A DNA stretch of 64,000 nucleotides from Dictyostelium fasciculatum (taxonomy: Eukaryota). The number at the start of each line of letters is the position of its first letter. Position 1 is the first letter of the stretch. The stretch spans positions 1,296,054 through 1,360,053 of the forward strand of contig NW_004457695.1 of NCBI RefSeq assembly GCF_000203815.1. Reading direction: 5' to 3'. The position numbers were made by a program, and so were the translations under genes. Below the pieces are notes generated by a model. It saw only the letters and a program-made list of their open reading frames with translations, was not told the origin of the DNA and did not search any database. Below are positions 1 to 64,000 of this stretch, one piece after another.

Positions 1-3000
1 ACACTTTGGTAGAATACGTACTTCAAATCCATTCATGCTAAACAGTAAGTTGGGATTATCACGAGAGTAGACTGATACAAAGCTGTCCTCCCACTCGATC
101 GTTGTAAGTGAACGTGGCAGTCTATTCTTGATATTCCAAAAGACAGCCCGACCAAGATTCACGTCATGTTTCATCAGACGCATACGACAATCTCTTGGCC
201 AGCACTTTTTGTTATTATAACCAACCACATTTTCATTGTTGGGATCTGGATGCTCTGACATGTACTTTTGGATCAAATCTCTAGTTTCATCTGATGAGAA
301 CTTGAATACAACGTAGAGCTTGTCGACATAACGTTGGTAAAGACGGATAGGGTGTTTGGTCTCGGTCTCGACATCTTTGTACGTGAGGAAGGGGTTGGGA
401 AGTTGTGGAGGACCGGCAATTTCGCTGGCACGATTTAAACCAAGAATCAAGAGATCCAAAACAAGACCGTAAAACTGTACGATAAACGATGCAAATTGCA
501 AACCACGAATTAAACCAAAGTTGTTGGTATGGTTCATATCCTTGAATGCAATGACTACATTGTTCTTGCCCGACATGTAATCGGCAAGATTCTGATCGAC
601 AATAAGACGCAAGAGACGATTGAGAAGTGTGAGATCAATCTTTTCATAGACCTTGGAGAGAGTAGTTTGCATGGCAACGACACACTCGCCGTTGGCAGTC
701 TCCCAGATACCGTCGAGGTTGTTGATACCTTGACACCACTTGTGTACGAGTACTGGAGGTGGTTCATTGTCGGATGGTTTGACCCAGTTGGGGAACAACT
801 GACGCTTCTCTCCTTCGTACCACAGGTATTGATCGAGATAGGCATCGGTAATCTTTTCAAAGGGGTCGATGCTGTAGACTGGCACAAGATGTGTGTAATA
901 GTCCATAAACTCGATACCAACTTCCTTGAATGTACGCTGGGTGAGAAGGTGACGTTTGATACGTGCCAATGCCTCGTGTGGATTCTCGTACGCTTGTTCG
1001 ACGAGTACTAATTCCTCACGCTGCGACTGGTTGAGACGACTCTTGACGCTGTATGCTTCTTTGAGACGTTCGAGTGCCAATGTGAGGATCTTGATGTCGT
1101 GTTTGTACGATGTTTGGGGGAATGGGATGGCCGAGAAACGACGCTTCTCGAGCCAATGCACGACGGTCGTGTAGATGGCAACACCCTCTTCGGCAGACAC
1201 GTATGGACCGTCCTTTAAGTAATTATGTTGACGTTCCTGCTCAGCCTTGAGGTAGAGACGGGTAAGACGACCGAGATTCTTTTTGCAGACGGTCTTGTCA
1301 ACGGTAGCACCACGTTTGATACGTTCACGGTTATAGTGTGCTACATTGGTCCACCAATCGGCCTTGTTCTTGACATAACGCAAGATCATGTTCTCGATAG
1401 GGACGGGCAGGCCAGGCACCTTCCATGGGATATTGGCCTTCCAACAACGCCATGCTTCACTGAGATGTTGCAAGATGACACGTGACTTGTTGGCTTTGAT
1501 ACCTTCGGGCATCATATCCAAAATGTCGTGCATGACGGCGGCACGCAGCTCAATGTCATAGTGCGACTCGACACGCTGCTTGGTCACTGTCTTGGCCGTC
1601 GTGTTGTACTGACGACCTTCAAACTGACGTGCCAACAAATTACCCAACCAACGTTCCAATAGTGGAACGATACCTCTGAGGAAAAAGATCCATACACGCC
1701 ATGTTGGCGCCCAAAAACCGCAGCCTGGCCCCTTGGACACGGCACCCGTGTTGAAACGGTAGTAGATGAGATGCTTGAGATCCTTGCACATACGAATCTG
1801 ACGCATCAAACGGTACTTGTATCTAAACATACCTGTCAACAGACCGATATGTGAAAAGAGGTATTGCAGACCGTCGGCCAACTGGAATGCCTCGGCGGCA
1901 CCCAAACGGTACTTGACATGCGTGTCTACCACCAACTTGGTCATACGCAAAATCTCACGACACAAATGGAACGCATTTCCAAAACGACTCTTTTTACGTT
2001 CTTTGGTCGTAAGTGTCTTGATTGGTTTGAGATAAAAGTTGTAATCCAAATGTAGATAGGTCAAACTCTTACGATGAATGAGTAGATTAAGCATATTGTA
2101 ACCTTGACGACAGAGTTGGAGACCAGCTTCAACCCAATCAATCTCGGTGGTTTGGAAGAACTTGGTTGCCTTTAATGCCTTGAACAAATACTTTTTGTTG
2201 AGTGATTTGGGTGGACGGTGATGCAACTTGTTCAGTACATAACACTTGAGTAACTTTTGGTACGATACACGCACCTTGACTGGATGTTGAGATGGACATC
2301 TCTCTTGATACCACGCCTTGACGAGTGGAACATCTTCGGCACGTCTAGTCAACCCTGATCTTTGGTTGAATGGTTTGGGTGCCCAGTACAAGTTGATACC
2401 ATCCAACGTATTCTCGGTATTGACTTGTGCACTCTTGAGTAGGATAGGGTTGACATCTTCTGGCAACACAAAGTCGTCGTCTTCATCACCATAGATTGAT
2501 GCGGAACGGTCAATCTTGTAAGAGGGGATAGGGTAGAGGATTGGATCGTACTGGAATCCGACAGCTTCAGGGTTGGTCGTCTTGGTAAAACAGTTGGGTG
2601 GGTGATGGTAGTATGGAATGCTCACTTGACGTGGACGGTTGTTGTAGAGGTACGGGAATGCAATCTTGTACTCTGTTCTGATCTTGTGACGGATGATAAT
2701 CTTGCTAATATCGTTAAACTCGTTCCAATCCTCATCGTCGTCTCCCATGTCACGGAAAAGTGGCTCAAACTTTGGTCCACCCGGAATAGCCATATTCAGT
2801 GCCTTGGCAGTCAAAAAACTCTTATCATCAAACAAATAGAAATAATTTTGATCCGTCAAATCACTCAACAATGGTGATGCTAATCTATACAATGTTGACA
2901 TGATTGGTAAATCTAATCTCCATTTTCTAAAATTAAAAGTAAAAGTATGTTAATATTATATTTGATGTGTTTGTTTGTTTTAGTTTATACATACTTGTAA

Positions 3001-3748
3001 CTTGGACCATTAACAAATTTAGTATTAATTAAAGGTTTGTTATCATAGAACCAATCATAGACAGCTTTATCATCTTCAGGATCCAATTCCATTTGTACTG
3101 CATATTCAACTTCAACATCTAGAATATTGTCTGCATAGTCAAGAGGAGGCTCTTCATCATCAAAGAGTGGGAATTTGATACGCTTGAAATGCTTTCTGTC
3201 ACGTTTTTCTCTCTTCATGGTGACCCACATTGAACCCCATTGAGCGAGATACACCGGTTCAATGACCAATGGAATCTCATTGACAAAGGTAATGGCACCG
3301 GTAATGTGATACAACACCTTTACATTTCTCACCTCTTCCCAAGGCATTGGCATGTTCTCCAACAACTTGAGAATGGCGTGTGGCACGTACTTTAACGCAC
3401 CGAGATAGACACGCTTGTCATGACGAAACTTTCTATTCGACATGTCACCATGATCCTTTATAATCTTTCTCAAGTGTTCTGGTGGCATATCTTCTTTTGG
3501 TGGATCGACATAACCAAACTTTCTCTTTTCACTATATCTCTTTGAATTTATTTGTAACCATTTCTTTGCTAAATAAATATAAATAAAAGTAACAAGTATA
3601 TAGGATAATAAAAGTAGTTAGTTAGTTTATCTTCTTTCTTTGTATACCATCTATAGATATCTATCTTACCTTTCTCTTGTAATTTAGAATCATCGAGTTG
3701 ATTATTATTTTCGCTACTACTATTGTTAGAAGTAGTAGTTGAAGACAT
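1..3748 (-). CDS. prpf8: Pre-mRNA-processing-splicing factor 8 (PRP8), N-terminal ~1140 aa; partial, continues past window start. Exons (minus strand): 3670..3748, 2995..3568, <1..2926; introns 3569..3669 and 2927..2994
   Basis: Translation matches the PRP8 N-terminus almost residue for residue ([34 protein letters not shown]...PMPWEEVR...; ...SKLQEK|[32 protein letters not shown] aligns to human [41 protein letters not shown]). The ORF track only reports 2985..3488. An upstream 79-nt exon starting at ATG 3748 and a GTAAGA..TTTAG intron restore the conserved N-terminal segment. A second GTATGT..TTTTAG intron joins YK|[16 protein letters not shown]. The region downstream to position 1 is continuously coding on the minus strand. 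Confidence 0.95.
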
Positions 3749-5152
3749 TGTTATAGTTGTAGTTGTTGTTTTATATTACTCTATTGAATCAAGACAAGAG
3801 AGCAATAACACTGTACCACTACTACTACCACTACTATACTTTTGTAAATTTAATAATAGATAGATATTTGATTGTTGAAACTTCGACTGTAGTCGTTTTA
3901 GTCGTTAATAATAGATATGATGAATAAGAGAGATTATAATAAAGAAAGATTGTTGAAATCGATCGATTGATTGATTGTTGATTGATAGACTATATATTAT
4001 AAATGATATAGATCTATCTTCTCTCTCTTTCTTTCTCTCTTTTTGAATCAACTGATCAGTTTGGATCTTCACGAGCCGATTTCAGCTGATTGCTCCCACA
4101 TTATTTTATTTTTAATTTTTTTTCATTGTCTCGATTCAAGAAAACTCCCCAAAAGACCTCAATTAATAAATTATTTATTCAATATTAATATTATTATTAT
4201 TATTAAATCAAATAATATTGTTATTAATATTTGAAATGTATCTATTTAGTCATCGAGGATGTGTATTGTTGGGAGATGATGTCAGAACAAACAAATAGTG
4301 TCTGTTTGATTTTGAATAGTTTTTAGAATGCAATCGAATGTTAGGTGAGGTTCTGGAGGATTATTGGGTGAGGGTTCACAAGGTGTAAAAGGTTATACCT
4401 ATAGACAAGGCCAACGAGTGGGTATAATCGTAAAATTAAAATACCCAATCATATAGCATTATTATGATGGATTGTTATCAACAACAACTTTAATTGGTCA
4501 ATTTGTATTAAATCTCTTGCTATCTACACTGGTACAGGCCTGGAGTTTTTTAAAAATACGGCTTTTAATTTTCCATATATGGATTGTTTTATTTCCAAAT
4601 GTGAAATTCAATTTTTGACTGCCAAACAAGCACATGGAAAATGGAATTAATATTATTTTTAATTTTGAACTTTGAATACCGCGCTCTTCATCTTTCTCTC
4701 TTCTAAAGGTAGTTACCAATTCTAAAATTCTTTTGATATAATAATTCTTCCACTTCCTTGGATCTAAATTTAATTTCTAAAAAGAACCAACCATCACATC
4801 TAAAAAACAATAATAATTATATTAATACACACAATTCACCAAACACATATAGATACAAACAACAAATAATAATTATTACAACATTTCCTACAATGAAGTT
4901 CTCTTTTCTAAAATATATTAGTAAAAAGAAACCATCTGTATAAATTAATTAGTATAGCTATTATTTATTTATTTAGTTATTTATATATTTAGTTTGTTTT
5001 ATATTATTATATATATATATACAAATATACATACATACCTACATACATACAACTTAGACAACTAGTTTAGTTCAAAGTACTTTATAATACTTTATATTTT
5101 TTATATATTTTAATTTTATTTTAATTTTTTCAAGGCACTCATTTTTGTAGTC

Positions 5153-5191
5153 ATGTTTTCACCAAAATGTTCAATGAACAAAAGTAACAAC

Positions 5192-5250
<59 letters not shown>

Positions 5251-8200
5251 TAATAATAATAATAATAATGCATCTGCAACCAAAGTAGCAGAGAAAAGTC
5301 CAACCAACTTTTCATTATCGTTAAATAATAGTAATAATGCAGTACATGGTAGATCGACAACACCATCGTCACCATCTTTAAAGGGTCGACAGAGTAGTGT
5401 CGATCTTGGTCAACACAGTAAACATAGTCCGTGTCTAGGAGGTGATCCTTTGACATGTGAAATTGCAACTTCATCTACTCCTTTATTGTCTCAATCATCG
5501 AACGCCGCCACCTCTGTGACAGCAGCCGCTGAAAAGAAAAAGAAAAAGAGAAAGAAACAAAAGGTTAACTTGTGGCATTTTATCACTAGCTATCAAATCA
5601 TTGAAGGGTGTTCAATACTATTTATACTCTTTCTGATGGTTTTGTTATCGTTTGGGTTGTCAGTAAGCTACTTTTCATACACTCATTATCGACAAGAAGA
5701 AAACAAGAATATCGAAGCTGACCTTGAACGAACGACCAAACAATTGATACACAACTTTGACGTTGCCACTACAAGTGTATATTATGGTTTAAATTCCGTA
5801 AAAGTATGAAGACACACAGACATTCAAAAAACAACACAATAGATATCTTTCTTTATTATTGCAATAATTAATTCATTTTAATTAACCTTTTTGCAAATCA
5901 TCCATCCATCCTAGGGATTGTATTATACTTTGCCAACATTTAATAGAACAGAATATTTGGTATTTCGAAATATATCAATGTACAATACAAAGACTGATAT
6001 GAAGAATTGGTATTGGGTAGTTAAAGTATGGGACAAAGACCGAGAAGAATTTGAAAAGACAAATAATTTGGTCATCAAAGAATGGACTGGATCAAAGTTT
6101 GAAAGATCAGGAACTAAAGATTATTATTTCCCCATTCTTTATATTTATATGACCAATCATAAAACTGTACCTACTGAAGAAGGTTTTGATGTTTGTATCT
6201 TTAAATTTAAATATTTAAAACTCTTATTAACTATTTCTCTTCTCTTTTTCTTTCTTTTTAAATCTTAAATTTTAGGAATTAGTTGGATATGATTTACAAG
6301 GACATCAAGGATATGGAGCAACTATTGTAGATGCAATGAATAATCCTGGTATATCTTTATCATTTACTCAACCTTCATTATCAATGTATATGAATCAAAC
6401 GTCGGATATCATTCTGCTGTCTACCCCTGTATTCAAGAATGCAGTGTTTCCACTAAACGAGGAGGACAGACTAAAAGAATGTGCTGGGTTTTCAATTGGA
6501 CTATTTGTCATTGGTGACTTTATCCAACAATCTGGTGTCAATATCGATAACTTTATGGATATTGATCTCTTTATCTCGGATGCTTTTCACAATGTACTCT
6601 ATCAAAGCTCAACCTACAACCTCAAGAGAACAAACAATGTCGCAGACTCTCCACACTTTAGCGGTCGACAACGATACATCTCGACGTTTGAGTTGGCAGA
6701 CTCCAAGTTTTACTTTATCACCTTTTCGACAAAGTCATTCGAGGATATGAGCAGAACATCGTCGCCGGTATTGGTCGCCGTCATCTCGGGCGTACTCACC
6801 ATCATTGTTCTGGTCTACTTTTGGGAGCAGAAACGAAAGCGTCACTACATTGACAAGATCATGAAGGAAAAGAGTGAATTGCTCAACAAGATCCTTCCCC
6901 AAGAGGTGTCTGTCAAACTCGAAAATGGAGAGGACGTCGTAGCCGAGCGATCCAACGCAGCCTGCGTGTTTTTCCTCGATATCGCAGGGTTCACCCGGTT
7001 CTCATCGATCCATACACCCGAGCAGGTCATCCAAGTGCTCATCAAGATATTCAACATTATCGACAACCAATGTGCCGCACATGGTGTCGAAAAGATAAAG
7101 ACGATTGGAGACGCCTATATGGCAACTGTAGGCATTTCACCAAAGTCTGACGACATGAAGAAAAACACAGAGATGATGCTCGACTTTTCATTGGCCACAC
7201 TCGAAGCTATCCAGCTCGGTGTAGCCAGCCATCTCGGTCTCAAGGTGCGAATCGGTATTCATTGCGGACCTGTCATATCAGGTGTCATCTCGGGTGACTC
7301 TAAACCACACTTTGACGTGTGGGGTGACACTGTCAATGTCGCATCGCGTATGGAGTCGACCGGTCTACCCGGCTATATCCACGTATCAGACCGTGTCTAC
7401 CAGATCAGTCGCGACCACTTTGAATACTCGCACGAATGCAAAAAGATCTTTGTCAAGGGCAAGGGTGAGATGAAGACATGGTTTTTGGCCGGCAGACGTG
7501 ACCCCAACACCCCATTCAACCGAGCACTCGATCTCGGACACAGTATCGACTCCTCACCAAACTACCGCGAAATCTCTCCCCTTGCCAGTAGTATGGCTGC
7601 GGGTGCACACCACCTTCCTCATGAAATGGACTATCTCAACATTGAATCACCAACAATCAGTCCCATCAAACTAAAGTTTAATCATAATATTAGACTTGTA
7701 ACAATTGGTGATCAAGATATTATTCAAGTTTATGCACCATCTACAAGTAGTGGTAGTAGTAGTGGTAAAAGCGAGACATCAAGTAATATTAGTAATACAG
7801 ATACATTAAGTCAAATTAGTAGTAGCAGTAGTAGTGGTAGCATTATTGAACAATCTCACCGACACGAAAAGAAGATACTACCAAAGGGTGATTGGAGTGG
7901 ATACTCTGCACCTAACCTCCCTCAGGTCAAACACACATACTCCCCAATCCAACCTCTACAACTACAACAACATGGTGGATGTATGGGAGCACAAAAGATA
8001 CTTGATAATGGGTTGATATATAGTCCCGATTCATGTGCACCTGGTAACCACCCACCCACACGTAGAAACTCACATACTTTTAACCATGTACACGGATACT
8101 TTGATAGTGCCAAAGACCACGCAACACACTTTGTAGAGAACCGGTGTCAGAGAAGAGACTCAGTGCAACGAAGTTACTCACCTCATGGTCTACGTAATCC

Positions 8201-8861
8201 ATCACCTCTACAACTTTATAATTCTTCTAGTCCCGGATCACCCAAAATCATCGCACAACAACAGCAACAGCAACAACTGCAATATCAACAATTTCAACAA
8301 CAACCACCACCATTATACCATCATCATCATCACAATTATTCGACATCACCACAACATCATTCACCTAAAGTTTCACCAATGCCAATTGTACTACCACCAC
8401 CATACAATAGCAGTTTATCACCCTATCGAAGATTATCTGGTAGTGGTCCACAAGGACTGATGATTCATTCACCACCAATTGTCAACAAACCATCGACAAT
8501 GGGTGGTGGTGGACAATCCACACCTCCTGGACAATACATGTGTCCTATTCATCACCAACCCGACGAAAGACCAGGTCATCCTCACCAAGACCCAGGTCAA
8601 GAAAAGCCAATCAACAAATCATCACCTCGAGGTGGCAAACAAACACAACAACAACCTCAACGTTGTCAAATGTGTAAATTCTCTAAAAACTATTACCAGA
8701 AACTTGGAAACTCTGCCTTTTTGACATCATTTTCACCTGCCTCATTCCAACATGAATGTGATGACAACAATAATAACATACATTCTCCAGTTGGAGGATT
8801 AGCTAAAAAGAATAATCATGATGACGAAGATGAAAAAGATTGGTGGAGTGTTTCAATTTAA
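5153..8861 (+). CDS. acgA: Membrane adenylyl cyclase with an extracellular CHASE-type sensor domain and a single class-III cyclase catalytic domain (ACG-like). Exons 5153..5803, 5915..6190, 6276..8861
   Basis: Catalytic core ERSNAACVFFLDIAGFTRFSS...KIKTIGDAYMATVG...RIGIHCGPVISGVISGDSKPHFDVWGDTVNVASRMESTG carries the metal-binding Asp residues, the Asn/Arg transition-state residues, and Lys (KIKTIGD) plus Asp (FDVWG) at the substrate-specificity positions. That combination means ATP specificity and a homodimeric enzyme. Architecture: poly-Asn N-terminus, KKKKKRKKQK followed by TM1 (signal anchor), a ~330-aa extracellular domain spanning three exons, TM2 (PVLVAVISGVLTIIVLVYFW), the cyclase domain, and a long Ser/Pro/Gln-rich tail. 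Introns 5804..5914 and 6191..6275 are phase 0 with GTATGA/GTTTGT donors and AG acceptors; reading frames are continuous. Only ACG among dictyostelid cyclases has a single-TM-plus-sensor layout, so the symbol is tentative. Confidence 0.85.
5188..5271 (+). repeat. (AAT)n trinucleotide microsatellite encoding poly-Asn inside the cyclase exon 1
   Basis: About 27 consecutive AAT codons are directly visible; the antisense strand gives the poly-Tyr/poly-Leu artefact ORFs 5116..5474 in the track. Confidence 0.95.
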
Positions 8862-8991
8862 TATTAATACTAATATTAAAACAATCGACATTTTTGTAAA
8901 TTATTATATAGAATAAAATAAATTAAATTATTTATTACCCATTACATTATTTTATTATTTATTATATTAATATTTAATTAATTTGATTGAA

Positions 8992-10085
8992 TCAAGATGG
9001 AGGAATTAAATAAGTTTTGTTAAATGTTAAAATAGAGTCACGTAATCGTCTGGTTAAATCTACAATGACTTGTGGACGAAGTCGATAATGAAACCCAATT
9101 TCAACTTGAATACAGTCAATTGAATGTGCCAATGCATGATGAACAACAGTATATGCTCCGCTATAGCGAGGATGTTCCATGTGTTGATCTAGAGATGTTT
9201 TAGAGCGTGTCTCTGGTGGAGGTGGAAGACTACTACTAATATCTTTTTCTTTGGACAAAAGGTATTCAGTTGGAACACTTTCTGGAAAGATAGGTATCTC
9301 TCTTGCACGCAATCCACCAAATATACTATTGTCTCCAATGATTGCATCCACTCCATATCGTTGGAGTAGTGGTTGAACGGTTGTCATATTTTTGGTACCT
9401 CTTAGTATGTGGTCAGGACAATCAGATTGACCATGCATATCCAATAATAAACATCTACCACTCCATAATGGTTTATTGTCAGAACCATCATCAGATTGTT
9501 GTTGTTGTTGTTGTTGCCAATTGTTTTGACTAAGTTGTTTAGCCTTATTGATAAATGATATAATAGTACCATGGTATAAATCATGGTGTTGTTTCATGAC
9601 TGTATTCTCATAGGCATTCTCTGCACTACGATTAAAATCACAACATGTTCGATCTATTTTAGAGTATATAATAAATGGCCTCTTTATACTTGTAGAATGA
9701 CCAGCCATTTCATACTCCTTTTCAGCATCATTTTCTTTCCAAATTGAACAATTACAAATTGTAGAAGATTCTTCTTCTTTTTGACCATTATTATTATTAT
9801 TATTATTTACAATACTACAAGCATTACAAGCAAATGCATTCATTAAAGCTTTAGCAACCTTGTCAGTATGATCGTCGCCATGTATAACTCCTTTCTTTCT
9901 AGTTTCTACACCTTTGATTTTAGTTGATCCGCTGTGTGGAAATGTTATACTAAGTCATAACAAAGTTAGAGTATTAATAACAAGTTGATCAATCAATTCA
10001 AGATATATCTTCTTCTTATTAAACTAACCTACATTACAGGTATATTCCCTTCACAAAAATAAATGTGTTCGTCATTTTGGTACAT
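8992..10085 (-). CDS. Conserved hypothetical protein, function not recognised. Proposed exons 10033..10085 and 8992..9949, intron 9950..10032
   Basis: The 283-aa ORF 8992..9843 stays open in frame upstream to a TGA at 9955..9957 without an ATG, encoding ...ITFPHSGSTKIKGVETRKKGVIHGDDHTDKVAKAL|MNAF.... A short ATG exon (MYQNDEHIYFCEGNIPV) with a GTAGGT donor and a CTTAG acceptor joins in frame at phase 2. Amino-acid composition is balanced (KPLWSGRCLLLDMHGQSDCPD...AIIGDNSIFGGLRAREIPIFPE), so this is a real protein. I could not assign a family from memory. Confidence 0.5.
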
Positions 10086-12123
10086 TATAATATCACAACC
10101 TAATACTACTACTACTGTAATATTACAATATTTATCTATTTTAATTATTTGTACAATCAAACTATAATAATAATAGAATAATAACAATTATAAGTCGACT
10201 TGAAGTTGTTATCAAACCGCACTGCGCAGAGCACTTCGTCGATTCGTTTTTTTTTTTATTCATTTGTATATCTATCTCTATCCTTTCATTCACACAGACA
10301 CGCTTGGTAATAGAGACCATGAACCTGCTGTGATCACTCATGTTGAAAAGGCCTTTATTTTAAATTTGTAGACTCAAATTTCATTAATATTATATTATTA
10401 TTTAGACACTAGTACTAAGTTAGTTGTTTGATGACCATCACCCGGTCAAGTCTATTGATCTAGACTTGACTCTATCCTTTCACCAAAGATGTGATTGGAT
10501 GATCATCTACCTTGCGAGTATTTGCTTTCCGGTCTCTTCATGCTTGACTGTTTAGAAGGTTGCACAGGCACGCTTGGTAATAGAGCCCATGAAACTCGAT
10601 GTGATAACACTCTCTTCTTTGATAAGCTCTTATTGCGAGAATTGTCATTATGGAAGACAATTCAGCTGATTTCAGTCATCATCTGAAAACCAAATTTAAT
10701 TGAACTTTATTATTATTATCTAGTGTCTAGATTAAGATGATCGAATGAAGAAGAGGACAACTTACAAACTTACAAATTGATCACAAACCTATTCCTTCTT
10801 CTTCTTCTTCTTTTTTAACTCCCATCTTTTTCGTATCTATCTTCACCAACCCACCCACTTGCTCACTCACTCACCCTGTCACGCATACTTATTAAAGATA
10901 GATAGATAGATAGATAGGATAGGATAAATAGATATAAAGCCTACCTACCTACCTACCGACCAACATCTTTCATTCTTTTCTGATCATAAAGATCTTTATC
11001 AAATCTCATACCCTCTACAAGCAAGTCAACCCACACCACGTTCAATTTCAATCAATCATGAAAGTCATTCATGTAGGATGCTTCAAGAGAACTGACACAC
11101 CACACAACACAACACACATATATATATATACATCCCACAAAACAGATATAATATGAAGAAGTACTTGGAATGTGAGTAACTGTGGTGGGGTTCGTATGTT
11201 GTGTGTGTGTGTATGATCAGTTCGTTCATGGTATTTTACTAACAGGAGGTAACCTCTCCTCTCCTCCTACACTTACTCCTCCTCAACAACAACGTTGTCA
11301 TGTTGCTGGGTGAGGTGGGATTCATTACTGTGAAATGACAAATCAAGTAACCACAGACACATACACACAATCGGGTGGGTAGTATCATATGAAAAGAGGA
11401 GGTGCAAGTATATGGCAGATATTTGTGCCATATATCATCCACTCTCCTCTTTTCTTCTTCCCTCTTCTTTCTCTTCAATTCATCCATCCAACAGATGATG
11501 AGATGGATGAATGTAATGTGTAATACTACATTTAATTATTCGTTTGCAGCATCCATCAATCAGCCCATACCATCTGATGGATGATGATTGATGATGTTGG
11601 TGATGATGATTGTCTACTTCTAAAATTGCAATCTTTTGTTTATTGCTGTTATTGCTGCTGTTGATGATGATCATCAACAATTCCATCATCCTCCTCCTCC
11701 TCCTCCACTCTAGAATACAAATACTCTTGATTAAGAACACTTGACTCTTTTTATTATTTCTCTCTGTATCGTATTGTATCATCCTTCATCAATCGATCAA
11801 ACCCAAACACCAAACACCAACAACTGTTGTTGCAGTTGTCGATAAATTATATTTATTTTTGGATGTGTAGAGTGGAACAAACAAGAAGGATGTATTGATT
11901 GTAGGTGGCACATAATATAATATATATATATATATTATATTGCTACCTCCTTGTTTGTTTTGTTGGTCTGGTGTGTGGTATTTAATTTCTAGTTGCTGTT
12001 ATTGTTGCAGCAACGCTGTTGTTATTGTTACCATCGCCAAGTTACGACCATACGATGAGAATCATGCAGGCTGGCAGACTGGCAGGTAGTAGTAGTAGAC
12101 TGATATAATAATTTATGATCACG

Positions 12124-12155
<32 letters not shown>

Positions 12156-12535
12156 TATAGCCATCAGTACTACCAACTACTACTACTACTACTACCATCC
12201 AAATTAAATTAAATTAATTTAAATTAATAATAATTTGTATTTTGTATTTGTTTGTTTACTAAGATTCCAAATTGGCAATGTACTCTGTTTCATCAGTACG
12301 ACGACTACTCTAGAGAATAACAGAGCAGAGAAGAGAAGAGAAGAGAAGAGTACTGATTTAATTATCCAAAGTTAAGATTTCCCATCACATCATAAAATAC
12401 TAGTAAAAAAGAGAGAGTGAGACAAACAAAAAGGAACAGACAAATATATAATATCTAAAAGAAAAACACAAAAGAGAGAGAGAAAGAGTAGGATAATATA
12501 GCAGTCAAACTACTATAGCATATTTACATTCAAAA

Positions 12536-15500
12536 ATGAATAAAGATGTTGGCCAATTAATTATGGCTAGATTAAATTATTGGTGGCCTGCAAGGGTAAA
12601 TTAATTAATTAATTAATAATATTATAATAATTATATATCAAAATAATAATAATAATAATCATTTATTTATTTATTTCCATATGTTTGTATCTAGATATGT
12701 ACTCGAGGAGAATTATTAATTCATCAAAGAGATGGTCAACCAAATAATAAATATGTTCCAGTTTTCTTTTTTGGATTTAATCAAGGGTAAATTTAAAATG
12801 AATATTAATATTGTACAATCAGACAGACAAAATGATATTTATTATATTTCTATTTCCATTATAGGATATGGATAAAAATGGATGATATTAAAGAATACAC
12901 TGTTGAAATGTCAAAAGATTTCAAGAATCAAGAGTTTCCTTATGATTGGATAAATGAACTTAAAGATGTAATTATTGGAGCAACTAAAGAAGTTGATGAA
13001 TGGAATAATCAAAGAGGAGCAGCAAGAAATAATAATGGTGGTCAAAAAAAGATTCAGAGAAGTGTACACTTTTTTGAAAGTGTTGAATTCATGGGAACTG
13101 GATATTGGAATTTAAATCGAGATTTGATTAAACAATATAATAATGAAAGACATGATCATCATAGTCATCATCGAGGAGGAGAGGAACACATGACAATATG
13201 TGATGATGAAGATGACCAATTGACAGACAACAACAACAATACATATAGTCATGCACAACATGGACAACCACTATCATCACAAGGTGACAGAATGACAATA
13301 TGCGAGGATGATGATGATGACAACAACAACGATGACAATGATAATGAAGAAGGAATGGAAGAGAAAGCAAAGGAAAAGAAATTGATGAATATCAATATTT
13401 TAAATAACAAACCTGATACATTGGCCAATGCAAGGAGAATGAGCCAAGATGATATCGAATCGTATGAGAGTGGTGGAGTTGATTCATCAGAGGTGTTGGC
13501 TCGAATGAAGAGAACTAGAAACTATCCATCATCTACTTCTGCCAAGTATAACAACAATAGCAACAGCCATCAACACCAACAACATCTACATCAACATCAA
13601 GAACTTGACAACAATAATGACGACGGAGACGATGATGTCGATAGAGATGACGACCATCCAACATTCCATCAACCTACCAAGAAACAAAAACCTACTATCC
13701 AACTGGCACGTAGAAGTTCAACTGATGACAATGGCTCCATTGAGCACTATGACAGCTTGAGAACTGGAACTGGAGCTGGAGCTGGTCAAGACCCAACAAC
13801 AACATCAACAACATCACCTCTTTTGAATTCACAAAGAAGATCTTTACTCATTAAACCTCCACCAAGATCTCCAAGTATAAATACTCCTACATCTACCAAT
13901 ACTCAACAACAACAACAACAAAGAATACCAAGACCAGTTTTAATTGCAAATAATAATAATAATAATAATATTAATAATGCACCTGTATCATCTCAACAAC
14001 AACAATCAACTATTACTTGTATTACTAGACCACCAGGATCAAGTCCGACAATTAGGTCAATTACATCACCTGTTATAGTGTCTACAACATCATCATCTTC
14101 ATCCTATCTTACACTTGGTAACAAGAGTGGTGTGACGGCCAGTTCACCCATTCTGTCGTCTAAAACACCGTCTTCTATCCTTCCAAAGAGGTCGCCTGTT
14201 TTGGGGTCGACCAATGGTAGCCGGACACCGACCATGTCAGGAGCGAGTTTGTCATCTCTTCAACCACCAGCTACAACTGGAGCAGCTGCGTCGCCATTGA
14301 TCAACCCTAAAACACCCATCACTCTATCGATACCACGTATCCAGAAAAAGACAGTTGGTCCAACACCTACTACCCCTCACACCAACAGTGTCAATTCATC
14401 GACGGGTGGTATTGTATCACCATCAATGACATCTCAACAACAAGCTGCTGCCATATCATCACCCTTTCAACTACCACAACAATATCGTAAGAATGTATTC
14501 CCATCATCTCCTTCACTTCGTATTCCAACTAATATTGGTGGAGTTGGTGGTGTTGGTGGTGTAGGAGGACTACGGTTTCCACCTTCTCCTTTAATGCCAG
14601 TTGGTCCCATGTCTGTCATGACTCCTCCTCTTCCCGGTAACCCAATGATGTCATCTCTTGCAGGAGCAGGAGGTGGGATGGGAGGGCCAATCTCTGATAG
14701 TTTACCAAAGGTGCCTGGAAGTAGTGAAGATGACGGTGGTGGTGTGACAATCATCCCTAATCCAAATCATCCAACTGGTTCATTGCCTGGAACATCGGTG
14801 AATATACCAAATACTAGTACACCGATACTGGCACAGGGGTATCCCATGGTACCGTTCTTGTCTATTCCACCATTCAGTCTAAACAACTCGGTCAATATGG
14901 AGACTGTATTCAATAGTCCGTTTAGCGGGAAACTGTCGGTTAAAGGTGGTACTGATGTCGGGTTCCACGTAGAGTGCTCGATTATGGGTAAGACATTCTC
15001 TGGGTACTTGACTGAAGCTATCATGCCGCCAAATGTTAATGGTGGTGGACTTGCACCAGGACTCCCAACACAGACATCTGTCCCACCACCACCCATCTCG
15101 GGTATGGCACCACCTCCCAAGCAGATGCACAATCCATTCCAAATACCAACTATCCCACCATCGGCAATCCAACCCAACCAACTTCGAAGTAATGATGCCA
15201 TCCCATACTATGACTACCATTTTGTTGAAACATATCGTCAATGGCAAGAAATGATGATAAAAAATCAAATGCAAAGATATCAACAACAACAACAGCAACC
15301 TGTAAACAACAACACCAACAAACCACCAACTGCTTCACATAATAATAATAATAATAATAATAATGTAAATAGTTCAACCAATTCAACTCCACAATACATC
15401 CCAAAGAGTGTACCATCAAGATCTACTAGTAGTACTACTTCATCTGTATCTGAAGACAAAGAGTCTGCCAATGAATCATCATTGGAGAAGAGTGGAGGGG

Positions 15501-16726
15501 ACATGGATTCAAAGGCTCCAAATATCGTGTTGACAGGTGGTGATTCACCAACTAGCAGCGGTAGTGGTAGTGGCTCAGTTGAAGATAACCCACAATTCCA
15601 ACACTTTAAACAAAATGCATTCCAAAAATTAGAGCAATACCAAAAACTACAAATATTAAATCTACTTGCCAAACAAGAAGAGAATATTGGTCATTTATCA
15701 GAATCGGTTGAAAAGGAGAAAGCATCAATTGAAGAGACCGCTAATGGTGACGAAAAAGAAAAAGAAAAAGAAAAAGAGAAATTGTTGGCATCACTACAAC
15801 TACGTTTTAAAGAAGAGAATGATAAACTATTTTTAATACACAAGGAAGAACGTGCTAAACTCGACTCGACTCATTCTTACCAAGCATCAAAATTCCATAG
15901 AGAGGTTGAGAAACAATGGGCACTTCAACAAGCTAAATTCCATGGACATTCTCATGGTGGTCATTCCAATTCTGGTGATGGACAATCAAAGGTTGGATCA
16001 ATACCATCTCCACTTGGGTCACCTGCTCTCACCCCTTTTATTTCACCGTCACCGTCTCCATCGCCATCGCTCTCTTCGTTTTTAGGGCATCCAGCTCACA
16101 GTCCACTCATTTCATCATTTGCATTACTTAAAAGTGGTAATAATTTTAGTCACTCTGGAAATATTAATAATAATAATAGTAATAATAGTAGTGGTAGTTC
16201 AAATCATCATCATCATAAATCATTTGCTTTAAATGGTCCTTCTTCATCATCATCAACTACTACTGCTTTGGCAGCACCAACATCTTCTACATCTACATCT
16301 ACTTTACAACAACCATCATTAAATAATAGTAATAATAGTATAAGTAATAGTAGTAGTAGTAATAGTACACCTGTAACTAATAAGGGATTGGATGAAAAAG
16401 TAAATAGTAGTAGTAATAATGGAAATGGTGAAAAGGATGATTTGGGATCATCTACATCTTCATTGAATGAAGCTCATTTACCTCCACTATCACTATCATC
16501 CAATTCTCCTCCAAGATCACCCAATTCCCAACCAGCATCTACTACATCTTCTACTACAACAACAACGACAATAGAATCAACAGAAAAATTAAGAGAAAAG
16601 GAAAAAGAATTAGAAAAAGAAAAGGAAAAAGAAATGGAAAAGGAAAAGGAAAAGGAAATAGCCATAGGTAAAGAGAGTATTAAATCATCAAATCAACCAA
16701 ATCCAACTATTTCAATAGAATCATAA
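12536..16726 (+). CDS. PWWP-domain protein with a ~1300-aa low-complexity (Ser/Thr/Pro/Asn/Gln) region and a C-terminal KEKE repeat. Exons 12536..12595, 12695..12786, 12865..16726
   Basis: The two upstream micro-exons encode MNKDVGQLIMARLNYWWPAR|ICTRGELLIHQRDGQPNNKYVPVFFFGFNQG|IWIKMDDIKEY, a PWWP-type motif (YWWPARI...VPV.FFG). Introns are GTAAAT..TCTAG and GTAAAT..TTATAG at phases 0 and 2, joining in frame with the 1282-aa track ORF. Confidence 0.75.
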
Positions 16727-17000
16727 CGATTACGTTCATTTATCCTATACCAACAAAATAAACTTTCACCTTTTTTTTTTCTACTTGATACCTACAACGT
16801 ACGCTACCTACTAAAAATACCTACCAAAAATATATTAATATATATATATTAGTATATATATACATATAGATTGTTGATTGATGAGATGAGATAGAAGGAA
16901 ATAAATGGTGTACTTACCTAAAAAGATATCTCTTGTTCAAGAGGAGGAGGAGGGATGACACTTACTCTCCATTCTCCAAATGAAAGGTTGAATTTAATGA

Positions 17001-17309
17001 TTACAAAAGTGATTGAAACAACCAGTCATGTGGTAAATGGAGAGTATCAGCTAGGTTACGGCGACAACTTCTTTGGTACTGCTCTGTAGAGCCAAGAGTC
17101 AAACATTGGATGGGAGCATTCTCAATCCAAAGATCTACCAAGTTGCTTTCCATTCCCATGTATAGCAATGGAAAGTTCTTTACGAATGCGTCGACTTTGG
17201 CCTCGTCATTTTCGGTGCACGATAACTCAGCGATGCTTGCACGTTCCATGTTTTCCAACGAACTTCCAGTTGGCATGATCGTGAGATCTCTCTTTACCAT
17301 TTTAATCAT
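17001..17309 (-). CDS. Small hypothetical protein (102 aa)
   Basis: ATG-initiated ORF with non-repetitive composition on the strand opposite its neighbours. No recognisable family; it could be a single-exon gene or a chance ORF. Confidence 0.35.
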   Translation of the reverse strand: MIKMVKRDLTIMPTGSSLENMERASIAELSCTENDEAKVDAFVKNFPLLYMGMESNLVDLWIENAPIQCLTLGSTEQYQRSCRRNLADTLHLPHDWLFQSLL

Positions 17310-18091
17310 TTGGTTTTAGTTGATGAATCTAATCTTTTTGACATTCTCTGCATCCAGAGATAAAAGTCTCTATTCCGTTTCCGGATCATAGTTGCGTTCA
17401 GATTCCTCTTTAGGTTCGACGACCTTTGACCTTTTCGTCACTTTTGATGTCTGGTTATCGAGAATAGTGCTCTTTCTAGGTTTTGGTTGTTCGGTTCTGC
17501 TCTCTCTCGAGACTTCTCCTTTTCTCGTCGTTGGCCTCACCGATTTCGAGATCTTTGGAGGATTGTTTAGGTGATTTGATAGATGATTTCGTCATTTTTA
17601 AATTAAATAATAGGCTTTATGTAATTATTTCAATTTATAACAATATTTAGAACTTTTATTTTAAATGTTTTAGTTTTTAAAGTAAAATGTAATAAAATGT
17701 TTAATGTTCTTATCTATCTAATCTAAATCTAATCCTTTTGTTTGTATATAAATACACTCTCTTGGTGAATTTGATTATTTATATATATGTACGCTTGAAA
17801 ATCTACCATGATGTAAATTAACAAGTGACTATAAATATGAATAAATGAATGATAGTGATATGAGACTTGCATGAGAGTGCCTAATATTATGATCGTGATG
17901 GAATGAACTACTTTATTTATTTTAATTGTTTTCGTTTTTGTTCTTCCAAGGCAAATGAGATGGAATTTATGCTTGTATCGATTGTAGTATGACTTAAAAT
18001 CTAGGAGATGTAACTTCAACCAAAATTCTTGTACAGCACCCAAAAGTATAAGACAACCATTTGAATCATTTACATACATTATAAAGGCAGC

Positions 18092-18691
18092 CTAGAATTG
18101 TTTGATAATCTTTAAATTTGAATTATTTTTTTGGATGCAACCAATATCACATGCATCAATCTTTAGAGCCAATGTTTTAGGTTTGACTGGATAAACCAAA
18201 CAAATTGTTGTAGAACTATGACCAGGACAGGAAGGGATAATGAATACTTGATCCATGGAATCATCTAGAAAAACTTTTGTTCCAATCGATGCAGCATTTG
18301 TACATCCTAATAATGAGCACTGAGAATTACCTATTTCCTCTTTAATTTTTTAGTTAATAAAACTTTTGATCCAATTTAACAAATAGATAGAATATGAACC
18401 ATAACTATAATTCTTCTAATAGTATTCCATACCTGTATTAATATTATATTTTACTCTAAAAAAGCTTGCGCTTAGACTCCATTGACTAAAGTAATTTCTA
18501 TAACTATCTTTACATCCTTTTTTACAATTTTGACAACATTTATCTACATATCCTGCTAAAATGGTGTATGGACTGATAATGGTTCTGACTGAAGCATATT
18601 GATCGAGTGGACTATAAAATAAATCACAACTCTTCCAATTCTTTAATGTAACTGGTATTTTAGTAAAAACTTGACACTCTACTTTATTCAT
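18092..18691 (-). CDS. Hypothetical Cys-rich protein (~165 aa). Exons 18433..18691 and 18092..18330, intron 18331..18432
   Basis: The track ORF 18416..18691 ends ...NINTGMEYY*, but a GTATGG donor lies at ACA G|GTATGG and an AATAG acceptor 100 nt downstream restores the same frame through the next 78 codons (...TG|GNSQCSLLGCTNAASIGTKVFLDDSMDQVFIIPSCPGHSSTTICLVYPVKPK...CDIGCIQ...*). Many Cys residues in both exons. Confidence 0.5.
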
Positions 18692-18934
18692 ATCTATTTA
18701 ATATTTCACATACACTCACAAAAGTAAAATATTAATGTATGGGGATTGATTGGTGTTTTACTCAAAATATTGAAAAAAAAAACAAAAAAGAAGTTCAAGT
18801 CTTTGACCTTTTGTTTGGATTGATCATCTCATCGCGTATAGTAGATTTTAGTGTTATATTTATATAGATATATATATATTTGAAGTACTTCGACTTTTGT
18901 TTAAAAGGTTGTTGTTGTTTGTTGTTGTATAATA

Positions 18935-20377
18935 ATGTTTGTATCAAAGCTTAAAAACTTTGATGCCTATCCAAAGACTGCTGATGACTTTAACATCAAG
19001 ACTTATTCTGGTGCTATAGGTATAGTATTAGTATCACAAGAGATAAGAGATTGAGATATGCATGTATTAACACTTTTAATTCAAATATCTATCTATCTAT
19101 CTATACGTGTATAGTTTCAATCATCAGTGGTATCTTTATATTATGGTTATTCTTTTCACAGGTTACTATTTATATGACTACAGAAACACATCATGAATTG
19201 TTTGTAGATACAACTAGAGGTGAAAAGTTAAGAATCAACATGGATGTTGTATTCCATCATTTACCATGTGCATGTATGTACAAAAGATTGAAGTTGAATT
19301 GAATAGAATAGAATCAATAGAATCAATAGAATGAATCAATGATGGTAATCAAGAACAAAGAAATATTAATCAAATATCAAATACTTCTAGTCCTTTCATT
19401 AGATGCAATGGATGTATCAGGAGATCATCAATTTGATGTAGCTCACAACATATTTAAAAAGAGATTATCGCCAACTGGTATGCCAATTGCCGATGCATCT
19501 CCGCAGCGAGAAGATACGATAAACAAGCGAGTACCAGCTGGCAACGAAAACGACAAGGTTGATTGTGGCAGTTGTTATGGTGCTGAAGATCCATCAAGAG
19601 GTATTAGTTGTTGTAGTACATGCGAAGAAGTTAGAACTGCCTATCAAAAGAAAGGTTGGTCTATTCAAGAATATTCTGGTATTGCTCAAGTATGTTGAAA
19701 TAAGATTTAAATAGTATAATATGTATGGTTTACTAATCTATTTGTTTGTCTATTTATTTGCGTTTTAGTGTGTAAGAGAAGGATTTACAAAGAATATAGT
19801 TGAACAAAATGGAGAAGGATGTCAAGTATATGGATTTATTAATGTGAACAAGGTGGCAGGTAATTTCCACTTTGCTCCAGGAAAGAGTTTCCAACAACAT
19901 CATATGCACGTCCATGATTTACAAGCGTTCAAGGGATCGTTTAATCTTAGCCATTCTATCAATCGTTTGTCGTTTGGCAATGATTTCCCAGGTATCAAGA
20001 ATCCATTGGATGGTGTTACAAAGACCGAGATGGTTGGTAGTGGCATGTTCCAATACTATATCAAGGTGGTACCAACACTCTACGAAGGACTCAATGGCAA
20101 CAGAATCAGCACCAACCAATTCTCAGTGACAGAACACTACCGTCTCTTGGCTAAAAAGGATGAGGAGCCATCTGGACTTCCAGGACTCTTCTTTATGTAC
20201 GATTTATCACCTATTATGATGAAGGTTTCCGAACAAGGTAAATCATTTGCCTCCTTCCTCACAAGTGTCTGTGCCATTGTTGGTGGTGTCTTTACGGTTG
20301 CTGGTATTCTAGATTCCATGATTTACAAAACTACAAAAAATCTAAAGAAAAAGATTGATCTTGGAAAAAATACATAA
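18935..20377 (+). CDS. ERGIC3/Erv46-family ER-Golgi intermediate-compartment cargo receptor. Exons 18935..19019, 19115..19273, 19391..19689, 19769..20377
   Basis: Strong colinearity with ERGIC3: MFVSKLKNFDAYPKTADDFNIKT..., ...ELFVDTTRGEKLRINMDVVFHHLPCA|F|LSLDAMDVSGDHQFDVAHNIFKKRL..., CGSCYGAE...CCSTCEEVRTAYQKKGW, CVREGF...GCQVYGFINVNKVAGNFHFAPGKSFQQHHMHVHDLQAF...PGLFFMYDLSPIMMKV...SFLTSVCAIVGGVFTVAGILDSMIY. Three introns (GTATAG, GTATGT, GTATGT donors) fit the phases needed to connect the four track ORFs. Confidence 0.9.
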
Positions 20378-20497
20378 ATCATATAGAATAAATGAATAAT
20401 AAGAATAATAATAATAAGAATAGAATAGAATAATAAATAAATAACAAATAATTTAATTTAAATACAAATAATAATATTTCTTTTTCTTTTTAATTTA

Positions 20498-22138
20498 TTA
20501 AAAAGTATAACTCTTTCTAATAACTAATTTAGGATTATTTAATCCATTGTTAAATGTCATATTGAATTTATCGGCAATCTTTGATTCTCCTTGGTCAGAG
20601 AATTGATTGTTGATATTGTTGGCATGGACAAATTCATCGGAGTTGGAGTCTGGAAGGAATTGGAATTGCTTGATGGAGCAATAGTGCATAGAGGGGTGGG
20701 CTGAAACTACATTTAAAAGGTTGGAAAAGGTAGGTTGATCGAAAAGAGCTTTGGATGCGACTTCATTCTCCTCGGGTGGAGTCGAGATGAGCGATACAGA
20801 GTAGATGGATTGATTGGATTGAATAAATTGGGTCAATAATTGAATTAATTCATTGGTGACATTGAATTCATTGCCCAAACGAATATGTAGGTTTTTAAGA
20901 GTTGGAGAAAGTTTTGCAGAGTTGTCCAATAATAGTCTCTCTAAAACCAACATATGATCCAATGTTGTATTATTTAATTTCATCAAGATTCTATCCATGA
21001 CTGTTGCCATCTTTGAATCTATATGGACTAGTAATGTGTCAATATTGGAGTGTAGGGGGACGGTTGGACCGGGTGCAGTAAATGGACGATCGAAAACAAT
21101 ATTCCATTTGGTTATATTGGTTTGTGTTTTGAGTAGGTTGAATACTTCTGGTCTTGCAAGTAAGGCGGTTGAGCTAAGATCGGTGAGTGATGGGATGGTG
21201 GGGATACAGTCGACAAACAAGGTGTGTTCGGCCACTGTCTTTAAATTGACACGAATTGACTTTAGGTTGCTTTCGGCGAGATATTGGAATGGGATAGAAT
21301 CGGAGGATGTGTCACTACGACCATTGTAGGTTGCCAAAAAGAGTGACTCGACGTGACGTGGGAGTGCACGGAATATTCTTTGATAGTGTGATGCATTGAC
21401 ATCCTTTTTAACAGAGATACCCAAATGCTTGACTTGCTTGAGCATCTGCATAATGTACAGGAATCCCGACAACCGGTCAACCGACAGATAAAAGTCGAGA
21501 CTCTGTACATTGTGGAATAGTTGGTGGAATGGCATAGGCAAATCCAAGCGAACTTGACCGTCATCATCAACAATAAGGTCGGGTTGGAAATAAACCTTGT
21601 TGAGTGACAACTCGGTGATGGTCGACAATGAAGAATCCAATTTCTTCTTCTCGTAAATATCCTTTAACAATGCCATCGTAATTGATTGGTTAGATGCAGG
21701 ACTAATATCAACTACTCCTCCAATTGATATAGATCGCAGTGTCGAGTATATCTGTTTGTTTGTCCAATCAGATACAGGTGGTTTGGTAGATGACTGCTGT
21801 TGCACAGTCGATGCTCCATCCAAAGAGGATGAAAAATAACTATTCAAAGATTCGTTATAATCCAAATGAGCAATACACTTTAATAGACAATATCTACTTT
21901 CCAAATGTCTACGAAACTCTCTATCATAGTTGATGTAGAGTGATGGAATGAAAAAGTGGTTGGTCAAATGACTGCATCTATCAAACCACCGCCAACACAC
22001 CAATGCCAATTGTACTCTTGATTTGGCAGAATTTACATGTCTATCCATCCATTTTGTCGTCCAAAAATATTCAATAATCTGTTGTTGAATGATCCATGGT
22101 AATATTATTATTGATTTTGATAATGTTGGTTCTTTCAT
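20498..22138 (-). CDS. Hypothetical protein with an N-terminal F-box-like motif (546 aa), single exon
   Basis: Long uninterrupted ATG ORF. The N-terminus IIILPWIIQQQIIEYFWT resembles an F-box (LPxEIxxxIF); the remainder has Leu-rich repetitive character. Family assignment is weak. Confidence 0.55.
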   Translation of the reverse strand: MKEPTLSKSIIILPWIIQQQIIEYFWTTKWMDRHVNSAKSRVQLALVCWRWFDRCSHLTNHFFIPSLYINYDREFRRHLESRYCLLKCIAHLDYNESLNSYFSSSLDGASTVQQQSSTKPPVSDWTNKQIYSTLRSISIGGVVDISPASNQSITMALLKDIYEKKKLDSSLSTITELSLNKVYFQPDLIVDDDGQVRLDLPMPFHQLFHNVQSLDFYLSVDRLSGFLYIMQMLKQVKHLGISVKKDVNASHYQRIFRALPRHVESLFLATYNGRSDTSSDSIPFQYLAESNLKSIRVNLKTVAEHTLFVDCIPTIPSLTDLSSTALLARPEVFNLLKTQTNITKWNIVFDRPFTAPGPTVPLHSNIDTLLVHIDSKMATVMDRILMKLNNTTLDHMLVLERLLLDNSAKLSPTLKNLHIRLGNEFNVTNELIQLLTQFIQSNQSIYSVSLISTPPEENEVASKALFDQPTFSNLLNVVSAHPSMHYCSIKQFQFLPDSNSDEFVHANNINNQFSDQGESKIADKFNMTFNNGLNNPKLVIRKSYTF

Positions 22139-23777
22139 TAATAAAAATAAATAAATAAATAATAAATTAAATATATATATATCTCTCTCTCTCTCTAAAA
22201 GAATATTATAACTATATCTATTAATTAAAAATAAATGTTTTAATATTAATAAAAGTTTAAAAATAGGATCCTTTTTCCTCGTCCTAACTATAAATCCTAC
22301 CTTTTAACAAATAATAAATCGGAATGAATGAGAAAACATTACATTATACATTTTCATATTTACAAATATTTGTACCTGTCCACAGTAGTTAGTCGGTCAG
22401 TACCATACCTGTTTCATTGTAGATTCTAAAGAGTAGTATTGAAATCCTGATTGGAATCGGCAACCACCACTATGAAACACTATTTTCACCCATCCCCCTC
22501 CACACACCAATACTACTCGTTTCGAATTCAATTCCAACAACACGATATGAGTATATATCATATAAATAGTAGGGGGGTGGGATATGTTTTTCAACGTACG
22601 GTAATAATAACCAAACAACCAATATTGTGCGCATTCCTAGTGCTATCACTGTATACAATTCTATTCTATACTATTTATCTTTAATTTTTCATACGATGGT
22701 TGTTTGGTTTCATAGTGTTGGTTGTTTGGTTTGTTGTTGTTGTTGTTGTTGTTGTTATTTGCCAAATATAGATTAAATTGATAATCCTATCTCTATCGTG
22801 ATGATCAGGGAGAGACAACCAAACGTTAGGTTTAACTAAAAGGTGTAGGGATGAATCTTGAACAATCGCATGCATGCAACTATATAGCTCTAAGATAGAT
22901 AGTGACTTGCCCAATCTTTTATCTTTATCCTTTGTCTCTCCACACCACAAACTTGTCGGTTTAATAAAATAATTCTATTTATATCTATTCATATGTTAGT
23001 CTATAGTCTATAGTAGTTAGAGTGAACTCCTTGATTCGATAGATAGATAAATAGATAAAAGTAAAACAAATAAAAGTATGTACTATTATTTATTTGTCTA
23101 TTCAGTGCTTGTGAACGAACCATCGAGATTTGATTTTTTTCAAAGATCTCCACTCCACATCTCCTTGAGCCCAAACAACCTAACCCCATTCTCATTCTGT
23201 ATCATCGTTGATCGTTTCATTCCCATTCAATACTTTTATTACTTGAAACTTCATAGAGTAGAAAGTAGAGAGGAAATAGGAACCGAGAAGAGAGAAACGA
23301 GAAAAGAAGACAGACGAGCTTTTTGACACACTCTTTTTACTCTATAGTCCAATAATCTCTATTGTTTGTTTGTTTGTGTGTGTGTTGTATACTTACTCAT
23401 ACTCACTTACTCTTTACTTTTACAACTACTGTATTATTATTATTATCACCCTCCTCCTCTCCAACTCACACACACTCACAACACACCACAACCATCAACA
23501 TAACAATCTCATCATCGTGCATACACGCGCGCATATCGATAATATATCTAATAGCCATCTCACTTGCTTAATTCAGATCACAAAGAGTGAACACCACCAA
23601 GCCATATTATTATATTATTATTATCACTATCGCTTTGTTGTTTTATATATATATTTATATTCACACACAGACAAAGTTCACTCTATCACAAATCAAATCA
23701 AATCCAACCAATAGGAAAATTATTTATTATTCATATCCTGTCTTGATAGATAGAGAGATATAATTAATTGGTAACAA

Positions 23778-26034
23778 ATGTCATCACCTGCTAGAACAAG
23801 AGCATTATCAGTATCATCTGATAAAGCTAGAAATGGAAATCTAAAAGATGTGGAAAACTATTACAAAAATATTAAAAAGAATTTAATCGATTTCCAATAT
23901 GAATTTACTGTAAACTTAAAGAAAAAGGATAAAACTAGACAATTATTATATAATTTAAAAGAAAATACTATTCAAATTTTCAAGTATGTAAAAGAAATAA
24001 TATTAATAATAATAATAATAATAATATTTCCAACAATTATTAATTTTATTTTTATTTTTTAGATTATCAAAAAAAGGAAATAAGAAGAGTAAATTAAAAA
24101 AATATCAAATGGATGATTTTGAAAGAATATGTAAAGATAGATCGGATAACAAATTATTGATACTCACTAAAAAAGGTGGAAAAAAGGAATTATTGTTATC
24201 ATTTTTAAATCCAGAACGACGTGAATCGCTGTATGAATTGCTATGGTTGTCAAGAGGTGATAGAACAAAGACAGTCCCGAGCAAAGAGGAAAAGGCACCA
24301 TTCGATAAAATTTCATTATTTATAACGACTTGGAATGTTGGTGATGCACAACCATCGGCCGAACAATTACATCATTGGATACCAAACAAAAATCAACATG
24401 ATATCTATGTTATTGGTGTTCAAGAATGTGATTATCAACCCTCATTTAGTAGTAGTAGCAGTAATAGTAGTAGTAGTAGTAGCAGTAACGCTACTAGTAC
24501 AACTGGTAGTTCAAATCCATCATCATCATCATCAACACCAATATCAACATCACCACCATCAACACCACCAATCACTGTAAAATCACATACACCACCTTCA
24601 TCATCTGGATCACAAACTGATTGTGCCGAACATTGGTTTCAGATGTTATCCAATCATCTTGGTCACAATTATTTTAAATTGCAATCGATTAGTTTGGTCA
24701 AGATGCGTCTGGTGGTATTTGTCAAAAAGGAGCATTATTACAAGATCAATCATATCGAACGTGAAAGCGAGGCCACCGGTGTTGCTGGCATATACGGCAA
24801 CAAAGGTGCAACCGCCATTTCATTTAAATTCCTAGAATCATCCTTCCTCTTTATCAACAGCCATTTTGCAGCACACCAAGAAAAGATTGAACAAAGAAAT
24901 CAAAACTACCGAGACATTATCAAAGGTCTAAACATGGGATCGAAATCAAAGACTGACATTTTAAATCAATTCCATCATGTATTTTGGATGGGTGATTTCA
25001 ACTATCGTATCGACCTCTTTCGTGAAGAGACACTTGTCGCTATCCAATCGAAAAACCTAGGTAAACTAGTTGGAAACGACCAACTTGGACGCCAAAAACT
25101 TAGCGAACGTGTGTTTGTTGGATTTAGAGAACCACCCATTAAATTTATGCCAACCTACAAGATGGAACGTAATACAGTCGGAGTGTACACAACAGAAAAG
25201 AGTAGAGTGCCATCATACTGTGACAGAATCCTCTACAAACCACTACCATGTGCGCCAATGACATCGTGCACACAATACGACTCTGCTACGACCGTCACCA
25301 CCTCTGACCACAATCCAGTGTTTGCAGTCTATGAAACCTATGTTCAAAGACCGTGTCTCCCAACCCAACGAAATCAATCCAAATGTACCATTGAACTGTT
25401 GGATGTAGGTGCACTACAACTCGACCTCGATGAGAATGGCGCTCCACCCGACCCTTATCTCTTTTTCCATCCCTCAACATTTTTAACAAGTCCCGTTGAA
25501 ACGGCTCATGCCTCGGCAAGTCGATGCCCAGTATGGGGTGATCTCCCACCTCTAGTTCCATGTATTTATAAGAAATCATTCCTTGAAAACCAACATCTAC
25601 TCATCTCTGTGTTGGACTATAGAGAATCACCACCACGTAAAATAGGGTATGCCTCTATACCTCTTATGCTTGGATTTACCAAAGAGCCATACTCTTTTCA
25701 AACAAGAATCACCAAATATGGTGTCAGTTCTGGTATTCTATATGGCAAAATCCATATCATATCAGAAGATGAACAACAACAATTACTTTACAATGTAAAT
25801 CAATTTCCAACTACTACTACTACCAGTAGTACTATTCCTACTACACCTTCAACTGCAACAAGTACAACAGTGGCTTCAACCTCTACAACTACAACTTCAA
25901 CTGCTACAACCGAATCTAATCAACCAATTGTAACTTATAATTCTAATAATCCAAATCAAAATAATCAAAATAATAATAATGGAATCGATCCATCAAAACA
26001 ATTACATCGTAGATCAACAAGAAAAAGTATCTAA
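23778..26034 (+). CDS. Inositol polyphosphate 5-phosphatase (INPP5 catalytic domain). Exons 23778..23983 and 24063..26034
   Basis: Catalytic motifs WNVGDAQP, YVIGVQE, FVFWMGDFNYRIDL, PSYCDRILYK, SDHNPVFAVY. Exon 1 ends ...QIF + AA, then a GTATGT..TTTTAG intron (23984..24062) joins in frame to LSKKGNKKSKLKKYQMDDFE.... C-terminal ~200 aa followed by a Thr/Ser-rich tail. Confidence 0.9.
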
Positions 26035-26377
26035 ACAGAATAAAAAGAAAAGAGTACTCATATAATTGTACAATACAATGAATATTTATTTATTTATTTA
26101 AAGAATACAAACAAAGACTAAAGTTATTTTTTGGTTGAGTAGATGGTCTTTGTACAAAAAAATTATTTATTTTTCTTATTATTATTATTAATTGTTGTTA
26201 ATGATGAAAAAAAAAAGGTGTTGTTGTTGTAATAATATAGTATTTAAAACAAATAAACTATATTATTTAAAATGTAAGAAAAAAGGTATATAGAGGTGAT
26301 TTTTTTAAAAAAAATCGTAGTAATTTTCGACTCGAGAGTTTGGTATACCAAGAGACACTCTTCTTTTGCAGGGTCGT

Positions 26378-26941
26378 TTAGTTCCATGAAGAGTTTGACT
26401 TGTTTTGTTGTTGTCTGTTTGATCCATACTTGAGACGCATTTGTTCTCTTCTGGCATCGGTGACTGGAGTACGAGATTCGTGATTCAAGAGACCACGAGA
26501 CTCTTCGTCTTGAATGTGGTAGACCTTGGTCTTACGGCTACCGCAACAGCAGCAACAGCAGATGGTGAGGATGAAAAGGAAGAGGAGGACAGCAGCACCA
26601 CCAGCAGCAATCAAAATAGCATATCTACCTTGGATCTTGCATTGCATCCACATGAAATCCTTGCAAGTGTCCATTGGCTTGGAACCATAGAAAGTACCGT
26701 CAGAGCAGATGGCTGAAGAGTCGCACCATACACATCCCTTGTCTTCAGTACATGAACTACAGTTGGTAATCAATGCACATCCTGAAGAGTTGGTTGCTGC
26801 ATCTGATGATTCAATCGATGATGTTGATGCTGAATATACGTAACCATTAGCAATGGTTGCTATAATTATAAAAGGTAAATAATAATATAATATAATGTTG
26901 ATTAAATAGGGAAAGAAATCAAAGGTTAGTACTAAGGTCAT
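26378..26941 (-). CDS. Single-pass type I membrane protein with a PSI (plexin/semaphorin/integrin) Cys-rich ectodomain
   Basis: Hydrophobic N-terminus, then CALITNCSSCTEDKGCVWCDSSAICSDG...C (PSI-like spacing), TM AILIAAGGAAVLLFLFILTICCCCCC (juxtamembrane poly-Cys, a likely palmitoylation site), and a short cytoplasmic tail. Confidence 0.6.
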   Translation of the reverse strand: MTLVLTFDFFPYLINIILYYYLPFIIIATIANGYVYSASTSSIESSDAATNSSGCALITNCSSCTEDKGCVWCDSSAICSDGTFYGSKPMDTCKDFMWMQCKIQGRYAILIAAGGAAVLLFLFILTICCCCCCGSRKTKVYHIQDEESRGLLNHESRTPVTDARREQMRLKYGSNRQQQNKSNSSWN

Positions 26942-27326
26942 ATAAACACAATTGTATTCAACTGCAAATATTGAATAATAGTAGTCATTGTTGTGTTGTT
27001 GTTTGCTTATTTATCATCGCACTGCGCTACACATACCAAACAAAAGAACTAACGATAAGATTAAAAGCTTATTCATTCTGTATTAAAGTAATGATAATTA
27101 ATATATATATATATATAAAGAGGTTAAATAACAAATAAAGTATTTTACAAATATTTCGGCGAGATGGGCTTGGTGGTGTGTTGAGAAAGGCTGTTTTTGT
27201 GTCCTCGCAAAAATTTAAATGAAATTAATTCAAAAGGGGTTGTGTCTCAGAAAACAGAGGTGATGTCAAAGTCTTTATTCTTGGAGGTGGGCTGAGATGT
27301 GATCGGATGATGTCACACCCTTCAAA

Positions 27327-28076
27327 TCAAAGAGAGAGTTTTGATAGTAACCCATCAAGCTCGTCAATGCTAGGAGTATTAGCATTGATATTATTATTAT
27401 TATTATTTATATTATTGTTGGTGTTGCTTATTAAAGAGGTTACTAGTAAATTAATTTGTTGAACTATATTTCGATCATTATCACTTCCAAATTTCCAAAC
27501 ATATTCAGTTATACCTGATATAATATCTGATAGTTCTTGTTTCAAGTCTCTTCCTCCTCCTCCTTGAGAATTATAATTATTTCTTAATATATTTCTCATC
27601 CTCGACCCTGCAAGATCAATAGCTGTATTACCTTGAATATCTTTTTGTAATATCGGTTGATTATTTTCTACATAAACGATAATGATGATGATATTTTGAA
27701 TAAATAAATTGAAATCAATCATAATAATATCTCCATCACATCACTTTTGTTTCTTTTCTTTTTAATATTTCTTACTTGCAGCAAAATGTAATATTAATTT
27801 AACCATTCCTGAATTACCAGTGATTGAAGCAAGATGAAGAGCTGTATTATAATTTGTATCTTGTAGTGTTGTATTGATATTGTTTTCTAGTAGGAATTGA
27901 GCTACCTGTATTTGATTACGACAAACACTAACATGAAGAGCTGATCTTTTCTTTTCATCAACATCATCAATGTTTACATGTCGACCATACAACATTGTCT
28001 TTACATTCTCTAAATGTCCATTTGAGCATTCACTTAGATATTGTAGTACTAATGTTCTTCTATGACTATCATCCAT
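27327..28076 (-). CDS. Ankyrin-repeat protein (~211 aa). Exons 27785..28076 and 27327..27667, intron 27668..27784
   Basis: ANK motifs ...RSALHVSVCRNQIQVAQFLLENNINTTLQDTNYNTALHLASITGNSGMVKLILHFAAS | KNNQPILQKDIQGNTAIDLA.... GTAAGA donor and TATGTAG acceptor; phase 1 joins the two track ORFs. Confidence 0.7.
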
Positions 28077-28230
28077 TCAACAAAAACAAATATAAAACAT
28101 TTAAATCTAGACTAAACAAATGAGACAACAACAGTCCATCCTTTGTTTTTTTTTGTTAAAACTAATTAATTTTAATTATTTATATTTATATTTATATTAT
28201 TTGTTTAATACTTTATTTGTTATCTTTTAT

Positions 28231-31200
28231 TTATTTAGATGGATGATATAATAAATAATAAGTATTACCATTTGAATCACCAGTGACAATTTTGTTTTGA
28301 CGACAGTCCATAGAGGTGATTGGAGAGTTGTGAATAAATTCATTTTCGATTTCCTCCTTTTCAATGTTGTATACAATGAGACTGGTATCCTTGCTGGCCG
28401 ATACAATGTGTCTATTGTCAATGAATTTAATGGAAGAGATGGCATCCTTTTGAGAGGTGTTGATCGATTGGAATTGTTTCTTTTCCAAGTTGAAAATCTC
28501 GACGTTTCCTTCAAATGTACCGATTGCCAATAACTTGCTGTTGGGTGAGAATGCAAGTGATGTGATGTACTTGGTATCAGACATTGATCGGAGCGTGGTG
28601 GATGAGAGATTGGGAGTGGTCATTGTGAACTGGTTGGAACGACCAGCCGAGGCAATACACTCACCGTCACCTGAAAAGGCAAGACATTCAACCCAATCAG
28701 AGAGATGACATAGTTGATTGGTAGCCTTTTCCGACCATAGATGTACCTTGGTATCCCATGAACCAGTGACAAAGGTATCGAATTGTTGGAATGGTGCAAT
28801 GGCCGACACCTTTTCATTGTGTACCTTGAATACTTGAGAGGTGAGTAGATCCTTGGCATAGACAACAACTTGTCCATCTTCACAACCAATCACTAGTTTA
28901 CCTTCGAGTGTGAAAGCGACAGACGATGGAGCTGGACCAAATGAACGGATAGTCTTGACAATAGCATGTGTCTTGGTGTCGTAGACTTCGGTAGAGAGAC
29001 CCTTGCGCACAACTGCGACCAATGAACCGTCGAGTGAGAGTGCGACTTGAACAACAGAGTCACCAGCTTGAGATGGGATGGCTTGGGGTGCGAGTTCCCA
29101 AATCTTGACACTTCCATCGTTGGATGTAGAGGTGATGAGCTTCTTGTTGGCACTGCCTTGGATCTTGTCATTCTTGGCAGCAAAGATGGATTGTGGGATG
29201 GAACTAGAGTGACCGGTTAGAGTCATGACACACTGGCCAGTGGTGGGGTTCCAACACTTGATGAGACCATCGTCAGACGATGAGAGGATGCGACCAGTGC
29301 CGTCACCCAATTGCACAACATCACTGATACGAGACTGGTGGTGAAGGGTAGTAATCTCGCTACCAAACTCGGGATCCCATATCTTGATGGTATTGTCAAA
29401 GCTGCAACTGACAATGTACTTGAGGTCGTTGGTGAAAAAGGCACGCTCGATTGAACCCGTGTGTCCCTTTAGTGAGAGCAACTCCTTCTTGCTATTCATA
29501 CTCCACACCTTGATGTTAAAGTCCCAGCCACCTGAAACGATTCGCTTAGAGTCTGGTGCAAACGTGCAGAAATTGACCCAGTCAGTGTGACCGAGACACT
29601 TGCCAACCTCCTTGTAGCTGGCGGCCAAGTAGATGGTGATGGAACAGTCACGCGAGACAGTTGCAATGTACTTGCCGTTGGGAGAGAATGTGCAGCTCTT
29701 GATGGTGTTGGTCGAGCCTGGCAAGTGGGTGATGGGCGACAGTTTAGTGCCGTTCCAACGCCAAATGTTGGTGCGGTAATCGTCAGAGCACGAGATGAGT
29801 GTGGTTGTGTCGGAGGCAGTGTCGGTTGGGTTGAATGCGAGACAGTTGATCACTTCAATGTGTGCGTCCTTTTGGTAGTACTCGACGGATCGCTCGGCAA
29901 TGTTCCAGACGACGATTGCCTTGTCCTCGGACGTGGATGCCAACCAACGCTCGTTGCCAGAGAGTGCGACACTGGTGATGGCACGGGTGTGGGATTGTGG
30001 CAGCTTGGCAACGAGCTTGAACGAGTTACCAATGACTTCGTAGAGACGGATGATACAGTCGGAGCATCCTACAGCCAACACGTTGTTCTTGGGACTCCAC
30101 ACCATACAATTGGCCCATGCGTCACCGTCCATCTTGATCTGTCCGAGTTCGCAGCCGAGTGTTGGTGTCCAGACCTTGAGCGAAGAGTCGTCAGAGCTAG
30201 TGACAAACTGCTCTCCATCCTCTGAGAATGAACAATAATTGGCCGACTTGCTGTGACGACCAATGACAGAGAGCAACTTGGACGATGCAATGTCAAAGAG
30301 CAATACGGAGCCGTCCATGGCGGTCGCGATCATTTGTTTGGCACTTGGAGAAAACTCGCAGCTCTTGAGCGACCCCTTGATCTGGGTCGACACGTCAATG
30401 ACGTTGTTTGGCAACCACACGTTTCTGTTTACACGTTTAGCACCCTTTCCAAGGTTACTGTTGATGATCATGGCAACTTCGTTGATATTGTTGACGAGGT
30501 TGGCGACATTCCAAATCTTGATCGATCCGTCCCAACTGCATGTGGCAATCATCGTGCCGTCCTTGGTGAATGCACAGTGATTGACTGGCTTGTCATGTGC
30601 ATAGATCATCTTGACGTACGAGTGTGTGCTGAGGTTCCACATGACCAAACGACCGTCCAAACCAACCGAAGCAAACAGGTTGGCGTCCACGGGTGAGAAA
30701 CGTACACTTGTGACCGAACGGTCGTGTCCTCTGTCGAGAATATGTAGCGCCGATCCAACTACAACATCCCAAATAACAATCTTGTTGTCTAAACCACCGC
30801 TGACTAGTGTCTTGCCATCCTTGCTAAAGGAGAGTGAGCTGACCCAGTCGGTATGACCCTCGCCAAGAATCAACAACTCTGCGCCGGTTGGTCCTAACAG
30901 ACGGATACTCGAGTCTTTGGCGGCGACAGCCATCATCTGGCCGTTTGGTGCCCATGCGACGGCAGTTGTTCCCTGTCCGAATCCCGAAATGGTCTGGATA
31001 CAGCTGTCGCGTGTTTCTGGCTTGTTGTTCCACTCGACCCACGACTTTTTGTTGATCTTTTCAGCCAACTTGGCCACCTTGTGTGCGTGGCTGGTGGATG
31101 GCTGATTCATAGCCTGTTGGAAGACAAGTTGTGGAGACTTGGAGAGGATGTGTGCATTGGTCGAGAGCATTTGGAAAAAGTCGGTGATATTCGAGACGAT

Positions 31201-34200
31201 TGAGAATTGCTTGGCTTTGGCCGAGCTCATTGATCCTGAGCTCTTTTGCTGGGTAGCGTTAAAGTTGATGGTGGTAGTGCCGTCGTCTTGGCCACCTCCA
31301 ATGACCAAGAGATAGTCGAGTAGCAATTGACTGGTCATACCATGCTTGCACTTTTGTTCGACAAAGTTGAGGTTACAAAGGATCGATTCAAGCACTGCTG
31401 TCTGCTTGGAGTGGTAGTGATGGTAGACAATTTCACTGAGTGCTTTGGGGTCGGCACCATGGTAGGTTTGGTTGGCCTGTGGATCGGCACGCTCCATGTA
31501 AAAGGTGGCAAACTGCTTGTGGATACGTTCGGTCGAGTCGCTGGTAGTCAGGTACTTTTTGACGACCGCCAACTTCATTTGGTTGTGGAAAAAGTCGATT
31601 GTCTGGTCGTCACCATTGACTTGGACAAGAGACTGAATCGAACGGAATATCTTTGACCATATACCAATTGGCAGCAACTCTTCACCTAGTTCTCTACGTG
31701 CGGATAATACACGGAGATCCATTTCAGTGAGACCGATACGCGAACTGGCAATCGAGCCGAGTATACTACCAATCAACAACTTTCCACTGTCAGTTTCGAG
31801 ACGTGTGAGAATGTCTTGGAAGAGGACTGCAAGAGTTGGAGACAGCGATTTGATCTTGTCAGTGAGCTCTTGGAAGCCACCAAAGTAACGAAGTTCCTCG
31901 CAGGCCAACACGAGGTAGAGGGGGTTGGATGCGTCGGCCTTGTTCATGAGCATCTTCATTTGGTTGTTGGTGACTGACTCGTCGAGACGTTTGCGGTAGT
32001 CTGCAAGCTTGGTAGTGACAAGTGTCTGTGAGTCACGTGCGTCCATGGGGTCGACGGTCACTTCGAGCGGGCCACCCTTACGACGCTTGAGGATACTAAC
32101 GCTATGGTCACCATCAACCGATGTGATGATAGTCTTGACGGGTGACACGTTGGGAATCCAGTCGAGTGACTTGGCATTAAACTTGTTCTCAAGTTGATCA
32201 ATACCGTCGATAAAGAGGTAGATGTTTGCCTTGACAGACGCCTTTTTCAAGAGTACTTGGAGATAGATCTTGAGTTGTTTGTAGTCTGTTGGGATGGCCG
32301 ACACATCAACATCTGTTAAACCAGCCTTGGTGATGACTTGGTGACAGAGACGGTGGAGCATGTTGACTGCATTGGTCGACTTTAGTGTCGAGCCGACAAA
32401 ATGGTGCAATACAACCATTGGCAACTGACTCTTGAATTTGTGACGACTCTCTTGACGGAACTTGACAATATCATTGATAAACTGAGCTACGAGCGTTGTC
32501 TTGCCACATCCAGCCTTTCCAGTGAGCAACAAGATGTTGGACTTGTTGGTGGATGACTGTAACTTGGATACCTTGGGACTAGTTCCAAACGGACGAATAA
32601 CATCACAAAACTTGTACAAGCAGTTGGTTTCATCCTTGCGTCCAACAAACGACTTGGTCTTGAGGTCACGGTACACTTGCTCTTGTTCATCTTGTTGTTT
32701 CATCTCGTCGATTGCTTCATCCGACTCTTGGGTGTCTGGATACTGCTCTACAATCTTGGACCAAAGATCTTCGAGTACACGCTCGCTAAACTCTTCCAAA
32801 CCAATCGTTTGTGCTTGGTTATCGACCACTTCAATGGCACGTGGACTGTAAGTGTAATAATTGCAGTTTTGTTTGATCTTGGTCTTGAGAGACTCGAGTT
32901 TACCTGCACTATCACTATCCTCACATTCAAACTGTGTCTTTAGCTCCTTTGGTACGGCTACGGGGTTACGAATGTAAAAGAGACAGTTCGAGTTGATACC
33001 AGTCGAAGTGTTGCAGAGGTTGGTAGCATGGATCATTTCCAACTCGGTGATGGAACGACCCTTTGGATAATTACGAATCCAGTCGTAACGAGGCTCCTCT
33101 GAAAGCTTGTAGTTTGTTGGTACCCAACCATAACGTTGACCTAGGAGACCGATAAAGAATGGACGGCAACGATCAACCTCGTCCAAACACAATTCAACCG
33201 ATCTGTTCTTTTGTGCCTCGTCTTCAGTAATACCCCAACGCAAATCAATTTCACTGATATGTATCTTTCTCTTGGCACAACGTTCTCTCAACTCCGGAAA
33301 GATATGTTTAACCATTTGATTTCTTTCACCATGCATATCCAAAAAGGTAGATGATATGAATACTCTAATATTTCTCCATGGTTTAATATAATTGGCTACA
33401 TTTCCTACCAAAGGTACAGTCTCTTCCTTTTTCTTCTTTTCAAGAATGATTGTTGATGGATTATTCTTGTTGTCAGTTTCACCACTGCTGGTTTGAGTGG
33501 TATTGATAGTGATTGATTTTAATTTCTTTAATTCATCAATCTTTTCAACATATTGAAGTTGTTGGTCGATAGCACCACGTTGAGCGATGAATTTAAGGAT
33601 GGAGTCTGAGAAACCAGCAATGTAAATGTCATTCTTGTGAGCAGCGTTGGCATTTTGTGTTTGAGCGTTGTTTGATTTACCAGACAAGTTGATATTGACA
33701 AAGAGCAACGATGGGTTGAGCTCTTGACGGTACTTTGTCAAAATGTTGGCACGGTGTACTTGCAATTCCATCTGGACGGTGGTATGGTTGAGCAACAAGA
33801 GATTGTCAATACGCTTTTGCTTCATAATCATACTCATAATATAATCGGTTGGGAATAGATTATCATTTGCATCGGCATCAAATAATTGTTCAATCGTCTT
33901 TTTAATTGATTCCATCTTTGCAAGAATTGAATCTCCCAAAACCTCAGTAGAGTCGTCCTCTGAGACAGTTGACTCTTCTTCTGGTTTGTCTTGATCATAG
34001 ACAGAATCAACCAACTTTTCAATTGGATGAAGGAGTGAGTTTCCAAGTTTATCCTTGCCAATTAAAATGACTTCACATTCTTCACAAACAAATTGACACA
34101 TGAGACCTAGTAATAGAGCATTGTCAAGTTGAGTGTATTTGCTAGCATGTGGGTCTCTAGAGTTACCACCGCTGCTACCACCAACATAGACAAACACAAC

Positions 34201-35772
34201 AGTTGTACCAGAGATTGGTTTAACATTGATGATGGTTGACAATTTGATGGCATTGTCAAGAGCTTGACGGTAACGGTCCAATAGATCGGCTGGTGGGAAG
34301 AACTCTGTTTTGATGTTCTTTTCAGTGGCGAGTGCACGCAACTTGGTGACATCGGTTGGAATCGAGTTGTAGGCAGCCAAGAATTGCATGGGGAAGGTGT
34401 TTTGCTTGCCAATCAATACACGATTCGATAGCATTCTAATGATATTATCGTGTACACGAGCATGACAACCGGTAATCAAGAGATTACGAAGATTACGGAG
34501 CATGGCCATAAAGGGTAGCTTGTTGGCATCGATCAGTTCAGTCCAAGTGGTCGACTTGTTACCCTTTTCAGAAAGCATAGTCTCCCAAGTCTCTGGGATT
34601 GGTAACTTCATTCTAGTACCTGCACGTTCAGCTTCAAAGTCACCTGGCAACTTTGTCTTTTGGTAATCCTCATAGGTGAGTGGATACTTTTTACCAAGAA
34701 TACACATGATACTATAATTTGGCTTGGAAATATGAAGTACTCTAATCATTTGTTTTAATGATCCAGTTTGTTTCTCTTCAAACTCCTTTGTTAATCTATC
34801 CTTTTGTTCTGGATTCTTTTTAATCAATGACTAATGAAAAGATAAGTTAATATTTGTATTTTGTATATTTCTTTTTTTTTTTAATGCATACCTTTAACTT
34901 CTTTCTATTTCTTTTAATTTTACCTTCAGTATTGTATTTACCTAACTGATAAGTATCAAAATCAGTAAACTTATCAACCATTACATTTCTTAAAGATTTT
35001 GGAATAGTCTTTGAACTAAAGTTAGAAAAAAAAAAGAAAATGTAAAGGTTAGTAAACATATATCTATATTTAAAGGATACATTTAATATTTTGTTTCATT
35101 TTCTTACCTTAACAATTTGTTTGTAATGTTTGGGATTTCTAACCAATCTGATGGAAGACGAATAGTTGATTGGTAATACTTTTTGAGGTATGGTTGACAG
35201 GGAGGGATGACAGAAGCAAGTGCCATGAGATAATTGGCGACTGTTCGAATACCCAATTCCTGACGGGTGTACAATGACAACTTGAGAATAAACTCTGGGT
35301 CAAAGTAGGCGACGTGGTAGACATTGGTGATGATGTTTTCAAGTGCCGGTGTAACCTTGTTGAAACGTGGCTCCTTGATCAACGACGACGAGACAATGTT
35401 GATGAGCTCGAGCTTTTTCTCGCGCAATTGTATTTGGTCCAACATTGCAAATGCTCTGGTTTGAAGATCACTAAAGAATTGTGATTGTGTGAGACTGATG
35501 ACATCGTCTTCAACGTGGTCGCCGGCGGCAGGTCTGGGTAGTCTTTGTGGTGCAGCTCCACCTCTTTGTCTTGGCGATCTGGCCGAGGTGGCAGTTGCTG
35601 GTCTTGGTTGTCTTTCTGTTGCAGATGTGGGTGCTGCTTGGGGTACTGCTGAGGGTTGCGAGTTGAATCCACCTCTTCCTCCACGTGATGGTGTTGCTCC
35701 GCCTCTTCCGCGGCCTCCACGTAATGGTGTTCCTGCTCTTAAAGTGCCTCTTGTTCTTCCAGTGCTACTCAT
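28231..35772 (-). CDS. TROVE-NACHT-WD40 giant protein (TEP1 / telomerase- and vault-associated protein 1-like, ~2460 aa). Exons 35108..35772, 34892..35015, 28231..34830
   Basis: The N-terminus is RGG-rich. The TROVE domain is split over three exons (YFDPEFILKLSLYTRQELGIRTVANYLMALA...|...|...KLPFMAMLRNLRNLL...). A NACHT P-loop NTPase follows (ILLLTGKAGCGKTTLVAQF), then >20 WD40 repeats through the C-terminus. Introns 35016..35107 (GTAAGA) and 34831..34891 (GTATGC) are phase-consistent. The track ORF 34827 'M' is an in-frame TTG. Confidence 0.85.
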
Positions 35773-36844
35773 TCTTTAACACAAATGTTTTAGTTTCTAA
35801 ATTTAAATTTTAAAATGATGATGTTGTTGTTGATTTGTTTGTTTGTTTGCTTGATTGATTGACTGATTTAGCTTCTACTACTATTCTACTACTATTATTA
35901 CAAAAAAAGATAAATCAATATATAATTATTCAAACTACAAATAAATAACAATAATGAACAAAAAAAGCTACTCCATCAGCTTGTATATACAAACTGTGAA
36001 CTTTAAAATATCTTGTTTTTAAATCATAGAAAATTCTCAAATTCAGTGATGTAGACCACCGATCATCAAAGTTTACTCTTTAATTTTCTACAGTAGTTAA
36101 AAAGATAAGATAGACAAGACACAGACAGACATCAAGAGTCACACCAAAGTTCGAACTCGAGTTTCTGATGATTGATGTTACAGCATGTGGAGCTGTTCAT
36201 TCCTCTTGGATTCATTGTTATGGTCCCTCATTGCGCAAGTCATCACGTAAATGGTTACACAGTGTTAAAGAAGATCATATTGGTCAAAGGTTACTCTTTT
36301 TGGATGTCACAGTCAAAGATTCCATATGATCTTCTTGATTTTGTGTAACCCATTCTGCTCTCAAAATATATATATTTAAAAGTATGTTAAATCATGCATA
36401 TCAATCTCACCAAACCTACAAGAATTGCTCTAGAGCAGTTGGTGGTTGGCTAATTTAAAAAAGACAGGATAGGATAGGATAGGATAGGATGAGAGGTTTG
36501 AAATGAATGGATGTCATATCGAGTTCTAAATGAGTGATAAATTCAAACTCTGAAAGTTGGTACTTGGTTCCAAAATCATACCCATTTCCGATTCCATATG
36601 TTGGTGGTTCATTGATTGATGTTTTGTCTATATAATATATAAATTATTAAAAAAAAAGTAAAAATTATTATGAGTCTTGTTATTTTGAAACAAAGTATTG
36701 GCAAAGAGTATTTTTCTTGGTTATTTATTGTATATATGATAAATAGATTAGATGATAAATAAATATTTAAAAATAGGCAACCCATAACTATTATAAAATT
36801 TAAAAAAAATGATTAATATTAAAGGATTAACATTATATTATATT

Positions 36845-38246
36845 CTAATTAATTGTTTTGATACATACTTGATCATCATAATCTCCACCAAAGAAACCAA
36901 AATCGTTGCCATTCCAGAAAAGATTTTCAGTTTCATCCAATAGATTGACCAAATGGAAACCGGCGCGATGGTCTGTGATTTTAAACTTCCAACAGTAGGC
37001 ATCGGACAGTTTGGATACGTTGTCGTCGTAAACCTCGACACTACCGGTAGTTTTATCATTGTTTCTCATTAGGTAATAGGAGCTATTGATGTATGGACCA
37101 AAGGAGAGGAGGAAAACATCTTGACCGCGACCAGTAGCGGGCTTACAATAAAGTCTGCACTCTTTTGGACACCCCTGAACCTGTGGGACATTATCTTCCA
37201 CCATTCTATATCCTTTTACGGCGGGACACAAAATCAATCCAGTCTTGCAATGGACAATCTTAAAGGATCTATTTGATGGAATTTTATGAACCTAAAAAAA
37301 AAAATGAAAATGAATTAATCAAATCAATCAATCAAATCAATCGTTATTATTAAATTAATATATTTATACATACATCAACAGTATAAGAAAAAACAATCCA
37401 TTGTTGATCGCCTGCACCATCGATAGATTGATAAAGAAAAGATTCACCTGGAGCGGGTTTGCCGGCTACAACTCCACCACCTGAAAATCCTAGTTTGATG
37501 AAAACGTCTCCACCGCTCATCCAATTGGTTCCAACATTGAATACTTGGGTGTGGCTTTCACTACCGATTTCTTGGGTCGACTGGAGATACAGGTTGTTGT
37601 TCTTGTAGGTCAAATATCTTGTTTGCTCCTTGTCGCCTATTTTCTTGGTGCTGATGAGCTTGATGTTGTACGGACCGCTGCTATCGGGTTGGTAGGCAAA
37701 GTACTCCTCAGAGTTTAACGGGTCGAATGGCTGAGTGAGAGCATCGACATTGGCGAGTGGGATGGCTAGATCATCCGATTTACCCTTGCCAGCACACATA
37801 AAGTGTTTAGTTTGTGCGTTACAGAATCGGACAAAATTGTAGTCTTGGTACTTGTCGAGATCGGGTGCAACATACTTGTAGTCGTCGACGGGTGGTTGTA
37901 CTTGGCCATTGTCTGTTTCGATTCTCAAGTGCCACCATGGAGCATGGGTGAGATCCAACTGATGACATGGATCCATGTCTGCGAGGACAACAAGATTGCA
38001 CGATCCATAAACACCTTCCTTTTTGGCGCCAAAGTACATGGCATCACCTCTTCCAGTTTGTTCCATTGTGTTTGGAATCTTGAATACCCATTCAAGTTCA
38101 TCAATTGTCAATCCAATAACTGATCCAGCCGCAACACCTTCATTTCCTCCACTTTTTCCTGGTCCATAGGCCTTGGGGTCAACACCGAGGCTATCCAGTT
38201 CACGAATATAATCATCGCGATATTTTTCAAAATCGGTAACATTCAT
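36845..38246 (-). CDS. Hypothetical protein (~445 aa), beta-rich, function not recognised. Coding exons 37374..38246 and 36845..37291, intron 37292..37373. Putative non-coding or unresolved 5' exons at 38579..38599 and 38418..38467
   Basis: Two track ORFs are joined by a GTATGT..TTTTTTAG phase-0 intron (...SYTVD|VHKIPSNRSFK...). Upstream of ATG 38246 are two short exons flanked by canonical GTAAGT donors and TATAG/AACAG acceptors, but the frame does not close in my reading, so they may be 5'-UTR exons. A GTATGT lies immediately after ...DYDDQ, six codons before the stop; an alternative 3' exon is possible. Confidence 0.55.
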
Positions 38247-39131
38247 AATTTCTCCTGGTCCCTGAACACGAGTAGAAAACCAAATAGCACATGCGTCCTG
38301 TGTTTGTTTTTGTCCTGGTGATAAATTAAATGTTCTGTTTAAATAAAAAGGATTAATATTAAGGAATAGTAAGGGACAAATGTATAAAAATAAGAATAAG
38401 AAAAAGGGTATACTTACGGTCCTCCCAAAGCAAAGAATGTTACTGGAAATGAAAGAGCATTTCTTACCTATAAATATATTTATTTTTGATCAAAACAAAA
38501 AAAATAATAATGATTAGAGGAGGGTACTACTAATACTATTACGAAAGTTGGTCTATCACAATTTAAATGTGTACTTACTGTGAATTTTTCAACTGCCATG
38601 ATAATATTCGTGTTGATAATGTTTAAACAATAACAATGAATGATTGTTCCTCTTCAGTTTAAATAGCTTTGGTGTGCGCTTGATATTTTTTGCCATGCAC
38701 GTGAAGTTTCATTTAGAATGAAGATATTAAAGGTTGTGTGTAACCTGATCGTGTTTCCACATCCTCGGCATCCACTGCATCCACCACATTTGTTTGCATG
38801 ATCAATGTTGTTTGTTTCTCTTTTTGGTCTTTCTTTGATCACATCTACAATGAACTCGTGGGGCTAGCACTGCATGTTGTGGATTATCGATCTGAATGTG
38901 ATAATCTGAATGGTTGGCGAACCACAATATTAATATTATGTGTAGAGATATTATTTCAAGTTACAGAAGGTCGTGTCAGAAGTGCACAGTAGGGCACGTG
39001 CTCTATCTTTTTCAAAAAAAAAAAAGTAGTTAATGATCAAAAAACAAACAAAATAGAAATAGAAATAAAATATATTAATACATTTTAACAAAATATTTAA
39101 TTAATAAGAGTGATTGATTTGTAAATTATTG

Positions 39132-41952
39132 TCAGTTTGTTGAAATGGCATTTGAAAGAGTTGAAACAAATTTGGTAACAAATTTAGAGTGTAATCTTTG
39201 AATGTCTGTAGATTTGAAACCAAGTGTCATGAGATGACTAGTTTCATCGATGATGATTTCGACAAGGAACCAAGGTCCATCATCTATTTGTTTGGCGTGA
39301 TAATATAATTTAGTGACTCCATCTACACTACCATAGGCAAGACATTGAATACCCTCGGTCGTCAAAACACTCTCGATTCTATCAATCTCTGGCATTTGAT
39401 TCAATTGTATCGACATTGCATGACCCTCTTCAAGTGACATCCACATCTCTTGGAATTGACCAGTATCAATCTCTGCTGCCTTTTCCAATGTAAACAGGCT
39501 AATTAAATTGTTGGTCGATGAATCCAATTGATGAGATACATCAACCAATTGTAATAATTGTTGTTGTTGTGATTCCATTTTTGGTGAAATATTATTATTA
39601 CTATTATTATTATTATTATTATTTGTAGGTGGAGTACCAGTTTTGGTTGGTGAAATCAATAATTGTTCTTTGATGATTTTTTGTTTTTCCAATAATGTTA
39701 AAGGGTTTTTAATAAATGATGTTGAATGTTTACCATAAACTATTGATAATGTATTAAATTCTTCAAATATTTTATCCTTTTTAAGATAGAAAAAGAAAAA
39801 AAGTAAGTAAATTGATTTTCTTTTTCTCTTTCTTTTTTTTTCTTTTTTTTTTGCTTACTCTAATTTCTAAAATTTCATCTTCAACAAATAAAGTACTTGT
39901 ACTATTATTATTAATATTATTATTATTATTTAATTTTGTATTAATGATTGAGGAAGTTTTTTCCAAATCATAGATTAGAGAACGATAATAGAAAAGGAAT
40001 TGGTCACGTAAATCTGGACTACAATTTATAGATGAACATTCCTCTAATATCATCATCATGATTGGATAAATTTCACCTGATCTATTTTCTCCATTTTCTT
40101 TCTTTTTAGCCAAATAAATTCGAATCACTGCTATTAATAGTTGAATTTTGATGTTGGATGGTTGGTCATTGAATTTAGAGTCAAAGAATTGTTCGATAAT
40201 GTATGGTATTTGTTGTTCAGAGAATGGGAATTCACCAAACATCCACAACAATGCTTCTATTGCATCCGATTCCAAATTGACATGTACCAAATGTTCAACC
40301 ACCAATGGTAGTACTTGATCTGCTTGATTTGGATAGAACCTAAGAAAATCTTTCAATGCCGATACGGTATATGAAATGACAATTTCCAAATTACTTGAAA
40401 GGAATGTAGTGTAAATATCAAGTACTGTACTTGACAGAGATTCAATTTTTGCTACTATAAATGAAATAGCTTCGATTGGTTGTTTAATAAATTGAATGTC
40501 ACCTTCAAATACATATTCACTTAATTCCTCTACAATATCTTTTGCATTTGTTTCACTTATCAATTCTCTTAGAATCTTAATTTTTAAATTTTTAATATAA
40601 AATGGATCTTTTGTTCTAAAAAAAAAAATAAAAAGAAAGAAAGAAATTAACTTTATATTATGTTCATTATTTATATTATATTTTTGTTTGTTTACATACC
40701 GACAATAAAAATATTTAAAATCATGTTTAAATAAATCAGGAGATCTACTCATCAGTAGATGAATATGAGATAGAATTGTAAATTGTATTTCATTTGAATC
40801 TGTATTATCCATCAATGTAATAAGTGGATCCTTTAATCTTTCATATACTTGTTCATGTATATTTGGTTCATTTTCAGTGATTTGAAGGAATAATTTAATA
40901 ATTGACAATACCAATGCACTATTTGATTGTTTTAATCTATCATCAAATAAATTCTAAATATAAATTAAAAAATTAATATCTTTTCTTTTCTTTCTATTCT
41001 TTTATCTTTTCTTTTCTTTTTTGTATCATACCAAGAAATCAAAAATTTGATCTTCAGAAATTAATTTAAATCTTGTTAGAGTATTGATTATGGTTGTTTG
41101 ACCCCATTCATTAACTTGTTTATATTTTGCCAATAGATGGTTGACTAGTGATGGACTGACCTCCCAATTTGGACTAATCTCATCCAAAGTCAAGATGGCA
41201 TTGACAATGACCTGTCCATCTTGATCCATCATCATACCATAAATCTTTGGCATGTGTTCTTCAAATGTCTCCTTTCGTGCATCCACTGGTGATATATTGT
41301 ACAATTTTGCCAATCCCATGATCGCAGTCTTTCTAACATATGCCGATGCGTCTCCCAATCCTTTTAATACTCCTCTAAATGAATAATCAAATGTTGTCAT
41401 TGAGCTAAAGAAATAAAATTATTATTATTGATTAGTCATTAAAGTTTTCAATTTTTGTTGTTTTCAATGTTTGTTTCTCTAATATCTACTTTAAAGAACA
41501 TAAACTACGTAATGCCAAACCTCTAATCATTGGATTTGGATCTAAACAATCTCTCTACAAAATGAATGATAGATATTAAAAATCAATAATAATAAATGAT
41601 CTCTATTTCTCTTTCTTACACTTAGAGTATTAATAACCAATAGTAATAAAGAATCATTTGAAGAACCAGATACAGCATAGTTGCATAGATAGAGATATAC
41701 TAATTTCTTGACGACGACATCAGTTGTATTGACAACCATGATAATGTCTGGGAATAATGGTGATACGTCAATACCCATAGTCATGTAATACACTACTCTC
41801 TGTAATGTACTCTTTATCTTTTCAGTATCTCTTTCGTTTGATGCATTCTTTAGTAATGTTCGAAGTTCACTAACTTCTCCTTTTTTTATCTCTGAAAAGT
41901 ATGAATGATCTTGTTGTTGTTGTTGTTGTTGTGGTTGTTGCCTACTACCCAT
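39132..41952 (-). CDS. AP-4 adaptor complex subunit beta (AP4B1-like, ~808 aa). Exons 41620..41952, 41490..41554, 41032..41404, 40700..40953, 39859..40615, 39132..39776
   Basis: Colinear with human AP4B1: RVVYYMTMGIDVSPLFPDIIMVVNTTDVVVKKLVYLYLCNYA (cf. [42 protein letters not shown]), RDCLDPNPMIRGLALRSLCSLK, ASAYVRKTAIMGLAKL, ...DQDGQVIVNAILTLDEI, adaptin trunk repeats, and a C-terminal appendage (...GPWFLVEIIIDETSHLMTLGF...SKFVTKFVSTL, cf. GCLFLTELLLEPG...NSFISVLETV). Five introns (GTAAGA, GTAGAT, GTATGA, GTATGT, GTAAGC donors) have phases that link all four track ORFs. Confidence 0.9.
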
Positions 41953-42029
41953 CTATCTCTTATATCTATGAAATACACTGAACTGAATAAATAAATTAAA
42001 TGACTTTTGCAAAGATCATGGAATTTTTG

Positions 42030-45000
42030 TTTTCACCTTGAAGTGTGAAGTAGCGGAGTACACTCCACCCCCTTTTTTTCAAACCAAATTAAATTATATT
42101 TCTATTTTTTTTACTCCACATCAAAGTACACTCTTCATTAATCATTGTGATATGTTTTATTTATTTATTTATTTATTTCTTTATCAAAGAAAAGTACTAT
42201 GAAAATACCAGATGAGTACAGATGATCAATGTATGTTAACAGATATGTGATACAAGTGTTCTCTGACTTATTTTGCTCTTAGACCCTAGTGATGACGATT
42301 ATGAAGGTGATAGCGATTATGAAGTGGAAGAGATGAAGCAATTCTTCGGCAATATTCAAGAAACATATGAAGATAATGGTGGTTTTCAAGAAGAGGATGA
42401 TGAAGAAGATGATGAAGAGGAGGAAGAAGAGGAGGAAGAGGAGGAGGAGGAGGAATATGATGGAATAGATGTACAACTGCAACAACAAGAAGGTGATGAC
42501 GATGATCAACAAGAAGAGAGTAACAAAAAAAGAAAGAAAACATCAAAGACCCCCAAGACCATTCCTTATAATACTCATGGTATGCATTATGATCTGACTC
42601 TTTACAGTTTACACCCATTATATTAATACCTATCCATTCAAAACAACAACAATAACTATAACAAGGCATTAAATATGGAGAAGAATTGAAAACACGCGAA
42701 TGCGATCATGTCCCAATGCGACTAGCGCCTCTTTGCGATTGTTTCATTGATAAAGAAAGAAATCCTCCTCCTGGACATAGATTCAGCTTAGAAGAAGTGG
42801 CTGCTATTGAAATAAGGGGTCCTTCCTATATCGTCGAATATATGGTCGATAAATTTCTTAACGATCTTGTTTTTCAAACCAATAAGTATGGTGTAATAAG
42901 CAGATATCGGTGGCATGTGGTGCTAACTATAAAATACTAATGTATCTTCTTTATTTCTATAGGTATATTGAAGATATCAGAGAGAAATTCGTGGAGAAAG
43001 AAAGAAAACCTTGGTTTTTAAAAGGACAACCCATTAATATAGTTCAAATGAAGGCATACTTTGGCCTATTCCTTCATATGGGTATAGTAAGATCATCTAA
43101 CGTTCAAGATAGATGGAAACAAACAACTGATAGGCTCTCCACCTCAATGCCAGTCTATAAAAGTATTATGCCATTCCAACTCTTTAAAAGAATACATAGG
43201 TGTGTTCATTTTGAAGGCTACAGCATGGAAGATGGTGTCCCTACCAACTATGACCATTTGGTAGATTATTTCAATGGAAAAATTAAAGAAAAATATATTA
43301 TGTCGAACTGTCAATCATTTGACGATGATTTGTATGGATGGTCTGGTCGTGGTGGTCAAAAAAAGAGAATTCCTGGTAAAGCAGATAAAGAAGGGAATGA
43401 AATATGGAAGTTGGTGGATCAGGACAATATATTTATCACTTCGAGTCTGAATACCACTGTAAAGGTCAGTTGAAAGAAGGTCAACAACTAAACCAGCGTA
43501 TTTTGGATAAAACTATCAGTGGTATAAAAAATCTCACAGTTGATAAAGGAGAAGTGATTGTAATCGATGCAGGCATATTGGGATCTGTTAGAAATGCCAT
43601 CAAATTGCATGAATCTCATAAACCTTCATCATATCAGTTAGTAGAAAGAATTGTATGGATGTTTTTAATCCAATCATCCTTGGTGACTTAATTAAAATCA
43701 TTAAAGACTCTGAATCCTCTTCCTCCAACACTGATGAAGCTATTCAATCCCTACTTCGAAAAAGAAATGGAAAGAAATCTGATATATGTTATTTTAAAGA
43801 TGGCGAATATATAAAATATGGATCATGTGAAGCTTTTACAGCCATTGCTTGGAAGGCCAAAGCTAAAAAGGTGGTCTATTTTCTCACAAATATTCCTTAT
43901 CCTTTAGTGCCATTCAAAAAGAATGTAAAAGAAAAAAAAATGTAAGTAAAACCATCTATTACCCATCGTTTATTACTACCCATCACCACAGTTACTAACT
44001 TAATAATATTATTAGTATAAATGGCGTAAAATCGTGTATCACTGTTGAAAGAGATGTCCCACGTGTAGCTGAATGTTACAACTATTGTCATAACTTTGTG
44101 GATGCTACTAAAATGGTGATAAACAGATCTAGGAACATCCAAAAGCAGAGGTCATTTTTCCGGGTGATGCTTCATGATATTTTTTACATTGCCTTGTATG
44201 ATTCCTATATTCTATACAAGCAAGTTGTGAAAGATACGCCTCTCAACTTTCAAAAATTTCTTTTAGGCGCCATCAATACATATTTTTTGCCACCACTAGA
44301 TACTATTGACATCCGTACACCGAATGTATCAGCTCCTTACACATTTAATACCGTCGATCTAACTCCACTGATAAAATACTACCCAACACATCCCCAAGGA
44401 GCAAAGAGACCAAACTGTTATGATTGTAAAAATGGCATAAAGGAAAAGCGAGTGGAACTAGTTTGTCCCTGCCATGGCAATCCTTTCCATCCAGATTGCT
44501 CCGAAATCTTTCATAACTCCCATCTTACCTTTAGGTCGTATCCAATTACACAAGAAAAGAGGACACAAGTACCACTTAGTATTATACAGCAATCCAATGT
44601 TTCCCAATCTAAAAATAGCCAATCACAGTAGAAGCACCTACTCGTTAATGGTCACCACAACCATGCTGCCAATACGATTTATATACTCATCACCATGTCC
44701 CCTATTGTATCGTACGACCCTTCTTAGATTTGACCAATCGTCGATGACATTTGGCCTTCCTGCCATCTCTCTTACTTACTGTTGTCTATGTGCCACACTC
44801 CCTCAATATGGCTGTCCAGACAAAACTATCCACTTGGACATCTTGCATCGAGAAAAATGAATAATCTTGTGCCACCCTGTAAAGAACACATGCCCCTACC
44901 ATATTCTTCAATTGCCTCGTTATTCCACAACAATACCCTCAACATAGCCTCAACGATATCCATGACATACCTCAATACATCACCTCTTTTCCAGGACATC

Positions 45001-45275
45001 CATCTTCTAGACGATTCAATCTCCTTTTACCAATTTTTGGATACTCACCCTTCCCATACCAAGCTATTGACCCAAAAAAAAATTAATCGATCCGAGGTTC
45101 ACTTGCGCCTTGTGCCTCACCCACACTCCCCCCACCTACCCCACAGATACAAAAAAAACAAATAAAATTTTATTTTATGTAGTTCCTGAATTCAAAAACC
45201 ACAACCACCTGGGGGTGGAGTCAACTCCGACTATTCACTTTTACAGGCTTGAAACCTTCACACTATAAGGGTTAA
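42030..45275 (+). mobile_element. piggyBac-superfamily DNA transposon, ~3.2 kb, with degenerate terminal inverted repeats. The right end is ...CACTATAAGGG|TTAA (TTAA at 45272..45275); the left end is decayed (about 42030..42075)
   Basis: The internal ORFs encode a piggyBac transposase (see the pseudogene feature). The reverse complement of the right terminus, TTAACCCTTATAGTGTGAAGG...GGAGTTGACTCCACCCCC, matches the left terminus TTTTCACCTTGAAGTGTGAAGTAGCGGAGTACACTCCACCCCC, with the terminal TTAA/CCC mutated and about 25 nt missing internally. Confidence 0.85.
42333..44631 (+). pseudogene. piggyBac transposase (DDE_Tnp_1_7-like), intron-containing and frameshifted. Canonical introns at 42580..42665, 42886..42962 and 43942..44015; frameshifts near 43436..43455 and 43650..43720
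   Basis: Colinear with T. ni piggyBac transposase: acidic N-terminus; RGPSYIVEYMVDKFLNDLVFQTNK (cf. RGPTRMCRNIYDPLLCFKLFFTDEIISEIVKWTN); YFGLFLHMGIV...MPFQLFKRIHRCVHF (cf. FFGILVMTAV...MSRDRFDFLIRCLRMDD); IPGKADKEGNEIWKLVDQDNIF; YHCKGQ (cf. YLGRG); ICYFKDGEYIKYGSCEA...KKVVYFLTNI (cf. MFCFDGPLTLVSYKPKPAKMVYLLSSC); YNYCHNFVDATKMVINRSRNIQKQRSFFRVMLHDIFYIALYDSYILYKQ (cf. YNQTKGGVDTLDQMCSVMTCSRKTNRWPMALLYGMINIACINSFIIYSH); C-terminal Cys-rich RPNCYDCKNGIKEKRVELVCPCHGNPFHPDC. Three of the five frame changes are resolved by GTATGC/GTATGG/GTAAGT...AG introns of 74-86 nt. Two are not resolvable by any intron, because both frames align to the transposase across a window shorter than 20 nt. Confidence 0.8.
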
Positions 45276-45469
45276 AAAATAAAAAAAGGTTGAACAAAGC
45301 TACTCATTCATTTGATGAATCATTCATTTATTCATTTATTCTCTTTTCTTCTATTATTTGTAGATATTATCTATCTATCTTTAAAGATTATTTTATAATC
45401 ATAATAATAATGCTATGATCCCCAATTTGTATTAATCTCTCTCTTGATACATCTTTTTGTTTCTTTTCT

Positions 45470-45600
45470 AAAAATAGATTTGTATCAGATTAGGTGGTGA
45501 GACAAGAGATTCTATTGTGCTGACTATAGTTCAGCCAGCACCCTTTTCGCAAGAGTCTCTAGCTCCATCATCTTTGCCGTCATCATTGTTCTCCATTTCT
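45470..45600 (+). pseudogene. Internally deleted fragment of a paralogue of the downstream Cys-rich/GPI gene (intron-2/exon-3 junction fused to the last ~85 nt of the final exon)
   Basis: ...CTAAAAATAG|ATTTGTATCAGATTAGGTGGTGAGACAAGAGATTCT parallels ...CTCAAATAG|ATTTGCATTAAATTAGGTGCTGTTGGAGACTCATGT at 46242..46290. 45515..45600 (GCTGACTATAGTTCAGCCAGCACCCTTTTCGCAAGAGTCTCTAGCTCCATCATCTTTGCCGTCATCATTGTTCTCCATTTCTAA) is about 85% identical to 47508..47592, the GPI-signal end of the intact gene. Confidence 0.6.
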
Positions 45601-45854
45601 AAAAAAAAAAAAAAAGGTATAATTTAAAATACACAAATAAATTAAACCTAAAAAAATCAACAGACGAGCACCTAGAGAAGGCTTACCCAATTTAGTGATA
45701 CTACAGTGATCATTACCAAAATCGGAGTATCAACCGTTTTTTTTTTTGAATTTATTTTTAGTGGCCTTGCTGTTTTGTTGTTGCCTCGCGACATGGTGCC
45801 GTGTCAAATCCAGACCTTGTTTATTTTACAAATTTATTTATTTATATTTCGAAA

Positions 45855-46739
45855 ATGATTAAAAAGATAATTGTTATTTGTATTTTAGCTAGTTTATCGA
45901 TCGCTGGCTCTCGTGCTCAACAATGTGAAGGAATCGGTTATTATTATTCATGCGCTGAAGAAAGTCAACTCTGTTACCAAAATGCTAGCATCCGATGTGG
46001 ATACGGGTATGTTTGAGAATTTGACACTACTAACTAGATTGTATTGTAAATTTAACGACTCGATCTAAATAAAATATTTTTAGATACGCATGTCTTCCAA
46101 ACCCATTCACCAACAATCTATTCGCCTCCTTGACAGCCGAATTAGATGGTGGATCTTCATTTGAACCAGTCCCTGTCACTGTAACTATCAACGACCATGT
46201 GCATTGTTTCGATCAACTTGTTTATTGATTCTCCCTCTCTCTCTCAAATAGATTTGCATTAAATTAGGTGCTGTTGGAGACTCATGTATCTATGATAGCC
46301 AATGTATGGATGGTCTTGATTGTTATAACTCTTTCAACAATGGAACCTGTCAATACCCCAGATTTGCTCAATTGGGTGAAGATTGGTAAGAACAACAACA
46401 AGAAGAAGAAGAAGAAGACAATGCAATACCTCCTCTAAAAAGTACTAACATTGATATTTACTATTTATTTATTTATTTATTATTACTTTCTCTATTACAG
46501 CAGAAACGATAAAGAATGTTACTTTTATTTAAAGTGTGACCCATTCGAAAAGCAATGTGTTGCTGATCTTACAGAGTAAATATATCTCTCTCTCTCTCTC
46601 TCTCCACTTCAACATTTTATTAACCAACTATTTCCATAGAATCCAATGTGAAACCAATCTCCAATGCTCATATGGATACCAATGTAACAAAACCTCTAAC
46701 CTTTGGTAAGTTTACTTTTGTACAATTTGGATTGAAAGT

Positions 46740-46798
<59 letters not shown>

Positions 46799-47592
46799 TC
46801 CAGTGGTCCAAGAGCATCATTGGGACAATTATGTGAGGACACTGAAGATGGATTCTCCTATATGTATTGTCAAGAAGACCTTGTTTGTAATAGAGACAGT
46901 GAAGGTAATCATACTTGTGTCACTCCATTCTCTATCGCCGCTGGAAAGGGTTGTGATAGTGGTGCCGAAAACCTAGCTGGGTAAGTAAATTAAATGACCA
47001 ACCCCCTCAATTGCATGAGTGTAGCTATATCATCATATTAATTTGTTTTCCACTCCAATCTCTTAGAAACAATGGTTACTATATCTCACCATGTGAAGCT
47101 GGAGCTCATTGTTATATGGATGTATGTACCAAGCCCAACATCACTGCAGCATCAGTCAACTGTTCCACTGATAGCCACGTATGCTCATTTGTTGAATATT
47201 GTGCATGCAACAATGGAACTCTAATGGAAGGTGCCACTGGACAATGTACCTCATATTATATCAGCAACACCGAGACTATCAACAAGTGTGTTGAATACAC
47301 CAACGAGCTTTTGAGCTGTCTCAAGGACAATAAGTGCTCAGGCTATACTCTCGATCCAGAAGTCGAAGGTACCTACTTTGTTGCAAACTCTTGTGGTTAC
47401 AGACACTGTCGCAGTGAAATTTGCAACATCCAAGCTGAATGTACTGCTCAACCTCCAAGCCCACCTCCAACCTGTGGTGATACAAATTTGGACGAACTGC
47501 ACTTTTGTGCCGACTATAGTTCTGCCAGCACTCTTTTCGCAAGAGTTTCTTGCTCCATCCTCTTTGCCATCATCATTGCTCTCCTTTTCTAA
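45855..47592 (+). CDS. Secreted Cys-rich modular protein with a C-terminal GPI-anchor-type signal. Seven exons: 45855..46006, 46084..46180 or ..46219, 46252..46385, 46501..46575, 46640..46705, 46804..46980, 47067..47592
   Basis: Signal peptide MIKKIIVICILASLSIAGSRAQQ. Each exon encodes one small Cys-rich module (CEGIGYYYSCAEESQLCYQN...; ICIKLGAVGDSCIYDSQCMDGLDCYN...TCQYP; CRNDKECYFYLKCDPFEKQCV; IQCETNLQCSYGYQCNKTS; CGPRASLGQLCEDTEDGFSYMYCQEDLVCNRDSEGNHTCV...). Introns have GTATGT/GTAAGA/GTAAAT/GTAAGT donors, mostly phase 2. The protein ends ...SSASTLFARVSCSILFAIIIALLF* (omega-site plus hydrophobic tail). The exon-2 donor is ambiguous (GTAACT at 46181 or GTTTAT at 46220; both are phase 0). Confidence 0.7.
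46738..46800 (+). repeat. (TTTA)n / TTTATTTATTTA microsatellite inside intron 5 of the Cys-rich gene
   Basis: About 15 tandem TTTA units are directly visible. Confidence 0.95.
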
Positions 47593-47649
47593 CTAAATCA
47601 TAATAATGTATTATTTATTGATTCATGAAATTTTTCAAATTTTTTAAAA

Positions 47650-47880
47650 TTAAAAATAGTGGATCCCCATCCTTTCTTTGGCTAGCTTATCCTTGTTTAA
47701 CAACAATAATTCCCTATACATACTATTTTTGAAAGGTTGGGGGTATCTAATACCATCACGGTTCAATGTGTCTGGCAGCAACAGACTTTTATGAAAGATA
47801 TTGTATAAAGATGTAAAGACATCATTGTGGTAATCTGCTTGCTGGTAAATGGGTACAGATGGTAGCCATTTCATCATCAT
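47650..47880 (-). CDS. Possible small ORF (76 aa), uncharacterised
   Basis: ATG ORF (MMMKWLPSVPIYQQADYHND...). No support other than being open; it lies in the 3' flank of the DEAD-box gene. Confidence 0.2.
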   Translation of the reverse strand: MMMKWLPSVPIYQQADYHNDVFTSLYNIFHKSLLLPDTLNRDGIRYPQPFKNSMYRELLLLNKDKLAKERMGIHYF

Positions 47881-48106
47881 AAACTTTGTTAAATACTTCC
47901 ATTTTTCAATTCCACACCATCATCTTTCAACGAGAGATCTTATTTCAGAAATTAAACAATTGGGTTCTATAAAAAAAGAAAATTCTTTTAATTTGCAATT
48001 TGAATTAATTATGAACAATTAATCTGTAAGTCTTGTGATCCGGTATTGGTCCATTTTAAAAAACAAACAATTGTTTATCATTTTTTTTATTATTTCTTTC
48101 ATTTTT

Positions 48107-50169
<2,063 letters not shown>

Positions 50170-50594
50170 ATTTGATCTTTTATCTCTATCTATCTCTGTC
50201 AATTGATTGTTGTAGTTGTGTGTTTTAAAAAAAAGTAAAAGTAAAAGTAAAAAAGGTTGAAGAGGGGAGAGGGGGGAAGGTAGTACTACTGAATCGATTG
50301 TATTAATATATTCAGTTTTGCAATGGATGATGATGATATAACACTTTTTAAATATAAATAAAAAAATATTATTTGTATGAATGCCGAGAGGAGAGCGTGT
50401 TGTAAAATAAATAAAAAAATGTTTTAATAATTATGTTGTGTCACAAACGAACGAAAGTTGCTCCAACTCTCGTCGAGGATCAGATCAGTTAAAAAAAAAA
50501 AAAAAAAAACAAAAATTCACCAAAACACAACTGCTTGTTCTAATATTATTATTATTATTATTATTTCTTTTAAATTTAAAGAGTGCTTATTTAT

Positions 50595-50960
50595 TTAGAA
50601 TACATAACCAAATTGACCACTTTGAGGGAAGAATTCTTGATCAACCTTGTAGATTTTACGTTTAGTCTTTAACTTGTCACCAAAGACGTCGGTGGTTCCT
50701 TGTTTTAGTTTTGGTGCATGTTCTTTGATGTAACGATCGATTTTCTCTTGACTGTCGGTATGGTATTGGATGACATATTGACTATGATCAGCTGGCAAAC
50801 CTTCAATGTTTTGAGTGACCTTGTTAAAAGTAGCCTTTATAAAGAGTCCTTGTTCAAGATTAAGTATTTGTTGAATATGTTTTGGAATCCATTCATCCCA
50901 TTTACCAACTACTTCACTTGGTACTAAACATTCTACTTCATAAATATAAATATTTGGCAT
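50595..50960 (-). CDS. Small conserved-looking hypothetical protein (121 aa), single exon
   Basis: ATG ORF with balanced, non-repetitive composition (MPNIYIYEVECLVPSEVVGKWDEWIPKHIQQILNLEQGLFIKATFNKV...). It sits between the helicase and the next gene; family not recognised. Confidence 0.45.
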   Translation of the reverse strand: MPNIYIYEVECLVPSEVVGKWDEWIPKHIQQILNLEQGLFIKATFNKVTQNIEGLPADHSQYVIQYHTDSQEKIDRYIKEHAPKLKQGTTDVFGDKLKTKRKIYKVDQEFFPQSGQFGYVF

Positions 50961-51118
50961 GACTATAATTATAATTATTTCTTTCTTTCTATCTCTTTTT
51001 TATAAATTAAAAAATGAAATTGAAGAGACAAGTGTGTTGTTCAAAGGTCCACAATCAAGCTAATTTGGTTTTCGAAAATATAGTATCTTTTTATTTTAAA
51101 ACGCGCAAAAAGAGAAAG

Positions 51119-51922
51119 ATGAATAGATTACTAGTAGCAATAGTAACATTGTTATTAATAGTAACTACTACTACTACTACTATAGTTTCATCAACATCAT
51201 GTGATTCTATACATCTACCTAGAGATATAAAACTACATCATTTATATCCAGACAAGGAATTATATGATCAGATTATATTACCACAATCAAGAGATGCACC
51301 CAAAGGTGATGCGATAGGTCATATAATAGATTCATCAAAATCACTCTTTTATCAATTACATAATCTACAATCAAATACTTTATACGCTATTAGAATTTCT
51401 CATACTGCTTCTGTAAGAAACAAACTATATAAATATAGATAGATATGATTGATAGACTACAAACTCATACCTTTTTTTTCTCTTTTTTAGAGCCCAGCAG
51501 ATTATAAAATTAGATTCTATAATCCAACAAATAATAATAATAATAATCAAAATCAAAACAAAAATTATGATGAATTATTAAAAAAGAAACCAACATTTCA
51601 AAGAGATATATTAAATACAGAAATTATTAAATTTAAAACAGATTCAAATGGTGTACCATTTGATATAAATGGATGGAATGATGGTCAATGTATGATTCTA
51701 ACAATTGAATCTTTTAATACTGGAATTACACCAATTAATAATAGAGATGATAAAGATATTAGATTGGTATCATTTAATTTAATAATGGATACTGAATTGT
51801 TTGGTGTACCTCCAGAAATACCAAAAATGGTATTCATCATTTTAATTTCAGTCCTCGTATTTTTCTTTGTATTTATAAAGAAATTATTTCCAAAAGTTAA
51901 AGGTTTACAATTATTAGTTTAA
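51119..51922 (+). CDS. Type I membrane protein (signal peptide, ~190-aa luminal domain, C-terminal TM, short tail). Exons 51119..51412 and 51491..51922
   Basis: MNRLLVAIVTLLLIVTTTTTTIVSS signal peptide. A GTAAGA..TTTTTAG intron (51413..51490) joins ...RISHTAS|SPADYKIRFYNPTNNNN... in frame with the track ORF 51692..51922, which ends in the TM MVFIILISVLVFFFVFI followed by KKLFPKVKGLQLLV. Confidence 0.6.
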
Positions 51923-51955
51923 AAACTAGAAAATAAAAGAAATTATTTCTCTAAT

Positions 51956-53716
51956 TTATTTTGTCTTTTTCATATCAATTAATTCAATTGTATCATTTGA
52001 ATCGAATGAAAAAGAGGTATGACCAAATGATTTAAAGAATTGAGCATGTTCTTTGTTTGTATAACCTTGATTGATAAAAGCAGCCATACGTGATAATGCA
52101 AGACATTGTCTTACAAGAATTTGATAGTCTAGTGCTCCAGCAATCATTAACAATGTCATAAACATACCAGCATGGGCAAATACTAAAGGTCCCTCGCACT
52201 CTATAGTATGATGAATGCGATCTTTTGAAACCCTATCCTTTTTCATACACAGCTTTGCAGTAAATCCATTCATTTCAATCAACTTTAGGTAAGCAACCAA
52301 TGCCTTTTCATAACTTGTTTCTTGATATGATACTGCAAGTCCTGTAAATGGATGTTGTAATTCTAATTGATATGGTCTTTCTGGATCATTATATGTATTT
52401 TTTAATTGTTTCATCATCTAAAAATAAAAATAATTAATAATTAATAATTAATATTATTTAAAGATTTAATATCTCTTTTTTTTTTTTCTATTTTTTTTTA
52501 CCAATTCTAATTTAGGACCAAAAATTCCTGGTGTAGCATTATCATGATATAATTTTGGACGAATATTTTGAAAATAATCTTCACATATTAATTTACGTAG
52601 ATGACAATTGGCTGCAGATTCTTGACTATCCAATCGACAAAGTTTACATTCACATAGACCAATATGATCTTTTCTTTCGGAATAGGAGAGATTTGATACT
52701 GATTTTCTTGAAATGAAAATTTCTTCTCCTGCTTTGAGACTTTGTGCCGCCACGACAAAGATATAATCACCAATATTAAAATAACCTGCATTTTGAATGC
52801 AGGCATGATTGACTAGTGTAAGCATGGGCCAGAGTCCCCAAGCACCAACAATTGAAATAAAATTACCACCAAAAAGAGCAAGTTGTGATATTTCAACATT
52901 TAAAAATTTTCTATCATTTTGATTGTAATTGATATCCATTTTCTCTGTCTCTTGATTGTTGATAAATTTAAAATCTTCTAGTTGTAAATTTGGATCGGCT
53001 TGAACTCGTTCTACCAAATTATTCGTACCCTCTTCAAATTGCATAATTTGTGGTGCAAATGCCAATATTGCTCTACATTGACGATGTTGATGTTGATTTA
53101 GACTCGGCATGGCCTTTGTACATTCTCTCAACATGTTTAATGAATCTTGTTGGTCGAAAATCAATTTCTGACTACTTAGACCTTTGACATATTTGACCGC
53201 CTTGTTTACAAATAGAATGGTTCCGCCCTGTACATCTCTAGTACATTCCAAACCAATTCTATCTGTATTGATAAATGGTGCTGTTTTGGTTCTGGTCTTT
53301 TTAATTCTTACTGGACCAATATACTCGCTAATATCAGTCTCTTCAGTTGCCTTTAGATGTTCTTTGAGTTCTTTGAATTTGAATATACCATTGTCTCGTT
53401 CCTCTAATCTTGCCAAACAATCTCGTACATTTAATTTCAACTCTTTATGTTCACTTTTTGGTTGTGTCTCTAATAGTCGATTATTACATTCCAATGCCTT
53501 TTCATACATTCCAACTGCATAATATCCTTTTGCCAATCTTGTCAATAATCTTGCAATATTATTATCTTCCAACGTACCAGATGCCAACAGTGGTTCACCC
53601 AATGCAAATGCTTCATGGTATCGATAGAGTGATAGTAATGCCGACAACTTGTTGAGTAAAAGAGTTTCATGTTGTGCGTCAATCTCTAATCCCTTGTCAT
53701 AACATTCCAATGCCAA
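51956..53716 (-). CDS. SET-domain protein with N-terminal TPR repeats (~570 aa). Exons 52502..>=53716 (5' end unresolved) and 51956..52417, intron 52418..52501
   Basis: TPR motifs (DEWRLKGNTNYTNKKFELALECYDKGLEID..., ...YYAVGMYEKALECNNRLLE). SET core ...GGNFISIVGAWGLWPMLTLVNHACIQNAGYFNIGDYIFVVAAQSLKAGEEIFISR and post-SET Cys (CECKLC). A GTAAAA..TTTTAG phase-0 intron links ...PKLEL|MMKQLKNTYNDPERP.... The 5' end is problematic: the TPR reading frame is open back to an in-frame TAA at about 53798, and the only upstream ATG (about 53867) is separated from it by that stop (see findings). Confidence 0.7.
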
Positions 53717-54202
53717 TTCAAACTTTTTGTTTGTATAATTTGTATTTCCTTTTAATCTCCATTCATCAATTGGTAAAGTAGTTGTTGTTGTTGTTGGTTA
53801 AGGTTTTGGTTTACTTGTATTTGTTGTTGGTTTGGGTTGGTTTGTTGATTTTTTTGCCATTCTATCCTTTTAAATTTATCTTTATAAAGTACAGTATGCC
53901 TCGTGTGCTTATTCATTGTAACGAAAAAATTATTCAATTTTTTTTAATTTTTTTTAATTTTTTTTTCGAAACCTGAGCCAACTTTGACAAAAAAACATTT
54001 CCTCTAAATCAAATCAACAGCAACAGATAAACTGTAACTACTATATAACTATGTGATATCTATATATGAGGATTAGATAATATAATAAGATAATGAATGT
54101 TTATTGAATATGTTTGGGTTTAAATACTCGCTGGGAGCAGAGTAGTATGACACTATGCTCACATAAACTTTTTTTTTGCCGGCAAAAAAACAACAAAAGA
54201 CT

Positions 54203-54273
54203 AGCTTTTCATCGTATCGATCGATGCACCTGTGGGTTATGAGCCCACCGCTCTACCACTGAGCTAAAAAGCT
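54203..54273 (-). tRNA. tRNA-Met (anticodon CAT), initiator-type
   Basis: Manual cloverleaf on the minus strand: AGCTTTT-TA-GCTC-AGTGGTA-GAGC-G-GTGGG-CTCATAA-CCCAC-AGGTG-CATCG-ATCGATA-CGATG-AAAAGCT. A1:U72, three G:C pairs at the base of the anticodon stem, and an A-initial T-loop (ATCGATA in place of TTCGAAT) are all eukaryotic initiator hallmarks. Confidence 0.85.
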
Positions 54274-54319
54274 TTGCTATATATGGCTTGTGAGACCATG
54301 AAAAATCCGGGTATATATA

Positions 54320-55312
54320 TACCCCCCTCTCTGCTGACGTCGTTGGGTACCGTCTAGCGTCCCACCTTGAGCGTCTTGACCGTAAGCCAGCAATGGAACC
54401 AGACAAAAGAGGAAGAGTACCTCTCAAACAAGTGTACCTCCAAAGGCTGACCATATCCAACGAAAAGTGGAACGTGTACGACCCGACCCCAGGCCAAAAG
54501 ATCTTAGCAACCGATGACAGAGTGTATCCAATGAATGCACTAGCTGCTCTATCTACCATCGTACTACCAAAGGGTCGAGATCTGGTTTGGAAATACGTAA
54601 CCAAATGTCTCCCGCTCGTCAGGGGTGACCCAGTCGCCTCCACCTGTGTGACGTGTGGCAAAGATGAATCCTCCAAGCATTTGTTCTTCCAATGCAAGGA
54701 GACCACGCTGCCAGTGAAGATACTGAAAGAGGTTACTGCTGCCAACAACATTCCACCACCAGTCTGGGACATCACCCTCCTCAACCTCAAACAAACTCCA
54801 ATGACTATAAACTTGGTCGCTGCAACACTAGAACGAATATGGTTCCGACGTAATGATCTACGTCACCAAAGAGATGAACCATTCACTGAACAATACCTGC
54901 GAGCTAGATTGATAAGTGATATGCGACATATTATAAAAGTAAACTGGGACAAGACGTTAGAATTATGTAACCGATGGCACTTGGCTCTAATGAACCAAAC
55001 CGACGAATCAGTAATACATACGATTACAGAACGAATACAAACTATCATCCTTCGATTCTCCTCCAACTACAACCATCCTACTGTCTACAAGATCGCACTA
55101 CCTAGTCATTTAGAGAGGTACAAGACTCTGCGTACTCTTCATCTATAATCGTTCACCCTCAGCTTCATTCCTCTCATCCTCTTCACCACCGCCATCCTCT
55201 TCTATTCTCTCTACAACTATCAATAATAATATTAATAATATAATAATTCACTAAATAATATGAATAATAATAATTATATCAACCCAGTATTGTAGCCTAT
55301 AGTGCTAGTGAG

Positions 55313-55346
<34 letters not shown>

Positions 55347-55645
55347 ATAGCGATATCTTTAACCAATTTATTTTTAGAACAAGCAACAATCCAAAACAAT
55401 CCAACATGCTTGACACTATACAAAAAGATACATGATCAACGTCCATACAACATGTATCATAGACATGGACAAACCCCCAGAACAAATTAACTTTAATTCT
55501 TCTTGAGATAATCTTTATTTCTTGCTGGTCAATTAAAAAGTAAAATTAATAAAACTTTGTAACTTCTGAGTACTACTCTTCCCGATAGGAGAGAACAGGA
55601 AAAGAATTACTTTAAAAAAAAAAAAAAATACCCCCCCCCCCCCCG
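54320..55645 (+). mobile_element. 5'-truncated non-LTR (LINE-type) retrotransposon of the tRNA-gene-targeted kind (TRE5-like), copy 1: ORF2 C-terminal ~250 codons, 3' UTR, internal A32, conserved 3' module ending in A15
   Basis: The ORF 54393..55148 encodes the characteristic LINE RT C-terminal segment (...VWKYVTKCLPLVRGDPVASTCVTCGKDESSKHLFFQCKETT... Cys/His knuckle). A32 lies at 55313..55344. The 3' module ACTACTCTTCCCGATAGGAGAGAACAGGAAAAGAATTACTTT plus A15 lies at 55573..55628. The element sits roughly 50-120 bp from the 5' end of the minus-strand tRNA-Met, with its own 5' end facing the tRNA. Its exact 5' boundary is not determinable by eye. Confidence 0.8.
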
Positions 55646-56067
55646 AGTTTGGAATTTTTCTGAAATAGAGAGAAAGAGATAGAAACAGAGAATTACGTAT
55701 AGAGTACTATAGAACTTCTCTCAAACATCAACTATCTTCAACTATCTTCAACTATCTTTTATCAACATTACTATTTCTTCACACTCACTAAAAGCCACAA
55801 CTAATTGCCCTAGTGTGCCCCCTTGTTCAATTATTTATAGAGAGAACAATATCAATAAAGATAATACAGGTTATTAGATATTGACACATTCATTGTTGGT
55901 AAAGAAAGTGACTCATTCGTAATATTATCACCAGATCAACCAACAACAACAACAACAACACAAGATGATATAGTAAAAGTAAAGAAACAAACAAAGAGAT
56001 CATCAAAGAAAAAGACAAGTCACGATGATTTTGAAAATGATCAAGGTAAGAAGAGGCTACTAGTACA

Positions 56068-56901
56068 ATGCTATCCGTTGAGTATAAATGTATATTAACT
56101 GTATATTTTCATGTAGATATAACCAATTTTACAGAGAATGAATTAAAATGTAAATTTAAACAAGAGTTGATTGTAATTTGCAATAGATTGGGTATACAAT
56201 CATCAAATAGTCAATTAAAAGATACAATTATCCAACAAATCATCAAACAACAAGAATTTAAAAGCAAGATGGTTGACAATAATAAACCTTTATTCGATTA
56301 CAACAAGGGATCACTCGAATATTCATTACCGTGGCCAATCATCAGTAGAATAATCACACAGTTTTGGCAGGAATCATCTATTTGTACTTGTTACTATAAT
56401 CAACAAACAATAGATACTATAAAAGCAAACCAATATAAACGGTGTGGCGTAATGTGGCCAATATATCTATCAATGTTTGATGATAGTAAAGAATCTGCGA
56501 TGCAATGTCCAATGCATAGATACCACTATTTAAATGATTTGGATCCATCAATCAATATTGCCAGACCCTTTACATCAACAGTCAATGACAAGAACAAATG
56601 GAGATTTCAACTACTCAACATATCAAAGCGAGTCAATCAATTCATATCATCAATTTATTTTGATAATATTTCATTCAAACTCGATCAAGAAACATGGAGT
56701 CATCTCAACAACAATCAATATTGTCCAATTAAATCACCAAAAATAGTTCATTTGTATGATACAAAAGATGACCTCTCATTTATTGGAGATCAAAATATCG
56801 TTGCAACGATATTTAATATGGTTGAAAACCTAACACTTGATAATGTTAATCTCAAAGCACCCAACAACAAGATTATACCAAAAGTATTCAATAATATCTA
56901 A
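56068..56901 (+). CDS. Hypothetical protein with an N-terminal SAP-like helix motif (277 aa)
   Basis: ATG ORF; ...ENELKCKFKQELIVICNRLGIQSSNSQLKDTIIQQIIKQQ resembles a SAP motif. An upstream in-frame open segment with a GTAAGA donor and a TCATGTAG acceptor exists but contains no ATG, so the model starts at 56068. It lies immediately 3' of retrotransposon copy 1. Confidence 0.45.
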   Translation: MLSVEYKCILTVYFHVDITNFTENELKCKFKQELIVICNRLGIQSSNSQLKDTIIQQIIKQQEFKSKMVDNNKPLFDYNKGSLEYSLPWPIISRIITQFWQESSICTCYYNQQTIDTIKANQYKRCGVMWPIYLSMFDDSKESAMQCPMHRYHYLNDLDPSINIARPFTSTVNDKNKWRFQLLNISKRVNQFISSIYFDNISFKLDQETWSHLNNNQYCPIKSPKIVHLYDTKDDLSFIGDQNIVATIFNMVENLTLDNVNLKAPNNKIIPKVFNNI

Positions 56902-56952
56902 TCAATCACTGCTAAATATTCAAATACCACAACAACAACAAATCAAAAACAA

Positions 56953-58789
56953 TTGGAATATGACCGATTATGTAAACCTCAATTCCTATCAAGTTTTAAG
57001 AATCTCACATCAATCAATTTACAATCGTATCAACCTTTAGAAAAAGAAAACAGAGAATCATTTTTGGCAATCCTATCAAAAACAATGACAAGAAGAATAA
57101 CCAAACTATTACTTCCAATCGATTGGTGCCGGTCGGTAAATCTTGACACTAAATTCAACCTAGGTATTGTCAATAGCAATATTATTCCACTACCACAAAT
57201 GAGAAATTTGAAAACATTCCATTATTACAACTATTCCTTATACCGTTCCTCATTTGATAATCCAAACCTTACAACTCTTGTCGATCATTCTTGTGGTGAT
57301 CATGGGAGTGGGTATATTAGCACATTTATCAACAGTCTTCCAACAACCATTTCAACAATCAAGCTCAAACCTGGCACCTCTCTCTTTAAACATTTATTTT
57401 CGGACCAAACTCTTGGTTTGTTGAATCTCAACAAACTATTAATAGACTATGATTTTGAAATAACTGATCAAATAATCAATCATTTTGCAAAGTATGGATA
57501 TCAATATCATGGGGCAAGATTTAAAGGTTCAACAACAAAAAGACAATTCAAATTTATTAAATCAACAACCAATGAACCACTAATTAGATCAACAAAATCA
57601 ACTACTACACCAACTTTTCAAAATGAAATTGTCCTTAATAATAATAATAATACAACACTTGCCTATTTTTTAATTGAAAAGATTGTTAGATACTCTTGGA
57701 ACAGTTATTATTGTACTTGTGAACAAATTACCAACCACAAAGACTCCATTAAACTACAATGTCAGCAACTATTCAATGCAAAATCAATATGCCCTGTTCA
57801 CAAGAATAGTGATACACCAAAGAAAGATACCGATGAAAATATTCTTTATCAAAATATTAATCAACTTCGATTTGGATTGTCGCTTGTATGCAAACGATTA
57901 TTTGAATTTATTTCAAAACATCTTATCAAGAATATATATATATATATCATATGCATATCAACACTCGGAAATCAGCAAGTACCAAACACATTTTTCAAAT
58001 CCATATTGTTTGCTTGGTAAATCAATTGAATACCTTGTCGTGGATTTTAGTCAAGATCAAAATAACCTTCACCTTGATCATAGCTATTCAAATGTAAAAA
58101 AGTTTAATACTGGATGTGGGTTTGGTCCCACAAAAAATCAAGACTTGCTTGCATCGATTCTTTCATTTAAATCACTCACCGAATTGGACTTGTCTAATTG
58201 TTCAGATATAACAATTAACTATTTAATGGATAGTCTAAAGAACTTGTCACTCAGAAAGCTCTTTTGCGGGAATGAACCGCCTCAGTCAATGTTTAAAAAA
58301 GATTCATGTCTATCAAAGTCATTGGAGGCAATATCAATCAATTTATCATTTTTGAAATATCAAAGTAACCGACAGGTATTGTACAATCTTTCTCAACTCA
58401 GACATCTCAGAATCATCTGCACCAAAAAACACAAAATATCATACGCCGACGGTATTTATAGACGAGTTGCTCTATCCCTTCCACCTGGTATTCTTAAAAA
58501 ATCAACAAATGATGCCTATGTCACGAGGATCATCATTCATAATCCTCAAATCAATCAATTGGTGATACTCGAGAATACTACACATTCCTATCGTGTTGAT
58601 CTAGTCTACCACCAAGATCTTTTCCAACTGAAAATCCAAAAGATTGTCATCATATCAAGTAAACACCAATATTTGCAGTTTTACAAACCAAACAACTTTC
58701 AATTCATTGGTGCTTTTGTGACAAATATGGATCAATCCATCGGTTGCAAGAGAGTCTACATAAAAAGAAAAATAAATCAATCCAATTAA
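56953..58789 (+). pseudogene. LRR-containing ORF, in the same frame as the 56068..56901 gene but separated from it by a single TAA, with an internal +1 frame change near 58010..58050; possible pseudogene
   Basis: 56068..56901 and 56953..58020 share frame 1 with only TAA 56899..56901 between them, and there is no AG that could define an intron removing the stop. 57674..58789 is frame 2 and carries LRR-like segments (LTELDLSNCSDITINYLMDSLKNLSLRKL). The only splice-like solution is a 34-nt GTAAAT..TTTTAG segment, which is shorter than any intron seen here. Confidence 0.4.
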
Positions 58790-58834
58790 AATGTTAATTA
58801 TTAAATTATGTACAAAAAAATTTATTTATTTATT

Positions 58835-59503
<669 letters not shown>

Positions 59504-59816
59504 TTATCAATCAACAACATGTTGATTATTTATAGTTGTCTTTTATGATCGAGTCATAAAGAGTAAAAGAGATCACCATCCTTAAAGTGAAAGTCTGATT
59601 GCTGAGTATTAAAATATGACTCAAAATTCGCTGAAGCTCAGTGACTCACGAAATTATAAAATTAAAAAAAAATGATATTAAATAAAGAAAATTTGGTGAA
59701 TAAATACCACTTTTGTATATTTATTCAAAATAATAATTCATTTTATTCCTACCAACTACTCGATAGGGAATTGAGCAAAAAAAAAAAGATCCAGGTGCCT
59801 AAAACATAAAAAAGAG

Positions 59817-59887
59817 TGCACCAACCGAGAATCGAACTCGGATCGAATCCGTGGCAGGGATCCATTCTACCATTGAACCATTGGTGC
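59817..59887 (-). tRNA. tRNA-Gly (anticodon GCC)
   Basis: Minus strand: GCACCAA-TG-GTTC-AATGGTA-GAAT-G-GATCC-CTGCCAC-GGATT-CGAT-CCGAG-TTCGATT-CTCGG-TTGGTGCA. Canonical cloverleaf closely matching eukaryotic tRNA-Gly(GCC). Confidence 0.9.
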
Positions 59888-60123
59888 TACTGTTGAATAT
59901 TTTTCTGATCTCTGGGCCTGGACCCGCCCACGTGGGCGATTTCTTTTTTTTTTGAGGATAGAAAGCCATCTGACATCTCTAATACAATATGCAACACCTA
60001 AAGACGAGTGTCCACAATGGGGAGTAAATCGGCGCGAGAGTTGAGAGCGGCAGTCGGTTTTGGACGCACCCAAGGCTTAGGTTTCACCGCAAGTATGGTA
60101 ATTTCGGAGTTGTTGCCATATTT

Positions 60124-60500
60124 GCGTCAACCTCAAACAACCTCCAATGACCATAAACTTGATTGCTGCAACCCTCGAACGAATATGGTTCCGAAGTAAT
60201 GATCTACGCCACCAAAGAGATGAACCATTCACTGAACAATACCTGCGAGCTAGATTGCTAAACGATATGCGGCATATTATAAAAGTAAACTGGGACAAGA
60301 CGTTAGAATTATGTAATCGATGGCACTTGGCTCTAATGAACCAAACCGACGAATCAGTAATACATACGATTACAGAACGAATAAAAACTATCATCCTTCG
60401 ATTCTCCTCCAACTACAACCATCCTACTGTCTACAAGATAAAACACTACTCTTCCCGATAGGAGAGAACAGGAAAAGAATTACTTTAAAAAAAAAAAAAA
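60124..60500 (+). mobile_element. Second, shorter copy of the same TRE5-like retrotransposon: ORF2 extreme C-terminus fused by internal deletion to the conserved 3' module plus A14
   Basis: 60127..60438 is about 95% identical to 54781..55098 of copy 1 (ORF 60147..60461: TINLIAATLERIWFR...HLALMNQTDESVIHTITERI). It then jumps directly to ...AACACTACTCTTCCCGATAGGAGAGAACAGGAAAAGAATTACTTT-A14 (60441..60500). It lies about 240 bp from the tRNA-Gly 5' end in the same head-to-tRNA arrangement as copy 1. Confidence 0.8.
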
Positions 60501-60697
60501 AGCGATTTTTTTTTCTCTCATTTGGGCAAATTAGCTACATCGCTATCTACCTTCCTAACTAAAACTAATCACTATCTAACAACTACTACAAATTAAACAA
60601 CAATAATATTAAATCATTAATTTAAAAATAAAAAATATGACTTCAGTGGTGATTTATTAAAAACAAAATTTTAACGATGGATATGGAACACAAATCA

Positions 60698-60741
60698 GAA
60701 TCCGTGGCAGGGATCCATTCTACATTTGAACCATTGGTGCT
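60698..60741 (-). pseudogene. 5' half of a tRNA-Gly(GCC) gene (partial duplicate including the 5' flank)
   Basis: 60698..60760 (CAGAATCCGTGGCAGGGATCCATTCTACATTTGAACCATTGGTGCTACTGTTGAAGATTTTTCC) matches 59843..59905 of the intact tRNA-Gly and its upstream flank. The T-arm and 3' acceptor are absent. Confidence 0.6.
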
Positions 60742-60984
60742 ACTGTTGAAGATTTTTCCGGCATTCCCACATCTTTGGGGATAGAGGCCAGACTTCGATT
60801 GGTCAATAGCTCAATGTAAGAGTGGTTGTCATTGTTTCTTCATGTTTTATACACAAAAAATTGGTGCTCATCGAAGTTGTTTATTCAACTCGTCTTTATA
60901 GCTAAATCAAATCCAAACGACATCAAGCAATATTAGATTGGTTTTAAGTAAATAAATAAATAAATAAATAAATTAAATATATTT

Positions 60985-62242
60985 TTACACCTTTGTATTG
61001 TTTAGTTGATTCAAAAAATTAAAGATATCAATCCTTGGATAAATGAATGAATGTTTCATCAAAATGTCAATTGATTCATGTTCTGTTCTATTTTGAATTA
61101 AAAATTCAACTATATTTAAATGAGCATTATCAATTGCCTAAATGTAAATAAATAAATAAAATGAATTAAAAAAGAAATCAATATTTATATATTTATATAT
61201 TTAAAACATACATTTAACATTGCTTTTTTTTGAACAACCTTCAGTTCTATTAAAATGAAGAAACTATATATATATAATATTATATTAGTTTTTAATCTTT
61301 CTTTTTTTTCTTTTTTTTATTTTTTTATTTTTTTACCTTTAAAACATCTAAATTACCTTGAGAACAAGCCAAATCCATAATTTGATGATCAATTTTAGCC
61401 TCTGGTCTATTATCATGTAGATATTTTAAAATGTCCAAAGAACCTCTAAAGACAGCCTCTAAAAATTCAGAATTGTCCCAATCTGCCAATTCCTCTGGGT
61501 CCAATTCACTCCCATGACTCGCCAAATATTGATAACGAAAAGGATCTATATATTTGATAGCATCCAAATTATCACACCAAAACACACTTTTTAATATTAA
61601 AGGAGTCCATTCTACCTGTTGTTTTGCTAGTTTGTTTGTAAATAATTTGATGAGTGGCAAATTACCATTTGATATCACTCTATTTAGAGTATTCCTATGA
61701 TAACCTTCTGTTCTATTGAATAATAAAAATTCAACTATATCATTATAACCACCTCTTACAGCTCTATCAATTGCGTCTGTTGAACAAATAGAGTCTGACG
61801 ACGACGAGTCGACAGTTTGATCTCTATCTTGATAACGAAAATGTAACATTTTTACAATATCAATATTACCACTTCTAACTGCAGCATCAATGATACGAGT
61901 AACTTTAACATCTTTTGGCAGCCAATCATCCAATAGATGACCAAGAGTCGATACGGTAGCATTCTTGTGAGAGACGTATAGATTAGCTATATTATCACCA
62001 CGCATATTGACTTGATCTATAGGTGGTAAATGATGAACCAGAAAATCCCATGGCATTGCATAGGTTTGAATTAAAACTATAAAAAATTGTTTAGACAATT
62101 CTCTACCTTTGATATAGTTTATAGTTACAGAGTTTTGATCATCTTGATAAACAGATCTAGTTGATGGTAATGTTGATAATGATTGAAATATATAATTTCT
62201 TATATATAATATTCTAAATATATTTATAAATGTTATATTCAT
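60985..62242 (-). CDS. Ankyrin-repeat-like protein (~352 aa). Exons 61337..62242 and 60985..61137, intron 61138..61336
   Basis: Repeats ...GNIDIVKMLH..., ...GYNDIVEFLL..., ...GSLDILKYLH..., ...GNLDVLK|AIDNAHLNIVEFLIQN.... A GTAAAA..CATTTAG phase-0 intron adds a 50-codon terminal exon carrying a further repeat. The N-terminal ~60 aa are hydrophobic and odd, so the start codon is uncertain. Confidence 0.6.
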
Positions 62243-62523
62243 GACGAGCAGGAGTAATCTTTAAAGAGTACTTGGTTTCGCAAAGAGTTGTTTTGTTTTT
62301 TTTTTTTTTTTTAATTTTTCAACTATTTTTTTTTTATGATGGTGATGTTCAAACACCCATCATCACAATTTACTATTATCATTAATTAAATTTGAAGAAG
62401 AGTCAAGTAATAATTAAAAAGTTATTTCGATTTGAATCAAATATTTGTATAGTAAATCAATCAATCAATCAATCATAATAGTATCGTATAGTTAGTAAAT
62501 ATAGATATAGAGTAGTTATATAA

Positions 62524-64000
62524 ATGCCAGCAGAAAATAATAATAACAATAATGCTGCTACTGCTGCAAAACCAGCAGACCCAGTTAAAAAAGAACCAGC
62601 AAAGAAAAAGGATGAAAAGAAGGAAGATGCTTTGGTATGTGAAAAAAAGATAGATAAAGAGAGAGAGAGAGAGAGAAAGATAGGGAGAGAGATAACAACA
62701 TTCTTTTTTTAAATATACTCATACTTTTACTTTTTTTTTTTTTACTTTTACCTTTTCTAGTCAGCAGAAGATGAAAAATTAAAAGGAGATTTAGAAATGT
62801 TGGTAGAACGTGTTAAAGATAGTAATCAAGAACTTGCTTTAGCAGCTTTAGAATCATTAAAGACAGAGATTAAATCATCAACTTCATCAATGACATCTGT
62901 ACCAAAACCACTTAAATTCCTTGGTCCACATTATAATAATCTTACAGAATTATATAAAACCTTTGATGAAGGTAAAAAAAAGGTAAAAACCAGAAATATA
63001 TATATATATAATAGTCATTCTATATCATTCTTTTTTCTCTTTTTTTCTAATTTCTTTTTTTTTTTATTTTTATTTTCTACTCTCTTTCTTTTTTTATAGA
63101 AATCATTAGCAGATGTATTATCAGTATTGGCAATGGCCAATAGTAAGGATGATGCCAGAGATACATTGAAATTCAGATTATTGGGATCTGGAGAATCGAT
63201 TAGTTCATGGGGACATGAATACGTACGTCATTTGGCCACAGAGATTGGTCAAGAATACCAATTAAAGAGTGAAGAGACACAATCGGTCGATGATCTTTTA
63301 CAATTGGTCGACGAAATCATTCCATTCCAAATGAATCATAACGCAGAGCCCGATGCTTGCGATCTTTTATTCGAAGTGGAACAATTGCCAAAGATTCTAG
63401 GTTTTGTCGACGATACAAACTATCTACGTGTTGCTCTCTACCTCACCTCGTTTGCAAACTATGTTCCAGGTCCTGATGATGTCAACATTCTCAAAATTGT
63501 CATTGATATCTATCTCAAAGCAAAACAATATCCAGATGCTCTTAGAATTGCTCTTAAAATTTCAGACAATACCCTTATTAATCATATTTTTACTTTAACT
63601 GAAAAGTATGTGAAACAAAAAAAAAGAGGTAGAGATATATATATATTAATTTTTTATTTATTATTTTTATTTTAAGGGATTTACCAATGTTACAACAATT
63701 AGCATTTATTTCAGCAAGACAAAAAGTATTACCAACAGAATTTGATGTTACACCAGTTGCCAATATCATTAATAATGCAAGATTGAGTGAATTTTTCCTC
63801 AACTTGGCAACCGATTTGGACGTTAGAGAACCAAAGTTACCAGAAGATATCTTCCAATCTCATTTGGATAGTACTGGTTCAACTGTCCCAGAATCTGCTC
63901 GTATTAATCTTGCAACTGGTTTTGTAAATGCTTTTGTTAATTGTGGTTTCTTGACTGATAGATTAATGTCTGATCCAGGTAAATTATAAATATTATTAAT
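62524..64000 (+). CDS. 26S proteasome regulatory subunit RPN1 / PSMD2, N-terminal ~330 aa; partial, continues beyond the window end. Exons 62524..62634, 62761..62982, 63100..63605, 63677..63978, then an intron
   Basis: Colinear with PSMD2: ...[56 protein letters not shown]...; ...[51 protein letters not shown]...[17 protein letters not shown]...[10 protein letters not shown]...; ...[21 protein letters not shown]. Introns GTATGT (62635..62760), GTAAAA (62983..63099), GTATGT (63606..63676), GTAAAT (63979..). Confidence 0.9.

Follow-up and report, generated by a model that had tools for sequence, protein, structure and literature searches.

A decayed piggyBac-like element with predicted spliceosomal introns beside an adaptin gene of Dictyostelium fasciculatum

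The window analysed here, a stretch of 64 kb from Dictyostelium fasciculatum, contains a piggyBac-like element (PBLE) of 3.2 kb at positions 42035-45271 of the forward strand, next to a host gene of the adaptin beta type. The features that make up this locus, including the two ends of the element and the exons and predicted introns of its transposase gene, are the following:

41542..41952, reverse strand: first exon of the adaptin beta-type host gene, with read-through into its first intron (Adaptin_N matches)
42031..42034, no strand: left target-site duplication, degenerate, with TTTC where TTAA is expected and where relatives have TTAA
42035..42050, forward: left terminal inverted repeat (TIR) ACCTTGAAGTGTGAAG, matching the reverse-complemented right repeat at 13 of 16 positions
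42054..42072, forward: left internal 19-bp inverted repeat CGGAGTACACTCCACCCCC, 17 of 19 positions identical to the right internal repeat
42212..42230, forward: candidate first mini-exon (ATG AGT ACA GAT GAT CAA T), uncertain, from frame analysis
42231..42282, forward: candidate 5' intron of 52 nt (GTATGT..CTGAC..CTTAG), uncertain, from frame analysis
42283..42579, forward: exon 1, acidic N-terminus and KKRKK stretch
42580..42665, forward: predicted intron 1 of 86 nt in phase 1 (GTATGC..ACAAG), weak at its acceptor and lineage-specific
42666..42885, forward: exon 2
42886..42962, forward: predicted intron 2, 77 nt, phase 2 (GTATGG..CTAAC..CTATAG), matching intron A of the Acytostelium subglobosum element
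42963..43941, forward: exon 3, coding for the transposase core, with the first catalytic Asp (D1, SFDDD) and the putative second one (D2, IDAG)
43942..44015, forward: predicted intron 3, 74 nt, phase 2 (GTAAGT..TACTAAC..TATTAG), near intron D of the A. subglobosum element
44016..44631, forward: exon 4, with the putative catalytic D3 motif (HNFVDATKM), the Cys-rich C-terminal domain and the stop
44632..45210, forward: non-coding 3' part, with an unusually high C content (AT 0.58 over 44632-45271)
45211..45229, reverse: right internal inverted repeat of 19 bp (reverse complement CGGAGTTGACTCCACCCCC), separated from the terminal one by 26 nt
45256..45271, reverse: right TIR, reverse complement CCCTTATAGTGTGAAG, with the CCC/GGG tip intact
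45272..45275, no strand: right TTAA target-site duplication

The ends of the element form the longest inverted repeat of the region. Their gapped alignment scores 45, as compared with 16.9 +/- 2.7 (maximum 30) for shuffled sequences and with random pairs of real sequence, whose 99th percentile is 31, and the two arms differ at 5 of 35 positions. On the left, the terminal repeat matches the tip of the family, CCCTTAAAGTGTG, with its CCC mutated to ACC, and a spacer of 3 nt (TAG) separates it from the internal repeat. The right end reads GGG|TTAA (45269-45275), whereas the left end reads TTTC|ACC instead of the expected TTAA|CCC, changes that are substitutions and not indels; within the window, a TTAA flank is found on the right side only, the left one being TTTC. 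The pre-insertion site is predicted to have been ...GGAATTTTTGT-TTAA-AAAATAAAAAAAGG....

The tip CCC(T/C)TA(A/T)AGTGTG is common to copies in D. discoideum, D. purpureum and H. album. One D. discoideum copy (L003) has the family tip and TTAA at both ends, and two further copies of the family (L004 and L010) have them at their right ends; the D. purpureum copy (L005) combines the family tip with a TTAA flank, and the H. album copy (L001) has the tip at both ends, flanked by ATAA on both sides. In A. subglobosum (L006) the tip is more diverged, with TTAA on both sides, and comparison of the non-coding ends of this element with those of the window element gave no similarity beyond their common end architecture.

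The spliced and frame-corrected protein matches Pfam PF13843 (DDE_Tnp_1_7), the piggyBac transposase domain, with E=1.4e-29 and a score of 104 bits, the cutoff being 22.4, and exon 3 by itself does so with E=3.4e-21. Among solved transposase structures, phmmer found piggyBat (2.9e-5) and piggyBac (5e-4), and in its alignment the first catalytic Asp (D268 equivalent) lies in SFDDDLYGWSGR, aligned to piggyBat SLDEGIVPWRGR. The second and third Asp, which fall outside the structure alignment and were placed by family motif, are at the expected places in the family-invariant IDAG.LG and HN.VD.TKM; these D2 and D3 motifs, IDAG and NFVD, are non-canonical when compared with DNF and GGVD. Toward the C-terminus, the Cys-rich (PHD-like) domain CYDCKNGIKEKRVELVCPCHGNPFHPDCSEIFHNSH shows the pattern CYDC..CPCH..HPDC..H, kept in H. 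album, A. subglobosum and other family members.

These matches bear out the initial annotation, which had called the transposase piggyBac-related and had staked this call on homology searches that might have pointed elsewhere. They are also in line with its view of the element as a transposon with decayed but recognisable TIRs, and not a host gene: the TIRs, the TTAA flank, and the tip common to the D. discoideum, D. purpureum, H. album and, more diverged, A. subglobosum copies support a piggyBac-related transposon rather than a domesticated gene. Neither an exact nor a close protein was found in the databases searched, and the protein databases gave no spliced product of this transposase from the same species. 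Exact look-ups of two long ORFs from the window gave no match. Metagenome scans for nearer relatives returned nothing close, with one contig at 31% identity. Within the 64-kb window, tblastn and blastn searches for a second copy with the protein, the ends and the introns yielded low-complexity matches only.

The transposase gene is interrupted by three GT..AG segments, whose coordinates and boundaries are exactly those first proposed (42580-42665, 42886-42962 and 43942-44015). Their removal joins the correct frames and, as had been claimed for their phase and for the conserved blocks they would restore, yields ungapped alignment at QG.K, at (S/Q)TN.Y and in the linker after TNIP. At intron 1, frame 0 ends at 42626 and frame 2 is open only beyond 42661, a gap that no single frameshift can bridge. 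The likeness of the segments to host introns in size and consensus holds for lengths (74-86 nt, against 65-117 nt for nine host introns of the same window) and for donors (GTATGC, GTATGG and GTAAGT, or GTA[AT]G, the nine host introns having mostly GTAAG or GTATG), but not for their AT content of 67-71%, which is below that of all nine sampled host introns (76-93%), nor for the acceptor of intron 1, which ends in ACAAG without a T-tract. Branch-like motifs are present in intron 2 (CTAAC) and intron 3 (TACTAAC). On the evidence of the sequence, we judge the three segments to be genuine introns, and we infer that the transposase mRNA would be spliced.

An origin of these introns as introners or MITEs, or by tandem duplication, was considered and rejected: they show no similarity to each other, to the flanking exons or to other sequence of the window, with scores within the shuffle range, and for the same reason they are not nested repeats. 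The candidate 5' intron would give an upstream ATG at 42212, the first in-frame ATG of exon 1 being otherwise at 42333. At 52 nt, it is shorter than all nine sampled host introns (65-117 nt), and among the relatives there was no comparative support for it or for the mini-exon.

The closest relative found is A. subglobosum SAMD00019534_025990 (GAM19424.1; locus L006, 5461-9573), with 41% identity over 230 aa. Its end architecture is like that of the window element, but it is intact where the window copy is dead: its ORF of 882 aa is open only after removal of four introns, its TIRs are good and intact, and a perfect TTAA duplication lies on both sides. Its database annotation says no more than hypothetical protein, and the gene model is wrong at the 3' end. 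Window intron 2 and the annotated A. subglobosum intron A are at the identical nucleotide position, in phase 2 (ACCAAT[A/G]A|GT..AG|GTA), and window intron 3 is at most one codon away from A. subglobosum intron D, both in phase 2; one of these two matching A. subglobosum introns belongs to the NCBI gene model. A rough calculation puts the chance of two out of three introns coinciding in this way at ~1e-4.

Beyond the two positions common to both elements, no fewer than three others are lineage-specific. None of the relatives compared has a counterpart of intron 1, whereas the A. subglobosum element, which does not have this intron, has two further ones, located in its KQIH|RC and IDA|G motifs. 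When the flanks of the two loci were compared by tblastx no similarity was found; the window element neighbours adaptin-beta, that of A. subglobosum condensin Cnd1. Since the loci are non-syntenic, the introns appear to have travelled with the mobile element.

In five other dictyostelid species, seven copies are colinear over the homologous positions covered, with no intron-like interruption. The initial annotation had reasoned that continuous ORFs in other copies would turn the introns into copy-specific indels. Such copies do exist, but they do not refute the introns because they belong to sister clades, the NJ tree grouping the window element with the A. subglobosum element and a protein of Synstelium polycarpum (92% bootstrap). 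Other members of the family are multi-copy or lie among other transposons. We lean, if only slightly, toward the view that a dictyostelid clade of autonomous piggyBac gained spliceosomal introns while mobile and keeps turning them over, and that at least one of its members, that of A. subglobosum, may be active.

The window copy itself is, by its sequence, dead, exon 3 being frameshifted twice and the left terminus altered by mutation. Both frameshifts are of the -1 type, at ~43421 (WKLVDQ / GQYIYHFE) and ~43621 (LHESHK / TFIISVS), the second one adjoining the short runs CATAAACC. These two 1-nt deletions had been overlooked at first, so while the exon joins proposed upon removal of the three segments are correct, the frame that was thought to result is not open. 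A single long intron in place of the two frameshifts (GT..AG candidates spanning 43410-43648) was rejected, since the family-invariant blocks YIYHFE and IDAG would be lost with it, the latter with its putative catalytic Asp. Frameshifts apart, the ORF extends over 709 codons without an in-frame stop. Given the divergence of the TIRs, a period of selection on a gene that stayed in place would account for this no less well than simple recent decay.

Three other explanations of the locus deserve consideration. The segments could be junk insertions peculiar to this copy, with a GT start and an AG end by chance, as the seven colinear copies of the five other species, the AT content below that of host introns and the poor acceptor of intron 1 might suggest. 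This is highly improbable, given that two of the three segments match A. subglobosum introns in position (intron 3 within one codon) and phase, and that all three combine GTA[AT]G donors and host-like lengths with exact restoration of the frame. Somewhat less far-fetched, yet still unlikely, is that the element is intact and that both frameshifts are homopolymer errors of the assembly, in which case a transposon or gene with introns could still be live here. Each frameshift does amount to one missing base, the second beside CATAAACC, in an ORF otherwise without a stop codon; however, host ORFs of 250 aa or more, ~26 kb in total within the window, are unbroken, including one of 6.6 kb whose probability of survival at one error per kb would be ~0.001, and the changes of the left tip and flank are substitutions.

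Finally, the locus could represent a domesticated, PGBD-like host gene derived from piggyBac, which acquired its introns while immobile under selection and either decayed recently or is still intact. Multiple introns are otherwise a hallmark of PGBD5, PiggyMac and TPB2 (PMC5381638, PMC3902484), the mutated left tip implies that the copy is immobile, the 709 codons contain no in-frame stop despite the divergence of the TIR arms, and a single copy is present within the 64-kb window. Set against these observations are the recognisable TIRs with their conserved family tip and TTAA flank, an ORF broken by two frameshifts in the catalytic core, and a relative that shares introns with the window element and is a complete transposon, flanked left and right by TTAA, whose locus is not syntenic and whose flanks gave no similarity by tblastx, the other members of the family being multi-copy or among transposons. 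Domestication is, for these reasons, quite improbable.

It is likely that the window element is a single inactivated copy of an autonomous PBLE family spread across dictyostelids, from a sub-lineage with host-type introns. By analogy with piggyBac biology, a DDD transposase with a Cys-rich C-terminal domain would bind asymmetric ends, each with a terminal repeat and a 19-bp internal repeat, at spacers of 3 nt on the left and 26 nt on the right, and would excise the element and paste it into TTAA sites. In the clade of the window element, the A. subglobosum element and the Synstelium protein, the transposase gene would be split by short host-type GT-AG introns, and therefore the host spliceosome would have to process the mRNA before any transposase is made; because transposition goes through DNA, the introns would move with the element to each new site. 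Introns 2 and 3 would go back to an ancestor common to the window element and that of A. subglobosum, and window intron 1 (possibly the 5' intron too), together with A. subglobosum introns B and C, would be lineage-specific. The element would have inserted into a divergent intergenic region of ~600 bp, upstream of the adaptin-beta gene, and lost its function afterwards through the two 1-nt deletions of exon 3 and the mutation of the left tip and flank. We infer past mobility in the genome of D. fasciculatum.

Elements of the piggyBac type are usually described with one uninterrupted transposase ORF, and introns in piggyBac-derived sequence are used as a mark of domestication, as in PGBD5 and PiggyMac. 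To our knowledge, the sole documented exception to this rule is Pokey, with a single intron. Among DNA transposons generally, introns in the transposase gene are not rare, those of the P element, Ac and MuDR being examples. The rarity attributed to them in the initial annotation was overstated, and within piggyBac one spliced intron is documented, in Pokey (PMC3849761). An intron-bearing PBLE is unusual for piggyBac, yet it is no new kind of element.

With piggyBac of Trichoplusia ni and with piggyBat, the canonical PBLEs, the window element has in common the DDE_Tnp_1_7 core, the C-terminal Cys-rich domain, the TTAA target and the 5'-CCC..GGG-3' tip, although sequence similarity is only distant and the family has IDAG(I/Y)LG and HN(F/Y)VD in place of the canonical DNF/W and GGVD. 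The ends of T. ni piggyBac have 13-bp and 19-bp repeats with spacers of 3 and 31 bp (PMC5861402), and the window element is laid out in a like manner, with terminal and 19-bp internal repeats, a short left spacer and a long right one, the latter with an extra partial copy of the terminal box, also a feature of the T. ni type. Unlike T. ni piggyBac, with its single uninterrupted ORF, the window copy is dead and its transposase gene has three, possibly four, introns.

Pokey, from Daphnia, is a mobile PBLE with TIRs in which an intron of 68-84 bp is spliced for the full protein, as confirmed by RT-PCR (PMC3849761), whereas splicing of the window element is predicted. It belongs to another host phylum, bears no close sequence relationship to the window element and has one intron, in contrast with three to four per element, turning over between species, in the window lineage. 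The domesticated PGBD5, PiggyMac and TPB2 have several introns within the transposase-derived region (PMC5381638, PMC3902484), but they are single-copy and syntenic, with neither TIRs nor target-site duplications, and their ORFs are intact and under selection; the window element has kept its TIRs and a TTAA flank, its ORF is frameshifted and its intron-sharing relative is non-syntenic.

A dictyostelid PBLE lineage with three to four introns in each element, two of which are conserved across species alongside TIRs and TTAA, weakens the rule that introns mean domestication, and provides material for the study of intron gain and loss in a mobile gene. If a clade of autonomous elements did gain introns while mobile, intron gain within a DNA transposon could be followed there in a comparative system with dates, and expression of a piggyBac transposase would depend on host splicing. 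The family is essentially unannotated in the genomes of social amoebae, where it appears as "hypothetical protein" with truncated or mis-spliced models, and its intact A. subglobosum and H. album copies are candidate native transposon tools for these organisms.

As for the neighbouring gene, 82 nt separate its start codon, ATG 41952, from the left end of the element at 42035, close to the ~80 bp originally estimated. Some distant homologues of the adaptin exon are named AP-4 beta-1, with matches of only ~30% identity. That the insertion altered the promoter of this gene is pure conjecture. The window copy is a dead relic, and its place 82 nt upstream is of local interest only. The composition of the window, at ~34% GC, is dictyostelid-like.

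The window is AT-rich (GC ~34%) and eukaryotic, and its host genes have the short introns usual in dictyostelid amoebae. On the + strand, a piggyBac-type transposase is encoded from 42.2 to 44.6 kb by successive ORF pieces in differing frames. Homology searches agree with the initial annotation on this point: exon 3 by itself matches Pfam PF13843 (DDE_Tnp_1_7) with E=3.4e-21, and the conceptual 709-aa protein does so with E=1.4e-29. The latter also matches the solved transposases piggyBat (2.9e-5) and piggyBac (5e-4), with its first catalytic Asp (SFDDD) aligned with the known one, and ends in a Cys-rich domain, CYDC..CPCH..HPDC..H.

The frame is interrupted by three GT..AG segments, for all of which the coordinates first proposed are exact:

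42580-42665, + strand: intron 1, 86 nt, GTATGC..ACAAG, phase 1
42886-42962, + strand: intron 2, 77 nt, GTATGG..CTATAG, phase 2
43942-44015, + strand: intron 3, 74 nt, GTAAGT..TATTAG, phase 2

Excision of each segment restores, as had been claimed, ungapped alignment with conserved blocks of the dictyostelid homologues, namely, at QG.K, TN.Y and the linker after TNIP. In the case of introns 1 and 3 there is no overlap between the frames on either side, and a simple frameshift is therefore unable to bridge them. For comparison, nine host introns were sampled from the window, eight by a consensus-blind ORF-linking scan and one by inspection of the adaptin gene. These measure 65-117 nt, with donors mostly GTAAG or GTATG, and TAG acceptors in all nine, usually preceded by a T-rich stretch. 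The suggested likeness to local introns holds for length and donor sequence, but the element introns have a lower AT content than every host intron sampled (68-71% vs 76-93%), and the acceptor of intron 1 is weak. Branch-like motifs, CTAAC or TACTAAC, are present in introns 2 and 3. A candidate fourth intron near the 5' end (42231-42282, 52 nt) has no comparative support; its removal would supply an ATG at 42212.

The closest relative of the window element, SAMD00019534_025990 from Acytostelium subglobosum, is itself intron-bearing:

L006 5461-9573, DF837576.1: complete A. subglobosum element, flanked by TTAA at either end, with good asymmetric TIRs that share the window element's architecture

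Its first annotated intron, ACCAATGA/GT..AG/GTAC, occupies the identical position and phase (2) as window intron 2, ACCAATAA/GT..AG/GTAT. Its last true intron (L006 7918-8006), in the linker 17 residues past TNIP, is offset by one alignment column relative to window intron 3, both in phase 2. Two more introns fall in the motifs KQIH/RC and IDA/G, window intron 1 has no counterpart, and the ORF of 882 codons is open only once all four introns are removed. The NCBI model (545 aa) mis-calls the last intron, and its protein stops short of both the third catalytic motif and the Cys-rich domain. This element may still be active. By our rough estimate, chance would bring two of three introns into register with two out of four, to within one codon and with matching phase, with a probability of ~1e-4. 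The flanks of the two elements have nothing in common, the neighbor of the A. subglobosum copy being the condensin gene Cnd1, vs adaptin in the window. In a neighbor-joining tree (460 columns), the window, Synstelium and A. subglobosum elements group together with 92% bootstrap, and the intronless elements sit in sister clades.

These comparisons support the proposal that the segments are genuine spliceosomal introns of a piggyBac-like transposon, and this case appears stronger than a reading of the window sequence alone could have made it. The simplest reading is that introns 2 and 3 would have arisen in the mobile ancestor of this subclade, that transposition at the DNA level would have carried them along, and that each lineage would then have gained, or lost, further introns. 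Nothing was found to indicate that tandem duplications or repeated 'introner' elements gave rise to the introns.

Homologues with 28-41% identity were found in H. album, D. discoideum strains, D. purpureum, Tieghemostelium lacteum, Polysphondylium violaceum, A. subglobosum and Synstelium polycarpum, and thus the piggyBac-like family is widespread in Dictyostelia. Three copies are as follows:

D. discoideum L003, GCA_054859355.1, 8951-12138: family tip and TTAA at both ends, ORF frameshifted
D. discoideum L010, GCA_054859355.1, 5001-8044: intact intronless 938-aa ORF, right end TTAA/CCCCTAAAGTGT
H. album PN500 L001 (PPL_11147), 9782-12493: 2.7-kb intronless element, intact ORF of ~626 codons

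The first two are different family members within one strain assembly. The H. album element has CCCCTAAAGTGTG at both ends and is flanked by ATAA on both sides, not TTAA; the first annotated exon and 323-nt intron of its gene model are probably prediction artefacts. Copies without insertions at these positions, anticipated as evidence against introns, do exist: seven copies from five species (H. album, two from D. purpureum, two from D. discoideum, one from D. cf. discoideum, and T. lacteum L007) are colinear, and free of intron-like interruptions, wherever they cover the homologous positions, but the closest relative bears introns. Several of the seven contain frameshifts or stop codons, and another T. 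lacteum copy, L009, likewise frameshifted, gives no information on introns.

In other DNA-transposon superfamilies, such as those of the P element, Ac and MuDR, transposase genes commonly contain introns; their supposed rarity in DNA-transposon ORFs therefore holds for piggyBac but not in general. The main superfamily review represents Amoebozoa by Entamoeba invadens only, and treats introns only for the domesticated PGBD5, PGM and TPB2 (PMC5381638). PGBD5 has been explicitly set against 'most other piggyBac elements', without transposase-domain introns (PMC3902484). However, an intron-bearing mobile piggyBac is already published, namely, Pokey from Daphnia, whose single intron (68-84 bp) was shown by RT-PCR to be spliced (PMC3849761). 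On dictyostelid piggyBac, the literature searched yielded nothing beyond a 2026 preprint mentioning 'piggyBac-like fragments' in D. giganteum, 'not reported in D. discoideum', whereas L003 and L010 are family members in a D. discoideum assembly. We classify the window element within an undescribed intron-bearing dictyostelid lineage of piggyBac-like elements.

The best inverted repeat of the region corresponds to the element ends, whose gapped alignment scores 45, vs 16.9 +/- 2.7 for shuffles:

Left end, + strand: flank TTTC, terminal repeat ACCTTGAAGTGTGAAG, 3-nt spacer TAG, internal 19-bp repeat CGGAGTACACTCCACCCCC
Right end, reverse complement: flank TTAA, terminal repeat CCCTTATAGTGTGAAG, 26-nt spacer, internal 19-bp repeat CGGAGTTGACTCCACCCCC

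This layout has the asymmetry of T. ni piggyBac, whose 13-bp and 19-bp repeats are separated by spacers of 3 bp and 31 bp (PMC5861402). The TIRs are real, because homologous loci carry the same family tip, CCC(T/C)TA(A/T)AGTGTG, with L004, L005 and L010 having it at the right end and A. subglobosum in a more diverged version. The right end of the window element is the true end and the left, TTTC/ACC, the homologous tip with substitutions, in keeping with the recognisable but decayed TIRs described initially. The right-end spacer (45230-45255) holds a partial second terminal box, AAAGTGAATAG vs TAGTGTGAAGG, an arrangement also seen in the spacer of the A. subglobosum right end, CTAAGTGTAAG, and resembling the extra AAAGATAATC box that T. 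ni piggyBac has in its own right-end spacer. For non-coding sequence in this genome, the 3' non-coding part (44632-45210) has an unusually high GC and C content (AT 0.58 over 44632-45271; GC skew -0.27 across 44001-45000), and it bears no similarity to that of A. subglobosum; overlapping + strand ORFs of 127-128 aa lie at 44474-44860 and 44782-45165.

Removal of the three introns restores alignment, but not, as first supposed, a fully colinear frame, since two frameshifts in exon 3 had been missed:

~43421, + strand: -1 frameshift, in the family-invariant block WKLVD..YIYHFE
~43621, + strand: -1 frameshift, in a family-invariant block, directly before FI(I/V)SV

In all likelihood these are true mutations and not errors of the assembly, because ~26 kb of host ORFs in the window, one of them of 6.6 kb, are uninterrupted. 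The two frameshifts, together with the mutations of the left tip and flank, make the window copy dead, and no further copies were found in the 64-kb window. The strongest remaining point in favor of a domestication-like phase is that the 709-codon ORF is free of in-frame stops although the two TIR arms are mismatched at 5 of 35 positions; either the TIRs were never perfect, or selection on the ORF persisted for some time after the ends had begun to decay.

The element sits within a divergent intergenic region, its left end 82 nt (~80 bp in the initial annotation) from the start codon (ATG 41952) of an adaptin beta-type gene on the minus strand. Three ORF pieces of this gene match Adaptin_N and together span most of profile positions 9-518; AP-4 beta-1 is the name given to some distant homologues. 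Since the ORF pieces look intact, the insertion is tolerated; an effect on the adaptin promoter is conjecture. Elsewhere in the window, ordinary host genes encode a guanylate/adenylate cyclase catalytic domain protein (6336-8861, +), an inositol-phosphatase-like Exo_endo_phos2 protein (24109-26034, +) and a DEAD-box helicase exon (48107-49192, -). Two + strand ORFs of 355 and 371 aa (56953-58020 and 57674-58789), in different frames, overlapping by ~350 nt and without Pfam match, could be a frameshifted or low-complexity gene. An unbroken 2198-aa ORF (28231-34827, -), in a local GC-rich patch (~50% GC at 29-32 kb), encodes a TROVE domain with many WD40 repeats after it, in an arrangement resembling that of the telomerase-associated protein TEP1.

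Follow-up and report, generated by a model that had tools for sequence, protein, structure and literature searches.

A probable 5'-truncated TRE5-family retrotransposon head-on to an initiator tRNA-Met gene in Cavenderia fasciculata

A 64,000-nt stretch of Dictyostelium fasciculatum DNA, hereafter the window, very likely contains at 54328..55628 a 5'-truncated, dead TRE5-family non-LTR (L1-clade) retrotransposon of Cavenderia fasciculata. The element, referred to as copy 1, appears as a single insertion of 1301 nt on the plus strand, and its 5' end faces the 5' end of an initiator tRNA-Met gene. The insertion boundary lies 54 nt from this gene and the target-site duplication 45 nt from it, whereas colinear ORF2 homology begins 110 nt away; an earlier note on this DNA had put the distance at 50-120 bp, and the measured values bear this out. 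A shorter second copy with the same arrangement occupies 59954..60501, 5 kb from copy 1 and 66 nt upstream of a tRNA-Gly gene. The TRE5 arrangement itself has already been published for D. fasciculatum by Spaller et al. in 2016 (PMC5006619).

The integration target of copy 1 is the initiator tRNA-Met (CAT) gene at 54202..54273 on the minus strand, which is called by ARAGORN and by Rfam RF00005, with 59.4 bits (gathering score 29). Eukaryotic initiator tRNA-Met is marked by an A1:U72 pair, three G:C pairs at the base of the anticodon stem, and A54 and A60 in the T-loop. All of these marks are seen in the Rfam alignment, in which A1:U72 is accompanied by the anticodon-stem pairs GGG/CCC and the T-loop AUCGAUA (A54, A60). 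The acceptor stem reads AGCUUUU...AAAAGCU and the anticodon arm GUGGG CUCAUAA CCCAC. Runs of T4 and T7 lie 3' of the gene on its own strand and form its Pol III terminator. Judged by its sequence, this is a genuine eukaryotic initiator tRNA-Met gene, and the ARAGORN call, the covariance score, and the initiator marks uphold its earlier naming as such. A native spacer of 45 nt (54274..54318) extends from the tRNA 5' end to the target site.

The boundaries of copy 1 are defined by a duplication of the target site. The sequence ATACCCCCC is present at 54319..54327 (+), at the 5' boundary of the element, and again at 55628..55636 (+), where its first A is common with the oligo(A) tail. Within the 64 kb this 9-mer occurs only at 54319 and 55628, with 0.19 occurrences expected by chance. 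The number of C residues differs between the two duplications, with 6 C in the 5' copy and 14 C in the 3' copy. The C14 run at 55631..55644 is not part of the element but flanking target DNA outside copy 1; the earlier extent, which reached 55645, is correct as to the features it enclosed but not as to this run. A duplication plus a tail of oligo(A), the signature of target-primed reverse transcription (TPRT), is present in both copy 1 and copy 2. No long direct repeats of the kind that would indicate LTRs were found flanking copy 1.

The coding portion of copy 1 consists of the C-terminal ~255 codons of ORF2, colinear from 54384 to the true stop (54384..55148, +), as seen by tblastn and in the alignment with D. 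discoideum. The open frame within it, 54393..55148 (+), encodes 251 aa; its alignment with P0006, P0007, and P0008 reaches their C-termini to within 1-7 residues, which marks the true end of ORF2. A regular-expression search of the translation identified a CX2CX7HX4C zinc knuckle, CVTCGKDESSKHLFFQC, at 54645..54695 (+). This motif and the alignment with the D. discoideum ORF2 C-terminus confirm that the frame is the C-terminal Cys/His-knuckle end of a LINE, as first proposed. The Pfam zf-RVT match of the frame has an E-value of 3.7e-4 and falls below the gathering score. At the protein level, the ORF2 part is 96-97% identical to P0001 and P0004 (tblastn). P0004 ('Pol') is a C. fasciculata paralog that is 99% identical to P0001, and it contains a Pfam RVT_1 domain with a FADD motif that is continuous with the same C-terminal region as is found in copy 1. 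No APE domain was seen in the Cavenderia sequences examined here. Copy 1 itself is without ORF1, endonuclease, RT core, and promoter, and thus cannot move or target by itself.

Because copy 1 carries a frame with an ATG that is open over 251 codons, this frame could also be a host gene, encoding a zinc-knuckle protein, that was domesticated from a retrotransposon. Similar fragments are indeed annotated as hypothetical proteins in C. fasciculata, and the frame is 97% identical to one protein of this species, DFA_07446, from another locus. However, no annotated protein matches exactly at the copy 1 locus. The ATG at 54393 encodes a Met that is internal to ORF2, as KPAMEPD in P0001, P0004, and P0005 shows, and the frame has no promoter-bearing 5' part. 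Moreover, truncation points differ from copy to copy and identity is 95-97%, a pattern typical of a repeat family that was active recently, and the codon differences between the two copies in the window comprise 6 synonymous and 6 non-synonymous changes. These observations make domestication extremely improbable and favor the remnant of a mobile element.

Downstream of the stop codon, the 3' UTR of copy 1 extends for 480 nt on the plus strand. Its first part is 164 nt long, pyrimidine-rich and then AAT-rich (55149..55312), and is followed by an internal A32 run (55313..55344), a 3' terminal module of 269 nt (55345..55613), and an oligo(A)15 tail (55614..55628). The A-tract and the 3' module with an oligo(A) tail that had been reported after the ORF are present. 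The terminal module lies inside the duplication pair, and copy 2 has the same final 42 nt. Together with A15 they make up a terminal block of 57 nt (55572..55628, +) that is 100% identical in both copies (blastn). A 6-bp hairpin, CUCUUC/GGAGAG, is predicted in this block, but it is a lead only, because its fold is no better than that of shuffles (z -0.5 to -0.9). The terminal 30-mer gave no match in an exact-match scan of metagenome contigs.

The A32 run could also be the tail of a newer insertion, 54328..55344, that pushed an older truncated copy, 55345..55628, outwards. Tandem stacking of TRE elements at one tRNA gene is on record (PMC5006619, Table S2 note), and the element at D. discoideum locus L001 ends in AAT-rich DNA followed by a short unique stretch and A27, an end that resembles 55149..55344. 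Nevertheless, the sole target duplication brackets the whole of 54328..55628, and the sequence that follows A32, TAATAGCG, is no repeat of ATACCCCCC. At the separate locus of copy 2, the ORF2 3' end runs straight into the terminal 57 nt, and therefore the terminal module travels with the element. A parallel to copy 1 is found in the TRE5-A-like element at D. discoideum locus L002, where, within one duplication pair, the ORF2 stop is followed by an A30 run and then by a terminal module of 140 nt. Two successive insertions are thus unlikely, and we retain the reading of copy 1 as a single insertion.

Copy 2 is an independent insertion. Its target is the tRNA-Gly (GCC) gene at 59816..59887 on the minus strand (ARAGORN; Rfam, 64.9 bits). 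Repeated sequences flank the element, with the 5' target-site duplication GCGATTTCTTTTTTTTTT at 59936..59953 (+) and the 3' duplication GCGATTTTTTTTT at 60502..60514 (+); GCGATTTNTTTTT occurs in the 64 kb only at 59936..59953 and at 60502. The duplication has the pattern GCGATTT(N)T5+ and starts 48 nt upstream of tRNA-Gly. The colinear part of copy 2 (60127..60501, +; blastn and alignment) joins the ORF2 3' end to the terminal 57 nt. It matches copy 1 over 313 nt at 95.5% (54781..55093) and over 57 nt at 100% (blastn). Like copy 1, it is 5'-truncated, and its tail is A15. A 475-nt 3' deletion, with its junction between (C)ACTAC repeats, has removed the counterpart of 55102..55576 and spared the terminal 57 nt.

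Ahead of the colinear part, copy 2 has a 5' segment of 173 nt (59954..60126) that lies inside the duplication pair. The segment has no similarity to copy 1 DNA in either orientation (P 0.3-1.0), no significant match among 155 TRE-like proteins, and no matching Rfam family, and its score with the family HMM is below that of background windows. An inverted ORF2 piece was considered on the basis of a weak reverse-strand match to P0006 479-495 (E 0.03 in a one-protein search), which failed the HMM control and was rejected. The similarity between the start of the segment and the flank of a tRNA-Gly fragment at 60779 is not significant.

Assignment to TRE5 as opposed to TRE3 was made from score ranking and the genomic context of six loci. 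In an exhaustive HMMER search, the best non-Cavenderia matches were D. discoideum P0006, P0007, and P0008, with E-values of 5e-43 to 4e-39. Each of their loci has a minus-strand tRNA and a plus-strand element that starts 41-50 nt upstream, with target duplications of 10-15 nt. The window ORF shares about 30-33% identity with these TRE5-arranged ORF2 C-termini over about 240 residues. The TRE3-arranged proteins among the placed matches, P0013, P0016, and P0017, have E-values of 4e-27 to 9e-24, 12-19 orders of magnitude weaker than the TRE5-arranged ones; against the window ORF, these three gave no match at E<1e-3. In the TRE3-arranged loci (L004-L006), the tRNA shares the strand of the element and lies just 5' of it. 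TRE3 elements lie downstream of a tRNA gene, at about 100 bp and in the same orientation, whereas copy 1 is upstream and in the opposite orientation. DGLT-A and Skipper-2 have LTRs and an integrase and lie about 15 bp up- or downstream of a tRNA; copy 1, in contrast, ends in oligo(A), is homologous to non-LTR ORF2, and lies at a distance of 54 nt.

In TRE5 elements, the ORF2 domain order is APE endonuclease, RT, and zinc finger, the ORF1 protein binds TFIIIB subunits, and the 5' UTR promoter is the A-module. The D. discoideum members lie 37-95 bp upstream of tRNA genes. The fixed orientation of TRE5 is found at both copies in the window, each of which is a plus-strand element to the right of a minus-strand tRNA. 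The ORF2 ranking, the orientation, and the 54-nt distance of copy 1 substantiate the TRE5-like identity and head-on arrangement that the earlier note had suggested. Convergence on this arrangement does exist in dictyostelids, as illustrated by Pp_NLTR-B, whose distance upstream of tRNA genes is 39-64 bp (PMC5006619), and copy 1 could be a non-TRE non-LTR element with convergent TRE5-like targeting, like this P. pallidum element. NLTR elements, however, have RNase H downstream of RT in place of a zinc finger (PMC5006619, PMC5911963), whereas copy 1 has a CCHC knuckle. No RNase H match was found in the window ORF, P0001, or P0004, and the top matches are to D. discoideum TRE5-arranged ORF2, at 31-33% identity over about 240 residues. 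We consider an NLTR origin very unlikely and retain the TRE5 assignment.

This assignment agrees with published descriptions of the family. TRE5-A inserts some 50 bp upstream of tRNA genes, so that the 5' ends of element and tRNA face each other (PMC3159450). Df_TRE5-A.1, -A.2, -A.3, and -B amount to 110 copies in total, and for the measured ones the distance upstream of a tRNA gene is 31-98 bp (PMC5006619, Table 1). These Df_TRE5 elements are from the same species, lie upstream of tRNA genes, and are mostly partial copies (PMC5006619), as are the two copies here at 54 and 66 nt. The Df_TRE5-A.2 partial consensus, 1275 bp, is near the 1301 nt of copy 1, which is a lead and not a test. The Repbase deposits are full-length consensus sequences only, and the Df_TRE5 consensus sequences are partial (PMC5006619, Methods). 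The text of Spaller et al. 2016 contains no 5' inversion, no internal A32 with a terminal module, and no 475-nt deletion variant. Copy 1 shares with D. discoideum TRE5-A (DRE) and TRE5-B the CCHC knuckle, the head-on orientation, the target duplications, and the oligo(A) tail. Its UTRs, on the other hand, have no nucleotide similarity to those of TRE5-A or TRE5-B, and no A-, B- or C-module is recognizable in it. The 480-nt Cavenderia 3' UTR is longer than that of D. discoideum TRE5, and its A-run lies 164 nt past the stop, not directly at the stop.

Between the 5' duplication and the start of colinear ORF2 homology, copy 1 contains a non-colinear segment of 56 nt (54328..54383) with a GC fraction of 0.59. 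Its reverse-complement (minus-strand) translation, TVPNDVSRE, aligns with KLTQPYDVSRE, residues 338-348 of P0004, and colinear homology starts from residue 353; the match covers 7 of 11 residues and ends 4 residues before the colinear start. The P value for this position-specific inversion match is 0.006 versus shuffles and 0.008 versus genomic 56-mers, for a match that was spotted before being tested and that is at the protein level, the colinear part being by contrast 96-97% identical. Against the whole of P0004, the segment is not significant (69/300 shuffles); only the position-specific test is. No Rfam match was found for the segment. The position and orientation of the match suggest that the segment is probably ORF2 sequence from immediately 5' of the truncation point in inverted orientation, of the twin-priming type. 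If it is inverted, the ORF2 codons for SEWEKLTQPYDVSRE are the DNA counterpart of the reverse complement of 54328..54383.

Human L1 insertions reportedly include some with a 5' inversion produced by twin priming, an account credited to Ostertag and Kazazian in 2001. As in those insertions, the probably inverted 5' part of copy 1 lies inside the duplication, would come from just upstream of the colinear part, and would have lost few nucleotides at the junction. Unlike human L1 inversions, the putative one of copy 1 is only 56 nt long, with imperfect identity and a protein-level match. The TRE literature examined yielded no description of a twin-priming-type 5' inversion in TRE elements.

A mechanism for the insertion can be proposed. 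By analogy with D. discoideum TRE5-A, the element ribonucleoprotein would be brought to TFIIIC/TFIIIB, the Pol III complex, on the initiator tRNA-Met gene. The endonuclease of ORF2 would nick about 45-55 nt upstream of the tRNA, and the nick would prime reverse transcription at the RNA's oligo(A) end (target-primed reverse transcription). The model in which ORF1 and TFIIIB direct targeting is that of D. discoideum and is applied to Cavenderia by analogy. Colinear copying included only the last ~255 ORF2 codons and the 3' UTR, the extent that can be read directly from copy 1. Priming for a second time, on the other DNA strand (twin priming), may then have generated the 56 nt as an inverted copy, a step that is moderately supported. 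In D. discoideum TRE5-A, the C-module hairpin is needed for reverse transcription, and the C-module has been mutated in a tagged-element retrotransposition assay (PMC3159450). It is conceivable, although we regard it as somewhat doubtful, that Cavenderia TRE5 insertions regularly carry non-colinear 5' segments inside their duplications and that the terminal 57 nt are the C-module counterpart, located behind an internal A-run as in D. discoideum TRE5-A.

The frames around copy 1 were also considered. The antisense ORF 54209..54790 can reasonably be treated as an artefact, as had been proposed, because it runs through the tRNA gene and the sense-strand ORF with strong homology. Downstream, the frame 56050..58786 is broken by a single in-frame TAA and a single frame change, and it matches no annotated protein. 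No homolog was found with 56953..58017 as the query, and all Pfam matches of the downstream ORFs are below threshold. The damage described for this region is thus seen as an interrupted frame, but its attribution to an insertion hotspot is unsupported, because copy 1 lies outside 56050..58786.

For annotation, 54328..55628 and 59954..60501 should be masked as TRE5 repeats, and no gene calls should be made on their ORFs; beyond annotation, the finding has little import. The two copies provide base-resolved TRE5 target sites in a group-1 dictyostelid, the duplication beginning 45 nt from the tRNA in copy 1 and 48 nt in copy 2, and both are in line with the published picture of an ancient origin of upstream tRNA targeting among social amoebae. 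Minor clues to how TRE reverse transcription starts and ends lie in the probable 5' inversion and in the 57 conserved terminal nt. Were non-colinear 5' segments to be regular, an amoebozoan LINE that targets tRNA genes would use twin priming or template switching in the manner of L1.

The window contains two tRNA genes, both called on the minus strand by ARAGORN: a tRNA-Met(CAT) at 54202..54273 and a tRNA-Gly(GCC) at 59816..59887. They score 59.4 and 64.9 bits, respectively, against the Rfam tRNA model (gathering score 29), so that the tRNA-Met call passes the covariance check proposed for it, and T runs lie downstream of both genes on each gene's own strand. Eukaryotic initiator tRNAs are marked by A1:U72, GGG/CCC at the anticodon stem, and A54 and A60. 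All of these are seen in the Rfam alignment of tRNA-Met, where GGG/CCC closes the anticodon stem and the T-loop reads AUCGAUA (A54, A60); this tRNA is therefore an initiator, as originally suggested. Two neighboring host genes on the minus strand are apparently intact: one for a TPR and SET-domain protein (52466..53716; TPR_1 and SET both pass the Pfam threshold), the other, at 58835..59452 between the two tRNA genes, for an ARF-like GTPase encoded in two exons.

A plus-strand element faces tRNA-Met with its 5' end, as had been claimed. The 9-mer ATACCCCCC occurs in the 64-kb window only at 54319..54327 and 55628..55636 (0.19 expected). We read it as a target-site duplication, which delimits a single insertion of 1301 nt at 54328..55628 (copy 1). 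The 5' end of tRNA-Met (54273) is separated from the duplication by 45 nt and from the insertion by 54 nt; the latter falls within the 50-120 bp given in the earlier note. The C run of the duplication differs in length between the 5' copy (6 nt, 54322..54327) and the 3' copy (14 nt, 55631..55644), which could reflect homopolymer slippage or priming within the run. The C14 run, previously placed inside the feature, is flanking target DNA. Downstream of the coding part, the anticipated A-tract and tailed 3' module are both found: 164 nt of 3' UTR, pyrimidine-rich and then AAT-rich, precede an A32 run (55313..55344), a 269-nt module (55345..55613), and an oligo(A)15 tail (55614..55628).

The ORF of copy 1 (54393..55148, 251 codons) is 97% identical to the hypothetical protein DFA_07446 of Cavenderia (formerly Dictyostelium) fasciculata, and a search of 5.8 billion proteins returned only C. 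fasciculata proteins as close relatives, which identifies the window as DNA of this species. Colinear homology to the Cavenderia paralogs (96-97% identity) begins at 54384, corresponding to residue 203 of P0001 and residue 353 of P0004 ("Pol", 561 aa), and keeps one frame to the stop codon at 55146..55148. The ATG that opens the frame at 54393 encodes a methionine internal to ORF2, within the KPAMEPD found in P0001, P0004, and a third paralog, P0005. A CX2CX7HX4C knuckle, CVTCGKDESSKHLFFQC, lies at 54645..54695, and the ORF matches Pfam zf-RVT weakly (E 3.7e-4, under the gathering score). In P0004, the same sequence continues upstream into Pfam RVT_1 with a FADD motif, which identifies the ORF as the C-terminus of a non-LTR reverse transcriptase polyprotein, in line with its initial reading as the knuckle end of a LINE reverse transcriptase. 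Its alignment to D. discoideum ORF2 proteins reaches 1-7 residues from their C-termini (residues 463-702 of 708 in P0006, 761-986 of 993 in P0007, and 820-1055 of 1056 in P0008); because of this, the stop at 55148 is the authentic ORF2 stop. Copy 1 is 5'-truncated, without ORF1, endonuclease, RT core, or promoter, and is dead on arrival.

On another reading, the A32 run would be where a separate and more recent insertion ends; a second copy argues against this. Copy 2 (59954..60501) is a plus-strand element upstream of tRNA-Gly, which is itself on the minus strand. Self-comparison of the window shows that 60127..60439 is 95.5% identical to 54781..55093 and that 60445..60501 is 100% identical to 55572..55628, with an A15 tail equal in length to that of copy 1. 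The flanks of copy 2 read GCGATTTCTTTTT... (59936) and GCGATTTTTTTTT (60502), and GCGATTTNTTTTT matches the window nowhere else. From the tRNA-Gly 5' end, the spacing is 48 nt to the duplication and 66 nt to the element. At this independent locus, the terminal module is joined to ORF2, and the sole duplication in copy 1 encloses the whole unit. Both points argue for an A32 run that lies inside the element. The 475 nt at 55102..55576 of copy 1 are missing from copy 2, the gap falling between two (C)ACTAC repeats. Copy 1 has the ancestral form, since it retains the homologous C-terminus of ORF2, and copy 2 has undergone a deletion, which leaves precisely the last 57 nt intact. A truncated tRNA pseudogene at 60683..60758, ~180 nt past copy 2 and not called as a tRNA by ARAGORN, comprises the 5' ~57 nt of tRNA-Gly and 18 nt of upstream flank (89% identical to 59831..59905).

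Both copies carry non-colinear 5' DNA inside their target duplications. In copy 1, this segment spans 54328..54383 (56 nt, GC 0.59; window GC, 0.354). Its reverse complement translates to ...TVPNDVSRE..., and all three longer paralogs have ...KLTQPYDVSRE-AVP-KPAMEPD.... The matched residues end four codons before the colinear start, and the end of the segment matching the highest element coordinate adjoins the flank, as twin priming predicts. When the comparison is restricted to the 40 residues preceding the break, 0.6% of shuffles and 0.8% of genomic 56-mers score at least as high; over the whole protein, the match is not significant. Because significance is confined to the position-specific test and 7/11 residues are identical, an inversion is likely but unproven. 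The copy 2 segment (59954..60126, 173 nt, GC 0.48) is GC-rich, is enclosed by the target duplication, and has no match to copy 1, TRE proteins, the family HMM, or Rfam.

The antisense ORF at 54209..54790 is an artefact, as suspected, because it crosses the tRNA gene and opposes a strongly homologous sense ORF. Downstream, 56050..56898 and 56902..58017 form one plus-strand frame split by a single TAA (56899..56901), and coding continues in another frame to 58786, with the shift near 57674-58017. An intron at 56047..56116 is probable. No database protein matches 56953..58017, and Pfam matches across 56050..58786 are all below threshold. This frame does look interrupted or unannotated, which agrees with the damage described in the earlier note; its attribution to an insertion hotspot has no support, as the frame lies outside the insertion and nothing links its condition to the element.

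To assign the family, P0001 was compared exhaustively with 1.84 billion representative proteins by HMMER. The best non-Cavenderia matches are P0006, P0007, and P0008 (E 5e-43 to 4e-39; 32-35% identity over ~380 residues), proteins of TRE5-arranged elements, which bears out the proposed TRE5-like identity. At each of the loci L001, L002, and L003, a minus-strand tRNA lies immediately left of a plus-strand element, which is the TRE5 arrangement: tRNA-Asp with duplication ATAAAATGTT and an element starting 41 nt away, tRNA-Val with CATTTTTTTTAAAAT and 50 nt, and tRNA-Thr with GCAATTTTTTA and 45 nt. The lower-ranked dictyostelid matches that were placed, P0013 (D. purpureum) and P0016 and P0017 (D. 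discoideum; E 4e-27 to 9e-24 for the three), belong to elements that directly follow plus-strand tRNAs and are oriented like them, the TRE3 arrangement, and none of the three matches the window ORF. NLTR elements have RNase H in place of the zinc finger (PMC5006619) and are excluded on that ground; LTR elements are excluded because an oligo(A) tail is present and terminal repeats are absent. Spaller et al. 2016 (PMC5006619, Table 1) tabulated the D. fasciculatum families upstream of tRNA genes: Df_TRE5-A.1 (56 copies, 45-88 bp), Df_TRE5-A.2 (20 copies, 31-98 bp), Df_TRE5-A.3 (7 copies, 39-67 bp), and Df_TRE5-B (27 copies, 44-90 bp). Copy 1 is one of these published copies and is therefore already known; the partial Df_TRE5-A.2 consensus (1275 bp) is near it in length, which is only a lead to the subfamily.

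In the TRE5-A-like element at L002 (D. cf. discoideum), the ORF2 stop is immediately succeeded by an A30 run and this by a terminal module of 140 nt (10983..11151 of L002), the whole enclosed by one duplication pair. Copy 1 shares this order of internal A-run and terminal module, but the sequences are unrelated. The 5' module of the L002 element is tandemly repeated (5790..5893 and 5998..6095). Retrotransposition of TRE5-A depends on a hairpin within the final ~54 nt of its C-module (PMC3159450). A 6-bp hairpin is predicted in the Cavenderia terminal 57 nt, with an energy no better than that of shuffles (z -0.5 to -0.9), and we infer a possible role for it only by analogy. The position, orientation, tail, duplication, and 5' truncation of copy 1 are seen in its sequence. 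In D. discoideum, targeting proceeds via an ORF1-TFIIIB interaction on the TFIIIC-loaded tRNA gene, and integration by target-primed reverse transcription, with frequent 5' truncation (PMC3159450, PMC5911963). By extension from this literature, copy 1 may have been targeted through ORF1-TFIIIB at a TFIIIC-loaded tRNA gene and would have been inserted by target-primed reverse transcription.

Follow-up and report, generated by a model that had tools for sequence, protein, structure and literature searches.

TRE5-type retrotransposon copies upstream of two tRNA genes and a half tRNA-Gly relic in Cavenderia fasciculata

The TRE5 families described in Cavenderia (Dictyostelium) fasciculata are non-LTR retrotransposons that sit 31-98 bp 5' of tRNA genes; the copies are mostly partial, with 56, 20, 7 and 27 reported for Df_TRE5-A.1, Df_TRE5-A.2, Df_TRE5-A.3 and Df_TRE5-B, respectively, or 110 in total (Spaller 2016, Table 1; PMC5006619). 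Short partial consensus sequences are given for them, such as that of Df_TRE5-A.2 at 1275 bp (PMC5006619). In D. discoideum, the autonomous TRE5-A.1 element (DRE) has its 5' end directed toward the 5' end of a tRNA gene at about 50 bp, a target-site duplication of the 12-16-bp class and an oligo(A) tail, and its ORF2 stop is followed by an internal poly(A) and then by an extra 3' module with the real 3' terminus, as at the D. discoideum locus L001. The orientation of TRE5 elements relative to tRNA genes follows a rule given in PMC3159450, a B box is required by TRE5-A (PMC5006619, PMC5391098), and tandem TRE-TRE arrangements are common at tRNA genes (PMC5391098).

The TRE5-A.2 element of D. 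discoideum combines an internal deletion of ORF2 with a second deletion in its 3' modules (72 bp of the BC-module), retains the 3'-terminal part for reverse transcription and is mobilised in trans, with A and B modules and a complete ORF1 that acts in cis (PMC3159450). TRE5-A of D. discoideum is also reported to form no processed pseudogenes (PMC3159450). Mammalian L1 elements that are 5'-truncated or internally deleted, as well as U6/L1 chimeras, resemble the locus described here in the hallmarks of target-primed reverse transcription and in the microhomology at internal junctions; L1 differs in that Pol III genes are not its targets, and the chimeras in that U6 is fused to the element, whereas the half-tRNA reported below is not.

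The window analysed was a 64-kb stretch of DNA from C. fasciculata, a source supported by the 95-97% identity of its ORF2 tails to the C. fasciculata proteins DFA_07446 and DFA_09832. An intact tRNA-Gly(GCC), predicted originally at 59817..59887, was recovered on the minus strand at 59816/59817-59887 by ARAGORN and by Rfam (RF00005, 64.9 bits). This Pol III target gene has both promoter boxes, an A box (TGGTTCAATGG) at +8 and a B box (GTTCGATTC), according to the consensus sequences TRRYNNARYNG (A) and GTTCRANNC (B) taken from PMC5391098. A spacer of 48 nt (59888..59935) separates its 5' end from the insertion site of the retrotransposon copy on its right, named copy 2. The first 18 nt of this spacer are common to the half-tRNA locus and the remainder is GC-rich, with a palindrome, CGCCCACGTGGGCG, at 59925-59938 that runs 3 nt into the left duplication of copy 2. 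The target gene of the other retrotransposon copy, copy 1, is a minus-strand tRNA-Met(CAT) at 54202..54273, detected by ARAGORN and Rfam, which looks like an initiator tRNA from its A1:U72 pair and its T loop AUCGAUA.

Copy 1 (54328..55628, plus strand) is a TRE5-type element whose 5' end falls within ORF2. It consists of the C-terminal 273 codons of ORF2 (stop codon at 55146-55148), a 164-nt 3' UTR, an internal A33 (55313-55345), a 268-nt 3' module and an A15 tail. It is flanked by the target-site duplication ATACCCCCC (54319-54327 and 55628-55636), unique in the 64-kb window, and starts 54 nt from the 5' end of tRNA-Met, with its duplication beginning after 45 nt. Its ORF2 is 97% identical to C. 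fasciculata DFA_07446 and 30% identical to D. discoideum TRE5-A ORF2 over the C-terminal 236 aa, an alignment that continues to the last residues (..ALPSHLERY.. against ..ELPKHLKKY.. at the extreme end of the D. discoideum protein). The order ORF2, internal poly(A), module and poly(A) is also found in D. discoideum TRE5-A, although the window copies share no nucleotide similarity with TRE5-A.1 and the 3' module shows no sign of duplicating a 5' B-module.

The original prediction placed copy 2 at 60124..60500, where a repeat of copy 1 is indeed present, but the true insertion is longer. A target-site duplication at 59936..59948 (GCGATTTCTTTTT) and 60502..60514 (GCGATTTTTTTTT), both on the plus strand, brackets the interval of about 59949-60501; the complete TRE5-type insertion, copy 2, measures about 548-553 bp (59949..60501, plus strand) and is identified by this pair, by its A15 tail and by its homology to copy 1. 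The motif GCGATTT[C/T]TTTTT (12/13 nt) has two matches in the 64 kb when up to one mismatch is allowed, for a chance expectation of 0.28, and both lie exactly at the two ends of copy 2. A T run allows the 5' limit to fall anywhere from 59949 to 59954. The 5' end of copy 2 faces tRNA-Gly, starting 61 nt from the 5' end of the gene, with the duplication after 48 nt.

Inside the duplication pair, the element begins with a plus-strand 5' segment of 173 nt (59954..60126; GC 0.48), in which an ATG opens a reading frame of about 39 codons that is not in phase with the ORF2 tail. Neither copy 1 nor the rest of the 64-kb window contains a match to this segment, and searches against ORF2 and ORF1 proteins, annotated proteins and Rfam gave none. 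We presume that it represents the 5' UTR and the start of ORF1 of the element. As sources of the segment, both an inversion by twin priming and a different stretch of copy 1 were rejected, as neither strand gave a match; an annotated ORF1 was rejected after the homologue search came up empty, and a known small RNA within the segment or in the spacer beyond copy 2 was rejected because Rfam gives only the two tRNAs. The joint between the 5' segment and the ORF2 tail is a second internal junction of copy 2, in addition to the one originally noted; the two read ATTTGCG/TCAACCTC and CAAGATAAAACACTAC/TCTTCCC.

The segment is followed by a 3'-terminal coding block of ORF2 (60127..60439, plus strand) with a gap-free match to 54781-55093 of copy 1. 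Over 60127-60442 and 54781-55096 the two copies are identical at 299 of 316 positions (94.6%), in agreement with the ~95% originally estimated, and an HMM of dictyostelid ORF2 C-termini matches the block with an E value of 1.1e-26. The last ~17 codons of ORF2 are missing from it. Six of the 12 codons changed relative to copy 1 are synonymous, and some of its variant residues are common to other genomic copies (LLND with DFA_09832, LIAAT with DFA_08725), which indicates that copy 2 derives from a lineage other than that of copy 1.

At the plus-strand deletion junction (60440..60449), AAAA is followed by CACTAC, and 475 bp of copy 1 (55102-55576) are missing, close to the ~480 bp of the original estimate; the ACTAC microhomology at the junction corresponds to both edges of the absent sequence. 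The 3' terminus of copy 2 (60445..60501, plus strand) consists of 42 nt plus A15 and is 100% identical to 55572-55628 of copy 1, so that the direct fusion to a conserved 3' module was correctly recognised but the tail is A15 rather than A14. Since the ORF2 end of copy 1 is conserved with the D. discoideum ORF2 C-terminus, the deletion is placed in copy 2 which, judged from this conservation, is the deleted form and not the ancestor of a copy 1 with an insertion; the description of copy 2 as a second retrotransposon copy with an internal deletion was right in this respect. A functional 3' hairpin in the 42-nt terminus was rejected, as the predicted 6-bp hairpin is no better than shuffles (z = -0.61). 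Metagenome scans with 22-24-mers of the element gave zero matches.

Both copies show the hallmarks of non-LTR retrotransposons, namely an A15 tail, a target-site duplication unique in the 64-kb window and no LTRs, with 5' truncation in copy 1. Their starts, 54 nt upstream of tRNA-Met and 61 nt upstream of tRNA-Gly, fall within the published range of 31-98 bp, and both elements are on the plus strand to the right of tRNA genes on the minus strand, as expected of TRE5. The geometry is the same at L001, where a tRNA-Val on the minus strand has a D. discoideum TRE5-A, with a 14-bp duplication, beginning 45 nt upstream of it. The association of both copies with tRNA genes was correctly predicted; it is already published as the defining behaviour of TRE5 elements in the same species (PMC5006619). 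Outside C. fasciculata, the nearest relatives of the ORF2 tail are D. discoideum ORF2 proteins, one of which belongs to the TRE5-A element at L001, with its duplicated B-module and its C-module. The window copies include only the C-terminal zinc-finger region of ORF2, which matches Pfam zf-RVT at 21.6 bits, under the curated cut-off of 27.5; neither copy has ORF1, and the endonuclease and RT domains do not occur in the window. The assignment to TRE5, as opposed to TRE3, is consequently a probable one, with position, orientation and 236 aa of the ORF2 C-terminus as its only characters.

Taking these data together, it is highly probable that copies 1 and 2 are TRE5-type non-LTR retrotransposons of the published Df_TRE5 families, to which they are likened by published description, and that the half-tRNA is an inert DNA-level paralogue separate from the insertion of copy 2. 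Copy 2 is an ordinary internally deleted member of an already known tRNA-targeting TRE5 family, and it encodes nothing functional. As in TRE5-A.2, an ORF2 deletion is accompanied by a preserved 3' terminus (the 475-bp deletion and the 5' junction, with 42 nt 100% conserved). The difference is that TRE5-A.2 has its A and B modules, a complete ORF1 and proven movement in trans, whereas copy 2, known here from the sequence of one locus, has at most 173 nt of 5' sequence and a useless ORF2 tail.

The half tRNA-Gly relic (60698..60760, minus strand) comprises tRNA positions 1-43 (60740 down to 60698) and 18-20 nt of 5' leader. The original prediction described a 63-nt repeat of the 5' half of the tRNA and its flank about 800 bp away, with 59843..59905 as the left interval. 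The repeat is present at a measured offset of 853 bp, and the left interval is shifted by 2 nt: 60698-60758 matches 59845-59905 at 58 of 61 positions, or 59 of 63 over the longer stretch. When the pairwise alignments were run for the two elements and for the two tRNA segments, both held with small coordinate corrections. The A box of the half-tRNA (TGGTTCAAATG) is broken by two D-loop substitutions, the B box, the T arm and the 3' acceptor strand are lacking, and neither ARAGORN nor Rfam called it as a tRNA. No significant similarity was found past either edge by shuffle tests or BLAST, and no target-site duplication surrounds it. It lies 196 bp outside the duplication of copy 2, on the strand opposite to this element.

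Between copy 2 and the half-tRNA there is an AT-rich spacer of 183 bp (60515..60697; GC 0.26) in which no repeat or coding signal was detected. A weak TTTGGGGATAGA motif and a tblastn match to a D. discoideum ORF2 C-terminus (E 0.061) had suggested the degraded remains of a third TRE5 copy upstream of the half-tRNA, a reading that was rejected, the score being reached by 109-340 of 500 shuffles. The HMM of ORF2 C-termini had no match in the suspected region either.

Alternatively, copy 2 could be a member of a SINE-like subfamily of ~550-bp non-autonomous TRE5 elements repeatedly copied in trans by autonomous ones, which we regard as possible though doubtful. TRE5-A.2, with its ORF2 and 3'-module deletions and its mobilisation in trans, is a precedent (PMC3159450), the published consensus sequences include short partial ones such as the 1275 bp of Df_TRE5-A.2 (PMC5006619), and copy 2 itself has a clean duplication, a 3' terminus intact and 100% identical to that of copy 1, half of its changed codons synonymous, and residues in common with DFA_09832 and DFA_08725 that set its lineage apart from that of copy 1. 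These residues, however, prove lineage only and not mobilisation of the deleted form, and no 5' ORF of copy 2 exceeds 39 codons, whereas TRE5-A.2 has an intact cis-acting ORF1 (PMC3159450). It is very improbable that copy 2 comprises 60127-60501 alone, as a 5'-truncated element 240 bp from the tRNA with 173 nt of host DNA upstream. It is true that neither copy 1 nor any protein searched matches the 173 nt, and the adjacent host spacer (59888-59935) is likewise GC-rich, but the GC content of the segment (0.48) is element-like compared to 0.26-0.31 in intergenic DNA, any repeat at 60126/60502 is 3 nt long at most, and the 12/13-nt repeat is found at 59936 and 60502 and nowhere else in the 64 kb, which sets the insertion site at the distance canonical for TRE5, 48 nt from the tRNA. 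Scarcely credible, and largely refuted, is a derived copy 1, generated by a tandem of two insertions or by 3' transduction behind a true A33 tail, with copy 2 then free of deletion. The 268 nt and the second tail, of A15, that lie behind the internal A33, together with the frequency of TRE-TRE tandems at tRNA genes (PMC5391098), would fit such a history; however, the unique duplication ATACCCCCC encloses all of 54328-55628, the 5' flank matches nothing after A33, the same internal poly(A) and module layout exists in D. discoideum TRE5-A, the shared 42 nt at the end of copy 2 assign the terminus to the family, and the last ~17 ORF2 codons conserved between copy 1 and D. discoideum are absent from copy 2.

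For the half-tRNA, the original prediction left the choice between a local duplication and a template switch. We favour a small, dead DNA-level duplicate of the neighbouring tRNA-Gly, since the patch lies 196 bp outside the duplication of copy 2, on the opposite strand, takes in 18-20 nt of 5' flank and lacks a duplication of its own; template switching is not supported, on the same grounds. An RNA-mediated origin, by a switch of the TRE5 reverse transcriptase onto nascent pre-tRNA-Gly as in U6/L1, or by retro-copying of a pre-tRNA fragment, is quite improbable. The patch adjoins an active-looking retrotransposon target, begins near a possible start of the Pol III primary transcript and ends within the tRNA, and an A9-10 run follows it after 183 nt on the minus strand. 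However, this run belongs to the duplicated target of copy 2, the patch is fused to no element end, the common leader of 18-20 nt exceeds the ~10 nt of a typical eukaryotic pre-tRNA leader, priming from the 3' end should keep the 3' half and not the 5' half, and D. discoideum TRE5-A is said not to make processed pseudogenes (PMC3159450). A U6/L1-type chimera was rejected because the patch is joined to no part of the element and lacks a flanking repeat, lying on the opposite strand past the right duplication, and a tRNA-derived SINE because this is a single patch with a mutated A box and no B box, undetected by both tRNA tools. A long target-site duplication was also discarded, as the two repeat copies do not adjoin the element ends. 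Simple tandem duplication of a 287-bp unit was rejected because the homology is limited to 61-63 nt, and the sharp borders on both sides of the half-tRNA are not predicted by simple tandem duplication alone. The DNA-level duplicate may be what is left of a second tRNA-Gly in tandem, or else a short patch of templated repair.

By homology with D. discoideum TRE5-A, we infer a targeting mechanism in which an active tRNA gene would be recognised by the element proteins through its TFIIIC/TFIIIB complex; these proteins would nick the DNA about 50 bp upstream, where the polyadenylated element RNA would be reverse-transcribed in place by target-primed reverse transcription. The expected outcome would be an element whose 5' end points to the tRNA and whose 3' end carries an oligo(A), with a target-site duplication of 9-13 bp. 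Copy 1 is a plain 5'-truncated insertion at tRNA-Met. As for the timing of the deletions, copy 2 may represent an insertion of ~550 bp at tRNA-Gly(GCC) from an RNA or cDNA without two internal stretches, the first including everything between the 173-nt 5' segment and the last ~105 codons of ORF2, and the second, of 475 nt, taking in the stop codon of ORF2 and the 3' UTR together with the internal A33 and the greater part of the 3' module. The ACTAC microhomology at the junction of the second stretch is as expected for template jumping or slippage of the reverse transcriptase. The exact 42-nt 3' terminus and tail retained by copy 2 would be the part that a stringent reverse transcriptase must recognise, and in keeping them copy 2 resembles the non-autonomous TRE5-A.2 of D. 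discoideum.

A further, unlikely proposal is that copy 2 is an undescribed miniature non-autonomous TRE5 derivative of C. fasciculata, composed within ~550 bp of a 5' head, an ORF2 tail and the 42-nt 3' recognition end, and that the half-tRNA is a by-product of repairing TRE5-induced breaks at Pol III genes. If such a derivative had spread, the 42-nt terminus and a poly(A) would suffice for mobilisation in trans and for targeting to tRNA genes, with no ORF1 acting in cis, and were the deleted form multi-copy, the cis-requirements for TRE5 mobilisation would be narrowed to ~42 nt.

Taken as an ordinary family member, copy 2 is of little import beyond annotation, and the locus is a textbook case of the region about 50 bp upstream of tRNA genes serving as a safe landing site in gene-dense amoeba genomes. 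The chief value of the half-tRNA is that it marks a tRNA gene at which local rearrangement has occurred. As regards the family, a deeply diverged dictyostelid has the layout of D. discoideum TRE5-A, in which a 3' module comes after an internal poly(A), and likewise tends toward internally deleted copies in which the 3' terminus is kept.

ARAGORN locates two minus-strand tRNA genes in the window, tRNA-Met(CAT) at 54202-54273 and tRNA-Gly(GCC) at 59816-59887, and Rfam confirms each (59.4 and 64.9 bits). The former has a variant B box (GATCGATAC) and, with A1:U72, an AUCGAUA T loop and an anticodon stem containing three G-C pairs, looks like an initiator tRNA-Met. Copy 1, the TRE5-type element beside it, lies on the plus strand at 54328-55628, is 5'-truncated inside ORF2 and starts 54 nt from the tRNA gene. 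It is bracketed by a target-site duplication, ATACCCCCC (54319-54327 and 55628-55636), which is found nowhere else in the 64 kb, and its ORF2 stop is followed by a 164-nt UTR, A33, a 268-nt module and A15. A C14 homopolymer (55631-55644), unusual in the AT-rich C. fasciculata genome, comes directly after the 3' duplication, the 5' duplication having only C6 (54322-54327); either copy 1 inserted into poly-C or the tract expanded later.

Copy 2, the shorter relative beside tRNA-Gly, had been placed at 60124-60500 in the original prediction. These limits were too short, because a duplication pair, GCGATTTCTTTTT (59936-59948) and GCGATTTTTTTTT (60502-60514), the only two matches in the window at ≤1 mismatch, brackets a plus-strand insertion at about 59949-60501. 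The distance from tRNA-Gly is 48 nt for the insertion site and about 61 nt for the element start, so both copies are indeed tRNA-associated. Two minus-strand genes, one of the Arf family (58835-59452) and one encoding ankyrin repeats (61325-62242), border the surrounding 1.9-kb intergenic region, which resembles the safe sites described for TRE elements. A GC-rich island (59906-59938, GC about 0.5) separates the insertion site from the conserved 18-nt tRNA-Gly leader. It includes a perfect 14-nt palindrome, CGCCCACGTGGGCG (59925-59938), which contains CACGTG and reaches 3 nt into the left duplication of copy 2.

The two copies match without gaps over 60127-60439 and 54781-55093, and are identical at 299/316 positions (94.6% over 316 nt), in agreement with the roughly 95% predicted over the ORF2 end. 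The 3' end of copy 2, 60445-60501 (42 nt plus A15), is 100% identical to 55572-55628 of copy 1, which upholds the proposed joining of the ORF2 end to the conserved 3' module. The deletion between the two blocks also stood, its figures being corrected from about 480 bp and A14 to 475 bp of copy 1 (55102-55576) and A15. The junction reads CAAGAT-AAAA-CACTAC-TCTTCCC, and in copy 1 the missing stretch has CACTAC at its left edge and ACTAC at its right edge, a 5-nt microhomology. Another direct repeat in the window (45512-45607 and 47502-47597; 96 nt, 88% identity) has no relation to the retroelements; it codes for the hydrophobic tail (..FCADYSSASTLFARVSCSILFAIIIALLF) at the C-terminus of two Cys-rich paralogues whose genes are neighbours.

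Cavenderia fasciculata, formerly Dictyostelium fasciculatum, has hypothetical proteins with 95-97% identity to the copy 1 ORF2 tail. When the longest of them was used in an exhaustive HMMER search, the closest proteins from other species were ORF2 proteins of D. discoideum (33-35% identity, E about 1e-43). A D. discoideum locus encoding one of the latter, L001 (GCA_000004695.1, chromosome CM000152.2), carries a minus-strand tRNA-Val and a plus-strand element that begins 45 nt upstream of it, with a 14-bp duplication (GATTAATCACCAAT). This element has a B-module before ORF1 and again after ORF2, followed by a C-module, and was assigned to TRE5-A because this arrangement fits the published definition. 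Its ORF2 and the window ORF2 protein are 30% identical over 236 aa, through to the C-terminus. At 3170-3620 of L001 the A-module start (CAACAACAATCTCTTTTTTTGATTATTTC..) occurs three times in tandem (about 3170, 3363 and 3554), and a single ORF2 follows two 444-aa ORF1 genes; at this tRNA-Val gene there is thus either a tandem of two TREs or an amplified A-module.

The layout of D. discoideum TRE5-A (ORF2 stop, A55, B-module, A24, C-module, A12) parallels that of copy 1, and the copy 1 ORF2 end (..IALPSHLERY..) aligns with the D. discoideum one (..IELPKHLKKY..), whereas these conserved last residues are gone from copy 2. The outer duplication of copy 1 speaks against reading it as a tandem of two insertions. 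Copy 2 therefore carries true deletions, as originally predicted. D. discoideum TRE5-A.2, which is mobilised in trans, likewise lacks a large stretch of ORF2 and 72 bp of the BC modules, while its 3'-terminal part is kept. Long internal poly(A) tracts lie between ORF2 and the 3' module(s) in C. fasciculata (A33, 55313-55345) and D. discoideum (A55 and A24, L001 about 11150-11207 and 11505-11528), which suggests that 3' modules were gained behind an older tail in both lineages.

Copy 2 does not descend from copy 1 itself, since it has LLND in common with DFA_09832 and LIAAT with DFA_08725, C. fasciculata proteins encoded by other ORF2 copies. Half of the changed codons (6/12) are synonymous, a weak hint that some of the differences accumulated in active lineages under selection. 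Two metagenome scans with 22-24-mers of the element found nothing. Inside the duplication pair, copy 2 begins with a 173-nt plus-strand segment (59954-60126), previously missed, with a GC of 0.48, close to the 0.46 of the element coding part and unlike the 0.26-0.31 of intergenic DNA. An ORF of about 39 codons within it starts with ATG and is in a different frame from the ORF2 tail. The segment has no match to copy 1 on either strand, to ORF2/ORF1 proteins, to any annotated protein or in Rfam. By inference, it would be the family's 5' UTR and ORF1 start.

The partial tRNA-Gly duplicate to the right of copy 2, the half-tRNA, lies on the minus strand at 60698-60758 and matches 59845-59905 at 58/61 positions, with an offset of 853 bp. 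The predicted similarity between 59843-59905 and 60698-60760 therefore held, with the left interval shifted by 2 nt, and the segment is the 5' half of the tRNA with upstream flank (positions 1-43 plus 18 nt, at most 20). The similarity breaks off sharply at either edge; in local alignment the flanks did no better than shuffles (88-340/500 reach the observed scores), and BLAST gave no further similarity. The flanks of the two loci part company exactly at the start of the GC-rich island. The half-tRNA has no B box (the intact gene has GTTCGATTC), and its A box, TGGTTCAAATG compared with TGGTTCAATGG, violates the dictyostelid consensus TRRYNNARYNG, so TFIIIC binding should not be expected. As TRE5-A requires a B box, the half-tRNA is predicted to be unable to serve as a TRE5 target; no TRE5 remnant was detectable upstream of it. 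The 9-mer ATTGGTGCT (tRNA-Gly positions 1-8 plus 1 nt) recurs at 60860-60868, 127 nt to the right of its occurrence in the half-tRNA (60733), probably by coincidence, given a chance probability of about 0.3 within 420 bp.

Either a segmental duplication or a template switch had been proposed for its origin. Four features argue against a template-switch chimera: the half-tRNA is 196 bp beyond the right duplication of copy 2, lies on the opposite strand, has no duplication of its own and includes an 18-20 nt leader that does not look transcribed. For the same reasons, an origin at the DNA level is favoured. The half-tRNA could be what erosion from both sides has left of a tandem tRNA-Gly paralogue. 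Alternatively, a single, short, templated repair event could have copied it from the tRNA-Gly gene, which would have been about 290 bp from the patch site before copy 2 inserted. In D. discoideum, tRNA genes commonly occur in pairs. Local rearrangement is known to have hot spots at tRNA genes (PMC2888827).

The original interpretation was thus largely right, although incomplete. In D. fasciculatum, Df_TRE5-A.1, A.2, A.3 and Df_TRE5-B have 56, 20, 7 and 27 copies, mostly partial, on the 5' side of tRNA genes at a distance of 31-98 bp (PMC5006619 Table 1). The TRE5 family at such sites is already known in C. fasciculata, and the two copies are a routine case of this retrotransposon family, which was published from the species in which they lie.
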